A DNA stretch of 63,523 nt, the filler included, from Diploschistes diacapsis (lineage: Eukaryota): assembly GCA_023645945.1 (NCBI GenBank). It is 5 parts of 5 records of this genome, joined end to end, with 100 filler letters (N's around TTAATTAATTAA, not from the genome) between each part and the next. Parts side by side here need not be neighbours in the genome. Positions count along the whole stretch, not along the records: positions 47,393 to 55,416 come from JALAIB010001210.1; 4 more parts are not named here. One strand, given 5' to 3'. Positions within the stretch are counted from its first letter, which is position 1. Every line of letters begins with the position of its first letter. The translations under genes were made by a program, and so were the position numbers. This document shows positions 1 through 63,523 of the stretch, piece by piece. Below the pieces are notes generated by a model. That model was not told the DNA's origin. It was given only the letters and a program-made list of their open reading frames with translations, and did not search any database.

Positions 1-582
1 ACGCAAAAAGTACCAAGGAAAAAAGGGACTTTTTTTTCTAGCCAGTTGTATATATATCTTCTCTCTGCGGAAAAATGCCGTTTTCGAAAACTTTGGAGCC
101 AAATATCTAAAAAGGGGTTTTTTTCCTTTGAAGCTTTGAACTTATTATCCATTCTTAAAATTTTTTTTTTTATCTTTTAATTTTAAAGAATGGTTCTTGG
201 AGGAGGGGAGGGGGTAAGCGTCGGCGGAATAAAAAGAAAAGGAGGAGGGTACAGCTGCTGCACCGTAACCGGCGATTTGGACATAAATGGGGATCGAATG
301 GCTTGAATGTTTGCCCCCCCTTTCTTCCACCCTTAGGGACGCGAAGGAATTTGGGAAAATTTTGAGAAAAAAAAAATCTCGTATATGCCATTACTATAAA
401 TTCTTTTCTGTGATTCGATATTTCGATTCGGCACGTTTAAGGGGAAGATACTCGGGTGTAAGTGGATTGATTTCGATCAGAAATGGGGGAGGGACCCAAC
501 TACTTCTGGCACCCCACTGCAGGTACATGCATCTTGGCGGATGACCCATCTACCCGTAATGACAACAAGGGGCCGAGCAGCG

Positions 583-2757
583 TCAATCTTCGTCCTCGGC
601 CTTTTGCCTCTTCCTCGGTGGCTGTTCGGCGTCCACAGTTTTCCTCTCTTCCGCGTCCTCGTCCGCTTCAAGAAACAAACCCCTTTCTACCTCCTCTTCC
701 TCCTCCTCCGCGCTTTCCGTGTCCCCTGGCCTATCCCGCGGTACTGCCTCGCGGGTGTGCCGACCGTGCTGATCCAATATGGACGCCGGCATGACTACCG
801 CTTCGGCCCGCCATACTCCAAGCGCCCAGCGCAAAAAGCCCTTGGTCCAGCGCTCGTCCCTGAAGACGGAGTTTGAGCCGCCGAGGAGAGAGGCGCGCTG
901 GACGATGGCGTACGCGGTATCGGCATTGCGCTTATCCTCGGCATCTTCTTCTTCGGGCACGGGTATTTGCCAAGGCCTGTGCTCCACCGGAGACATCTCC
1001 GGACCGGGCTGGCAGAAGCAGTTGACGCCTCGGCAGGGAAGGCTGGACCCTGCACCGAACCAATTGGGCGGCGAACAGTAGGCGGAGCTAACGAGTCGAC
1101 GCCAAGCGTGCAGGAGCGACCTGAGAGATTCCGTCGAGCTCGAATCGGAAGAAGACCCGGAGGCATCGGAATCGAAGCCGGTGTCCGACGCCGCAGGATC
1201 GAACGTCATCCAAACGAGGCAGATGAACAGCGCGAAAACGACGTCCTGGAGCCCCTTATCTTTCAACCGGAGAGGGCTCCGGGTCCCGGCCGCGTTCCGC
1301 ATCACGGCCCGTAGGTTTGCCCTCAGCGGTTCTGGCGCCGAAGTTAGAATACGGCCAAGCGTGATGATCCGCATTGTCCGAGCTCTGTGTGATAGTCGTT
1401 CGGATAACAGCAACAAGTGCGTATCCAGTATGTTCCGCTGGCTGTCTCGATATCGCAATGCGTGTACTTGCCGGCCATTGGAAGGACGGATCGGCAGCCG
1501 TGCGTCCGCGAGCTGCATCCTCTTCCGCCGCTGGACCAGGGCGGTCCTAAGCTGTGAGTCGGCTTGCGTTCGCATGCGTTCCAGCGAGACTGCCTCCCGT
1601 GCGTGGGGGGATTGCATCGTTTTAAGCTCACGTTCATTCGCGACCGCGAGACCCAAGGTATCCAGCACCGGGCCGGGGACACCTCCGCGATCATGCAGGT
1701 AGAAATCAAGTGCCCGTCGTTCCCTGCTGGGTCGACCTTTTCCAAAATATGAGCTCACGACGTCGACTGGCGGTGTTTGCCCCAGGGCCAAAAAGGCACC
1801 TGGCGCCCATCTCCGGCCGGGGGAGTCTGGAGGTGGTAGCGAGAGCGCGAAGGCATCGGCAGAGTTTCGCGCCAACGTGAATCCATATCCCAGAAGAACT
1901 GGCAACGCTTAGGGATGTGGGAAGGAAGTCACGCGACAAGGAAGACTCACGCTCTTCGTTGCCTTTGGGCCCATAGTTGTTGAATATCTGCTCGCCTGGT
2001 CGGGAGCGGTGGTCCGTAGTGGACAGAGTATAGCCATCGTCATCGATAATCCAAAGGACGCGTGCAGAAGGACTGTGATTTGCCAGGTCAAGGACCGGAC
2101 ACAGCACCGGGGAGCTCTGGCCAATCAGAGCGTCCGAGTCGCGACCCGAGGACGCTGGCACGCTTTTGGGGAAGCAGCGAGAGCTCAGGATGGTGGCAGC
2201 CCACTTGTACATGGTCCTGCATCGGTGAGCGCACGGTGGCGAGTCAGGCTTATCACACGGCCTAACCATGTGAAGGGTGCAAGGTCTACGGCAGCATCCC
2301 GTAGCAAAGCGACGCCCGCACTAAGCTCACCCTGCCACAGCCGCTCTCTCTCGGGCACGGCAGCCTCGATGTTGGTGGCCCCGAGCCACAGCTTGTCATC
2401 ATGGGTAAACCACAAGGGAGTGTCAAGCTGGTCTGGTTTCGGCAAAGTACTCAAGTAAGGCCACCATTTCGAAGCGGACCCTCTGCCATGCTCTTTCATC
2501 AGAAGAAAGCGAACCAGTACCTCGGGCGACGATTGCTCAAACTCGGACTTGAAGGGCTGTGGCCAGCAGGGATCCGTGAGGACGTCGTCGGCCGACAGAG
2601 TGACGCCACGGGGGCAGTACACGATGGGTAGTGAAAGATCTAGCTCAGCCCTAGCTCGCAGATGATGTCCATCAGCGTCACTGTACGCCACTTCAACGGC
2701 GGGGTGAAGTTTGCCACCCAGGCCCAAGAACCAGGCCAGGAGATGGTCAACAGTCAT
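583..2757 (-). CDS. SET-domain lysine methyltransferase (Rubisco-LSMT/RKM-like), 3 exons
   Basis: ATG 2757 (MTVDHLLAWF). Motifs SKWWPYLSTLP, YKWAATILSSRCFP, PVLDLANHS and GEQIFNNYGPKGNEE-LLLGYGF are joined across GT-AG introns at ~2267-2217 and ~1950-1899. Acidic/basic C-terminus, stop at 583. Confidence 0.85.
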
Positions 2758-3264
2758 TGGAAAAAAACACGACGGACGGAATTCGTGCGAAGAGAGCAAG
2801 CACCTGCTCACATAAGTATTGAAGTATTGGCAAGTCATTGTAGCTTAAATCACGTGAGATAGATTGATTGCCCCGCCATAAGAAGCCGAAATTTACAAAT
2901 ATATATATAATATATAATGCACTGCGCTACTCGGAGAGAAGTCCGCTTGCTAATTTACTTTTGTGAGGTGTGAGTGGGTGATGATGTCAAAGGCAAAGGA
3001 AAAGGAAAAGAAAGAGCTTACAGCCAATCACAAGCTCTCGGTCCAAACGCCGAAAACGCCCTAACCGGCAGGCTGGTTGGCTTGATCGGGTCTAGTAAGA
3101 GAAGCAACCGAATGGAATGGCCACGAGGTTGAAAGAGAGAGAGAGAGAGAAAGAAAGGAGAAGAGAGAAAGAATGTACAATGTAGCTGAGATGATAGGTA
3201 AAAGATAAAAAAGAAGAGACTGTATTATTACATACATATATATATACATTTCATATACATTCAT

Positions 3265-3300
3265 ATACATACATACATACATACATACATACATACATAC
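3265..3300. repeat. (ATAC)9 microsatellite
   Basis: Perfect tetranucleotide run read directly. Confidence 0.95.
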
Positions 3301-4050
3301 CATGTCTGGGCAGGCGTCGTTCTACCATCTGATAACTTAGCAGAAATCAACCTGCAACGTCAATTTTGACTCCTGCACCCTGCACCTTTGAGCTTTGAGT
3401 TCTGGCTCGGAGAACTCTGCGAAAAGGAAAACGAAAAGGAAGAGGAGGAAGAGGAGGAAGGGAAAAAGGGCATCTACCTAGTATCCTTCGTAGCATCTCC
3501 TATCTGCCCTTTCCCGTTACTTACGCCTTGACCTTGTTGATCAGTGGTTTATTTCAATGACGAGCATCATCGACCATGTCCGGATCCCATAAAGAGCAAG
3601 ACAACTCGCTTATTCTTTTGCAAACTTCAACGTAGGTCAAAACCTAAGTGCGTCACCTTTGCGTGGGTGGGCCTCGTGTTTTACGCTTGAACTACAGCCT
3701 TAGTAGGTAATGGTAGTCGAGCTGCTTCGAGCAGCAGCAAGAAGCAGCAGCAGCAGCAGCAGCAGCGGCGGCAGAGAAGAGAAAGCTCCTCATAATCAGA
3801 CCTTCATCGACGTCAAGCCTCTTGTGCACTCCTGATAACCCCCTTCTCCGCTTCTCTCTCTCGTCCTGCTTGCCTTTATCCTTTGTCTGCTTGTTTGTTT
3901 GTCGTCGCTCTCGTGTCGGCAGCTCTCGCGCTGGCACTTCACCGCCACTCGGTGCTACCTTGCCTACCTACCACTACACCACTGCCATCCGCACGCACAC
4001 ACGGTGAGAAGGGGCAAAAAGAGGGCACCGAGCAGAAATCGGGCCTGGAG

Positions 4051-6396
4051 ATGAACGACAATTCCTTGTACCGCACCATTGCCCCGGCAGCTCGCTCGAC
4101 CGATGGGGCCCCAGGGTCATCCGGCAAGAGCTCCGGTGGCCTGTTACAAGCCAGCTCTTTGAAGCTCAGCGGACAAAACTCAGATGGCGCACCACGAAGA
4201 CGCCGCCGCGTTATTGGCAAAGTATCTCAACTCGCATGCGTCCATTGTCGGCGCACTAGATCAAAGGTCGGTCGGGCGGTCGGTCAGTTGATATTGTTGA
4301 GTGTGGTACATGACAATGTTAAAAACACTGCACTTCTGCCCCATCTTCTGTGACTACGCGTCTCCCTGTTTCATGCGCTTCCCTTTCATCGCCTGAGTGC
4401 CTTCTTCGGCCTGTCCCTGTCTGTCCTTCGGCTTTTGCTGACTTGTCGCCCTAGTGCGATGGAGAACGGTCGCAGGACTGCACAAGATGTGTCAATAGAG
4501 GGCTACAATGCGTTTACCAGCCTCACACTAAGATTCAGAAGGACGAGATCCTTAGCGAGCTAGCATCGCAGAGAGGACAGAAAGAGTCTCTCACGAAAGA
4601 ATTCAGGGATTCGTCCTTCATCCTCGACGTATTGACAAACGACGGCCACGTCGACGAGATCATCCGCCGCCTGCAGGCAAAAGAGAGCGTGCATTCGATA
4701 GCCACCTGGCTCCTTTCCTTTCCCGATCTCCAAACCATGGAGGGCCGCAACCAGAACTTCGAGGGCAACGTGCAGGACGCGGTCGAGAGGATCGAGCACT
4801 TTTATGTACGCTCCGACTCCGAGGATGGCGTCGACAGTCCCTGCACTCAGTGGACGAGCGTCACCAAGAACCCGGCCTTTGTCGACCATCTCTTCCGCCT
4901 GTTTTTCACTTGGGTGCACCCGCACTGCATGCTGTTCAGCGAGACCAATTTCTTGGACTGCTATCATGCCGGAGACGATACGTACTGTTCGGGTGCGTTG
5001 GTCAATGCGATATGTGCCATGGCTTGCCACTTTCTCGACAGGAGTCAAAGTGAGTCGCCGCAGTTGACTTTGGATTATGAAGCGCTCAGCGCAGCATTTC
5101 TGATGGAGGCCCGCTCCCAGATCTCGCCGTCAGACGCGCCGAGAATCACGACACTGCAATCTTTTGCCGTCATGTTCCTGGAGGAACTCAGCTCGGGCAA
5201 GGCCAGGGTGGCTACCACTTATCTCAGATGCGCTGCGGATAACTTGCAGGACCTGGAAAACGATGGGCACAAGGACGAGGTCTTCGAAGCGAGCAGATGG
5301 GGCATTCACACCCTGAACACGTACGTCCCTGGGCTTCGCCCGTATCTCCGCCTTCCGGCATTAATGGTTTGCAGGTTGTGGTCGGGCTTGACTTACCAGA
5401 AGCCGTTCAATCCGCAGTCACCAGATACGCGGATCCCTTTCAAATTCGACAAGTACGGCAGCAGGCGGCTGTATCAACAGTACAGCGACGACGCCGGACA
5501 AGGCCGAACATTCCGGGCGCCGGGCTTCACCATCAATACTGCGGTGCACCAAGCCAGGCTCTTCCGCATCGTTCATGGGTCCATAAACCTCTATTGCGGC
5601 GCTCGAGGCAAGATATCGGCGAAGTCGTTCATTCAGTGCCATGAAAGATATGTGAATTGGAAGATGGAGCTCCCCCCAGAGCTCATTTGCGAGAGCTACA
5701 ACACTACGATTCCGCCAAACGTATTGACGCTCCAGTATGTTTTTCCTTCCCCCAGCCGTATCGGAATCCTGACTGACCGGACGATAAAGCATTCAATACT
5801 ACACCATGCTGACCGGCCAGTGGAGTCCAATACTGTACTTCTTCACGGGGGAAACGAATACCGACGACAGATTGACCGAAGATTTCAGGTCACACCTCCT
5901 GGACCATGCAAGAGAAGGGGTGAAGTTACTGCACGTCTCTGTGCGGGACAACCTGTGTCGGTATTTCACGCCGCTGGTCACTTTCTGCATCCTGCACCTG
6001 TGCGACACCGTGGCCCACTGGTCCCTCGACAAGGCAGAAAAGGTGTCTGCGGTGTTGCTCTGCTGCGAGATTCTGGACCGCAACCGGCGAGGCTTCAAGC
6101 TTTGCGGACCGCTGATGCAAATGTTCCGCGCCGTCATCGACCAATATTCCGGCATCGACGTTGCCGACGAGCTCGAAAGACGGTACGGGATTCGGGACCA
6201 GCATACCGTGGAGGAAATACTGGACGCCAGCACGCGGCTGTCGTATACCATACCCGTCGGGCAGATCACTCGATGGCTGGACCCAAAATTTCATGGTCAG
6301 TGGGCCGAGGAGTGGATTGAGCACATGGGTACGGTGAAGCGAAGGCGGCAATCGAACGCAAGCCATCCGATGCGTCTGGAGGACGTCATGAACTGA
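4051..6396 (+). CDS. Zn(II)2Cys6 transcription factor with fungal-specific TF domain (NirA-like), 4 exons
   Basis: ACVHCRRTRSK | intron 4267-4454 | CDGERSQDCTRCVNRGLQCVY gives the six-Cys binuclear cluster. WTSVT..FVDHLFRLFFTWVHP and YCSGALVNAICAMAC are typical of the middle homology region. Further GT-AG introns at ~5321-5374 and 5735-5789. Stop 6394-6396. Confidence 0.88.
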
Positions 6397-7766
6397 AGGT
6401 GGCCGGTGTCCAAATGGAATTGCGTCAAAGCATTTTCCTTTTGCCATGGTTGCAGTATTGCCAACGCTGGAGGAGAGACATCCTGCCTCGAGCGCCGTTT
6501 TCGCGATCGCGAGGGGTGCACGCCAGCGGCGTGCCCGGTGCGCGCGGTACTGCGTCTAGATACAGCCGGCCGAGGGTCGGCCATACACATGGCTGAGCGA
6601 TGTTGATGAGCTACCTTCTGGTTGCAGCACCGAATGCGACGTATACGAGAGAGGGAGAGAGAATAGGCTTTAAAAGGGCACATGGAACGAGGATTCAAAT
6701 TGTTTCTAAAGGATAAACTTTACTCACTCTAAAGTCGGTAGACAGCAGCAGAAGTCTTTCCAGGTACCATTTATCAATTTGCGTGTCCAGTTGCTTGGCG
6801 ACAGAAGCTCTAACCGAACAAATGCGATGGATCCGGACTCAAGGCCGAATCTTCGAGGAGGAGGCAACTCAGCAATTCGAAGCTTGTATCTACCGAATCG
6901 CCCACTTTCCATGGTCGGTCTCGATCTCGACCTCGATCCCAATTGGCAGTGCTCTCTTCGAATCAAAGCTCGATGCACGATCAGATGGTTTCGCCACCCA
7001 AGCAAATGTTGTCGCACAGCAGCACGGGGTTCGTTCCACTCTCTTCAACAGCCTACCGTAGGTACCAGATCCTCTCAATCGGCGCAGAAATTCAACATGA
7101 CGGCATTGTCGCCGTTCCCCGCCATCGAACAGGTATGCGGATCAAATCAAATGGAGCCAAAAAAAATAATGGGACTAGGTAGGTACCTAGTACTTCCGTA
7201 GCAAGAGTTAAGCAAGTCTTATATGTTGAACAACGACGCTCTGCTACACATATTGGTATACTCTCAAAGAGCGAGACAATCATTGATCCAACGCATCTGC
7301 ATACGGGTGGCAACCCTTAACCAGCACCTCTACATTGCTAGTAGATGCGAGGTTCGTGGGAACATGGAAAACGGAACCTTGAACCTGAATATGTTGGACA
7401 TCCAATACGTGCCTACCTCAAGGCTCAACCCTCCCTTGTCCTCCGCATTTCTCCCAGCCCCCCCGATCGGACCTGCTCTTCGCTATCATGTTTGTGTAGA
7501 CTGTAGAGTACCGGGTCAGACCGTGCTAGTAGAGAGGAAGTAGGTACTACGGCTAGTACATGCATGCCCCTTTTCCCATGTCGCTCCCTTCCTTCCTTTC
7601 TTCCTTCCTTCCTTCCTTCTATCAACCTCAGACGCAGGAAAAGCGACCCGACACCAGGATGACTCCTCGGAGCCCTCACTTCACATACAAGGACGGGTCT
7701 TTTTGTCAGTCCTTACAAGTCGCCCCGTGGCCCATGACCACGACCCACAATGAAAAGGGGTCAGGC

Positions 7767-7808
7767 ACCAGTACCAGTACCAGTACCAGTACCAGTACCA
7801 GTACCAGT
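7767..7808. repeat. (ACCAGT)7 microsatellite
   Basis: Perfect hexamer run. Confidence 0.95.
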
Positions 7809-8026
7809 AGCAGTTTACCGGTAAGTGCTTCCCATTTTCTCCACCTAAAACAGACGAACTATCTAAAAGATCAAGCCCCCTGCCCCCACAAAAAAAAGGG
7901 GGAAGGGGGAAGGAGGGAAATTCTTTAAAACGACCCTGCGACTTTTCTTCCCCAATCAACTTACATAGCCAGCCCCCCTCTCCCTCCCTCCGGAGCCGAG
8001 GCCGAGATAACTTTTTTGTTTGAAGC

Positions 8027-8126
8027 NNNNNNNNNNNNNNNNNNNNNNNNNNNNNNNNNNNNNNNNNNNNTTAATTAATTAANNNNNNNNNNNNNNNNNN
8101 NNNNNNNNNNNNNNNNNNNNNNNNNN
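8027..8126. other. Artificial contig spacer N44-TTAATTAATTAA-N44
   Basis: Identical 100-bp construct occurs four times; the core places stop codons in all six frames. Confidence 0.97.
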
Positions 8127-8760
8127 GCGCTAGATCGAGCGCTTCCATATTTGTACGAAGCTAAATCTGTTTTCAACTACACTACCCCGTTCTTCGGCCT
8201 TTTTTTGATTACATTATATGTAGTGTTCCGCTTCGTGGGGTGTTCCGTTTCGTGGGGAAACACGTTAGGTACGCAGGTCCTTAATGGTAATGACTAAAAT
8301 ATATTCTGAACTAATCCTAACTAGGAAATTATTCCTAGTCTGCTTAGCCTGTTTAGCTAGCTATTGTTCAGTGATGCTATTGTTACAATTATAAAGATTA
8401 TAAATAATAAAAATGTCAGATTACTAACCTAATGGGTTAGTCTGTCTGGCTAGTTAGTTATAGTAGGACCCTGAAGGTTCTCTAACCTTTCAGGACACGT
8501 CATAGGTTTTCGCGGTGTTTCGCCGCCAAAAACTTTTCGTGATGTTATTAAAAGGTAGAAATTCGAGTCCCAAATTAGACAATTATCGTATATTACCGCG
8601 AAAATAGAATAACGTAATTTATATAGTAGCCATACCTTCTGCCTGTATTAAAAACTTATATAAGACCTAATTTAACGTATATGTAAGTTTGTTATCAGCC
8701 CTACAAGACTTGCATAGACAGGGTAAGGAATTTGCATAGACAGGGTAAGGAACATATGAT
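8127..8760. mobile_element. AT-rich degenerate transposon remnant(s) with TIR-like internal direct repeats
   Basis: Tandem 17-mer GTGTTCCGYTTCGTGGG (8223-8256) and tandem 21-mer TTGCATAGACAGGGTAAGGAA (8710-8752) in TpA-rich sequence at a contig end. No transposase ORF is visible. Confidence 0.4.
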
Positions 8761-8840
8761 GCTCCTGAATCATCCGGCTTAGAAACCAACCTGATTTCAA
8801 TAACGATTTCAATTTATTTCTCTTTCGTATCATATTTTGT

Positions 8841-11800
8841 TTACTTAACCCTGTTCGTGATGTCCCTGGCCACATATAACTGCCCGTAGAGATCCACCGT
8901 GTCTATAAATGATCGCAACGTATTCGACTTCCATATCCCTTGCTTTGAGGTCCTTATCTCTGCATTCAGCTTCTCGATCACGTGATTCAAACATTCGCGT
9001 TCATACTCGGCGATAAAGAACAGGCCTTTCTTCATCGCGACTTCGTCCCTGGGTTTGGCATCCCCGCTGCTGTCATCTCCTTTCAGCTCATATGGCTCAC
9101 GGAATTCGGGGAAATTCACGCTATTGACATTGCTCTCCGCTTGGTCGCGTGCCACAGAGCCATAGTCGTTGTACTGCCGGCACAAGTTCGCGAGGTGCCT
9201 GCAGAGGGCATTGGACAAGTAGTGGTGACGCACGCCTTTGAAGAAAGGCTCCCCTGGCTCGGGTGCCGCAAGACATGAGAAGTAGAGGAAGGTAAAGGGG
9301 CAGTGTGTATTGTCGGCTGAAGTAGTTCGTACCCAAGAGTAGTATGTGCCTCGTGGGGAGCTAAAGGGCAATAATTTAGTACCGATTTTGGGGGAAGAGT
9401 TGATTGTATCCTCATGCAGGAGTTGCTGCTCATACTGTTGGATAGCGAAACGGGCATTGTCTTCGTTATGCTCAATATGCTTCAACATGCAAGTTTCAGG
9501 CTCGTTATGAAGCTGTCGACGAACATGCTCCAGCGACTGGATGACCTTGGGATGTCGGAAAATATAGGCTGTGAAACGAGCTAAGATGACCTCAACTCGC
9601 GCGAGAGTTGTAGAGCCTTTATCCTGGGAGTTCTTATTGGCGCTATTCCTATTATCCACGTTGTTGGTAATGCTGTTATCAACATTGTTGGCGTGGCCGT
9701 TACCGTAAACCATATTGCTGATACTGTCGCCGTTGCAATTGACATTGCTGTAGATGTTGATTATCACTACTATCGACGGTACAGTTTCTATTAGCCTTGT
9801 AGTCGATGAAATAGTTTGGAATGCCATCCAGAGAACCAGTAATATGTCTGTTTATTTGGCCATTAGTGCAGTCACTATCGGCGAGATAGTATCTATGGTT
9901 GTCCATCCTCCATTCTTCTGGATTTGGAAACTTGCAGAGTCGCCGTACAATCAATTTGATGGCGGTAAGGTCCTTTAGTTCCCCGTCCTTGTCAATGATT
10001 GTCTCCATGAACTCGTCTAGCTAATAGTCCAGTAAAGAAATCATCATCGTCTCCCAGAGAATAACATTAGGAAGAAGGCCACCGTTTCGTCGATTCGTAG
10101 CAATCCAGCTGAAAGGAATATACTCGAGATACTTGTAATGGATGTGTTCCTGGCGAGGGAATATGGCGGAGCTTACACTTATGAGTCGCTGCAGGAAAAA
10201 CATCCCTGCTGCTACATCTGCTTCGAGGCGCCAGCGCTCATCTTCAGAAAACATCGGTAATTGGGAAAAGAATCTCGCGAGCTTGATGATCTTCTCGCTT
10301 GACATGATCCCGAGGCTTGCGACACTCTCACTCCATTTGAATGAGGTCTCCGCACACAGAGCGGCTATACAATAAGTCCGAGATAGGGGTGGAAGCGCAT
10401 AAGTGACTTTCTCAACCCAGATATGTTCAAGGCAGTTCCAATTGTCGTGACTCATGATGAGAAAGATGGAACCTTGTCTGACAGCTTTCGAAATACACGA
10501 TCTGAAATGTGCCAGCCACGGGAGTGAAGAGAGTACCTTCAAAGTTAGAACCGCGTACGCAGTTATTTCTCGCGAAGGGAATATCAGGCCCCATGACCCA
10601 TCAGAAGACTGCTTCTCCAGTGTACGGATGGAAATCTGGAACAGAACAAGCGGGATTTGATTGTGGACCAAATCTTGGGGTAAGCTCGGTAATTGGCCAC
10701 TATCCCAGCATTTTAGCAGCTTGACAAGGGATATAAGCATCATGGGGTATTGTTCAGAGAGGTTCTGTAACATGTTAGTTATTGATCTGACCGGTCCCAT
10801 ACCCGAAACGAACCCATTTATCTTGGGCACGCCCAACGTTCCACATCTTGCAGAGAAACCGTGTGACCTTGGTAATGGGGCCTAAGTAGTCTGGTGGATT
10901 TAGAGAATGGAGAAGGGCATCAAGGACATGACAGTTAGCGCTTAAGGGTTCATTTCGTTCTCCCTTGTAAGTACCGGAAAATTGTTCCGCTTCGAATTCG
11001 TCAACTAACCTACTCGGACTAGTAGGCAGTCCGAGCAGATTCGTCATAAGGATGGCCTTTGCTGTATCATCCGCATCCGCTAATAGTCCGGAATCTTGAT
11101 TGCCATTAGCAACCGAAGTACTCTATTAGGAACGAATACTTGCCAAATCCAACAATTCCTCCGTGACTTTCTAGCTCCGACTGCAAGAAGGCGGAAATCT
11201 TTCCTACCTCTTCTAGACCAAGTGCCTCGGGACTCAGTCCCGCTTTTAAAAGGGTGGAAGTTATCTATTCCAAACCATCAGCAAAATAGCCCGATTCATA
11301 TTGCAAATACCTACCCATGTCGTCTCGAAGATTGAAGATGGAAAAGCACTAGGGACTCCCCCGGTACCTTTGCCACTACCTAGGTGAATCACGTTACGCA
11401 AGTAGTTCTCTGCAGAATCGTTCCACTTAGAACAATTCATCAAGTACGCTGCTGTGGCTGAGGGGGAGGCCAACATCGACTCGTGCTGATCAAGATGATG
11501 AGCCACTTTATCGAAATCTATCTTGCCAACAAACGCCTCCAATGAATGTATTAGAGTCGTCTTGCGCTGGCTGTATAAATTCTCAGGATGGAAGTTCGCT
11601 AACTTCGACCGGTTCATATCCATGAGCATTCGACGTCCTGGAAATTCGTATCTTTCATCATCTTTCTCTAATATCGCAAGGAGGGTAGGCACCAGAATCT
11701 CGAACCCGACATGAACAGCAGAAGCAACATCCCAAGTCTGCAATTTTGCTCTTAAACACTTCTCAGCTCTAAGAACTCGTGATTTAATATCACTTGGAAA

Positions 11801-12118
11801 AGAAATACAATGAAGCTCTTTTCTCTTTCGAACTGTTTTAGAGCCATTGTAGCCGCCATCGTGTTCGAAATTGCGTCTATCCCCGAAGCGTACTCCGGCC
11901 AGCCTCCATCTTGATTCTAACTTCGGAACAGATAATCCAGACATTCAGGAAAGACCAAAGTGGGCTTATCATGGCTGTTAACAACCCATTGCCAACAAGG
12001 CAGTATCGTAGATTGACGGAGAAAGAGAGCTTATGATTTCCCTGTGTTCGACTTTGTGAGCCAGCTGCTTGATCAATGCTCTGGCCTCAACTGCGAAAAC
12101 ATGAGAAAGAATTTCCAT
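8841..12118 (-). pseudogene. Bifunctional class II/class I diterpene cyclase (fungal CPS/KS type), disrupted
   Basis: Motifs SIYDTA, QW-type *NQDGGW, HVGFEILVP, TLIHSLEAF, SPSATAAYL, GGVPSAFPS, DADDTAK (DxDD), QSSDGSWG, WVEKVTY, Y*LDEFME, RQYNDYGSVARD and DLYGQLYVARDI. Lesions: frameshift ~11986 (stop 11978-80), TAG 11917-19, frameshift ~11820, TAG 10021-23, frameshift ~9750. Confidence 0.88.
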
Positions 12119-12942
12119 GCCGGCGACCAGTTCTCAATGCTGATGGCGACACTCGAGGAGAAAGTGGGCTTGATTAAGACGCTATCGATTCAAGGTATGT
12201 AAAAGAGTGGGTCGCTCGAGGATAGCAGAAAAGAGAAATTGATCTAGAGACATATGGCATTGAGACAAACTAGAGTATCTTTTCAAACTCGGTATATCTA
12301 ATATCCTTGCTTACCTCTTTCCAGAGCCGAGTACTTCCGGCACAGAATGGAAGAAGGTCTCGACTTAGCGCCCTGCATTTATAGCCTCAATGGCACAATG
12401 ATCCGCACTGATAGAAATCACCCATGTTGGAATGTTGCAGCTGGAGGCTTAGCTAGCTGCATCTGTCCGTCTCCGGAATTAGGCCTTCCAAACCTTTGTA
12501 GAAGTATAAAATTCCACTTATCATGGCTTACTAGGCCGAGTAATTGCATTAGGCTAATGGATGTACAGTTTGAAAAAGAATTAAGATAAGAAGGTCCCGC
12601 TGGCAGTTCTGGGGCTGTCGATCAATGGGTCAATGGGTCGGTGGAATAGACATGCTGCTGACCGAGAAGATAGCCTAGATACCCTGTGGATGATGTTGTG
12701 GCACACTAATGACAAATATGGATAGGTCACGAAACGGATGGCTGGCCAAATCTTTCTGTAAATACCCTCAGATACCCTATCAAGACTACCATGGCGCAGC
12801 AAGCTAAGCAAATAAGAACAGATCGGTCGCTCGACGTTTTTATAATAAGGATGTTGATTCTGTCTCAACAGCCGTTTTTTTTTCCCCTCCCTCTTCCTGC
12901 TTGTTGGTGCCTCAAGACCGAAACCGTTATATCGTTTAACAG

Positions 12943-14546
12943 ATAGACCAGTGTTGGACTGGGAACATAGTCTATAACCTTTACTTTCATCTTCTTGCAA
13001 GACTCCCTGGCCCTTTATTATGGAAGGCCAGCCGCTTGTTCTTCATTCGCTCTCTAATAACAGGGAATCTTGTGATCGATGTGAAGAAGCTTCATGAGCG
13101 CTACGGCGACGTTGTGCGAACAGCGCCAGACGAAGTTTCCTTTGCCCGGGAGGATGGATGGTATGATGTCTTTTCCAGCCAAGCCTGCCACAAGCCGTTC
13201 CCTAGAGACCCGACATTCTTCAACTCTCCTCCCGGTCAGCCAGATAACCTGATCACCACCGTTGATCTGAGCGAGAATGCTCGGATGCGCCAAGTAGTCA
13301 TGCCGGCATTTACTGAGCGTGCACTTGCAAAACAGGAGACGATTATGCAGTTCTATACTACCTTGATGGTCGAGAAACTATTAGAACAAGCTACCGCTCC
13401 AGAAAATGCTCATATGGGCGGCATTATCAACGTCGTGGATTGGTTCAATTGGTATGCATTTGAGGTGATCGGCGAACTTACCTTGGGGGAGTCTTTCGGC
13501 TGCTTGGGTAATACGGAAATCACCCGTGGGTAAATACGATCTTCAGTGCTTTGAAAGGTAAGCCATACGTGCCTCAGAAGCTATATTTGCGGAAAGCTCC
13601 TTGCCGATCGCTATCAGTGATGGCACTAGCAGCGGCCACTCGATACTACATAGGACTAGAATCTCTTCTGATCTGGTTGCTCCCCACAAGTATACGCAAC
13701 TTGCAGCGAGAGCATTACGCGGCTGCGCTGGACAAGATTCACCGACGTATGGACCTTGAGACGGCACGGGACGATTTCATGACTCCCATGCTCAAGAATA
13801 ACCCGAACTTTAAAAAGATGAGTATCCCAGAGATCGAATCCACAACAGCTCTACTTCTATTAGCAGGAAGTGAGACGACTGGCACTACACTCTGCGGAAT
13901 CGTAAGCTATCTCGTCCAGAACCCATCTGCACTGAAAAAGCTAGAACGAGAGGTTCGAAGCAGCCTTAAGCGGGAACCGGATATCACGCTCCGAACTCTG
14001 CAGAATCTTCCGTTCCTCAACGCTGTAATACATGAGGGTCTTCGACTATGCAACCCCGTGGCAGGGGGAATTCTTCGGATTGTGCCCGAAGGTGGAGATA
14101 CTGTTTGTGGTTACTTTCTGCCGGAAGGTGTAAGCATCCTCGACGATTTTGACTTCGGTGTGATTCTCTGATCATTTTGTCGATCTTAGACCCACTTAAA
14201 CATTAATACGGTCGCTATGTCCCGCTCGGAAGCCAACTTCCACCGCCATAAGGAGTCCCTGCCAGATCGATTTCTTCCCGACGGTCTTCGGCCGGTGGTA
14301 TTTGATAAGGACCGCCGGGGCAGCGTAAAGCCATTTGGACTGGGAGTACGCAGCTGTCTCGGTAAATCTGTCGCATTGGCTGAGATGCGGCTCGTGCTGG
14401 CGCGCCTCGTTTGGGGTTTTGACCTCACCGTTGGACCAGGGAGACCAATCAACTGGACGGATCTCAAGACTTATGTTGTGGTGCAAAAGGAACCGATCTG
14501 GATTGCAGTCAATGTGAGGTCGGACTCAAGTTCCTGTAACTTATAA
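12943..14546 (+). pseudogene. Cytochrome P450 (CYP65/Tri11-like), frameshifted; start codon uncertain
   Basis: YNLYFHLLARLPGP, LHERYGDVVRTAPDEVSF, AGSETT (I-helix), EGLR (ExxR) and FGLGVRSCLG (heme Cys). GESFGCLG continues as HPWVNTIFSALK only after a 1-nt shift at ~13519. Introns ~13558-13617 and ~14129-14189. Confidence 0.82.
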
Positions 14547-14948
14547 ATGGAACCGAGATGTCGTTGCTCGAACCAAGGCGGATAGAAAAGTTCAGAGAGT
14601 CGGCTGATTAAGAAAGTCATGCTCGCAGGGAAGAAGACCAAACATCATGAACATTTAATAAGTGTATAGGTGGCACAAAGAAGCTTGAGGAAGTTGCGAG
14701 AAAGAATAATTGCTTTTAAGACTCTGTCATCTGCTTACATTGCTTTCTGCATGTTGTGCTTCCCGCGTTCTAGCCACCGTATTTGATAAATGCTGAATAA
14801 ATAGGTAAGGCTCCGAACAAAAAGAAACCACAGACATGTAGCTCTCCGTAACCTGCCTTCCCTGTAATCCACACCGGCTTCGAAACTGTGCAAAAACCGG
14901 TCACGATCGACCAATGGATCTTTGATACCGAATGCCCTCCCAGACACA

Positions 14949-15809
14949 TCAAACAGCCAACTGCCTGAACTCCCCATTGGAAGTGCAGCTGGCAAATCGC
15001 CAACGTCGATGCTGCCACATAGGAGCCCCCTTGGTCATGATCCACTTAATGGGCGCGCTAACAGGCGGGAAGACTCCGTGCCAAAGCCCGTCCTCGAACT
15101 GGACGCTCTCCATGTTGAGGAAGAAGACGGGAAGGATGTTGAAGAGGAAGGAGATGTTGACCTGCTTTCTGCCGGCTGCCAAAGCGAGTGCCACGATGTC
15201 GATGGGCTTTTCGGGCGTGTTGAAGCGCGAAAGATTGACGATCGTCTGGGGCTCCTCCTTCAGGTGAAGGTACAGTGGTTCAGAAAATGAGTCCATAATG
15301 GCAATGAGTTCCTTGTGCGAGAAGCTGGGCCCCTTCTCCAGAAGGTAGCCCTTAAAGCGCTCGAGGCCGCCATGAAAGGCCGCTGCGGACGCATCAGGCA
15401 GGGGTTCCAAAATGGAGATGGTCGGGAGAACATACCATGCTGTTCTACGGCGCCGTCCATCAAGCCCTTTTTGTCCGCCGCCTTGTCGATGGCGGGGAAG
15501 AACTCGTTCTCCTCGTAATGATGATGCTGCGAGACGCAGTCATGCCAAGCTATACAGTAGCCGACAAACTCCTTCTTGTCGGCCGCCTTGATGCGCGGAG
15601 CTTGCTGATAGATGCTATTGAAGCCTCGGATGAAGGAGTTGTGGCTCAAGGCCATGTGGGAGGCTTCGATGGTAAATGGGTCTGTCTAATCAAAGCATAT
15701 CAGAAGCTTCACACTGCTATGTGGGCAAGAACAGGCTTACTTTGCCAGTCTCAAACTTCGGCGTGTGAATAACTGGCAGCGGAGCATCACTGTACATGGG
15801 AGGTGCCAT
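14949..15809 (-). CDS. Hemerythrin/HHE cation-binding domain protein, 3 exons
   Basis: MAPPMYSDAPLPVIHTPKFETGK | TDPFTIEASHMALSHNSFIRGFNSIYQQAP..HHHYEE..FFP..VEQH | AAFHGGL..HLKEE. GT-AG introns 15740-15686 and 15435-15383. Confidence 0.85.
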
Positions 15810-15981
15810 ATTGACCAGCTTGTGAGAAAAGGCAGAGTAGAGTGGAAGCGAAGAAGTGCGCGGGACTGGGCTGAGATGCCCTGATTTAAAAATGGTCGCA
15901 CAGAGGCACTGCCCATTACTGCGTATGCGTTTGTGAGGCTGGATGGAGAGCTTGTTATCTGCCCTTGCTCGTGCATGGGAC

Positions 15982-16152
15982 TACTGTAGAGTCGTGACCC
16001 TAGTACCCGTGCAGACCCTAGTACCCGTGCACGTGATACAATAACAAAACTACAATAATAAATATTTAAAATGAAATATCTCCAAAAATAATCAATTTAA
16101 GGCCCTATAAATCGAATAATAGTTATATTTAATCCTATAAATTCATCTAATT
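15982..16152. mobile_element. Probable DNA-transposon end with perfect 18-bp tandem repeat, then AT-rich decayed body
   Basis: GACCCTAGTACCCGTGCA x2 at 15996-16031, followed by very AT-rich sequence up to the contig break. Confidence 0.45.
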
Positions 16153-16252
16153 NNNNNNNNNNNNNNNNNNNNNNNNNNNNNNNNNNNNNNNNNNNNTTAA
16201 TTAATTAANNNNNNNNNNNNNNNNNNNNNNNNNNNNNNNNNNNNNNNNNNNN
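16153..16252. other. Artificial contig spacer
   Basis: N44-TTAATTAATTAA-N44. Confidence 0.97.
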
Positions 16253-16654
16253 CCCCCCTTTTTTGTACTACTGTCTACAGCCGCGGTAACCTACGCAGTA
16301 TCCCCTTGAATAATAAACATTTTTGCACGAATAATCGGTCCGACTAATTGCCGGTTAGTCGTATTTTAATCGATTATGATTGATGATTAACCATCGTTAA
16401 GCGGTTATAATCAATGCCCGTTAATTGGTTAGGATAATGATAATGATTTGCATCGTCGGCCGAAGCTGAGTTACCCTAATGACTTCTGTCTTTTAGAAAA
16501 AAACCAGCCACACACAAGATCCCAATCACAGCCACACAAGCCACACCAAATGCAACCGTAGCTTTTTATTGCGACCCGTAGCTCGTCCGCAATTCTTGTC
16601 GGACGAAGTATCGTCGATCGAAGCGGGATCGACTAGCCGTCTTGGGATTGGGCT

Positions 16655-16742
16655 AGGTTGCTAAGCCTGGAGTGAAGGGAGTCGAACCCACGACCTTCGA
16701 AAGGTCTGCCAGCAGTCGTCCTCACCATTCGACCATGCTGCC
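16655..16742 (-). mobile_element. tRNA-derived element (SINE-like head or tRNA pseudogene), copy 1
   Basis: Minus strand reads GGCAGCA-TGGTCGAATGG (A box) ... GACCTT-TCG-AAGGTC hairpin ... GGTTCGACTCC (B box), then TTCACTCCAGGCTT shared with 24973-24986. The 3' acceptor strand is absent. Confidence 0.6.
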
Positions 16743-19201
16743 TAATCGATTATTAATCGTCCCACCCCTCTTCGCATGTCAGTAGCACCGGTAGTACCAT
16801 ACTCCAAATTCAGGCGCCATCCAAACGCAGAATGTCCTGGCCTAAGGGCGAGTGGCTGGCACAGTCCCTGGGAAACGGTACGGAGATTGTGCTTTGCACG
16901 AGGTAGCTTTCGTATGTATCTACTCATGGGGCAAGGCCCGGTGAGTGGCGCCGGAGCAGGCGCGGGAAAAGCGCTCTGGGCCAGTGTATCTCTACGTTCA
17001 GGTTTGTACGGCGGGAGGTGTTCGTGGCAGTGGTACGAGTACTGTAGCCTGGCCCGTAGCGAAGGAGTGCCCGACGCCAAGCATGTATGGCTTGGCTTTG
17101 GCGTCGGAACCTACCTGGACTCGGAAGTCCCGGCTCAGGAAGAGTAGTGGTACCTCTGAGCCTTTGCTTGTAGGGCGGTGAGGGGTTTGTAAGCTCAAAC
17201 GAGTAAAGTCGGGATGCTTGCTGTGGCCTGGAGGGAGGAGCAGGATGCGAAGATTGGTAGGCGCAACGGTGGGGTGGGGTGCACCCTATGAAGATCCAAT
17301 ATGCGCGAATAAATAGACAGAAGGTAGGATCGGGGGAGTTCATCTTTGCGTGATTGGCATAGCCAGCTAGAGCCCCGGAGCTGTGTCCCTACCTCCTTTG
17401 TGAAGATATCACAGCCTCGACAAAGCACGGAAATAAAGGGCAAAACTTAACAGCGTAAGCACATCCTGACTCCCTTGCCCCGCCCGGAATCCCCCTCCAA
17501 ATCCGCTGGAGCAAATGCCGGCTGTACGGCCGTTCTCATTCGGAGCCGCGGACTGGAGAAAGACCGAAGGGGGGGCTCTGTAGGCAACTCTCTCTACTCT
17601 CCCAAGATTTGGGCAGATCGCGCAGTGCATAGCGCAGTGTGTTGTTGCACGAAGACGTGGTATGGCAGGTCTGGATAAGACATGCAGACGAGCCCGCCCA
17701 CCGTACGGTAATGGCAAGGGGGGCCTGCCGTGGGAAACATAAGGCGCCACGGAACAAGAGGGGTAAATAATCATGCCCCATACGTTGTAAAAACCGAAAA
17801 AGGAGGGGCATTTGCTTTGCTTTGCTATATTCTCCGCGGGGCTAGCTAGCGAGCCATTCTCCGCTCAGATAGCGCTCCTACAGAGTTATATGTAGGTATT
17901 GTATGCAGAACGAGCGGCGTAACAACGTCCCGAGTTGCGCGCACGAAACTCAACGAAGCTTCCTGTACCTTCGTGGTAAGTAGGTGTTTTAGTTCTCGGT
18001 ACGTACATAACTCGGAAAAAAAAACCAGAAAGGAGGCCGGGGAAGGCCCCGGTAGCGTAGCTGCTGCGTCAATCGACTCTTGTGGAGTAGATGGGGATGC
18101 GCAATCGTACATATCCCGACACACACACGTGCTGCGGGATAAGGTTTCAAAGAAAAAAGCTTTTAGGGATACAGAGACGTAAAGTCGTAAAATGCAAAAG
18201 AGAAAAGGGGGCGAAGCAGGGACTTGTTGGCAAAGACTAAACGCCGCGTAACACTGTCTACTCTAGTCATTATGGATATCGGGGTCAAAGTGACGAGCCA
18301 GGTGGCTTTCGGTGATAGGCAGGTAGACAGGGGTGGTGGGTAAGCGGGTAAGCGGGGTGGCGAGAATCGCGCGAACCCACTCCAAACACAACGCACACCC
18401 CACCCGCAAAAAAAATGGGGGGCAAATAGAGCTCTTGGTTGAACCTGCCCCCCCGCCTGCGACCAAAATTGAGTTTTGGCAAGGCAGCGGGGTGAGGGGG
18501 TATGAGGGGGAATTTTTCCGACGGTTGAGATACGAGTTGTTGCGAAAGTGTGGGGTGAAATCTATTGCTTTATCGATAGTTGCAAGACGCGGGTTCTGGT
18601 AGGGAGCAGAGAGTGTGCCCCATTAAAGGGGTTGTGATAAACGGGCATCGGGCGTTAGTATGGTACTGCAGTGTACTGTTGTGGAGTACTTCAGCATCCA
18701 GATGATTCATAATTACCAACGTATAATGGTTTGCACAGAATCGAGTTCAACTGGAGGAATGCTTGCGAGTAAATATGGTTTTCATCATTATCTCGTTTTT
18801 TCGCCCGTACTGTGTACCGTGGCCACGAAAGAAAAGAAGCAAGTAGGGGGTATCTCGTTCACACGCTTCAATAAAGGACAATATCCACCACACAAGAGCA
18901 GGCTCTGCCATGGCTAGCACGCAATAGCAAAGCTTCAGGTCACGCACCCCACCCCCCCAATAAGAACCTCGTGGCATCGTCGTCGTCCGGGTTTTGTTCG
19001 ACAGTAGAAAAATTCTGTAGAATAAAAGACCTTCCCCCCGAAAGAAAACAAGCGCGAGCGGACCTGATGGGCAAGCCTTTTGCCTCGGACAAAACGCCCC
19101 AGGATTTAGTAGAGATGGTGGTAAATCCTGCATCCGCTTGTGTTGAGCCGCGGTCATGCTGCATCGCACAAATCGCAGCGTCATCCCATCCTCCGTAGAA
19201 C

Positions 19202-20215
19202 TTACTCGAGCATGTCCTGCTCGACGGTTGGTGAGGCACTCGCGACGCTGTTCGTCCTGCCGTGTAGCGAACTGGCTCCCGGGCTCCTGGCATCTGGCGC
19301 GGCCAGGTCGTCCAGTCCGAAGCTGCTGCTGCTGCTGCTGCTGCTGTTGTTGTTGTACTTGGCCTTGAAGTGGGCGAGATGCTGGTGGATCTCGTGGCAG
19401 CCGCAGCTGTCGGGCGTGTGCATGGCCATGTGCGTCATGAGCGAGATCTTCTCCGTCTGCAGGCTCTCCATCGTCATCTTGAGCAGAGCGTTCTCCCTCT
19501 CCAGGTTCTTCGCCCTCTGCTCCAGAGCCGCGTTGTGTTCCTTCTTCTTCTGACGGCACTTGGAGGCCGCCACGCGGTTGCGTTCGAGGAACTTGCTCCG
19601 CTTCTCCCCGTCCTCGCCGTTCTCCGGCTCGTCTTCCGGCACGTGCGGGCCGCGCGATGGCTTCTTGGTGCGCTTCGTGCTCTTCGTGGACTTGTTGGAA
19701 GACGTCGAGTCCCCCTTGGGATCACGTGACCGCTGCAGCGCAGAATTGACCTCGTCCAGACCAGGCTCGCGCAGGCTGTGCTCGTCCGGCGGAGTCGCCT
19801 GTCCGTACTGGATCCTTGCGTGAGCGCTCGGCCCCGCACCGCCCAACGAGTCCACGAGCGATTGAGCAATCTGCGTGCCGGTAAGGCCCTCGCCGAACTG
19901 CCAGTCGCTTGGCGCTTCCATGGCCGTCTGAGGTGGCGTGATCTCCATCTTGGACGGGTAGGGGCTGTTGAAGAAAGAGTTCGCCGTGGGGAGGCCGTAC
20001 AGTGAGCTCGAGTCGGCGGGTGGCTGTAGCGGTTTGGAGAATGGCTCTGCGGTCGGTTCGAAATGTGGATTGCTTTCGCCAAACGACTTGTCGAACGGAT
20101 TGTCGGGGTAATAGCTGGCGGAGAAGAAGCCGCCGGGGGTGAGTCCGGTCATGAAGTCGCCAAAGCCCGGGGTGGTGTCGCCAGACACTGGAGGAGGCGT
20201 GTTCTTGATGGCCAT
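19202..20215 (-). CDS. bZIP transcription factor, ATF/CREB family (AtfB/Atf21-like)
   Basis: Intronless 337-aa ORF; basic region KRSKFLERNRVAASKCRQKKK followed by a leucine heptad, plus the YGQATPP motif. Confidence 0.9.
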   Translation of the reverse strand: MAIKNTPPPVSGDTTPGFGDFMTGLTPGGFFSASYYPDNPFDKSFGESNPHFEPTAEPFSKPLQPPADSSSLYGLPTANSFFNSPYPSKMEITPPQTAMEAPSDWQFGEGLTGTQIAQSLVDSLGGAGPSAHARIQYGQATPPDEHSLREPGLDEVNSALQRSRDPKGDSTSSNKSTKSTKRTKKPSRGPHVPEDEPENGEDGEKRSKFLERNRVAASKCRQKKKEHNAALEQRAKNLERENALLKMTMESLQTEKISLMTHMAMHTPDSCGCHEIHQHLAHFKAKYNNNSSSSSSSSFGLDDLAAPDARSPGASSLHGRTNSVASASPTVEQDMLE

Positions 20216-20935
20216 GGTTGGAATGGATTTCGGGGGTATCGTTTTTGTTTGTTTGTTTATTTATGCTGTGTGTGTGTCGGACTGACTTGCTTGGCGTGTT
20301 GAATGTGAAAAGGACAGGAAGAATAGTGGGGGAGGCCGGATCGATAAAAAGGAACCGTCGAAGCAGCTAACCAGACTCGTTAAGGTTTCGGTAGGGTGTT
20401 CCTGGAACAGGCACAAAGATCGGTGGGCAGTGAGCCGGCGGGTATGGAGCAGTAGTATGGGCGATGGGAACGGGTGAGGAGCTATACACGAGCAAGGAAG
20501 CTCGCTCGCTCGCTCGCTCGCTTTTGAGAAGGTTTGAATTTATTTACTCGGGGGCGGGGCGTAGTGGTGACGGAACAAAGGCAGTTGGAGCAAAACATGG
20601 GAAACTGAGGATGGGGAATGCGTGCCTCCCTATATATTTATGATGCCAAAAGGCGGCCGGTAACTAGTTTCTGCTTCTGGCATAGAAAGAAAATACCGTA
20701 AGCAGCATGAATCTGGGAAAAAAGGTTCAGTGTTATTTTGGGCAGATTTGCAAGCGATCGAGATCAGTGGCCGGGCAAATCATGCACTTTCCTAAACTTT
20801 CCCATATTTCCTTCGTTTTGGATGGAAGGGGGAGTTTGCACCGACAGTAGTCGTGAGTCATGACTGGCTACTCGGACTCAGGCAGGTGAATTATGAATTA
20901 TCGAGCTTTCTAGGAACAAGTAACAGCTGCAGTAA

Positions 20936-20980
20936 CAGTTGCAGTTGCAGTTGCAGTTGCAGTTGCAGTTGCAGTTGCAG
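20936..20980. repeat. (CAGTTG)7 microsatellite
   Basis: Perfect hexamer run upstream of the bZIP gene. Confidence 0.95.
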
Positions 20981-21392
20981 CGGTTTGTGTCGGATCGTCG
21001 ATGGAAATCCGAATCGACGATTTGCTTGGGAAAGCCAGCAAGGGCAAAGGGGCAGGCAGGCCACAAACGGCCAATGGCAGGCGGGTTGAATGGGGGAGGA
21101 CGGGAAGAAAAAGGGACGATTGATTATTCATGTGCTTTTGTTTTGCATGCCAGTGGATGGATGCACACACCCAACACATAACAAACAGCACATAGCGGAA
21201 TCCTCCCCCACAAAGTGCAACACACGAGCCACACATGCATTCTGTACTGGCCTGTTCGTCCTATTCCTATTGGCAGGGCTAGTGATAGCATACATAGACT
21301 GGACAGTGAGGGAGGGGGCACCATGGGACCACGAGCTTCAACAGCCACAGAACAACCAAACAAAACGCTCACCAAGAGGAGGCTGTGACAAG

Positions 21393-21482
21393 GATTAATT
21401 TGTAGAAGATTAATTTGTACAAGATTACTTTGTACAAGATTACTTTGTACAAGAATAATTTGTACAAGCTTAATTTGTACCA
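21393..21482. repeat. 15-bp minisatellite, ~6 copies (consensus GATTAMTTTGTACAA)
   Basis: Head-to-tail units with no spacers and 1-2 substitutions each. Confidence 0.9.
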
Positions 21483-23146
21483 GAAGCGGACAAATACAGG
21501 GGAAGCCGTTGAGTTAAAACCATCTGTCAGATATTGTTCCGTCACGTGCTTTCCATTCTTCACAGTGTGCGTGTGTGTGCGGCATTTCAGCCCACTCACA
21601 AGCCGCATTTCTTCCCACGTTTTCAGTACCTTAAGCAGGCGCACAGGCTCGCTGTTGGCTGGAAACAGCATATGTGAGCTTATCACAAATTGATCCTCAA
21701 GCCGTGGATATATATGTAGTAGTAGTAGAAGCTGCCTTTACTCTTATGTACTGGAAGCTCATCGGGAATTTGCGCCGTCAGCGAATCAGGAACGAGGTTT
21801 GACCACCCACCTTGTGGTAAACCTGCTTGCGCAGTTCCCAGTCATAGACCCGCTTGCAGAATATCGTCACTGACGCCCGCACTTGCTGACGCCAACGCGC
21901 GGCCCACCTGTCCGGCACAAGTAGTGGCTGCCATACATGCACTGCAGGATCGCTGGAAACTTGGGGAGCCACCGACCTCATTCGTAGAAACAATCGTAGA
22001 ACAGTAAAAGCAAGCGTTGAAGTACGCCCCTCGATCGTGCAAAAGTCGCCCCCGCCTCTGGCGAGCTGCCGGCTCTCCCTCCGAGAACCTGCCTGCTTGG
22101 CGAATCTCTTTAAAGTAGAGATGCAGTGTGAGATAATCGTACATGGATGGGGGCTGCAGTAGATCTTGAAAAAGTACCCTTGTACTAGTTTTATTGACAT
22201 TCTTAAATCCATTCATCCACCTGTGGCAAAAACTAAGGATAATTCTTTCCCCACTTGTCCTCCACCCATGCTTCATGGCCCCGACATCGGGAACAGATAG
22301 AACAAGAAGCAAATGTGGACAGATTGAGTTGCCATGATGCGAATCTGCGCCAACCTGGATCGGACTTGGCAACATTCATCACGCACTGGGGCAGTATACA
22401 AGAATAGTACGAGACCGAAGCGCCAATGGAAACGTACATGCGTAATTATACTACTCGCGAGAAGAGAAGCCGCATGCAGTACCTGTCGTCTGCCTCAGTA
22501 GAAGGCACTTGGGATAGCTCATATTACTTCCCCAAAGACTCTTTTCTCGAAGAAGACGAAGACGGAAAGAGAAGAGTACTACAGGGTACTTCACAGTTGA
22601 GTTGATACTTCATAAGCCCCTTGCAGCTCCCAGGCTATAATTCTTTGTTGACACACTATGGAACGAAGAAGAGGGTGAAAATTTCAATTAAGATTTAAGC
22701 GAGAGCGAGCCCCATCGAGTCGCGAAATCAGGTGACACCACCGCGCCTCCCCAAGTCCCTCCAAGCAGCTACCAATTTCTTACTGGACCATATCTGATGC
22801 AGCAGCAGGCAGGCAGAGAGGAGTTACTATTATGAATGTAACATACATATCTTGTAGCCTCCATTCTAACGCCTCATGCTGTGCAATGTTTTCCCCAAAT
22901 GCAGGAACCAAAGTGGGCGTGACAAATAGTCTACATACAAAGAGCTGCTGCAACATTCATCCCTAGCCATCATTGAAGAGTAGCCTGTCGTCAAACGGCC
23001 TCCGTTTTCCAACCTTGCAGTTCTGGTGTGATCGCCAGTGAAGGTCTTGCGCCCGGGTCAAACTACTCGCAGCAGCCTCCATGACGCATTCTTCCACAAT
23101 TTGTTCCAGCATTGAATCGACAGCGTTCAGTTGCGTCTCTCGAAAC

Positions 23147-24692
23147 TTAACTCAGGATTCGAGTCACCAAGCCGGTCGCCACTGTGCGCCCACCCTCACG
23201 GATATTGAAACGCTGACCTGGTTCCATGGCGAGAGGGTGCAGGGTCGAGCAAACCATCTCGACATTGTCGCCCGGCATTGCCATCTTTTCTGCCTTGTTC
23301 TCAACGTTGTCGGGCCAGTCCAGGCTTGCGGCTTCATCTAATTCAAAAGATCAGCCAAAGTTTTTTAACTGAACTTGGGAAATGTGATGTGACTTACCGG
23401 CTGTCCGTACATATAGCTGGGGTTTGTAGTTCCCATGGAAGCCGGTGTGGCGGCCGCCTTCCTCCTTGGACAAGACATACATTGAGACGAGGAACTTGTT
23501 GTGCGCCTTGGTTGTGCCTGGCTTAGCGACCACCATTCCACGCTTGATGTCCTCGCGCTTGACCCCACGTAGCAGCAGACCAGAGTTGTCTCCTGCACGC
23601 GATTCTTCACATGACTTCTTGAAGGTCTCGATATCTGTGACCTTTGTCTTGATAACCTCGCTGCCCTTGCCTATTAGCTCGACATCTGCGTCTCGTTTGA
23701 GGTTGCCGCGCTCCACACGACCCGAAGCCACGGTACCTCGGCCCGGGATAGAGAAAACGTCCTCGACGGACATCAGAAATGGCTTCTCGATATCTCGAGC
23801 CGGCTCGGGGATCCAGGTGTCGACCGCCTGTAGTAGCTCGTCAATCTTATTCCTTCCGATATCGTCCTTTCGACCATCAAGCGCGCAAAGGGCGGAGCCC
23901 ATGATAATCGGAGTATCGTCACCCTCGAAGCCATAACTGGTCAACAGCTCGCGCATCTCCATCTCTACGAGCTCCAACATCTCCTGGTCTGCAATGACGT
24001 CGACCTTGTTGACGAAGACAACGATCTTTTGGACTCCGACCTGACGGGCTAGTAGGAGATGCTCTCGCGTTTGTGGCCTGCTCGAGTCAACTCAAGGTCC
24101 TGATTGAGTCCCACGCAGTCTGGTTCTCACATTTGACCATCAGAAGCGGCAACAACAATAACCGCTCCATCCATGTTCGAGGCTCCAGTAATCATGTTCT
24201 TGATGTAATCGGCGTGACCAGGGCAGTCGACATGGGAGTAATGTCGGTTCTCTGTTTCGTACTCGATGTGGGCCGTGGAGATTGTGATACCACGTTTGCG
24301 CTCTTCAGGAGCTTTGTCTATCGAGCTATAGTCGAGGAAATTGGCGAAGCCTTTTTCGGCTTGTCTTTTGGTGATTGCGGCGGTGAGCGTAGTCTATGTA
24401 TACATCGTCAGCAATGTCTTGCCGCCGAGATACCAAGGAATAATGTACTTTGCCGTGGTCGACATGGCCAATCGTGCCTTACACCGTCATTACCTGGTCG
24501 AGGAAGCTATTTTTGCAGGCACGTACCAATATTCACGTGAGGCTTTGACCGCTTGAACATCGTCGCATACGCTCTGAAAGCGCCGCCATCTTGGGCGAAA
24601 ACCCTCTGAACAGGGTTGATGCTTCTCTGCTGCTGAAAAGCCAGCCTACCTGCCCGTAGACTGGGGCCGAGTAATCTGGAGAAGGCTGGCAT
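23147..24692 (-). CDS. TUF1: Mitochondrial translation elongation factor EF-Tu, 5 exons
   Basis: Arg-rich targeting peptide; [64 protein letters not shown]-terminal [10 protein letters not shown]. Four canonical GT-AG introns. Confidence 0.97.
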
Positions 24693-24929
24693 GGCGAACA
24701 GAAATTAGAAGAATACCGAGATATCTACAAGGACACGCAAGAAATGAACAACCGTACAATGAGCGTTATGAAGCTGGAGAACTTTTAACCGCCTGTTGCT
24801 CAATCAGAAGCTGGAGATCATCAAAATTTCTTTAGCGCACGGTCTAATCCTTGTCGATTTACATTATACACGTAAAGCTTGAGCTTGTCCAGCTTTATGC
24901 AGAGTTTATGCACCTTCTTGAAGCTACCA

Positions 24930-24994
24930 AAGGTCGTGGGTTCGATTCCCACTGCCGTTGCCTGAATATTCTTTCACTCCAGGCTTGGAAACCT
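24930..24994 (+). mobile_element. tRNA-derived element, copy 2 (5'-truncated)
   Basis: AAGGTCGTGGGTTCGATTCCC (20/21 identical to copy 1), full T-arm GTGGG-TTCGATT-CCCAC, then TTCACTCCAGGCTT identical to copy 1. Confidence 0.55.
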
Positions 24995-27900
24995 CGTTCT
25001 AAAGCTCAGGGGAAGTTTTACGGCAAAACAATTTGTATACAAAGTCATTAATTAGGCTTTACGATAAGAATGATTATTAAAGTACTGTATTTACATAAAA
25101 AGTTTAATGATGCTGAGATAGGCTTGTTTATTCTTTAGCCGCCCAGTTGCCCTTCTGATTACTTCCTAAATACCAATAGTTGAGTTTTTCTTACTTCCTC
25201 TCCTCTCTACCGAGTCCTTTTATACTGCTCTGTGAAAAAGGCACTATCGAATTTGCTTAGCTCCTTTCCACTGAATTTTACCTCGGTGATCCGGTAATCG
25301 TTGAGGCTCATCCTTCATATACATGGCTGCGTTCACTGGATATTTGTCCCATGTAAAGAGAAGCAAGGACTGGCTGGCCTAGAGTTAGGCACGTATGTTC
25401 ACAACTGGTGAAATCATCTGGGACTCAAGACAGTAATAACAAAGGCACCTGCAATACAAACACCTAAAGACTGTTTGGCTAACCATCTTATCGAGTGTTC
25501 TGAAACCGTTCGGCAATTATCCGCAATTCTGCATCAAAAGCTTAAACCTGGAAGAGACAGCTGGCGGTGGGATACACATACTGCTGATTGAATATAAAGG
25601 AATTCATTTTGCTCTATCTGCGACCGCTCTCGAAGCAGCTTTCGTTGCTCCTCTTCGTCACATTCTGAATTATCCTCTGCAGGGGCTCTATCGTGTTTCG
25701 CCTGAGCATGGATCGATAGAGTACTATATACACATGCTCAAGGAGCCCTTGGAACAGGCCCAAGATGGCCTTACATGTCAAACAGGGCCGGAAGTTGTCT
25801 TGCTAGGCTCCATGAGCGAGTATGTTACCATGATTGATGGATTGAATTAGCAAAGATTGCTCAGATGAAATCCAATTATAATCAATTCAAGATCCACGCC
25901 ACTAAGGCTTTGAAGCATTGTAACCCTTCAGCCTCGCGCATAGTGCTCTAATTTATAGGCCGCATCACATCTTCAGATCCTACCAAAACCATCCCCAGTC
26001 AACATTGTTCGGCCGCCTTCGTTCCGCTCTATAATGTGAAAGACACAATGTATCTCAGTATTGGTAGACAGGACGTAATTATGCCCGATTCGATTCGAGC
26101 TGCGCGTCGACCATGTAGACTAGAAAACGCCCGTATCACGTTGCAATTACGGACTGGCTATCTATGGCTGGCTCGTATATCGAGCTAGCGGAATCTTGAC
26201 GCCAGTTCCAAGGTTAGTCTACGATACAAGTTCTGGGACCTAGCGCATCTTAGTGTTAACTGATGCAAATATTCAAGCCGTCACGGTTGGGACTTGCGTG
26301 CCATTCATCTTCGCAAGAATGGAGTTTACATTATTGGCGACTTCAAACAAGGCTGCCCTTTCTTGCCAGCCTACAACTTATAAATCGGCGCCATTAACCC
26401 CCTTCATTGGTCCCTTGAAAGTATACTCGAACGCAGAAGACTTTTGAATCATGTTAGTACAAATTATGACGGTATCAATAAGTTTTATTCCTCTACTGAG
26501 AATTCATTTACGACCAGCTAGCTCCTAATTATTTTATACACCATGTCTTCGCTTCGAGACCTCTACTAGATGGTATCGCCGCTCGGGCTCAAATTTCGCA
26601 GAGAAACGAATAAAAGAGTGCAAAGCCTGACGGACAACGCGTCTCAGCTTCCCATGAGCGAGTCCCATGGTTTATGGTACTTCAATCAATGGACACTCGA
26701 GATGGGCGGCAAATGCTACAAGCTTTCCCCCAAAGACTTGAAATTCAAATCAATCAATGATATTTGGTATATATGTAGACAGCTCGAGAGCGATGCCGAA
26801 AATTGGCACAAGGAACGCCTCGAATATGGCTTTAAGCAGGAGACGAGAAAGGTTGGCCAGACGCGAATGATGCCGAAAGAGATCATGACCAAAGGTAAAT
26901 ATCGATACCGATAATTTGTCCTTGCTTTGACTTTCTTGTTACCAACTCTGGTGTTAACGTATGTTCCGCAGTCGATTTCATCCTGAACGGCCTTCATCAC
27001 AAATGTTATTACCTCTTCACCGCGAACTGTCAGAACTTCGTCTTGGCCCTTTGCTCCCGGATTGCAGCTCTGTGAGACGATATCCAGGTTACTGAGGCCG
27101 AGAGGGTATGCTGGCTGCCTCTCCCGACTCCTATCAGCTACACATTAGCCGACGTCTCCACGGGCTCACTTACCGGCGGTACTGGCATCGGCTTGAGAAA
27201 CGCTTACCTTGCTGCGCTGGCCGAATTCGCGCAGATTGCGGAAGCGGGAGAGGTTGCTGCTGCCGCTACCTCTGCTAGCGGATCTGTTTAGGGCACCGTG
27301 GCCATGGGGCATAGTGCCGCTACCGGAGGCACGGCACGGCCGGAAGTACTACTGTAAGAGCAGCGGGAAGCACCACTACGGGAACGGCTGGAGGCACTAC
27401 TACCGTCGGAGCTACCACAAGCGCAGCCGGGACTACTACACGAGCTGAGTGGCCAAGGCGCGGCGCATCGTGCCGGTGCCGACAAGTTCGCTGGCCTGGG
27501 TCACGCTGCGATGCATGGCATAGGCGCTGACAGCTTAGTCGTCATTGGCGCCGGGGCAGCGGTATTGAATCCCGTCGCAGGTCTCGCGGTAGGGACTACG
27601 GTCGTGGGCCTACTAACCATTGCTGCTTATGGCATAGGGTGACATCAGCTGGCTGAAACGGGCAATGGGCCAAAGGCGCCATTTTTGACTGACTCTGATG
27701 ATAAGAATGGATCGGGGGATGGCCAGAGCGAGTCCGACTATCTAGAAGCTCAAGACCTTGTGCAGCTGGAGGGCCATTTTTTGGATCAGATGGAGAGGAA
27801 TAAGGATCAGAGCAAGAGGACGTGGACGAGGGGGTTACGGAACTGGAAAGTCTAAGGATGAGGCTGATGGACTCGGCGGAGAGTCTGAAATCGCTACATA

Positions 27901-28418
27901 TTAACATCACGCTGTCGATCAAGATAGATGGGACAGTTTCGTTGAAAGGCAAAGATGTACTGGGGTCACATTCCAAAAGCGCGCAAACTTCAGTTTGAAT
28001 CACGGAGGGTGTTGGCTGCTTTGAGTATCTAACCATTCATTTTCTTGAACCCTTCCCACGTTGTCGGGGACCAGGATTAATTCTGTTTTCTACTTTGCTT
28101 CTTGGCGATCTGGTCCATTACTATTAGGATATCAGGAACAGCAATTTCGCTAATGGTTGATGTGCATATACGGTCATGTGGCTCATCTACTACCATTTAG
28201 CTCTGATTCGGAGCTCGTAGCACAAGACACTTTATGAAAGATTCAGGCATACTGTCGTCGATTAGACTCAAGGTTGGAGGTGCTCAATACCCTGAATGTA
28301 ACTAACCTCGCTTTCTCGGAAGCCTATCCCGTCGGCTAATTCCATATGGGTAGGAGTATGGAAACGGAGTAGGGCATCGACCCATAAGCAGGACTAATGA
28401 TGGAATCTAATCGCAAGG

Positions 28419-29526
28419 GTGCAACTGAATCTTTTGCTGCAACTGTGCCTACTAATGATTGAGCATGGCGCATTTTATAAGAGCATATACGACTGCGAAG
28501 GCATCAAATCCTGCCGCGCCCATGGAAAGGACAACGAAGAGCATAACCAAGATTCTTCTCACAAGCATCAAGATGGACGCCATTCCCACTCCAACGGCAT
28601 CCATAGCCATGGCCATCACAACGACCAACGCATAGACGCAGGTCCCGTCCCGGCTCCACCTTGCAGCAACGTAAACACGACGCCTTACAGCACCTCTCCT
28701 CAACCTCCCTGCGCTCAAACTTCCCAAGCCCAAGGAACACGCTCAAGCCCAGTACAACAGCGACGATCGACCTAGCCACGGTGACCACTCCCACGGTAAA
28801 CGCAAAAATGACAAGCACGCTGAGGACCTCACAACTGCTGCCGCCCACGCAAAAGCCGATCAGCAGTATCAGGAATACCAACACTACCAGCAAATGCAGG
28901 CAGAAGTGCGGTTGTCGCAGAATAGACAGCAGCAGGGACCGCAGCACCAGTACCAGCAGCTTCTCCCCTCCAAACGTCCTGTACGCCCAGTGCGCCTAGC
29001 CCCTGCACCAACAGCAACCGCCGCCAAATAAGCCGTATCAGTACCACCAGCCCCCGCCCGCGTACTCGGCGCGCCAGCCGGAATGCAAGTAACCATCGCA
29101 ACAGCTATCTATATTATTAACAGCCGCTGCAACAGTCACACTAGCAGTCCCAACAATCTTTCCAGTAGCCCCAACAAGTCGTACTATCAGCAGCAGCCGC
29201 CGGTGAGCACCGACAACCCCTTTCCGGCCCCCCCTCCGCCATTAAGCCAATGGCCGGCGTACCAGAACCAGCCCTCCTCCCAACAGGGAAACCTGGCACC
29301 AAATATGACGTACCCGGGAAACAAGTCCGGGTTTTTTTATGCGCCGAACCCAAATAATCCTTATTTGCAGGAACCGGGGCTTGGCCAAGGACAAGTGGGG
29401 GTTGAAGGGAGGAAAGGAGTATGGACAGGAGTAGAAAGCGATCACCGGGGGGCGATGTGTTTGGAGGGAATGTGCAGATCGATGGGGGGATTTGATGGGA
29501 GGGGGAGTAGGAAGAGGAGGGTTTGA
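28419..29526 (+). pseudogene. Degenerate His/Gln/Pro-rich protein gene
   Basis: Coding-like low-complexity segments (HSHSNGIHSHGHH; DQQYQEYQHYQQMQ; PLHQQQPPPNKPYQYHQPPPAYS; YYQQQPP) lie in different frames with TAG interruptions. Confidence 0.4.
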
Positions 29527-31505
29527 GGCGGGTATTTGAGTATCAAAGTAAGCGTAAAAAGCGGCGTGGTGGGCAGGTGAATAGGAGGAGGGTATTGGGC
29601 AGGGTGCTTCGACTTGTCTTGGGTCCATAATGCCAAATAGTTGCTTTTCATGATTAGCTATAGATGCATGGTGAACCCCCCAATCCTGTACATTCGCACA
29701 CTATATGTTGTGGCAAGTGGTTGGTATTTCTTGACCTTCGTATCGCGGGCCTCAGACACGGTAGGGAAAGCGACGTCGCCATCTATCAGGCAGGTACCCA
29801 GCTCCTTCATCTGCACTGAATATGCAAACTAACCCTCCTAATCCCATCCTACCACCACGCACACCATCAATTGTAGCTTCCTCTTACAATCACAATCTCG
29901 TAACAATTATCCCTCCATCCCTCCATCCCCTCTTCCCTCACCGTTACGCTCTCTCCACCCTCCTTCTACCCTCGTCCTTCAGTCCACCAGCTCAACGACA
30001 ACCCCATGAAAAAAAACTGCATCTACATACCCACATATTAGCCTATCCTTATGACCGAACCACCCTATTCTCGACTCTAACTCAGCTGGAAGAGTGTTCG
30101 ACTGTAATGGCCCCCCCAAAAAAAGCATATATAATAAATAGTCTACTGCAATGTCCCGCTGTTCGACCCGATGAGCTGGGATCCATTTTCGTTTACCTGT
30201 CGATAGATGGGACCCTGATCGTTTTGCGCTTGGGGGGGTGGCGCAGGTACTGCTTTGCGGTCAGAGGCTGGGGGTTTTTCCCGGTGCTTTTGTAGTTCTG
30301 CTGACTGGCACCAGCACCAGCACCAGCACCAGCACTAGCGAATCGGGGGTTCGCTGTGTTAGGTAGCTGTTATTATTTGCATCCGTGGATGTTTGCAGGC
30401 CTTGAAGAAAGTGATGGATGTGTATGAAGCACGGGGCTAGGTTCTCGTGTGTGTGCGACTTGGGTTTTCTTTTCTAGGGTCCCGCTATTATGGAATGGGG
30501 GTTTTTTGCTGGATATAATACCACGTGCCACCACGGATTTTTCACGAAAGGAGATCGGGAGATGATGATGTTGGGCTGTTTTTTTCAGGCAAGACGTGTG
30601 ACAAGACCTGCTTTTATAAGGCCTATGCTAGTTCAAATATCAGCAAGAGATGTCAGTATGTACATCCTGCTTTGTAGGGCTGATCTCTTCTGCCTGCAAA
30701 CAAAGCCACCACAGGACGCTCCATCGGCTGCGCCAAATAACCCATCCATCTCTCCTGGAGGATCTGGGCCGATATTGTCATAACTATCATTAGTGCATGC
30801 GGCAGCAATGCCCGTTTTTGGTCAAGCATGTCCTTTCCGGGACTGAGCTTACAGGTATGCTGCATCTTTGATTCTGCCAAAGGCCCGATCTGATGGTGCC
30901 GCAGCCATAGTCTCGGTCGTGCATGATCTTAATAAGGCGTGAGTTAGAGAGGCGCCGTAGGTTAACGGGGGATTATGTGGCACTCAGCCCCTATATTCAG
31001 CCAAGGGATATGCTTTTCAGGATCGCTGCGAACGAGCGGTCATCTTGTCGGAGTCCTGTCGCATGTCGGTCCACAAGTTGCAAATACCTTTGGGCTGCGT
31101 ACGTTGCACCTTTATGGGCGGAACGCACACGTCAAGGCGATGTGACTATGGTGTGTACTTCTGGTTCAGTACTTGGCGATCACCCCAGGGTCAGAAGCTA
31201 ATACGGCTAGCGTATGTGGTCACCACATCAGGATCCACGTTGGAGGTGATTTGAGCAGCTTCGCTGAGAAAACCACAGGATAGATTTTGTGTCCTTCAGG
31301 ACTGTAGAACTAACGACAGGCACTTCAAAGCAGTCCCGGGACGTCGAAATGCTGAAGCGACGCATCGAACAAAGCTATTGATTAGAGAGATCGGAAGTGC
31401 CGAGAAGGCAAGATGCCATGATGAAGAGAGGATTCGCTCGGAAGAGGTAGTGTCTCCTCGCGGTCTTGTTTAGGCAGATCCTGAAGCATCTGGCGGTATA
31501 GCAAA

Positions 31506-33519
31506 TCACTTGCTGCTCTGCTCTAAGTATGAACTTGAGCCTGTCCAAACATTCCATTTGGCTGTTCGATCGAGCTTCGCAGATTCGTCTATGTATTCAT
31601 TAGCTACATTAAGTAATTCACTGGCACTGTACCGCCATACCTTTGCCATCCTCTCCATGGTGCCATACCCCATTGATCGCCCCATTAGCGCGAGCGTTGC
31701 TTTGGCCCACGCACGCTTGTCTTCGGGAATGCCAAAAGCTGCGGCCATGATGCACAATGATTCTGATGCCGTTATGTGTGCCTGCTGTGTCAGCGGACGG
31801 GCTGCTCGACCTGCTTTTCCATTCAGGGTATACTTGTCGAAGCAGTACGATGTGCAGTACGATGTGCTTTCACGAATCTCTTCGCTTATGATCCTGATAT
31901 TCTTTGTGCGCTGTCTTTTCAACGGACTGTGACGGCGAGCTTACCAAGTGGCGATTCCGCATGGGCCCCACGAATACCCTGCTCGCGATAAGCTGGTAGG
32001 TTCTGTAGGTATTCCATCCTATTGCAGGGTGCAGATTAGGATATCTGTGAGTGACTTCACCATATAATATACTGTGACCATCGACTAACTCTGGGCTGCT
32101 CATTAGTGTTGGACCGGCCGCTTGCACAGTGTATTTCCAATCCATTGGGAGTGAAGCTCTCCAAGTACTGAGACTCCCATTGATAGCCGACGCCATGACG
32201 ATACCCTGTGTATCATATTTGAGCTGGAGCTCCTCTGCCTCAGATTTCGCGCCCACTTGTAGACCTCGTAGGATGGGAGGTGCGCGGGCCCGCAGCCGAA
32301 CAAGCTGAACAGCACATTCATCGAGTTCGAGAGCAAGGCCCTTTCTCCGAGCCTCGCTGTATCTTCTGACCGCTCTGATAGAGGAATAGCTCGTTGTATG
32401 CGAGAACACATGTTTGACGGCATTTAGTTAACACTTCAATATTCTGTGATATTGGCTATGATATTTACAACCTGGAGCCGTACCATCCTATCCATCGACA
32501 AATCTCTGGCATGACTTGTCGCGGCTCTGCTCTCAATCTTTGATGATACGCATTGTTGCATCCCTATATTTAAAGCCATCTGTGAACCATGCACTTGATC
32601 CAGACCCAGTCCTAAGATCCTTCATAAGCTGTCAGCACAAATTCAAAGTGTCAGTCCATGTGCCAAACCAAGTGACCAACATGACCTCAAAGAGTGAAGT
32701 GGGTAGTTCCTGGTAGCGAACGAATATTGCAAGATCATTGCTGTACAACAAGGCGTGGAGGCTCGAAACTTCACCTTTGAGACCGCTAAAGAAGGGGACA
32801 TCTCGTACCGTGAAAGCTGCCAGGAGCATCACTGATATCAAGAATTGATCGGTCGTGGTTCTCCTCAAATCCTCCACGGCCGCTTTCGTAGTTTAAGTGC
32901 TGCAAGGTATTTCTGGTCTGCAGCCGTAATGGAAGCCGTATTGGAGGTCTTGCGGCCAAATACCAGCACTGTGTTCGCGCCTGACGCCAAATCCAGAATG
33001 GGCTCCGGCCTTGATTGCTTTAGGTAGATATCTTTGATGGAGCTATGAAGGCTTTCCAGCAAACACTCAAAAAATTTCAGAAACCGCTGCGTATAGTAAG
33101 AGAACGCTTGACCTTCCAGAGACCTGTCATGCTTCGCTCCAGAGCTTGGGAGGTAGATTTGGGGTGTTGGCCCTAGAGAGAACCGAAGACGGCTTCGATT
33201 TCGCTCGCTTATGGACCGACAACGACAACGGTGAAGCATTAGCAGAATCTTGCTATCCGCATGGACCACGCCGCGGCGCATCACCAGCAAAGCTGTTCTT
33301 ATCTCTGAAAGCTAAGCCTGAACGTTCACTGTCATATCCGCCGCAATTTCTTTCTGCCTTCTCACACTGATGACAACTAGGCCTGCCTTGGCTACACTGG
33401 TATTGTGTCGGACTGAGATTATAGCGACAGACGTGGTAATGTTGCAAGAGTACGGTTGGACGACCAACCTCGATTCGCCGTGACCTGCAGGCATGGCATT
33501 CCTTACTCAGGAAGGGCAT
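31506..33519 (-). pseudogene. Zn(II)2Cys6 transcription factor pseudogene
   Basis: MPFLSKECHACRSRRIE | intron | CSQGRPSCHQCEKAERNCGGY..LAFRD, then in-frame TAG at 33253-55. Downstream family-like pieces (DQFLISVMLLA, LSTWRASLPMDW, WNTYRTYQL, MGRSMGYG) are in different frames. Confidence 0.72.
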
Positions 33520-33845
33520 GGTCTGGAGTTGTATGATACTGCAATCCACACTCAATTTCTGCTCTGTGGTAGAGCGGTTCCCATGACACGACGTCCGACT
33601 TTGGCCGCTTCTACGTTCCAAAGCGAAGTAGATGCTTGATTGGGATTCATCATCAGGGAGTTTCTCAAGTTGATAAATCAGAAAATGCCTTCGCATCTTT
33701 GAGACTGGAACTTCAAAGAATTGTAAACATGCGCATCCGCAAAACCTGAAGAGCACTGCAAATTTGGTACCGAGGTTGAAGATGCAGTTTAAGAGATCAA
33801 TGAGCCTCTAGAAAATCCATAACAAGAAGCACAGCCGCAAACTCC

Positions 33846-34373
33846 TCATTCCTGAGACCGAGGACGATCGGAATGATCGCCTTTAGAGGATAGTCGTTGA
33901 GTTGGCGCGGCGCGGCTAGCTTTCGTCGAAAATTGCACTCGCTGTGCCAACTTGACGAAATTTAGGAGGCGCGCCATTTCCATTTCAAGATCGTCTTGCT
34001 TGGCCAAGATAGCCGACTTGAAAGGATGAATCTCCAGCGTCCCTCTTAAGGATCGCTTTTTTCCCCTGTCTAGCCGTTTGCCATATTGGTCGTAGCCATG
34101 CGCCATCAGCGTCTCCCTAAAGGTTTGACGTAGTCGCCTACAGGCCTTGTTACGGACCACTTTTTTGTCCGCTAAGAAATTCCCAGACACAAGCTGCCAT
34201 AGACTATTCGAGTCACGCTGGGAGACATTCTCCTTCAATTTCGCATGCAGTGGATGTGAGTTTGTCTCGATAATTTGAGCAGTGAGACTGGCGAGCCTTG
34301 GGTTTGGGTAGTATTTGATGTGAAAGTTGTTGAATTTCGGACTTGGAGAGCTTCCGGCGTAGAACTTTTTCAT
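33846..34373 (-). CDS. Basic 175-aa hypothetical protein with an RnpA-like (RNase P protein) helix motif
   Basis: Intronless ORF; KKVVRNKACRRLRQTFRE resembles the K-x-A-V-x-R-N-R-x-K-R-x-L-R-E signature. Motif similarity only. Confidence 0.6.
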   Translation of the reverse strand: MKKFYAGSSPSPKFNNFHIKYYPNPRLASLTAQIIETNSHPLHAKLKENVSQRDSNSLWQLVSGNFLADKKVVRNKACRRLRQTFRETLMAHGYDQYGKRLDRGKKRSLRGTLEIHPFKSAILAKQDDLEMEMARLLNFVKLAQRVQFSTKASRAAPTQRLSSKGDHSDRPRSQE

Positions 34374-34799
34374 ACTTTTGGCGCATTAGGAAACAGACAT
34401 TCAATGGACTGAGTTTTCAAGATGCATGCGAGGACAAACGCCATGTAAGCCTTTGCAAAAGGAATGAAAGATGTACTTTGCCGAGTTTTAACACGTAGTC
34501 ACGTGAGCTTACCCTACTGGGCAAATCTCTGTGTTCACCTAAATGTACAACTGAATGGCTTTGCTATATTTGCTATGATCAAGGTAAAGAGCCGAATCGA
34601 GAACTCTGGTTCTTCATTCGCTAGATTTCTTGTTTACCCGTCCTTGCATTTGAACATTAAGAGTATGCGGCAGGCTTTCATTGGATTCATGGGTATCATC
34701 TTGTATGCGGTAGCATAAACACTGCAGCGCTCGACTCTGTCCACCCGCTACTCGTTCCCCTAAAAAAACAAAAACCGGTGTATGACTGGCTCAGAATCA

Positions 34800-37754
34800 T
34801 TACTCGTCTATGATGTTCTTGTTGAAGAAGCGATGTATCTGGGCCCCAACCTGCTTCCCCACCAGCTCATGAAGGGTTTCTTCAGGTAAGTTGCTGAGCG
34901 TCACCATGTCTTCAACTTCCAACGTTATTCGGCTGAGGTTCTTTCCCGTTATACCAGGCACTGCTCGCAGCAGATCCTGTGGTGTCTGATTGAAACTTTG
35001 TTCCCCCGGGTTTTCACCAGCATCCAACCCAATCTGGACTGCTTTGATCGGGTCGGGTTCATCCTGGTTTTTCTTCAACTCTTCGAAGATCTCGGCGCTC
35101 TGGTACGGCGAGGAAGACCAGATTATCTTGAGTCGAGGAAAAGCAATTGTAAGCATGACGATCTTAGACTGAATGTCTTGGGAGCTCGAGGTAATTGTGG
35201 TAGGCAATGAAGACTCGGCGAACGGATCTAAAGTAAAGGACTTGTTCTGATCGAATTCGATGAGCAGCATTGGGTTCTTGTAATGCTGTAGCATTTTTTC
35301 AGCCTGATTGAAGAGTCTTCCGTTCTTGAACGAGGATATTAGATCTCGGACTGACTTTCGCTCGATGCAAATATTTGGTGAAAGAACATAGTCGGCCACT
35401 GTAAGCATGCAAGGAATGACTATCATAGACCGTCCATGGAGTAGGGAGGGGAGGGAAGAACTGAACTCTCGGACATCTACAACGGTTATCGGTGGTTTCG
35501 CAGTAGCGGTGAGCCGCCCTCCTCCGGCGATCCTAGTATTGACTGTGCGCAAGAACTGTTCCTGTGGATCTGCAACAGCTGCATCATGGTTGATGGTCAT
35601 GGACATGGTCTGTAGCCTGTTAGCGGTAGAGCTATCAATCAGAAAAAGCACTATACCCCTCGTTCCTTGATTAACTTCGTGAAAGCGTCTTTCTCCCTTC
35701 GAACGGCACTCAGATATCGCTGCTCCTCCACAGAGCCTCCATAGTACATAAAGTAAACTTTGATGTTCCGGTCGCTGTGAGAGCTTCGATACACTTCGAC
35801 CCTGCGTATAAACGCTGCATCTGGCTCGTACATTATGACGTACCTGGGCCGGACCTCTTCCAGCAACTGTTCATCCATGTCTCCATCGTACGGATGCACG
35901 ACGACAAGGTCATCCATGAATAAAAGCTCAAAGTAGTCTTCAATGTTTTCAAGATCGTCGACTATGATCTCCTCTTTTGGTTCTATCTCTTGTCCAGTCG
36001 ATTGTACGCCAGCCATTAACTCTGCTACTTGCGCTTCTTTTTCTGCGGCTGCACCGATGCCACCATCCAAAGGCCTCCCACCGCCAGCTGCAGCCGCAGA
36101 GCCCCCTCGAAGCCTCCTCCGCTTGTTTGGGGGAGGCTTCCCTCGGTAGGCTCCGCTTGCTCCTCGTTGGTCCGTGAACCCATCCAGGGCCTTCTGATTC
36201 TCCGAAAAGAGCGCTGCGCTCACCTTGGTGAAGTATTGCTTCCAGCTTAGGTAGTCTCGGAGCCGCCGTCGCATCATCAGCCGAGCTGAGGCTTGCGCTT
36301 TTTTACTCTCTTCTTCTTTACCTTCTTCTGTCGCCTCTTCTCTGACATCCTTCGTCTGCAGATACTGCCTGATTTGTCTGCAGGTGCTTTGATCAATGCA
36401 CATGATCAGTATAGTTCCATTGGAGTCGTCCCTGACTGTTGGATTCAAGTAGGCATCCATTTCAATCTCCTCAAGGATTTCTGCGAGCAAGGCCCACTTT
36501 GGCTGTTCTTCCAACACTGGGCGTAAAGAGTCAGGGATATTGCCGTTTGCTGGAGTTACAGGCGCTACTTTGCCAGTATAGACCCTTCGCTTAGCTGTCT
36601 CGAAAATGGTATTTGCGGCATCGAGGAAAAGCCACGGGGATTGGTTCTGGCGGGTTGAGCCTGGTGGAGGCTGATGTGCTGCTAAGATCGTATCCATGTA
36701 TTTGTTAAACGACACGGCATCGTAAGTGAGCAGAGCACTTGATCAATATTAGCTCCCGTGAGGTTTGTATCGGATTAGACACACTGACTGCAGCATCGAA
36801 CGCAACACTGCGAGATCACCGACTATTTGCCGAGTCTTGAAGGTGGTCCGGTGCCAAACTGGGTCAAGCTGACGTCGAATTAACACGTCAAAGTTCTTGT
36901 GCAGAGCGCTCTCAAGCGTCCAGTCTTCGATGTCGAGTCCAGTCCCGGACTTTCGGAGTTCTGAGATGCTAATCTCAACGCACTCGAGAATGGCGTTCTG
37001 TATCTCTCTCATGCTATCCGTCATCGGCACATCAAACTCAATCACCTCGGCCTTTTTGCGGCCCTCGAGTGACTTCGCGACTGTCGCGTGAAAACGAGGC
37101 CACAGCGAAGGCTTTCGCAGGAAAAGATTTCGCATAGTAGAAGTCAGGGGAGAGAAGCCTGTGGCCAGTGGTTCAGGATTGTCCGAAAAAGCCTTCAGAA
37201 ATCCGCTCTTGTTGTTCTGCCGATAGACTCGTGCAATAAAGGCTTCGACAGATGTCGCCGTTACTTTCTCAGCATGTAGAACTAGCAACCCAGTGATCAT
37301 CTCCGGGTTGAGCAATTTCGAGAGCAGATCGACTATCAATATCCTCGAAGTGATGCTGAATATGCCACCTTGAGAGTACATCTTCTCTCGGGCACCGACG
37401 TTGAACATATCGGTATTGACCTGGGTGAGCCCCCTAGCAAGGGGTAATCTACTAGTGGCTGCATGCTCGGCCAGAGCCTCCCCTATCCAGCCATTTTCTC
37501 TATCCTCGGCCCCTACGATGACAATAAGATTATTTCCCACAGCATCGTAGGAATGTAGCAAGTTGGTGACAACGCGCAGGGAGCCAAGCCCGCGTGCCAA
37601 CACAACGAGTCCATCTTCAGCGCGAAGCTCGGAGAAGAGATCCTGCTGGTATTCCTTGCACCTGTAAGCATCGTTTTTCCGCGATGCAATCTAACAGACC
37701 TACTAGAGGCAACGAGAGCTTGACCGAGGGAGCTTTTGTCGAGTTTGAAGTCAT
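34800..37754 (-). CDS. RAD1: XPF/ERCC4 structure-specific endonuclease (Rad1/Rad16/MEI-9), 4 exons
   Basis: KLSLPL|EYQQDLF..LARGLG, ITSRILIVDLL, LWPRFH, VLEEQPKW, FIRRVEVYR, YGGSVEEQRYL, VDVREFSS..DYVLSPNICIERKS (ERCC4 nuclease motif) and HhH LRAVPGI. Confidence 0.96.
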
Positions 37755-37944
37755 TTGGTCCTCCGGTAAGGATGACAAACGACGAGAAAGAAAGAAAAAA
37801 AGTATTCTAGATCCTCACGATCTCGCTTATCTAGCAAGTCTTGGCAGCACCTCACTCCGGTTTGAAGCGATTCGCAGCTTGCGTTCCCATCCACACCCCC
37901 CACCAAAGCGTGAAGGATCGCTCGCCAATGGTTGGGCTGCTCAG
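37755..37944. promoter_or_regulatory. Probable bidirectional promoter shared by RAD1 and GEP4
   Basis: Only 190 bp separate two divergent start codons (37754 and 37945). Confidence 0.6.
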
Positions 37945-38764
37945 ATGTCCAATCTCAACCTCTCAGGCACCTTCAATGTTTTCAAGCTGCTTTTCAATCC
38001 ATCCCTATGCCTCCCCCACGCCGCGGTCTCCAGCTTTAATCAGCTTCCTATACCTGTTACGAGAGCCTTCGGTCCGGGTGAGAAGAGAACCCGTGTCGAT
38101 ATCCGCGCTATAGTCCTTGACAAGGACAATTGCTTTGCGAAAGCAGGCAAGAATAGTGTACACGATGAATACAAGGTCGGTCATCTTTCTCCTTGTGCGT
38201 GGTTGCGGGCGCAAGCTGTGTGCTAACGAAAGCCTACAGAGACACTTTTCTTCCCTCATGAAGACCTACGAGCCGTCACGGGGCCGACTGCTTATAGTGT
38301 CAAATTCCGCCGGTACCACATCTGTCGACCCTTCCGCTAGGGATGCCAACCAGCTTGAGCTCAATACTGGCGTGCCAGTACTCCTGCATAACGGGAAGAA
38401 GCCTGGCTGTGGGCCTGAGATTATGGAATACTTCCGGAAGCATCCCGAATCTGGAGTCACACATCCGAGCCAGGTCTGTATCGTAGGTGACCGGCTTTTC
38501 ACGGATATCATGATGGCAAACATGATGGGCTCATGGGGTATTTGGATACGCGATGGAGTTGAGTACGATCAGGGCGTAGTGAGTAGACCTTAAGGCTTGG
38601 TTGGATGCACATGTAGAAAGGAGGAAGTTCTTGGAGATTTGACAGCACAACATCACTGATATTTGGAACCGCAGTTTGCTCGCTTTGAAAAGAGCCTCTA
38701 TGGATACTTACAGCGCCGCGGACATTCGCCGCCTGAGCCAAAGAACCCCTTTGAGGGGGCGTAG
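37945..38764 (+). CDS. GEP4: Mitochondrial phosphatidylglycerophosphatase (HAD IIIA), 3 exons
   Basis: MSNLNLSG..PSLCLPH, IRAIVLDKDNCF, LLIVSNSAGT, KKPGC, VGDRLFTDIMMAN. Introns 38176-38239 and 38579-~38674; last exon FARFEKSLYGYL..NPFEGA*. Confidence 0.92.
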
Positions 38765-41700
38765 TGGCCAATCTTGCGGCAATGATTTGATGAGAGTTTG
38801 GGTGGGGTGGTCCAGCGTTATTGGTGAGTGGGCGGAGTGTTTCTTTGTCTCTGGCACGGTGTCACGGCCCTCCGCTGGAGTTGCGACGCTCTCCTGCTTG
38901 TCCATATCATGCAAACTTCACAATGCATATGCAACTTGTACGGCGGTGAGCGACTTTTTTTTGGTTCTAGATCTATAGCCACCTAGACTCCAGACTATGT
39001 ATGCAAATACACGCGGGCGTTGCCCGAAACTTCACTGATCACCCTTGTTCCTTGCTCCTCTCTGCACTCTCAGTTAACAACGCTTAATATTGTATTTGGG
39101 ATACCTGATCTTGATTCATCCCGCCAGCAAGCCTTTGTGGGCCGAGTCTATGCTTACTGCCCGTCGGAGTCTTCCATACCTTATCCACGGGCTACTCACT
39201 TGCAATGACTAAATCAGCTCCGCGAAGTACTACGACATCGTGACGCTCCTCGGCTTCTTACTGAATGGTGGCTTACAATTTTGGAGCAGTTGCACAAACC
39301 TGCGGTCTGCAATATGCCACCGATCCGCCTTGGAGTGAACGTCCACTACTATTTGCAAGCATCCAAAGGGAGGCTTTGCAAATTTCGCAGGCTTCTCTTT
39401 AGGGTCACAGGACATATAAAGAGGTTAGATCTCCCCTTGGCCCAGACAACACGAACCTGTACATCAAGCAGCTGGTCTGCTTCAAGATCAGTCCGCATTC
39501 TAGCCTCCTATGTTGATCTATGCCACTCCGGGCAGTTATCATTCCCCCCCCTCCTGTGGAGGTATTGCACCTTGTTCTATCCGTCCTGAACCTCTTGAGC
39601 CACCACAACATCTTTTCTTATGCACTTACTTTTGCACTACAATCGCGATCCTGGCACCTACATCGCAAGCAAAAGGGTTCCTGTTGCACAAGGACCGACC
39701 TGGGGCGTCGATTGGCAGGACTTACAACCTATCCATTCCATCTCCTTAGCTTCACACTAGCAAGCTCCGTTCTTGGCCAGCACTTCTTACCTTTCAAGCT
39801 ACTTTACGACACTGTTCGAGCAAGCTCCCCAAGGCCTCTTCAACATGAGGTTGTTAAATTTAACCCTTTACAGCTCCCATGTCTAGCTTCGTGTACTATA
39901 TGATAATCTGAGTCCTCCTCGTGATATAGCGTCGTAAGAGACCTGTCCTTATGGAGTCCTTACAGTTACTCTACACTCGCGATTACATTACCCAACTATC
40001 AGCTCTTTGATTACGAGCTTTGGTTCCTGTTTCAATGCGATAATGAAGAGGAGAAGGATGCTGAAGATCAGTGCTCATTGTGCGGTTATATAAAGAAGCA
40101 ATAGCACGACCAAGAGTTATACCAAGGTCCTCAAATAGTTGCGGCATTACGGGTTGATCATCAGTCCGACAAAAACGAAGGTTCTGAAGTGCTTATGGAG
40201 GGTCTACGTGAAATGATGAACTTGCTCCCCTATCCTGCGGATGTTGCAGCACTTAACTGGGAAGAGGATGCCATCATTCTGCCCTCGGCTTTCAAGTGCT
40301 CCAGGGCTGGAAGCAAAACGCTGAAGTTTCAGCTGCTTCATGCTCAGCCTTTCGCTCCTTTATCAAGGTGTCCAAGGGCTGGTGACGGAATGCTACAAGT
40401 TGACCGATATGAGAGGTGATTGCTTGTCTGTTTTGGTCTTCTCGGACCCTTTGTGCTCGTCCTTAATGGATCAGCGCGCTTCTAGGATTTCAGCTTGATA
40501 GATCACGAACTCGGTCAACCTTACTGCTGTTACAAGTCATCATTCTCCGCCATTTCACTTGAGACTGAATAGCTTATTTCGCGCTCATTAGGCAAGTTCC
40601 ATTTCCCTCCACTTGCTTGTTGTGATCTTCTAAACAGCTGCAATAGACATCGCGAAGAAATTTCACTACTGATTGCTACGGAACATGAATTGCGTACAAC
40701 GTAGGGGTATGCCAGAAACTGAGCCTTGGGGCACGTTCCTTCACTATCGGAATATATGATCAGACCGTTTTGAGCTTGCCAGTTTAAAAGATATGTTCTA
40801 TTCTCACGAAATAGTGACTGCACACAGAAGGCTCGGAAATCATGCTAATAGATCGTCCAAATCATCTGCAGTATTTGATTGAAATCATTTTCTTCTCCGA
40901 CGATGCCGAAGTTCTAGCCGTTTACCAGAGTCTCAGGCGTACCAAGTCTGTCCAGCTACGAGATCCATCCTAGAAACTTTATCTACCAGTCACAAGCAAA
41001 TCGACCCGCACACTCCGCACTCCAGGTACGATGCTGCGGGACCACTAGAGCGAGGCCACATACAGCGCGCCCTTGCTCCTAAGAGGATTTGGATCATCAA
41101 ACGCAGCGAGCTATAAGAATCTTCAGATTCAGATGCTTACGAGGATGCGAAAGTGATGAAATTGGTCAATACTTACTATCCAGAGTTATTGCCATAATTG
41201 TTTAAGATGGGATACCAATGAGTGAAAATCCACCAGAGCCGTTAGAATTAAATCTAATTCTACGCCACCCTTGTGATGGACGGTGCAGGCACAAGAACTG
41301 GCCTTCACCTACTTTATTGCACTCCGATTGGATATCTCGAAAAGTGGCTGAGTGTATATCTAAGTTGCGTCTCCTACTCTGCTACAAGTTAGCCATATAT
41401 TTTACATGGACTATTGCAGAAAAGGTCTTCGACTTCTGCAAGCCGTTGGTTATCCCTTTCCTCATGCCACTCGTGTGCCCTATGGAGTCCTCTCTGCCTC
41501 TCGCTCAGCGCCTAGCACGCTTCTTGCTCTGATGCGCCTCCAAATGTTGCTTGTGACTTCTTGGCTCTACGTTTTTGGTCTGAGATTTACGGTCAAGATC
41601 AACATGGAACTGACTTCTTGATCTTTTACAAGGAGGACAAAACCTCTGAGACTAGGCGGACTCTAAGGCCTGTTGCTAGCTATTCTTCTCGGCAACCCTC

Positions 41701-44700
41701 AAACTTCGCATTCTCCTCGAGCCGACCATCTATTTTATCAACAGGATTCATAGGTGGACCTAATCTCTAAAGTATCAACTTGAACTCGGGAACAAGCTTA
41801 TGATACTCTGGCACTCTCAGATAGGCGTTTGCATGCGGTTCACACGATTGAGGAGTTCAAGATTCCCGGAGAGCAAGAGAAAGCAGGAACCAAGGGGTGC
41901 TTATTGCGAACGGAACGTCAGTCCTGTTCCCGCGTGCCGCTGAGATTGAGCCAAACATCGTTGTAATGGTTTGCATGAAGTAGGTCGGGGAAAAAACAGA
42001 CAACCAGAAAGGCACGATTCAAGTGAAGAGCGAATTCTCCACCTTGGCTTTCACAACTGCCATGGATGAGTACATACGTGAAAAGCTTCTTTTCTCAGGC
42101 ATCACTGTGCTCTAGCAATGTACGGCCCTCGGCGCTCTAGGGAATATATGAAGTTTCCTCTACATTAGGCGACTTTCTCGAACACCCTGCTACCATTCTA
42201 TACGTGTATCCGGGCTTTCGAATCCTGTCAAGTACCCTCCCCTTCACCCGTCACAATCAAGCTCCGCGCTATGTGGCATTTGCTTGGCTAGGTTGGTTCG
42301 GATATCACGTTATTGTGTCTCTAGCCTCATGATTCGTCGCTTGGACACCACTTCTAGTTCCCATGGAGCAGATCGCTCAAGTCATGGCTAGGTTCGTTGT
42401 AGGTGCGCAAGCGATCTATGAACCAGTACTTTTTAAGGACAGCCGAGCGCTCTAGAAAATCAAGGAGTGGCCTCGATTACAAATACTATTGCATCAATAG
42501 CTCCCCGGGAATTTGGTCCAACCTTCATATTTACCACTCTTGTTCACGGATTATTTTCTGCGCCGGTTACCTGAAAAATCTTACCTCCTGCGGCAGCTCA
42601 AACCTCGTGCGATACAGGAATGGACGGCGAACGATGGACTCAATTTTTCCTCTACTAATGTTCCACAGGCATATCGCGAGATGGGGTCTACTACAATTCA
42701 GATGACTTGCTAGAAAGTGAACATCTGCTCTGTTGGCGCTTGCTCCTCAGCCAGCTCAGCCAAGCCACAACTTTTTGACTACAAGTGTTACGCAATAAAG
42801 AAGAAGCCTTCAAGAGGGAGGCGTGAGCTATGGATTCGTTGAATGTCGCCGGCCCTTCTTCAGCCGCCTTGCCCAACATAGCAAAGGCGTCTGCCACTGG
42901 TTCCAATGTCTTTTCCGGCCCGTACGGACCAGCATCAATCATTCATCTCTCCTGGACTGAACGTTCCCACGACGAGCTCCATTCCTCAGCTGTCCGCTAT
43001 TCTGGATTTGGGGCCATGGGCCCAATTCTAGTCATGACCCACAAAATCTTTCTTTTTGACATGATCTTGGTGTCCAAAGTACACTCTCCTGCATCTAGAA
43101 TTGGATGGCATCTCGAGGATAGCGATGGCAACGAACTCAATTTCCCCCCCCAGATACTCAGCTGCCCAGGGAAAGAGAAATAGCTAATAATGCATTTGAA
43201 TCGATCTGATACAGGAGGTGGGTAATGGACGAACTTCAGAGCACAATATGTTCCCCTGCGCGCTACGACACTTGTATGCATTTACATATGAGCCGAGTAA
43301 TAGCGCCTGACGAGATATCATTGTGCCTGAGCCGCGCATGGGGCAATTACAGCCTGAGGATCGTCGTTTGGTCCTAAAGGCTCACAACGCAGATGATGTT
43401 GTTATGCTTATCCGAATTATACGAGCCTACTTCGCAAAGGCTCAGGACTTACGATCACAAGATCCATGATTTCGACACTCGTGTATGTGATTTGACACTT
43501 GCACTGATATATGAGCCAAGACCTGACCCCAGCTACTGTATCGACCCTGGACGTCAGCATATGCTTGGACGTTGAAGTTAATCCCGCTGTGTTATCTTTC
43601 TCTGACCACTCCAATCACAAAGCGCCGTCATGAGCGCACCACTAAACCCCTGGAGTTCCTCTCTGGATAAAATGACTACGCCGCCATTTTCCCTGTATAT
43701 ATTATCAGGCTATGCTCAAGGGCTCATGTCAACAACTGTAGCATGCATGTTCATTTCTCTGGTCCAGAAGGCCAGGGATGTGAACTTCCAACCTTGAAGG
43801 ATCTATTGTACCTCATTGTTTCAGGTTAACGGCGTCTTGCACAGTTTCATTCCAAGCACCGACTCAGGAAAACCTACTTTCGGTGGGACGATGCTGGGCT
43901 GCAATGCACCAGATTTGAGTTTTGCTGGACATTGAATACTTTGGACGAGTGGAGCAGGTGGGCAATGATTGACTCGAGTCTTTGACGGCTTTGGGGATAC
44001 TTCATAGCTCGTCAAGGACCTCTGTGATAGGGATATCGCGGGTACATGAGCGGACACTTTTTTCAGAGAGCATTGTGCACGAATAAGCCTTATCTGGCCT
44101 CAGAAAGACTCGCAGCCCTCTTGCGCAGTCATCGAATGAAGGCAACGTACATTCTTGTCGTTCTGCAAGATCGCCGTCTCAGGACCTCCTTTCTCGCTTG
44201 CCATTACGCCCGTTTTTTCTCAATGGGCCACTCGTCATGTACATGATCGCGTGCCGAATAGATTATCTTCTCCGCGCTGGGTGTGCCACTGAATTTCTTG
44301 GAGGGCAAAGGCAGGGACTGAGCGGAGAACCAACCGCGGCGTTTTCTTCCGCGGGAATCTATGCCGGCTCTTCTATTTAGTCCGGGCTCGAAACTGTTTT
44401 CGGGATGATTCCTCCTACTGTTAGCACACCCGGCCCAGCTGTCGCTTTTGGAGAAGTCGGACTTGACTGTATGATCAGCTCTTCCTGATAGTCAAGGTAT
44501 AGGAACCATCATGCACTGTCCCGTACACCAACAAGAACCCGTGGGATATTCCAACAGTCTGGCTAGTCTCCTGGCTAATCGAGAAGAGCTCTGAAGGAAT
44601 GCAGTGCAAACCCAAAAATATATGTGGAGAATTCTATCAGCATTTGTGTATGGATACAATAGGTCTTGCCGAACATCGTGGCTGCGTCACTGCACGGCGC

Positions 44701-47292
44701 ACAGAGAGAATAGCTGAAACTACGACTACACGTAAGATGCCATACCTAGTTTCTGGGAGTGGATCAAGAGTGGCTCGTTTTCGGCTTCTGATGTACCATG
44801 TCCTAGAAGATGCAGAGCATTAGGTGAGACATTACACCACCACTTTACAGCCGGACCACACCAAACCCTACGACATGTTCAACAGGAGTTATGGCGATTC
44901 GAGTGCTTCTAGCATGGTCTCCTTCTTCATCCACAAGGCATAGATAGCTTGGACCCATGGAGAGAACTTCGGGGAGTGATTCTAGATAATGACTCCGATT
45001 CCGTCCCCGCGAAATTACCATCCTTTCCTTCCTCCTGTTCCTGAGCTCGATGCTCTGTATCGCTTTCTCCCTTAGCCGCCTGTCTCTTTTCCACAAAGAC
45101 AGCCAGTGCAAGCACTTACGCAATGGGTTCGAGCTGTCTAGGCGAAATTGCAGGTTGCAAACCTCGTGTCACCTTCCTCATCTTGCGCTCATATGGCAGG
45201 GGCTACCGTTGGTCACCTGGGAGTTGTACTGGATTATGGCCTATCAACCAACGAAAACAATCAGAACGTATCTAGTCAGGACAGTGTAAATCAATCTTTA
45301 CCATGGGTCTTGCAAACAAGAGCTTCCGGAATGCCCACCACACTCGCCTATCAAGGCCAAGGTCTAGTAAAACGGCGTATATATGAAGAGAGTTATCATA
45401 GGAATGAGGTAGCTGGTGCTTTGCTTCGAAGCATCCCAAGCATGCCACTACAAGCACCGGGCTTCACAACATCAAGGGACAGTTCGATGGGGCTGGTCGA
45501 GCCGGATTGAACCGGACTGTGAGCTTGCATGGCGTGCTTGGGGCATTTTTCTCGATTTTTCCCTTCTTGGGGTGGAGACTAAACCCTACAGGTTGGAGAT
45601 CAGTATATGAAGCAAGCTGTCGCAGGGAATCGAAGTATTGAAGCAGGGGATAACGGAGCGAGACAGGATTCTCGCGGCACAAGTCGTAGAGACCCACGAT
45701 CAAAGGCACGAAAGGCATTCCACACCTGAACAATCGGGCACGACAATGTGCGACGTACAACGCTGTGGTGCCAACGGCATATGATCTTCCTTGGGGAGCT
45801 TGGCCCATGTTAGCTTGCGCCCAGAGGGTGGCTCGTCCATCTCTTTTTCCGAGCCCAGGGAGATGAACTATGGATACTTTGAACAGCCTGTCTCACGCCC
45901 TTCAAGTCCGGAACAAGACAACGAGCACCTAAATCGATACAACTATACTGCTATGCGTCGATATATATATCATAACGAAGGGTAAGGCGCGGCGTTTCAA
46001 ATCATCCGGAAAGGTGCTAGCGGAACACTTCAAAACAGCCATGCTGGGTTGCAGAGTGGCCGCGATCGACTATGGAGAATAAACCTGACGCCCTAGCGCG
46101 CTCGATAGCGTAAAGTGAGGTGACAGTATGGGTTATATATATATGAGCCTTTGTGCCACACAGTGGTTATAGATGTCGAATTTCTTTTGTGTCCGGTTCT
46201 GTGCTGGATATCTACCATAAGCCACGGACTGGACCGCCGATAGCAAGCCCAAGACAGCTTTTCTTGTTCTCGGGACGTTTCAGGCCTGTGCGATTTCGAT
46301 TCGCATAGCGCATTACCCTTCTTTCCCCTTCTATTGCCTTTTCCTTCTCTTCTTGGAGGAGCATCGAAACTAGCCGAATGGAGGGGGGCCACGGTCGAGC
46401 CAAGATAGCTCCCCCTACGCTACGGCGCCGGCACCAAGAACATGGACTTCTCACGGCCATCCATAGCGTACAGCGGACAGCGCCGTGAAGTTTGTCATGT
46501 ACGATTTTCACTCGCACAACCCGAGCTACAAAGGCACAATGCTATGACGTAGCCAGTCCCTTACCCTCCCAGCAGTGAGCTGCTGTTGTTTCCGGGCCTG
46601 CCGGTCTCCGAGAGCGATGTGGTGTTGTATATGATCTCGGTCGGGACCCTCGGCCGAAACGGGATCTTGAGAGCGTGAAAGCGGTGATGTATAATGACCC
46701 CCATCCACACCCGGAGGAGCCACCTCGTCAAGACTAACTGTCAGGAAGTTGCCCGCCGGCACTTTCTCCGCATGCAGAGAATACGGAACACACGGGGCCA
46801 AAGGAAGAAGAAGAAGAACAAGAGCAAAAAGCTCGGCCAGCTATGCATACCATGGCCCCGCCTTCCTAGCCCCTTCCCTTTCTCCTCTCTCTCTCTCTCT
46901 CTCTCCGCCTTCTTCCGCTGTTACACTCGAATGCGCAGCCGAAGCTGGCCCATCGCTCTTGGTACCTGGCCATAACCCGACCAAGCCCCGGCCTTTGGTT
47001 CGGGTCTCCGAACGCGCAAGCGCTCCACTCGGCCTTCCCCCCCGCCCAACAAAGTGGTACCAGGATGGGCCGGACGGGACGGGAAATACAATTCGTAATG
47101 CGCCTCTGCTTTTGACCATGCCTTGTTCGCGCGTCATTTCTCTTGACAGGCTCCTGATCTTTTTACTCTCGCTCTTTTAGTGGGTCGGTTTTTCACTGCG
47201 GGTTATATATGACTAGGAGGGGGCGTGAAGGGAGAAAAAAAAAGAATCTCGGTACCTCTCCTAGGTCCAACAAGCTCCATCGAATCGGCGAG

Positions 47293-47392
47293 NNNNNNNN
47301 NNNNNNNNNNNNNNNNNNNNNNNNNNNNNNNNNNNNTTAATTAATTAANNNNNNNNNNNNNNNNNNNNNNNNNNNNNNNNNNNNNNNNNNNN
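47293..47392. other. Artificial contig spacer
   Basis: N44-TTAATTAATTAA-N44. Confidence 0.97.
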
Positions 47393-47680
47393 GTGGTGGG
47401 GGTGAGAGTGGACGTGACTGCCATTTTGACTTGCTACTGCAAGAAACCTGGTTGCGATGGAACTTTTGTGTATAAAACACTTTCTCTACGGCCAAACAAC
47501 TTTGTCTTCTCGCCTTTTACTTAACTCCCTACCACTGTGAAGCTGTTTTGCCAAGCTACGAAGACCCCCGCAAGTTTTAACTTGCGCCGCACGACCTTGC
47601 CTCTCTCCTCTCTCAAGGAGCGCCGCATCTTTGCCAAACCACTACTATATCCCAGACTCGACATCCTAACCTCTATCACG

Positions 47681-48774
47681 ATGCCTACAGGCATAATACA
47701 GGTACCTTTCCCCATCCATCCCTCCTCCCCACCTCCCTCCATGCTCCCCTCAAAATTGACGCCTGCCCACCTACCCCACCCACTCAGCCTTCCAACCAAA
47801 TAAAACTCACCAACATCTCGCTCGTGCGCCTCAAAAAAGCCAAAAAGCGCTTCGAAATTGCCTGCTACAAGAACAAAGTCCTCGAGTACCGCTCCGGGCT
47901 CGAGACCGACCTGGACGAAGTCCTCCAAGTCCCCTCCGTCTTCCTGAACGTCAGCAAGGGCCAGCTCGCTCCCGCAGCGGACCTGGCCAAGGCGTTCGGC
48001 AAAGACACCAGTACCGATGATATCATACTCGAGATTCTGAAGAAGGGGGAGCTGCAGGTGGGCGACAAGGAGCGCAAGGAGGGGATGGAGCGGGTGCAGC
48101 GGGAGGTGCTGGACATTGTGGCGGGGAAGCTGGTGGATCCGAAGAGCAAGAGGGTGTACACGCCCGGCATGATCGAGAAGGCGCTGGAGCAGCTGAGTCA
48201 GAGGGCGGCGCAGGCGAGGCAGGAGCATGGTGACGGCGGTGGCAGTGGTGGTGGTGGTGGTGGAGGAGGAGGAGGAGGAGGAGGAGCTGGGACTGGAGCC
48301 AAGAGCACCGGCACGGCAGCGCCGGCCAATGGAGAGGAACCAGACGGACCGGCGAAGAAGGATCTGCCGACGTGGACGGGCGTGGTCACGACAAAGAGCG
48401 CCAAGAGCCAGGCGCTCGAGGCCATGAAGGCGCTTATTGCGTGGCAGGTCGTCCCCGTCATGAGGGCACGGATGAGGCTCAGGGTTGCGTGTCAGATGGC
48501 GATCCTCAAGCAGGCGGTGAAGACGGCCAGCAAGAAGGACGAGGACGCAGCCGGGGAGGGGGAGGAGGCGAAGGCGAAGGGAACGGTCAAGGACAGGATA
48601 CTGTCGTACGTGGAAGAGGTGGAGACGCAAGGCGAGGCGGGCGGGGAATGGGAGGTTGTTGGGTTCGTGGAGCCCGGCGCTTTCAAGGGGCTGAGCGATT
48701 TCATTGGAGGGGAAACGAGGGGGAAGGGGAGGGTGGAGGTGCTAGACATGGCGGTTGTGCACGAAGCGGATTGA
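47681..48774 (+). CDS. SDO1: SBDS-family ribosome maturation factor, 2 exons, with a poly-Gly insertion
   Basis: MPTGIIQ | intron 47702-47787 | PSNQIKLTNISLVRLKKAKKRFEIACYKNKV, FLNVSKGQ, ILKKGELQV, KSAKSQAL, RARMRLRV. Confidence 0.95.
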
Positions 48775-49190
48775 AGGCGGATTATGGGCTTTTTCGGTAT
48801 GGCATAGTGTGCGGTTCGGACACATTGTTTGCATATCAAAGAACCCTCTCTAGGAATCTTAGCTTGTCACTAAACAAACTCTTCCCAAGAAAGGTCTAAA
48901 AAAAATTTTCAGCACCACACGGTAATAGTCACATCGGGCGAGTATTGCATACAAGGCCCTGATATACACGGAACAAACCAAAGCCAGCAATCTTCACATG
49001 CTCAGACAATAAAAACATACAAGAGTTCATGAACAGTGCACCTCAACAAAGGCAGTACTGTTGCTTGAAGCTCAATTTGCACATCAATGAGATACCAGAC
49101 ACTAAGTCGAGAGCATCCGATGCCGGTCCCCAATGCACCATAACCTTTCCTCCATATCCTGGCAGCTCCTCTGGCAACCCTCTCCAACGC

Positions 49191-50616
49191 TTAACCCTTC
49201 TTCTTCGACACACCAACAGTCCTTCCCCTACGGCCAGTTGTCTTGGAGTGCTGACCGCGGACACGGAGGCCCCAGAAGTGACGTAGACCACGGTGAGCAC
49301 GGATCTTCTTGAGACGTTCTAAGTCATCACGGAGCTTGCTGGCCACACCGTTCGCCAGAACCTGTGAGTCCTTGCCGTCGACGATATCGCGCTGTCTGTT
49401 CAAAAACCATGATGGAATCTTGTCTGTATAATATCGAAGTAAGCTTCGTAACCCACCAGCGTCTCTGGAAAGCGATCAAGATCAACGTACACTGCGTCGG
49501 GTTCTGAATGATAGTCACGACACGTTCGAGCTCTTCGGACGTGAGTTCGCCCGCGCTAGAGTTTGAGTCAGTACGTTTGTAAGTTGGAGCAGAAGCTCTG
49601 AAACGCTCACCGCTTGTTCAAATCCACGTCTGCTTTTTTACAGACGAGATCTTGAGAAACGTTAGTTGGAAACTCCAAATGCGTTGAAGGGTACATACTG
49701 CTGTATCTCCTTCCAACGCCGCTGATCTTGGTCAAAGCCGCAGGCCATCAGCAACGTCCAGGGAACCTGTTCGCTTCATCTCTTACCATACATGATCTGC
49801 ATAAATGTCAGCTCCTACTCTGAATAGCGCAAACCCACCCAAGGCATTCGTATATAGCGTCGCATTTTTCCAAATACACGGAGTCCCGTCTCGAAAAAGC
49901 TTTACAATCCAGGCATTAGGCCCGCGCCTTTACACGCCTAGAATCGTGCCATCGACAAAGAAGCGCCTCAGTTCTGGCGCTGCCTTTGCTTTTCGATATC
50001 GCAGAAGGGGTTCTGCAATAGACCAACAGTGTTTATACCAGGAACTGTCTGCACCGGCCGTGCGAAATTGCCGAGTTGCGAGAAATGTAAAAGACAATAA
50101 TATAAGGTCTCAAACTACCCCAACTCTGAGTCGCCGCTGAAGGTGGTTCGAGACCCAATAGTACTGGTCGTCAACCCTCACTGTATTCCTGCATTTGCGG
50201 ACCAAATTTGATGCAAGTCTCGCCAGCCTCGGGGCTCTTGCCGGCCGATCAATATCGTGCAATGCTCTTTATCGAGGAAATTTTGTAGGGAAGGGTGTAT
50301 TTGGATAAACCACGCTAGATACGAACGCCCTGCCAGTGTTTGGTCATTGAGGTTCGCACACACCTTTTGCTTGCCCTAGAATATTCGTCAGCACATGATA
50401 TTTGAACCCATAATTACACGTACATCCACGTTCGTGTTGAGAATTCGCAAACAGAAGAGAAGTCAGTTGATAAGGCCTACATCAGGAGAAGCGGCAAATA
50501 CATGAATTGGAAGTTCGACTTTTCCCCTGTGACGAGCGCTAAACAGACCAAATCAGCCGACATCAGCAAAGAGTTATCTTGGAGCAAGATAACCGTTAGA
50601 CGGCTGGCATACACAT
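49191..50616 (-). CDS. RPS18: 40S ribosomal protein S18 (uS13), 9 exons, 155 aa
   Basis: Exons 50616-50613, 50538-50502, 50451-50424, 50375-50364, 49796-49787, 49737-49699, 49650-49611, 49555-49491 and 49423-49191 total 468 nt. They encode [91 protein letters not shown]...[34 protein letters not shown]. Introns 2 and 5 end in CTG and CGG. Confidence 0.95.
50083..50180 (-). ncRNA. Candidate intronic structured RNA (H/ACA snoRNA-like 3' hairpin or regulatory stem) in RPS18 intron 4
   Basis: GGUCUCGAACCACC pairs with GGUAGUUUGAGACC (13/14 pairs, 50155-50106). ACAUUU lies ~17 nt downstream (50088-50083). No clean adjacent H box found. Confidence 0.35.
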
Positions 50617-51549
50617 TGGATCGGCGACACGTCGTTTGATGGTGGATGCTTCGCGAAATGTGAGTTTCTTGTTCAATAGACAACGACTTGGTAGATATTG
50701 GATTGTGGAAGAACACCGCACTAGCGCGGACGCTAGGGTATGCCGCTTAGTCATTCAGTGACACCTCCAACTAAGCTAGTATTATCGTCTCTTGACCTCT
50801 GCTATTCTTAACCCTCTTACGGTTGTCTCACTTTATGCCCACTCAAGAGCTTGGAAGGCGCTTCTGATCTATCATGAACAGACTTAAAAACTCCTGTGAG
50901 AGCTTTAAGTATCTCATGTTTTGTGATTCGCTTATAATCAGGGGCGAGAGCTCGTAGGATGTGTACTACCGGTAGGGATTGAAAAAGCATATTTTTCGAG
51001 AATCTCTGAAAGGAGTCCAATTCGCTCTACGTGTTTCGTCAATATGCCTACGCCACACTTTCCTTTCTGGCTTGAAAGATCTATGAACGCTGATTCTGCA
51101 GATACCGTTTCAACGCGTTTTATGCGTATTAGGAAAAGCTCCTTCCCGCATCGCCGCATCAGCATCAGCTACCTCCTACGCTTTGCAGCTTTGAGCTTGA
51201 AAAACCCTCTAGGATTGAAGTTTAACAAAGTCTTGTCTTCTGGCCCCTTAAGGTGCTATTTCTTGACCACATCGATCATGGACATATCTGCATCGGTGTC
51301 TCAGTGGTTCCGGAACCAAGAATCTGGCTTTTATGGCAGCTTCGATGTTGTTGTTGGGGCTATTTTCCTTATAAATACCTGAACATCCCCAGTTCTTGCA
51401 TGCTCACTCGCATCTGCCTCTTCTATCCTTACAGTCTCATTGTCCTTCTTTTCTCTGTGTAGCCCTTCCGGTAACATCCTTTTTTTGTTTATTTGTATCT
51501 GGATCTGGTACCGTTTGAACCTGTGCTTCGTGTCCTGATATTTCACTCA

Positions 51550-52063
51550 ACTTGGAAATTCATTCTTTGCAACATACGTCCATCAGCTGCACCCGTTATA
51601 GGCTTGTTAGCAGCTATCAACGCTGGTATGCCTTTGAAAGTTCCTGGCATGAAAATCGACTTAGCGATAATAGCTCCTTATCCCCGGAATCTGGGTGGTC
51701 ACGAGAATAATCTCCGACCTCCGCCATTTATCAGGTTCCTTCGCTGCGACTTCGGTGACAGCGAGCGGCACTGCATCTGCGTGCATTGCTCCGGCCACGT
51801 CAAACGGCAACGATCAGAACGACAATGGTCAGGGTAACGGCAACGACAACGGCAACGTGGGCAATGGGTTCGGTAATGGAAACGGCGACGGCGGACAAGG
51901 CAACGGACAGGGTGACTGAAATGGCGATGGTGGCGTCGGTAACGGCCAGGGCAATGGAAACGGTGATGGCGGCCAAGGCAATGGACAAGGCAATGGACAA
52001 GGGAACGGACAAGACAACATTGGCCAAGGGAATGGACAGGGCAGCGGCCAGGGCAATGACTAA
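51550..52063 (+). pseudogene. Gly/Asn/Gln-rich repeat protein gene (possibly secreted), interrupted
   Basis: GNGQG-type repeats run from ~51800 to 52060 in one frame, broken by TGA at 51917-19 and ending at TAA 52061-63. A hydrophobic leader-like segment and GTATGC donor sit near 51626. The 5' end is uncertain. Confidence 0.5.
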
Positions 52064-55000
52064 CGCGTCTGAGCTTTGGCCCGCTACAGAATGAATCATG
52101 TCTAACAGGTTAACAGGGAAAAAGCTATCGTCCTTGAGTAACCGTCACAATGACATTTGTGGGGCACGTCGAGCGTTTGCAGATCGTCTGGTTGGGTGCT
52201 TAAGTGGAGCATAACTGGTGTTTCTGGTTTGCAAGCAGCTTGTACTTGAACTTCTTTCGTCTCATGGATGCCAAACATAACATCTTAAAAAGGCCAAAAG
52301 TATTCTCAAGTATACAGCACGCAAAATGTTGTCCTCCTTCACTTTACGTGGCATGTTTGCGGTCATAGCCATCAATAACGAGACTTGTCTGTTCGGGACT
52401 GATGACAACGTTCCTCTCGTAAACTTCATGAACCCCATAAATTATTCAGGTCAGTTTTAGTCACAGAGCTTCCATAATTTACTCACCTGTAAATTCGTCT
52501 CTTCTAGAGCATTTGCACCCACGGTACCATTAGAGGATACGGTGGGATTTGCTGCGACTGTGCCAGCCCTACCGCTAAACCTCATTTTCAAAACAGGGAA
52601 GACCCAACTTATACCCCTATCTGTTTCGATGTGCCGTTCAATTGAGGTTAAAACAACCCGATCCAAATAAACGAGGAAGCCAACTATAACAGCAGCGATA
52701 TATACAAAGTCCTCTCAAGAAAAACTGTAGCGTCCTGCTCTTTTCTTGGAGGGCATTGGGCGTGATGAGGTTTGGGACGCCATGATCTGTATGGGGGAGA
52801 GTTTGTAGTGCTTCGAGGCAGCTATGGCTGGGCTTTGATACCAAGTCTGGTCAATCTGCTGACTTTAATAAGCGAACAATGCATCGGACACGGGACACGC
52901 AGAGGTAGCCTTATAGCATCAATGATTGTCAAGACCAAGATACCGCATTGAAGAAGGGATGAAGGCCTGCAGGGATACTGAAAGATAGGAAGCATATGAA
53001 CTAATTTGGAACGCTACGGCTGCGATCAGGCTTTTGGATTGGATACTCCGTGGTGACCTCGGAGGGTAAGGCGGGGGGGGGGCTTGCGGAGAGAGACCTA
53101 CAAGTGGCCTCATTGAAAGCGAAAATTATTATAATGATCGTGGCTAATGAGGCATGACTGGAGTTGAGTTCACAAGGGCTACGGCGCCAGAATGATTATA
53201 TTAGTGCGACTCTATAGAGTATTCAGCTTTGAGCGATTGTAGGCGGAAGAAAACCGGACTGAGCATTTTTTTCTGACAACGGGTTGACAATCCATCGTTT
53301 TCACGGCGAGAAAACCCCACAAAGGCCTGGTTGATCTCTTTGAGGTCGTTCGCCCACGGCGCCATCCAGCTCTTCGAACTCTTCACGTTCGCTGGATATA
53401 TATTTCATGCCTCCTAAGCATCTGGAAAGAATAACCAAAGTCCTAAGGTACAACACCCACAAGCCCTCCGGTTGTTATACGGTGGGAACCACGAAGTTCC
53501 TGATTTATCTCGAGTGCCTCAAACTTGAAGGAAGAAGCGAAAAGATGAAGAAATCAGCAGTAGCACTCGGTCCAACTCTTCACCCTGTGAACACCTCTGC
53601 CCTACCTTTTGCCCTCCGCACCACTCCCTGTGTCTCTTCTTCTTTTCCTTGGTTATCTCAAACGCCACCAAACCTCTCAAACCCAGATCATTATACATAC
53701 GCATCTTCGCCTAGAAAAACCTCCTCTTCCACAACAGCCAGCTGAAACGATACCTCGCTAGCCCGCGCATGTATCCCGAAGGTAGCTATTTGACGAGCTC
53801 TACCTGGGGATTTTGCACAGATCCAACAAGGTAACGTCTTTCAATGATGGATTGGTGATCATTAAGAAAGTGCTTGTACGTTGCGCCCTAAGTAATAGCA
53901 ACAATGAGATTGTGGCGTTCCAGCTTCAAAGGTGGGCTTCGATGCATTCCTGCGTTTGAGGATAATGGTACGTCATTAGTAAGTAGGGGAAACACAACAA
54001 TCACCGTCCTGCAGAAGCTGGGATGTGTATTCCACGTCCGGAAGTTATCTTATGACTCCTGGATGGAAGGGTTCGATGATATCGGTGACTGGGTGTGATG
54101 GAACTCTTCAATGCACGGTTGTTGTCAAGCCTCAAGCGAAGCGATAGTTTGTGGCTCTTCAATGTTGACTCCTGCAGAACTCTATCTGCTAGAATTATGG
54201 AAAAATATGGTAGCGACCCCTAAAGCCACATTCGGATGGCATCTCCATGTCGAATCGCACTGAGTTGACAGCTCAATTATTGATAGCATGACTGCAGCCC
54301 ATCTATAAGATAAAATCTGAGGTTTTTTCTCTTCGTGTCGGCTCCTAAGGCGTTCTGAAAACCTAAGGGAATGGAAAGCAAGGTGGCGACCTCTAAACTA
54401 GTGTTTATACTGCTGCTCGACAGTGACTCCAGCGATTATTTGACCACCGAGGTTTGTGGAATAACTCTTGGCGACTCCAAGAGCAATGTTCGCATTGCGT
54501 GCTAAGTAAAGCCCTGCGACGCTCTGAATGCCTGCAATCTTGGAACCGAACAGCGATGGCTAACTAGAGCAGTGACCATACTGTCGCTTGATGTCGGTTC
54601 CTGCAAGGGCTTGGTTTCCGGAGCTGGAGAAGAATGGCGGCCACTTCCGAGTAAGATATGTGTTGTTTCTCGACGTCGACTGCTGCGGGGTCTTGATTGT
54701 CCGTAATCGGCTTAAGATGGTGGCAAGTTTTGATTTTGATATTGCCCTCCAATGCCGAGTCATGCAATGCTGTGACTGCTAGAAGCTGTGGAAACAATTA
54801 ATGGCGGCGTCCTGCAATGATTTGGCCAATAAAAGGGACGAAAGACAATGACGGATTTGGAAGAATATATGGGTTGAGTTGTGAGAGGAGGTTATGCCAT
54901 GATTTGACTTCTGAGGTGGTTGAATAAGACTTGGGCAACCTCTAGAGTAGTATTTGTACCGTTTTTCTATAAAAATCTCTGCAACAATTTAATGACTGAA

Positions 55001-55416
55001 GGATTTGGAAAAGACGTAGAGACTATCTGTAGAGTACATGCTGATTTAGTCATCCGAGAGCTTTGCTCTTCGAGAATGCTGTACTTCAAAGAAGCAGTCA
55101 GGCTATCGGTAGCTTTGTTGAGCAGGGCGATTCGGGAGCACCACCTGCTCCCCACCTCGGTCACATATAGTGTATCTACTAAACTGTTTAACTCATATCT
55201 AGTTCTTATAATAATTAGTATATATTATATATACGAGTTATATTACGTCACAAGCGTGTTATTTCCAATATATTTATGTAACGTATTTCACGGCGATTCC
55301 CAGATTCCCAGATTCCGGCCACATCAAATCACTATTTTTATCTTATATTCGATCTTTTTCAAACATGATTACCTCGTATAATAATAATTTGATTTTAATA
55401 GAATTTAATATTAAAG

Positions 55417-55516
55417 NNNNNNNNNNNNNNNNNNNNNNNNNNNNNNNNNNNNNNNNNNNNTTAATTAATTAANNNNNNNNNNNNNNNNNNNNNNNNNNNN
55501 NNNNNNNNNNNNNNNN
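55417..55516. other. Artificial contig spacer
   Basis: N44-TTAATTAATTAA-N44. Confidence 0.97.
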
Positions 55517-55518
55517 CA

Positions 55519-56239
<721 letters not shown>

Positions 56240-56497
56240 TGTCGGCGTACGGAACCGTCAGCAAGTTTCTAGCACGGGACACTAAAACATTGACCATATA
56301 TCCAAATGTTTCATTCTATTTTTTTTCGTTGCTTTGCTTCTACCCTTTGTGCTATACACATCCCTTGTAGGTTCCTCTGCCCACCGCTTCTGCGCTTGGT
56401 TTTCTGATTTGTGTACTTCCACACTCGACTGAAGTGCTTGGATAATCCCAACTATCGAACCAGAAGAAGGCTGAAGGCTCCTTGCAAATTACTACTT

Positions 56498-57549
56498 TCA
56501 CATGTTCCGGCCTCCAGTCACCATAATTGTTTGTCCGTTTACGTAGGAGAACAGCGGGCTCGCTACCGCCAAGATAGCGCTCGCAGCCTCTGAAGCAGTC
56601 CCGGCTCTCCTCAACGGAATATCCGCATGCGCATTGGAGCCAGCAGTTTCCTTCTGCGCTTTCGGTATCCCAAGCGCAACCTTCGTCCCGTCTGCGGTTG
56701 TGACGAATGCGCCCTCCTCTTTCGCAGCGGTGAGACGAGTCAGGATGTGACCGAAAGCAATACTGGAGGTGAACAATCGGCCTTAGCGTTGGAAATATTC
56801 GGAAGCACTCCAGACTCACGTGTTACACCTAACACCAAATTGAGGACCCCATTCCTTAGCAATCGCCTTGCTCAGGCCCGTCACTCCCGCCTTAGCCGTG
56901 GCATAATTGGCCTGGCCCGCATTGCCATTGACGCCGCTCGTGCTCGAAATGTTGATGATGTTCCTCGGCTCACCGTCCTTGACTCTAAAGTATGGCGCCG
57001 CTGCCCGCACCAGCCGGAAGGGCGCTGTGCCGTGCAGGTTCAGGATTGTATCCCATTGCTTGTCCGTCATCTTGTGTATTACGCCGTCCCAAGTGAAGCC
57101 AGCATTATTGACTATAATGTGGATCTTCCCATTGCCGAACTCGGCCGCTTTCTTGACGAGGGTCTCGATGCACGAGACGTCCATCATGTCGCCTGGAACG
57201 GCGAGTGCCTTGCCGCCGCCTGAGGTTATGGATTTCGCGACTTCATTAGCTTTGCCTGTAGGTGAAGCAATAGGTCAGCGGGATGCCAAACTATTCGCAC
57301 TCTCCGTTATCTTGCGTTGCTGTTGTCCGCAGACGAGGAAGCAACTCAGCAATTGAAAGCATAGTGGGCCTGTGGCTAACCTGCATCAATGTCCGAGACG
57401 ATCACGCTCGCACCCTCGTTCGCGAACAGGCGAGCTGCTTCAGCTCCAATGCCCTGGCCACTACCGGTAATTATTGCTACCTGCCCGGCGAGCAGACCTC
57501 GAGGGTAGTTGAGATGTCCTGCGACCTGTTCGAGACGCTTTGAAGCCAT
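56498..57549 (-). CDS. Short-chain dehydrogenase/reductase (FabG/3-oxoacyl-ACP reductase-like), 3 exons
   Basis: VAIITGSGQGIG, VNNAG, NISS, YATAK (YxxxK), C-terminal YVNGQTIMVTGGRNM. Introns ~57380-57256 and ~56818-56763. Confidence 0.92.
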
Positions 57550-57904
57550 TGGCTATGTATTAATGCGAGAATAGACGGGAAGTTGCGAGTAGGAAAGAAA
57601 GAGTATTGCAATGGATCCAACCTACTTCAGCGAATCCTTCGGCCATGATCATTACCCCGGACGGCATCAAGTATGCGGAGTACCGAGGCTCAGATAGCTG
57701 CAGCCGGTTGCGTGCCAAGCATCATGGTCTTGGCGAAGAGCATGCTCGAAATGGAAATGTCTACAATCGACGTGGTCCTTTCTTCCCCAGAGTTCTATAC
57801 TTTCGTATGTTTAGGGCACCGCAGCTTCAGCTCGTACTTTCTCTCAAAACATATAAGTATATCTTACCCTAGGTATATAAATTCATCTTTCCTTCTAGGC
57901 GTAT

Positions 57905-58803
57905 TTACTGGGGCTCAACGGTAGGAAAATCCTTCTCATCAGCGACCCAGTACATTCCTGGAAAGTCAACATACTCTTCCTCTCCGTCAACCTGTGCTCT
58001 TGTCCAACCGCCATCCTTGAATCCCATCTTAAGGTATAATCTCCTCCCAACAGGGCTTGCGAATAGCGAGATGGCCACCTTTTCCTGTACTGCTCTATCA
58101 ATGCCCCACTGCAACAGGAGGGACCCAGCACCACAGCCCTGATAATTCGGGTCAACGCAGATCATCGCAAGATACATCTGACGTTCGCCAAAGCGCTTAT
58201 CAAACCAAGCAGTCTTTGAATCGTGAATTGCGTTGAAATAGGCTTCGTGCCTCTTGGGGTCTATATCACGGCGCTTTGTCTGTGGTGGTGGGTATTCCAT
58301 TTCTACACGGTAAATAGCAAACTGTTAGATGGATATGCTCAGATCATACGAAGACATCAAGTATGAAACAACGGTAGAGCATGGGCTTTGGGTCTTGAGA
58401 TGTAATCTTCCAAGTTTCGTTTTCTCAAAAAGTTGTTGAGCATCAGAGCATAGACAAAAGTGGCTTGAAGCATGCAGGATGTACAAAGCTTACCATTCGG
58501 GCCTTTGAGGTGTGTTCCAGGCATCTGGTACATTGCTAATCCAACAATCTTCTTACTGCCATCCTCATCCACCTCCGCTACAAAGTACGTAGCACGCCCA
58601 AGCGCAACTTGACTCTGGTATCCTCGAATCCGTTCCTCCGAATACTTAAAGTGATCTTCCGGGTACTCCTTCCAATGGGGCAGTCTGTAGTACCATTGAG
58701 GGTCTGCAGGAAAGGCTCTTATCACAACGTTCGTTATTGCAACGGAGTCCTGCTCTGTTGCGGGACGAAGCGTGACCTTAGGCTTGGTTTTCGAGGCGGA
58801 CAT
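57905..58803 (-). CDS. GNAT-family N-acetyltransferase, 2 exons
   Basis: LRPATEQD..AFPADPQWYYR in exon 1; YLAMICVDPNYQGCGAGSLLLQWG (motif A) and ASPVGRRLYLKMGF in exon 2. Intron ~58493-58303. Confidence 0.88.
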
Positions 58804-59514
58804 TAAGTAAGTGTATGAATAGATAAGAATAATTCAACCAGAAGGGGTGAGCGACAGTAATGGAGTGAAGTAAGTATATACGAATGAGACAATTAGAAGA
58901 TATAGATACTGTAACGATTCGAAGAAAGAAGGCAAGAAAGATCAATTAATGCACGAATGACTCAATGGGATCTTTGCCGCACGACCTATATCTTTTTTAG
59001 CTTAAAAGAGGGATTTGTGATCAAATCTACCGCGAGTCTTGTAAATATCTAAGATACCTATATGAATCTTTTGTCCTCATCTTTGATAGGCGAAGAGTGA
59101 AAAGTCTTTTTGATGTTGTTGATTTTGATTAAAGCATCTAGTTTTTACGGCTTTGAAACAATGCCATCAGTCTAACCCGCACCAAATCTCGTCCGCTTAT
59201 CCGATGTCCCCCGAGCAAACCACACTGAGAAAATATCGTAAACGTAAGAATGTTTAAGTGAACTTAAATTGATATAAGATTTGGAAATTTTTGGCCAGAA
59301 GGTCTGGAATCAATGACTAAATAATATGCCAATTCAAGGAATATTTGCCACCAAAAATAACTAGAAAGTTGCAATATCAAATATTCTCTGCTATGGAGAA
59401 CTAACTCTCACCCCGTGATTCGTTTGCGGCATCGGCGCAGAAATAGTTGACTACAACTCTCTCTCAACTCAGCAAGACGAAGTTTGCTACCACTGTGCGC
59501 CGACCAAACGTGCC

Positions 59515-61145
59515 ATGGCTCTATCCGTCAACCCCATTATTTCAGAGAATATACAGCTTCAAAGTCAGAGGGACCTTACCGCGTTACCCGCAGTTGTCAG
59601 CACCTCTCTCAGCTCGCGAAGGCGATTCCAGCCAGATTCAGTAGATGCCAGCCCACTACCAGGGCCCGATGAAGTACCTGAAGGTGGCGAGGGCTGGATA
59701 GTAGTTGCTGGATGTTCTATACTTGTTTGGTGGGCAGTTGGCACCTTCTACTGTTGGGTGAGCGAGCCTTGCCAGTAACGTCCTCCATGATCTCTCAAAA
59801 AGTGTTGCAATGTCCACAACTACTACGGAGGTGCGCCTGAATGTGTTATCAAAGACTAAATAGGCTTAAGGGTATTATTCAAGCTGCTTTACTGGAGAAT
59901 GGCCTTGGTTCTACCTCATCTTTAGCCTTCGTCGGGTCTGTATCTACTGCATGCTGTGCGTTCTTTGCTATAGTGAATACGCGGATCCTTGGCTATTTTG
60001 GCGCCAGAACCACCTCAATGCTGGGCATCTTTCTTTTGGGATTTGGAGAAATTCTCAGTAGCTTCTCGACTCAAAACTTGGGTGGCCTCTTTGTCACTGC
60101 AGGAGGTGTTTCTGGTTTCGGCACGAGGTAAGTAGCGAATATGTTTATATGTTTGAGGCCTAATCATCAGTCTATGCTTTCTTGTCGCCAATGTCATACC
60201 ATCTCAGTATTTTAAGAGAAAGCGAGGCATCGCGATCGGCATCGTGTATGCTGGTGGAGGCGTCGGTGGCGCCATCATCAGCTTCATGTTGACAGGGTTG
60301 TTAGAAAGATTGGGAATAGTATGGACGTACCGAGTCCTTGGTCTTCTGACTATTGCCACTGGACTACCAGCGGCATGGTTTGTCAAGGAAAGACGTGCAG
60401 CAGGCTACATATCGAATGTGCTTGTTGAATGGTAAGTCTACTGGGAAGCTTTCCTTATTTACTCCTGTGTTTACCTTGCCAGCAATTCACAGGCCGTTGG
60501 AGAACTCCAGATGCGCCTGATCCAGCTGATGTGTTTAGGCATCTCTTTCGAGACATACGCTATACCCTTCTCTTTCTTGCTGGCGCGACTACAGTCTTCA
60601 CGCTCTTCGTCCCGCCGTTCTTCTTACCTCTGTATACAAGTCGCCTGGGCTTCTCTTCAGTCGCCTCAGCTGGTTTTCTTGCTGCCTTCAACCTTGCTTC
60701 CGCTGTAGGCCGATTGCTCTGTGGCTTCGCCTGTGACATGGCTGGCCCTATTAACACGCTACTTGTTTCGCTGCTAATCAATGCCTTGAGCATCCTTGTG
60801 CTATGGCTAGAATCTACGTCTCTAGGGCCTCTCACTGCCTTTGCGATAATCAATGGAATGGCTAACGGCGGTTTCTTCAGTAGTATGCCTACGGTCATTG
60901 GCAGTACTTTCAACTCGAATATCGTTGCTGTTGCGCTAGCTATGACAATTACGGGATACGCTGGTGGATATCTGTTAGGTGCACCCTTGGCGGGCTATAT
61001 ATTAACAGCGACGGGCGGTCCGTCAGCCCCTATCGAGGCCTATAGACCTGCCATCTATTACGCTGGCTCCATTGCCATGACTGCTGCAATTCTGGTTGCA
61101 GTGGTAAGAGTGATGACTAGCAGATCCTTGCTGAAAAGATGTTGA
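59515..61145 (+). CDS. MFS monocarboxylate-type transporter (MCH family), 4 exons
   Basis: VPEGGEGWIVV..YCW|GIIQ, QYFKRKRGIAIGIVYAGGGVGG, FVPPFFLPLY, SAVGRLLCG, GAPLAG; multiple hydrophobic segments and canonical introns. Start codon somewhat uncertain. Confidence 0.9.
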
Positions 61146-61609
61146 TATCGAGCTCTGATCCCGACATGGAAGCAGGTCGAATATAAAGTTCAAAGATAAC
61201 AACTGGATTGGCGCTCACTTCCACTAACGAAAGACCGTTGTGGCTCGAAAACAATCAACTCTAGGATGCTGTGATATTACAAAGTTTAGTACCGCTAGGC
61301 CACATAGCCAAAAGAACAACAATAACAATACTGGATAATGCCAGTATTGAACTAAACTGATATATATATATATGCGAGATCACAATGCGAATGCGTTGCT
61401 TTAAACCATGGCTCTGTCACGTTCTTAAAGACCATCATCTTCCGCTTTGAAAGCCACGTATACTAACTAGTATGCTATGCCACCATTTATGATGCTGTTG
61501 CCTCCAGTGCCACCCTTTTCCTAACTTCCCAGCCTTGTTCCATGCACTCAACTTCCAAGGTTGTTGCCCATTCTACAGCTACGAAGGTACTCGAACACGG
61601 ACGCCTACC

Positions 61610-62402
61610 ATGTCTTTTAAGCTTACCTCCCACTTTGTTTTCGACCTGTTAAATAAAGCGGCAGCCGGAAATCCTGGGCCGCTTACTGAGGCACTTGACC
61701 CTGAAGTGCGTTGAAGGATCGGATCAGAGACCCAAGACGATGTGGCTAAGACAGGCATCTTTGTAAGTCCGAACAAGGTGATCAAATGAGAAAAGAGCTA
61801 AAGCTGCGCATTTGGATTTGTGAGCAATATACACTTGCGATCGCTTGCCCTTTATTGCTACCCTTTCAGTTTGTTTTGATTTCTGGTTCTTGCTTGAAAA
61901 TATACGAACAGTTGCCTATTTCTTTTGAAGATGACGGAAGCCTTCTGTTCTGATTACTCTGCCTACAATAGTTCTGGAACCAAAGGACTAACTGCATTGA
62001 CAGAATCGAGCCGGCTGGCTCGAGCAGGTTTTTGGTCCTCTCCAAATAAAGCTCAAGGATGGCTTGAAGCTGATCCCTCTACAAGTGGACGTAATTATAT
62101 TGGAGCCCTACCCCTAGCATTCGTGGCCTCGCGTGTCTTGCTACCTCGCATTTTCTATAACCCACGTGTGTTCGCATTGTCCTACGAATCCTTCCTATAC
62201 CAAACGAGTGGCTGATCTTATCCATCAGGTTGTCGGTCTCAAAGCTTGCGTCGAGTTCCGCGGCAAAGCTGTACAGCTCAACGGCAAGCCGCATGACAAC
62301 AACTACCTCTGGGTTATGATTTTTGACGAGCATGGTCATGCCCAAGAGATCCACGAGTATTTGGATACGGCCCTTGCCAAGGAAGTCTTCACCACCAACT
62401 AA
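61610..62402 (+). pseudogene. SnoaL/NTF2-like protein with a single premature TGA, 3 exons
   Basis: MSFKLTSHFVFDLLNKAAAGNPGPLTEALDPEVR*RIGSE..GIF | NRAGWLEQVFGPL..QVD | VVGLKACVEFRGKAVQLNGKPHDNNYLWVMIFDEHGHAQEIHEYLDTAL. TGA at 61712-14. Confidence 0.75.
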
Positions 62403-62947
62403 TGGCGATCCAACTTTTAGACTCTGTGGGGCCGGATCGCTAGAGTCGCACATAAGGAACTACTTCCTAAATCTTAGGTATCGACACTTACTCTCTTCTG
62501 TTGAACACGCGCTCTGGCTCCGGGAACCGCGTAATAAGCTTAGCAGCAGAGACATCAGATTCGATCTCTCGTTCGATTGTGTAATAAAGAGGTGCTGGAT
62601 TAAGCAAATCTTCTATATAGAAAGAATATTTTGCCGCAGACGAAGACTCAGATGATTACTTAGAAGGCGGACGGAGACTCACGGAACCCTCCAGAATTGG
62701 TTCTATAATGAAGCATTCCTGTGGAGGAGAAAGTTTCAGGAAGTCCGGGAATACTTGTACGCCGCTCGCTGAATCGAACCTCGGCTCGTTCATTCATCAC
62801 TCGAAAAGCTTCAGAATCGCTCATGACATCCTATATATAAGTTTTTGACCTTGTATTATATATATATCTGAACCCTCGACATTAATTGCCTCTTGAAACT
62901 TGCAGTACCACCCGAACACTCTTCATATCTTCTGATTTCTCGCAACA

Positions 62948-63523
62948 ATGGCCGGTCCAGGCGCAGGATTCGAGTACCCTGCCATGGAAGTCTCCTGGCT
63001 GAAGCGAGATGTGCTGCTCTTCGCCAACAGCATCGGGTGCACCGCCAACGAACTGCACTTTCTCTACGTGCGTCAACGGTACGCAAAAATAACCGTAAAT
63101 ATCAAAGAAATTGACGATCAGGACAGGAGCTCGACCCCAACTTCCAAGTCTTCCCGACGTACCCCATAATCATGCGTAAAGCCTCTTTCCCACCATTTCT
63201 ACTCCCCTTCTTTCCACCTGACCACACTAACCAACCCCCTCCTTCCCCACCCCGTAGCATTCAAAGCCACCAACCAAGAAGTAACCGACTTTTATGCCCG
63301 CTCCGTCGCCGTACCCATCCCGGGCATCCCGAAGCTCGACTACAAGCGCGTCGTCGACGGGCAGCGCTCCATCGACTTCCTCAAGCCCGTCCCCGCGACG
63401 TCCGCGGGGCGCAGCTTCGAGATCCGCTCCAAGGTGCTGGGCGTGTACGACAAGGGGAAAGTGGGCACGGTGGTGGAGACGCAGAATGAGCTGGTGGAGA
63501 AGGGTAGTGGGGAGGTGTATGCA
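62948..63523 (+). CDS. MaoC-like peroxisomal dehydratase/enoyl-CoA hydratase 2 (3'-truncated by window)
   Basis: MAGPGAGFEYPAMEVSWLKRDVLLFANSIG..ELHFLY | ELDPNFQVFPTYP | FKATNQEVTDFY..RVVDGQR..GVYDKGKVGTVVET. Confidence 0.9.

Follow-up and report, generated by a model that had tools for sequence, protein, structure and literature searches.

In U2-type introns, the terminal AG is regarded as a near-absolute rule. Yeast spliceosomes can ligate exons at [C/G/U]G sites, including a CUG in MAF1 and a UGG in UBC12, with confirmation by RT-PCR (PMC10711555). In the same study, a position close to the branch point is typical of these sites, and U tracts as well as pairing with the first base of the intron favor their use; Prp18 as a rule keeps them down, their use being low when Prp18 is present, and a short branch-to-acceptor distance renders Prp18 and Slu7 dispensable (PMC10711555). 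In human, the use of TG acceptors is genuine and conserved, always as alternatives to an AG within 28 nt (PMC2374985). Among fungi, the curated annotation of Ganoderma lingzhi, in the part on which we draw, contains 38 GT-GG and 22 GT-TG introns alongside 89,855 GT-AG introns (PMC11590231). G-terminal non-AG acceptors thus form a rare but known class. As to the genes of the ribosome, the passage of a review of ribosomal-protein gene regulation that mentions uS13 names it only for paralogue-specific expression, and a part of the literature on lichens ties slow ribosome assembly, via rDNA introns, to slow growth and desiccation tolerance (PMC8527467).

We analyzed the uS13 (RPS18) gene contained in the window, by which we mean the whole 63,523-nucleotide stretch of DNA (filler included) taken from the Diploschistes diacapsis assembly GCA_023645945.1. 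A preliminary description of this gene had proposed that two of its introns are removed at acceptors that lack the invariant A. We compared its claims with homologous proteins, with the other introns of the same window, and with DNA from further sequencing runs, and we weigh below the explanations that compete with it.

Architecture and product of the uS13 gene

The exon model of the gene and the predicted products of alternative routes are collected in Table 1, in which positions count along the window. Six of the introns run from GT to AG, with TAG at the end of introns 1, 3, and 7, CAG at the end of introns 4 and 8, and AAG at the end of intron 6. Intron 2 (50501-50452) and intron 5 (49786-49738) end in CTG and CGG, respectively, and both coordinates and letters agree with the preliminary description; its statement that the other six introns of the gene and the rebuilt introns of TUF1 and SDO1 all end in AG holds as well. 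The end of exon 2 is also marked independently, because a contig of a different fungus in a rock metagenome (run X3, see below) matches up to exactly position 50502, where it breaks off and continues as ILRLL.

Table 1. Exons, introns, and branch motifs of the uS13 gene, and the predicted lengths of products from routes that depart from the exon model
Feature	Positions	Strand	Remarks
uS13/RPS18 gene, start to stop codon	49191..50616	-	Exon model; 9 exons and 8 introns; ATG at 50616, stop 49193-49191
Exon 1	50613..50616	-	Exon model; 4 nt (ATG plus one base)
Intron 1	50612-50539	-	GTATGC...TAG
Exon 2	50502..50538	-	Ends ...FQF plus 2 bases of Ile codon
Intron 2	50452..50501	-	50 nt; GTATTT...CTG, non-AG acceptor
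Intron 2 branch motif	50462..50467	-	ACTGAC; branch A 50463, then 10-base pyrimidine run and G
Exon 3	50424..50451	-	28 nt; LRILNTNVD; no AG inside
Intron 3	50423-50376	-	GT..TAG
Exon 4	50364..50375	-	12 nt; GKQK
Intron 4	50363-49797	-	567 nt; GT..CAG
Exon 5	49787..49796	-	10-nt micro-exon (IMY plus one base)
Intron 5	49738..49786	-	49 nt; GTAAGA...CGG, non-AG acceptor
Intron 5 branch motif	49747..49752	-	GCTGAT; branch A 49748
Exon 6	49699..49737	-	Competing out-of-phase AAG at 49729-49727
Exon 7	49650-49611	-	
Exon 8	49555-49491	-	
Exon 9	49423-49191	-	Stop included
Route: intron 2 retained			21 aa
Route: exon 3 skipped			22 aa
Route: upstream TAG of intron 2, before branch site	50479-50477		55 aa
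Route: intron 5 retained			33 aa
Route: AAG	49727		43 aa
Route: CAG within exon 6	49722		48 aa
Route: junction of exon 4 with 49726	49726		In-frame product of 148 aa, without IMYALTK; CTG site still required

When the CTG and CGG acceptors are used, the spliced coding sequence measures 468 nt and encodes 155 aa, which are colinear with fungal uS13 over the full length. This product is identical at 145 of 155 positions, with 0 gaps, to the lichen uS13 parts from Variospora (P0113) and Physcia (P0120) and at 136 of 155 positions to the uS13 of Thermochaetoides (P0082). The complete 155-aa protein that had been predicted from splicing at exactly these two sites was thus recovered, aligning without gaps to its lichen counterparts. 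An open reading frame at exon 9 (49194-49475) matches the Ribosomal_S13 profile (PF00416; E = 1.5e-27; 97 bits with a cut-off of 31; profile positions 62-128 of 128). When exon 9 was used as a query against a protein collection, no longer protein identical to it was found among the best 120 of 2896 matches (E <= 1e-20), within which the best fungal match reached 97%; the species may simply be unannotated, which would account for the absence of a near-identical full-length uS13.

Two further genes of the window bear on the taxonomy of its source, a lichen-forming ascomycete. The best named relatives of SDO1, which is encoded on the same contig as RPS18, are from Circinaria (70%) and Trapelia (69%), and those of TUF1 are from Thelotrema (85%) and Icmadophila; together, they point to a Lecanoromycete near the Ostropomycetidae that has no close annotated relative. 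As TUF1 is encoded on a different contig, it is tied to RPS18 by binning alone.

A metagenome scan with exon 9 gave 595 pattern matches, 77 of them confirmed, corresponding to 76 RPS18 loci. At the place of intron 5, the reading runs straight through in 63 of these loci, 1 locus merely begins there, and 12 lack cover; at the place of intron 2, there is read-through in 48 loci, a split nearby in 5, and no cover in 23. The nearby introns that we inspected end in AG and are shifted relative to those of RPS18 here, by 5 nt upstream in four loci (L003, L006, L029, and L033) and by 2 nt upstream in L002, whereas L031 has its intron at yet another place. As none of the 76 loci has an intron at either place, both non-AG introns appear to be lineage specific in position.

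Anatomy of introns 2 and 5 and available acceptors

Apart from their last bases, both introns can be compared feature by feature with the AG introns of the same window. The branch site is CTGAC in intron 2 and CTGAT in intron 5, and from the branch A to the end of the intron there are 11 nt in the former and 10 nt in the latter. For comparison, we rebuilt 13 introns, comprising the eight of RPS18, four of TUF1 (checked against the TUF1 proteins of Thelotrema and Icmadophila), and one of SDO1, of which 11 end in AG; those of TUF1 and SDO1 were rebuilt by eye against homologues, and a GT..AG pattern scan of six genes proved too noisy. In all but one of the 11 rebuilt AG introns, the end follows the branch A after 9-16 nt, the exception being the SDO1 intron, at 28 nt. 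The distances in the AG introns of RPS18 are 14 nt (intron 1), 12 nt (intron 3), 11 nt (intron 4), 11 nt (intron 6), 12 nt (intron 7), and 16 nt (intron 8, judged by eye), and those in TUF1 are 9, 14, 9, and 13 nt. Since the spacings of 11 and 10 nt fall within the 9-16 nt range, the two odd acceptors are placed where an acceptor is expected.

CTG and CGG are each one base away from CAG, with the terminal G retained and the A at position -2 lost. Intron 2 has pyrimidines at 10/10 bases before the G, and its donor, with T at +5, is weak. The donor of intron 5 is good, and its acceptor is preceded by TGGCCTGCG, which is not a pyrimidine tract, with the competing AAG placed 12 nt downstream of CGG and out of phase. 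The preliminary description had pointed out neither the weakness of the intron 2 donor nor this competition.

U12-type introns, which tolerate unusual 3' ends, are characterized by the 5' splice site RTATCCTT and the branch site TCCTTAAC. Neither motif is matched by the donors GTATTTGCC and GTAAGAGAT or by the branch regions TCAACTGAC and GTTGCTGAT, and we reject a U12-type identity for both introns. As for canonical GT-AG introns, introns 2 and 5 share with them the GT and a CTRAY-like branch site and lack the 3' AG. A TG-AG tandem acceptor is ruled out for intron 2, where the 86 nt that follow the branch A are free of AG; in intron 5 the last two bases are GG rather than TG, and the downstream AAG is out of phase. 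In their letters, both acceptors fit the [C/G/U]G class, since CUG and CGG have a terminal G with a base other than A at -2.

A scan of positions 48500-51500 with Rfam returned one match at chance level (E = 0.3), located outside the gene, and neither a snoRNA nor a C box was found in the 567-nt intron 4. Predicted RNA structure at both acceptors showed no excess over shuffled sequences (z-scores of -0.6 to +0.8); a predicted 9-bp pairing of the intron 5 branch region with exon 6 is not significant.

The boundaries of the two introns leave little freedom. Those of intron 2 are fixed, with no sliding possible, and the sole equivalent placement of intron 5, one base upstream, would yield a GG..CG intron, which is worse. 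Past the branch A of intron 2, no AG occurs until the intron 3 acceptor, 86 nt on; past that of intron 5, the AAG at 49729-49727 comes first, in the wrong phase. These observations agree with the earlier claim that exon 3 contains no AG and that exon 6 has no AG in phase for the full-length product. Moreover, the frame upstream of exon 3 meets a stop inside the intron 2 branch motif, and hence LRILNTNVD cannot stay in frame from any AG acceptor. We translated seven AG-only routes, none of which gives full-length uS13 (Table 1), and no alternative exons for the two junction peptides were found elsewhere on the contig. As all AG-only routes fail, full-length uS13 needs the TG and GG acceptors.

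DNA from other runs, constraint, and competing explanations

Public DNA runs were then compared with the locus, namely, X1, a lichen metagenome that holds 97% of the sampled words and is possibly the window's own source; X2, from a named organism in another study (34% of the words); and X3, the rock metagenome of a third study (17%). Two further runs from the study of X1 contained next to none of the sampled words. Re-assembled contigs of X1-X4 were compared with positions 49000-50800 at 80% likeness. X1 yielded one contig with 1801/1801 identical bases at a depth of 87. In X2, record 2 (49005-49868; depth 83) has 11 substitutions, and in X3, record 14 (49443-49982; depth 3) has 8, none of them in either case at 49738-49740; CGG is therefore present in three data sets (X1, X2, and X3). 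The CTG is kept in X2, where record 5 (49919-50456; depth 82) has 9 substitutions, none at 50452-50456, with this support lying only 5 nt from the contig end and X3 cover being absent at 50403-50463. No variants with a share of at least 10% are reported at the acceptor sites in the compared contigs. A misassembly of CAG, against which the preliminary description had asked for a check, thus finds no echo in the contigs of other runs, which keep CGG (X2 and X3) and CTG (X2). Within the pyrimidine run of intron 2, a minor X2 variant (depth 15/130) has one base missing at 50457.

The foremost competing explanation holds that this is a dead or redundant copy, in which the acceptor mutations recently killed the gene while uS13 is supplied from elsewhere in the genome. 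It draws on the fact that non-AG acceptors normally stop the second splicing step, on the resemblance of two lesions and a weak donor in one gene to damage, and on the possibility of a diverged paralogue elsewhere in the genome. If so, the locus would be a very young pseudogene of little interest. We examined this explanation by comparing coding and non-coding divergence. In the two long X2 contigs, 1/427 coding positions differ, versus 19/975 non-coding positions with 5 additional indels (binomial P = 0.0068); in X3 records 10, 13, 14, 15, and 16, the corresponding counts are 2/317 versus 17/~930 (P = 0.10). Two coding positions are affected, 49718 (X2 and X3) and 49525 (X3 only), both of them synonymous third positions. 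These counts leave out X2 records 3, 4, and 6-9 with 35 further short contigs, as well as X3 records 11, 12, and 17; X3 records 11 and 12 are from other organisms, as judged from 8-9 differences within ~60 nt, and X2 record 7 (50510-50601) has one unlisted difference that could fall in exon 2. As X2 and X3 have several differences in common, the two comparisons are not mutually independent.

Across RPS18, these lineages are 1-2% diverged (put at about 1.4%), and as both non-AG sites are common to diverged lineages, the sites should be older than the lineage split. The supposed lesions would thus be older than the divergence of three lineages, after which coding positions changed 8-fold less than non-coding ones and only synonymously; furthermore, the donors, branch sites, micro-exons, and frame are all intact. 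This supports the earlier view that decay is unlikely. As to a supply from elsewhere, only 1 of 974,171 X1 contigs matches at >=80% likeness (with a filter that drops some records), and the same comparison picked up RPS18 pieces from other fungi in X3 and X4, so that the source sample is unlikely to contain a close paralogue. In keeping with this, no second uS13 was found within the window, and no near-identical full-length protein is present among the best 120 of the 2896 protein matches. We conclude that RPS18 is probably a working, single-copy uS13 gene and regard a dead or redundant copy as unlikely.

The explanation that we favor on balance, from the arrangement of the DNA, is that the gene is functional and that both introns would be removed at non-AG sites that keep the terminal G and lie 11 and 10 nt, respectively, past the branch A. 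Introns 2 and 5 would then be ordinary short U2-type introns in which a CAG acceptor has turned into CUG and CGG, respectively. The retained G could pair with the first intron base, as at the yeast non-AG sites, and with the acceptor at the spacing usual for AG in this genome, the second catalytic step might dock the site and ligate the exons there; it is the equality of this spacing with that of the AG introns that suggests that the second step can still use the site. Splicing would probably be less efficient than at AG sites, in which case frameshifted by-products are to be expected, such as those from skipping of exon 3 or from use of the AAG at 49727. Counting against this explanation are the lack of a pyrimidine tract and the competing AAG in intron 5 and the weak donor of intron 2, as well as the low use of such yeast sites in the presence of Prp18 (PMC10711555) and the human survey, in which TG always had an AG nearby (PMC2374985).

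Functional use of both sites could have a further, selected dimension, which the preliminary description had put forward. As a subset of the favored explanation, the weak acceptors might make uS13 mRNA rate limiting, with mis-spliced forms consigned to NMD, which would act as a brake or regulated valve on the production of ribosomes. Each of the two changes removes the invariant A of an acceptor while the gene is intact in other respects, the default AG choices lead to frameshifts with early stops, and three related lineages are fixed for these sites; in addition, RPL10a, RPS9, and RPL22 are, in the accounts on which we draw, under regulation at the level of splicing, and rDNA introns of lichens have been proposed, in the part of the paper concerned with them, to slow ribosome assembly and growth (PMC8527467). 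However, the passage of the review of ribosomal-protein regulation cited above contains no uS13 autoregulation, and the strains are merely ~1.5% apart, so that fixation says little about selection. Drift in a slow-growing organism with a relaxed demand for ribosomes accounts for the same facts, and such tolerated drift explains them with fewer assumptions. We therefore consider a selected limit on uS13 mRNA to be distinctly improbable. With a slightly slimmer chance still, judging by the sequence, the acceptors might have been selected as a brake on uS13 and 40S supply that depends on Prp18/Slu7 fidelity in a slow-growing, desiccation-tolerant lichen fungus, which would parallel the rDNA introns proposed, in the part of the work cited, to slow ribosome assembly (PMC8527467); a variant of this idea would be a lineage with generally relaxed 3' splice-site fidelity. 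Overall, what the preliminary description said of the need for TG and GG acceptors stands, decay of the gene is unlikely, as it had held, and its proposal of selected weak acceptors is the part to which we assign low probability.

Splicing at AG sites alone, for instance from exon 4 to AAG/ATC, would make a shorter or different protein. The join of exon 4 to 49726 is indeed in frame and would give 148 aa, but this product loses IMYALTK, which is found in every full-length fungal uS13 that we inspected, and intron 2 stays unsolved, as LRILNTNVD is kept by no AG route; we hold this explanation to be highly improbable. Finally, a sequence or assembly error, by which the true letters would be CAG at both sites, each a single base from it, is rendered exceedingly unlikely by the same letters in contigs of other runs, with three runs from three studies agreeing at 49738-49740 and two runs agreeing at 50452-50454.

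Relation to known systems

If splicing occurs as favored here, RPS18 would present a natural case in which non-AG acceptors are the sole productive sites, twice in an essential and probably single-copy gene. It would further imply that, in short fungal introns, a position ~10 nt past the branch can replace the A at -2 in specifying the acceptor. Gene predictors that admit only AG would break RPS18. The locus would also provide a testable handle on whether lichen fungi limit ribosome production at RNA processing.

Among the described systems, the autoregulation of RPL22, RPS9, and RPL10a and the rDNA introns of lichens (PMC8527467) resemble RPS18 in that introns in genes for ribosome components limit output, if the acceptors of RPS18 do act in this way. 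In contrast to RPS18, these systems, so far as the portions drawn on describe them, use canonical sites, with protein feedback or rRNA processing. The rates calculated from the manually corrected Ganoderma lingzhi annotation (PMC11590231) are ~0.04% (GT-GG) and ~0.02% (GT-TG) per intron, compared to which two in the 8 introns of RPS18 is far higher. Ganoderma lingzhi is a basidiomycete, and the part of that report concerned with these introns records no functional enrichment and no ribosomal link (PMC11590231). The human GT..TG introns are of the U2 type and resemble intron 2 of RPS18 (PMC2374985). However, TG is never the sole acceptor in that survey, whereas intron 2 is without an AG for 86 nt past its branch A, and intron 5 ends in GG. 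The yeast sites (PMC10711555) are alike in form, since there, too, the last G of a U2-type intron is preceded by a pyrimidine or by another G, and many of these sites are close to the branch point. The yeast sites are minor, alternative, and seen mainly in a mutant, whereas those of RPS18 would be the sole productive ones, twice in one essential gene, in a wild organism.

Contig structure and gene content

Each block of N's that interrupts the window encloses TTAATTAATTAA, which is an all-frame stop linker, and the window is therefore a chain of separate contigs (see the table), in which adjacency in the genome is not implied for genes lying on opposite sides of a linker. RPS18 and SDO1, which encodes a ribosome maturation factor, are both found on a single 8,024-nt contig, and TUF1, RAD1, and the remaining genes are on other contigs. 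Apart from TUF1, these other genes were identified by Pfam searches of ORF pieces, in a scan that extended up to position 57274.

Features of the window (positions count along the whole stretch)
Feature	Position	Strand	Remark
N blocks	8027-8126, 16153-16252, 47293-47392, 55417-55516		44 N + TTAATTAATTAA + 44 N
Separate contigs	1-8026, 8127-16152, 16253-47292, 47393-55416, 55517-end		
Fungal transcription factor	4455-6317		Pfam on ORF pieces
Cytochrome P450	12940-14543		Pfam on ORF pieces
Hemerythrin-domain protein	15263-15685		Pfam on ORF pieces
bZIP factor	19205-20260		Pfam on ORF pieces
TUF1 third intron	24078-24130	minus	3' end is a tandem GAG-CAG acceptor
RAD1/ERCC4	34803-37690		Pfam on ORF pieces
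Mitochondrial PGP phosphatase	37570-38590		Pfam on ORF pieces
SDO1	47682-48771	plus	tail to tail with RPS18
RPS18 intron 4	49797-50363	minus	567 nt
Short-chain dehydrogenase	56355-57274		Pfam on ORF pieces

Introns of SDO1 and TUF1

SDO1 has a single GT..AG intron after codon 7 (47703-47787), the acceptor of which lies 28 nt from a branch-like TTGAC; a glycine-rich insert (~20 residues) sets the protein apart from SDO1 of Circinaria and Trapelia, both of which lack it. In the third intron of TUF1, only the CAG of the tandem acceptor yields the conserved DGQMPQTREH.

Introns of RPS18

Intron 4 of RPS18, about 10 times as long as any of the other seven, sets apart micro-exons of 12 and 10 nt. 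An Rfam search gave no match in this intron, and it has no C box either. Its sequence varies freely among strains; for example, X2 (re-assembled contigs of a related strain, from a public DNA run of another study) has a 15-nt insertion at 49937. At 50457, in the pyrimidine run of intron 2, a minor X2 variant (depth, 15/130) lacks one base, which would make the branch-to-acceptor distance 10 instead of 11 nt. In intron 5, the branch region (49747-49755, minus strand) could form a 9-bp pairing with a segment of exon 6 (49718-49726, same strand) directly after the competing, out-of-phase AAG; the predicted fold of these two regions does not rise above shuffled sequences (z = -0.6).

Four RPS18 loci of other fungi (L003, L006, L029, and L033), recovered from a metagenome scan, have an intron that separates the Q codon of FQH from the H codon, 5 nt upstream of the place occupied here by intron 2, and that of L006 (at about 2940-2990) begins with GC, not GT.
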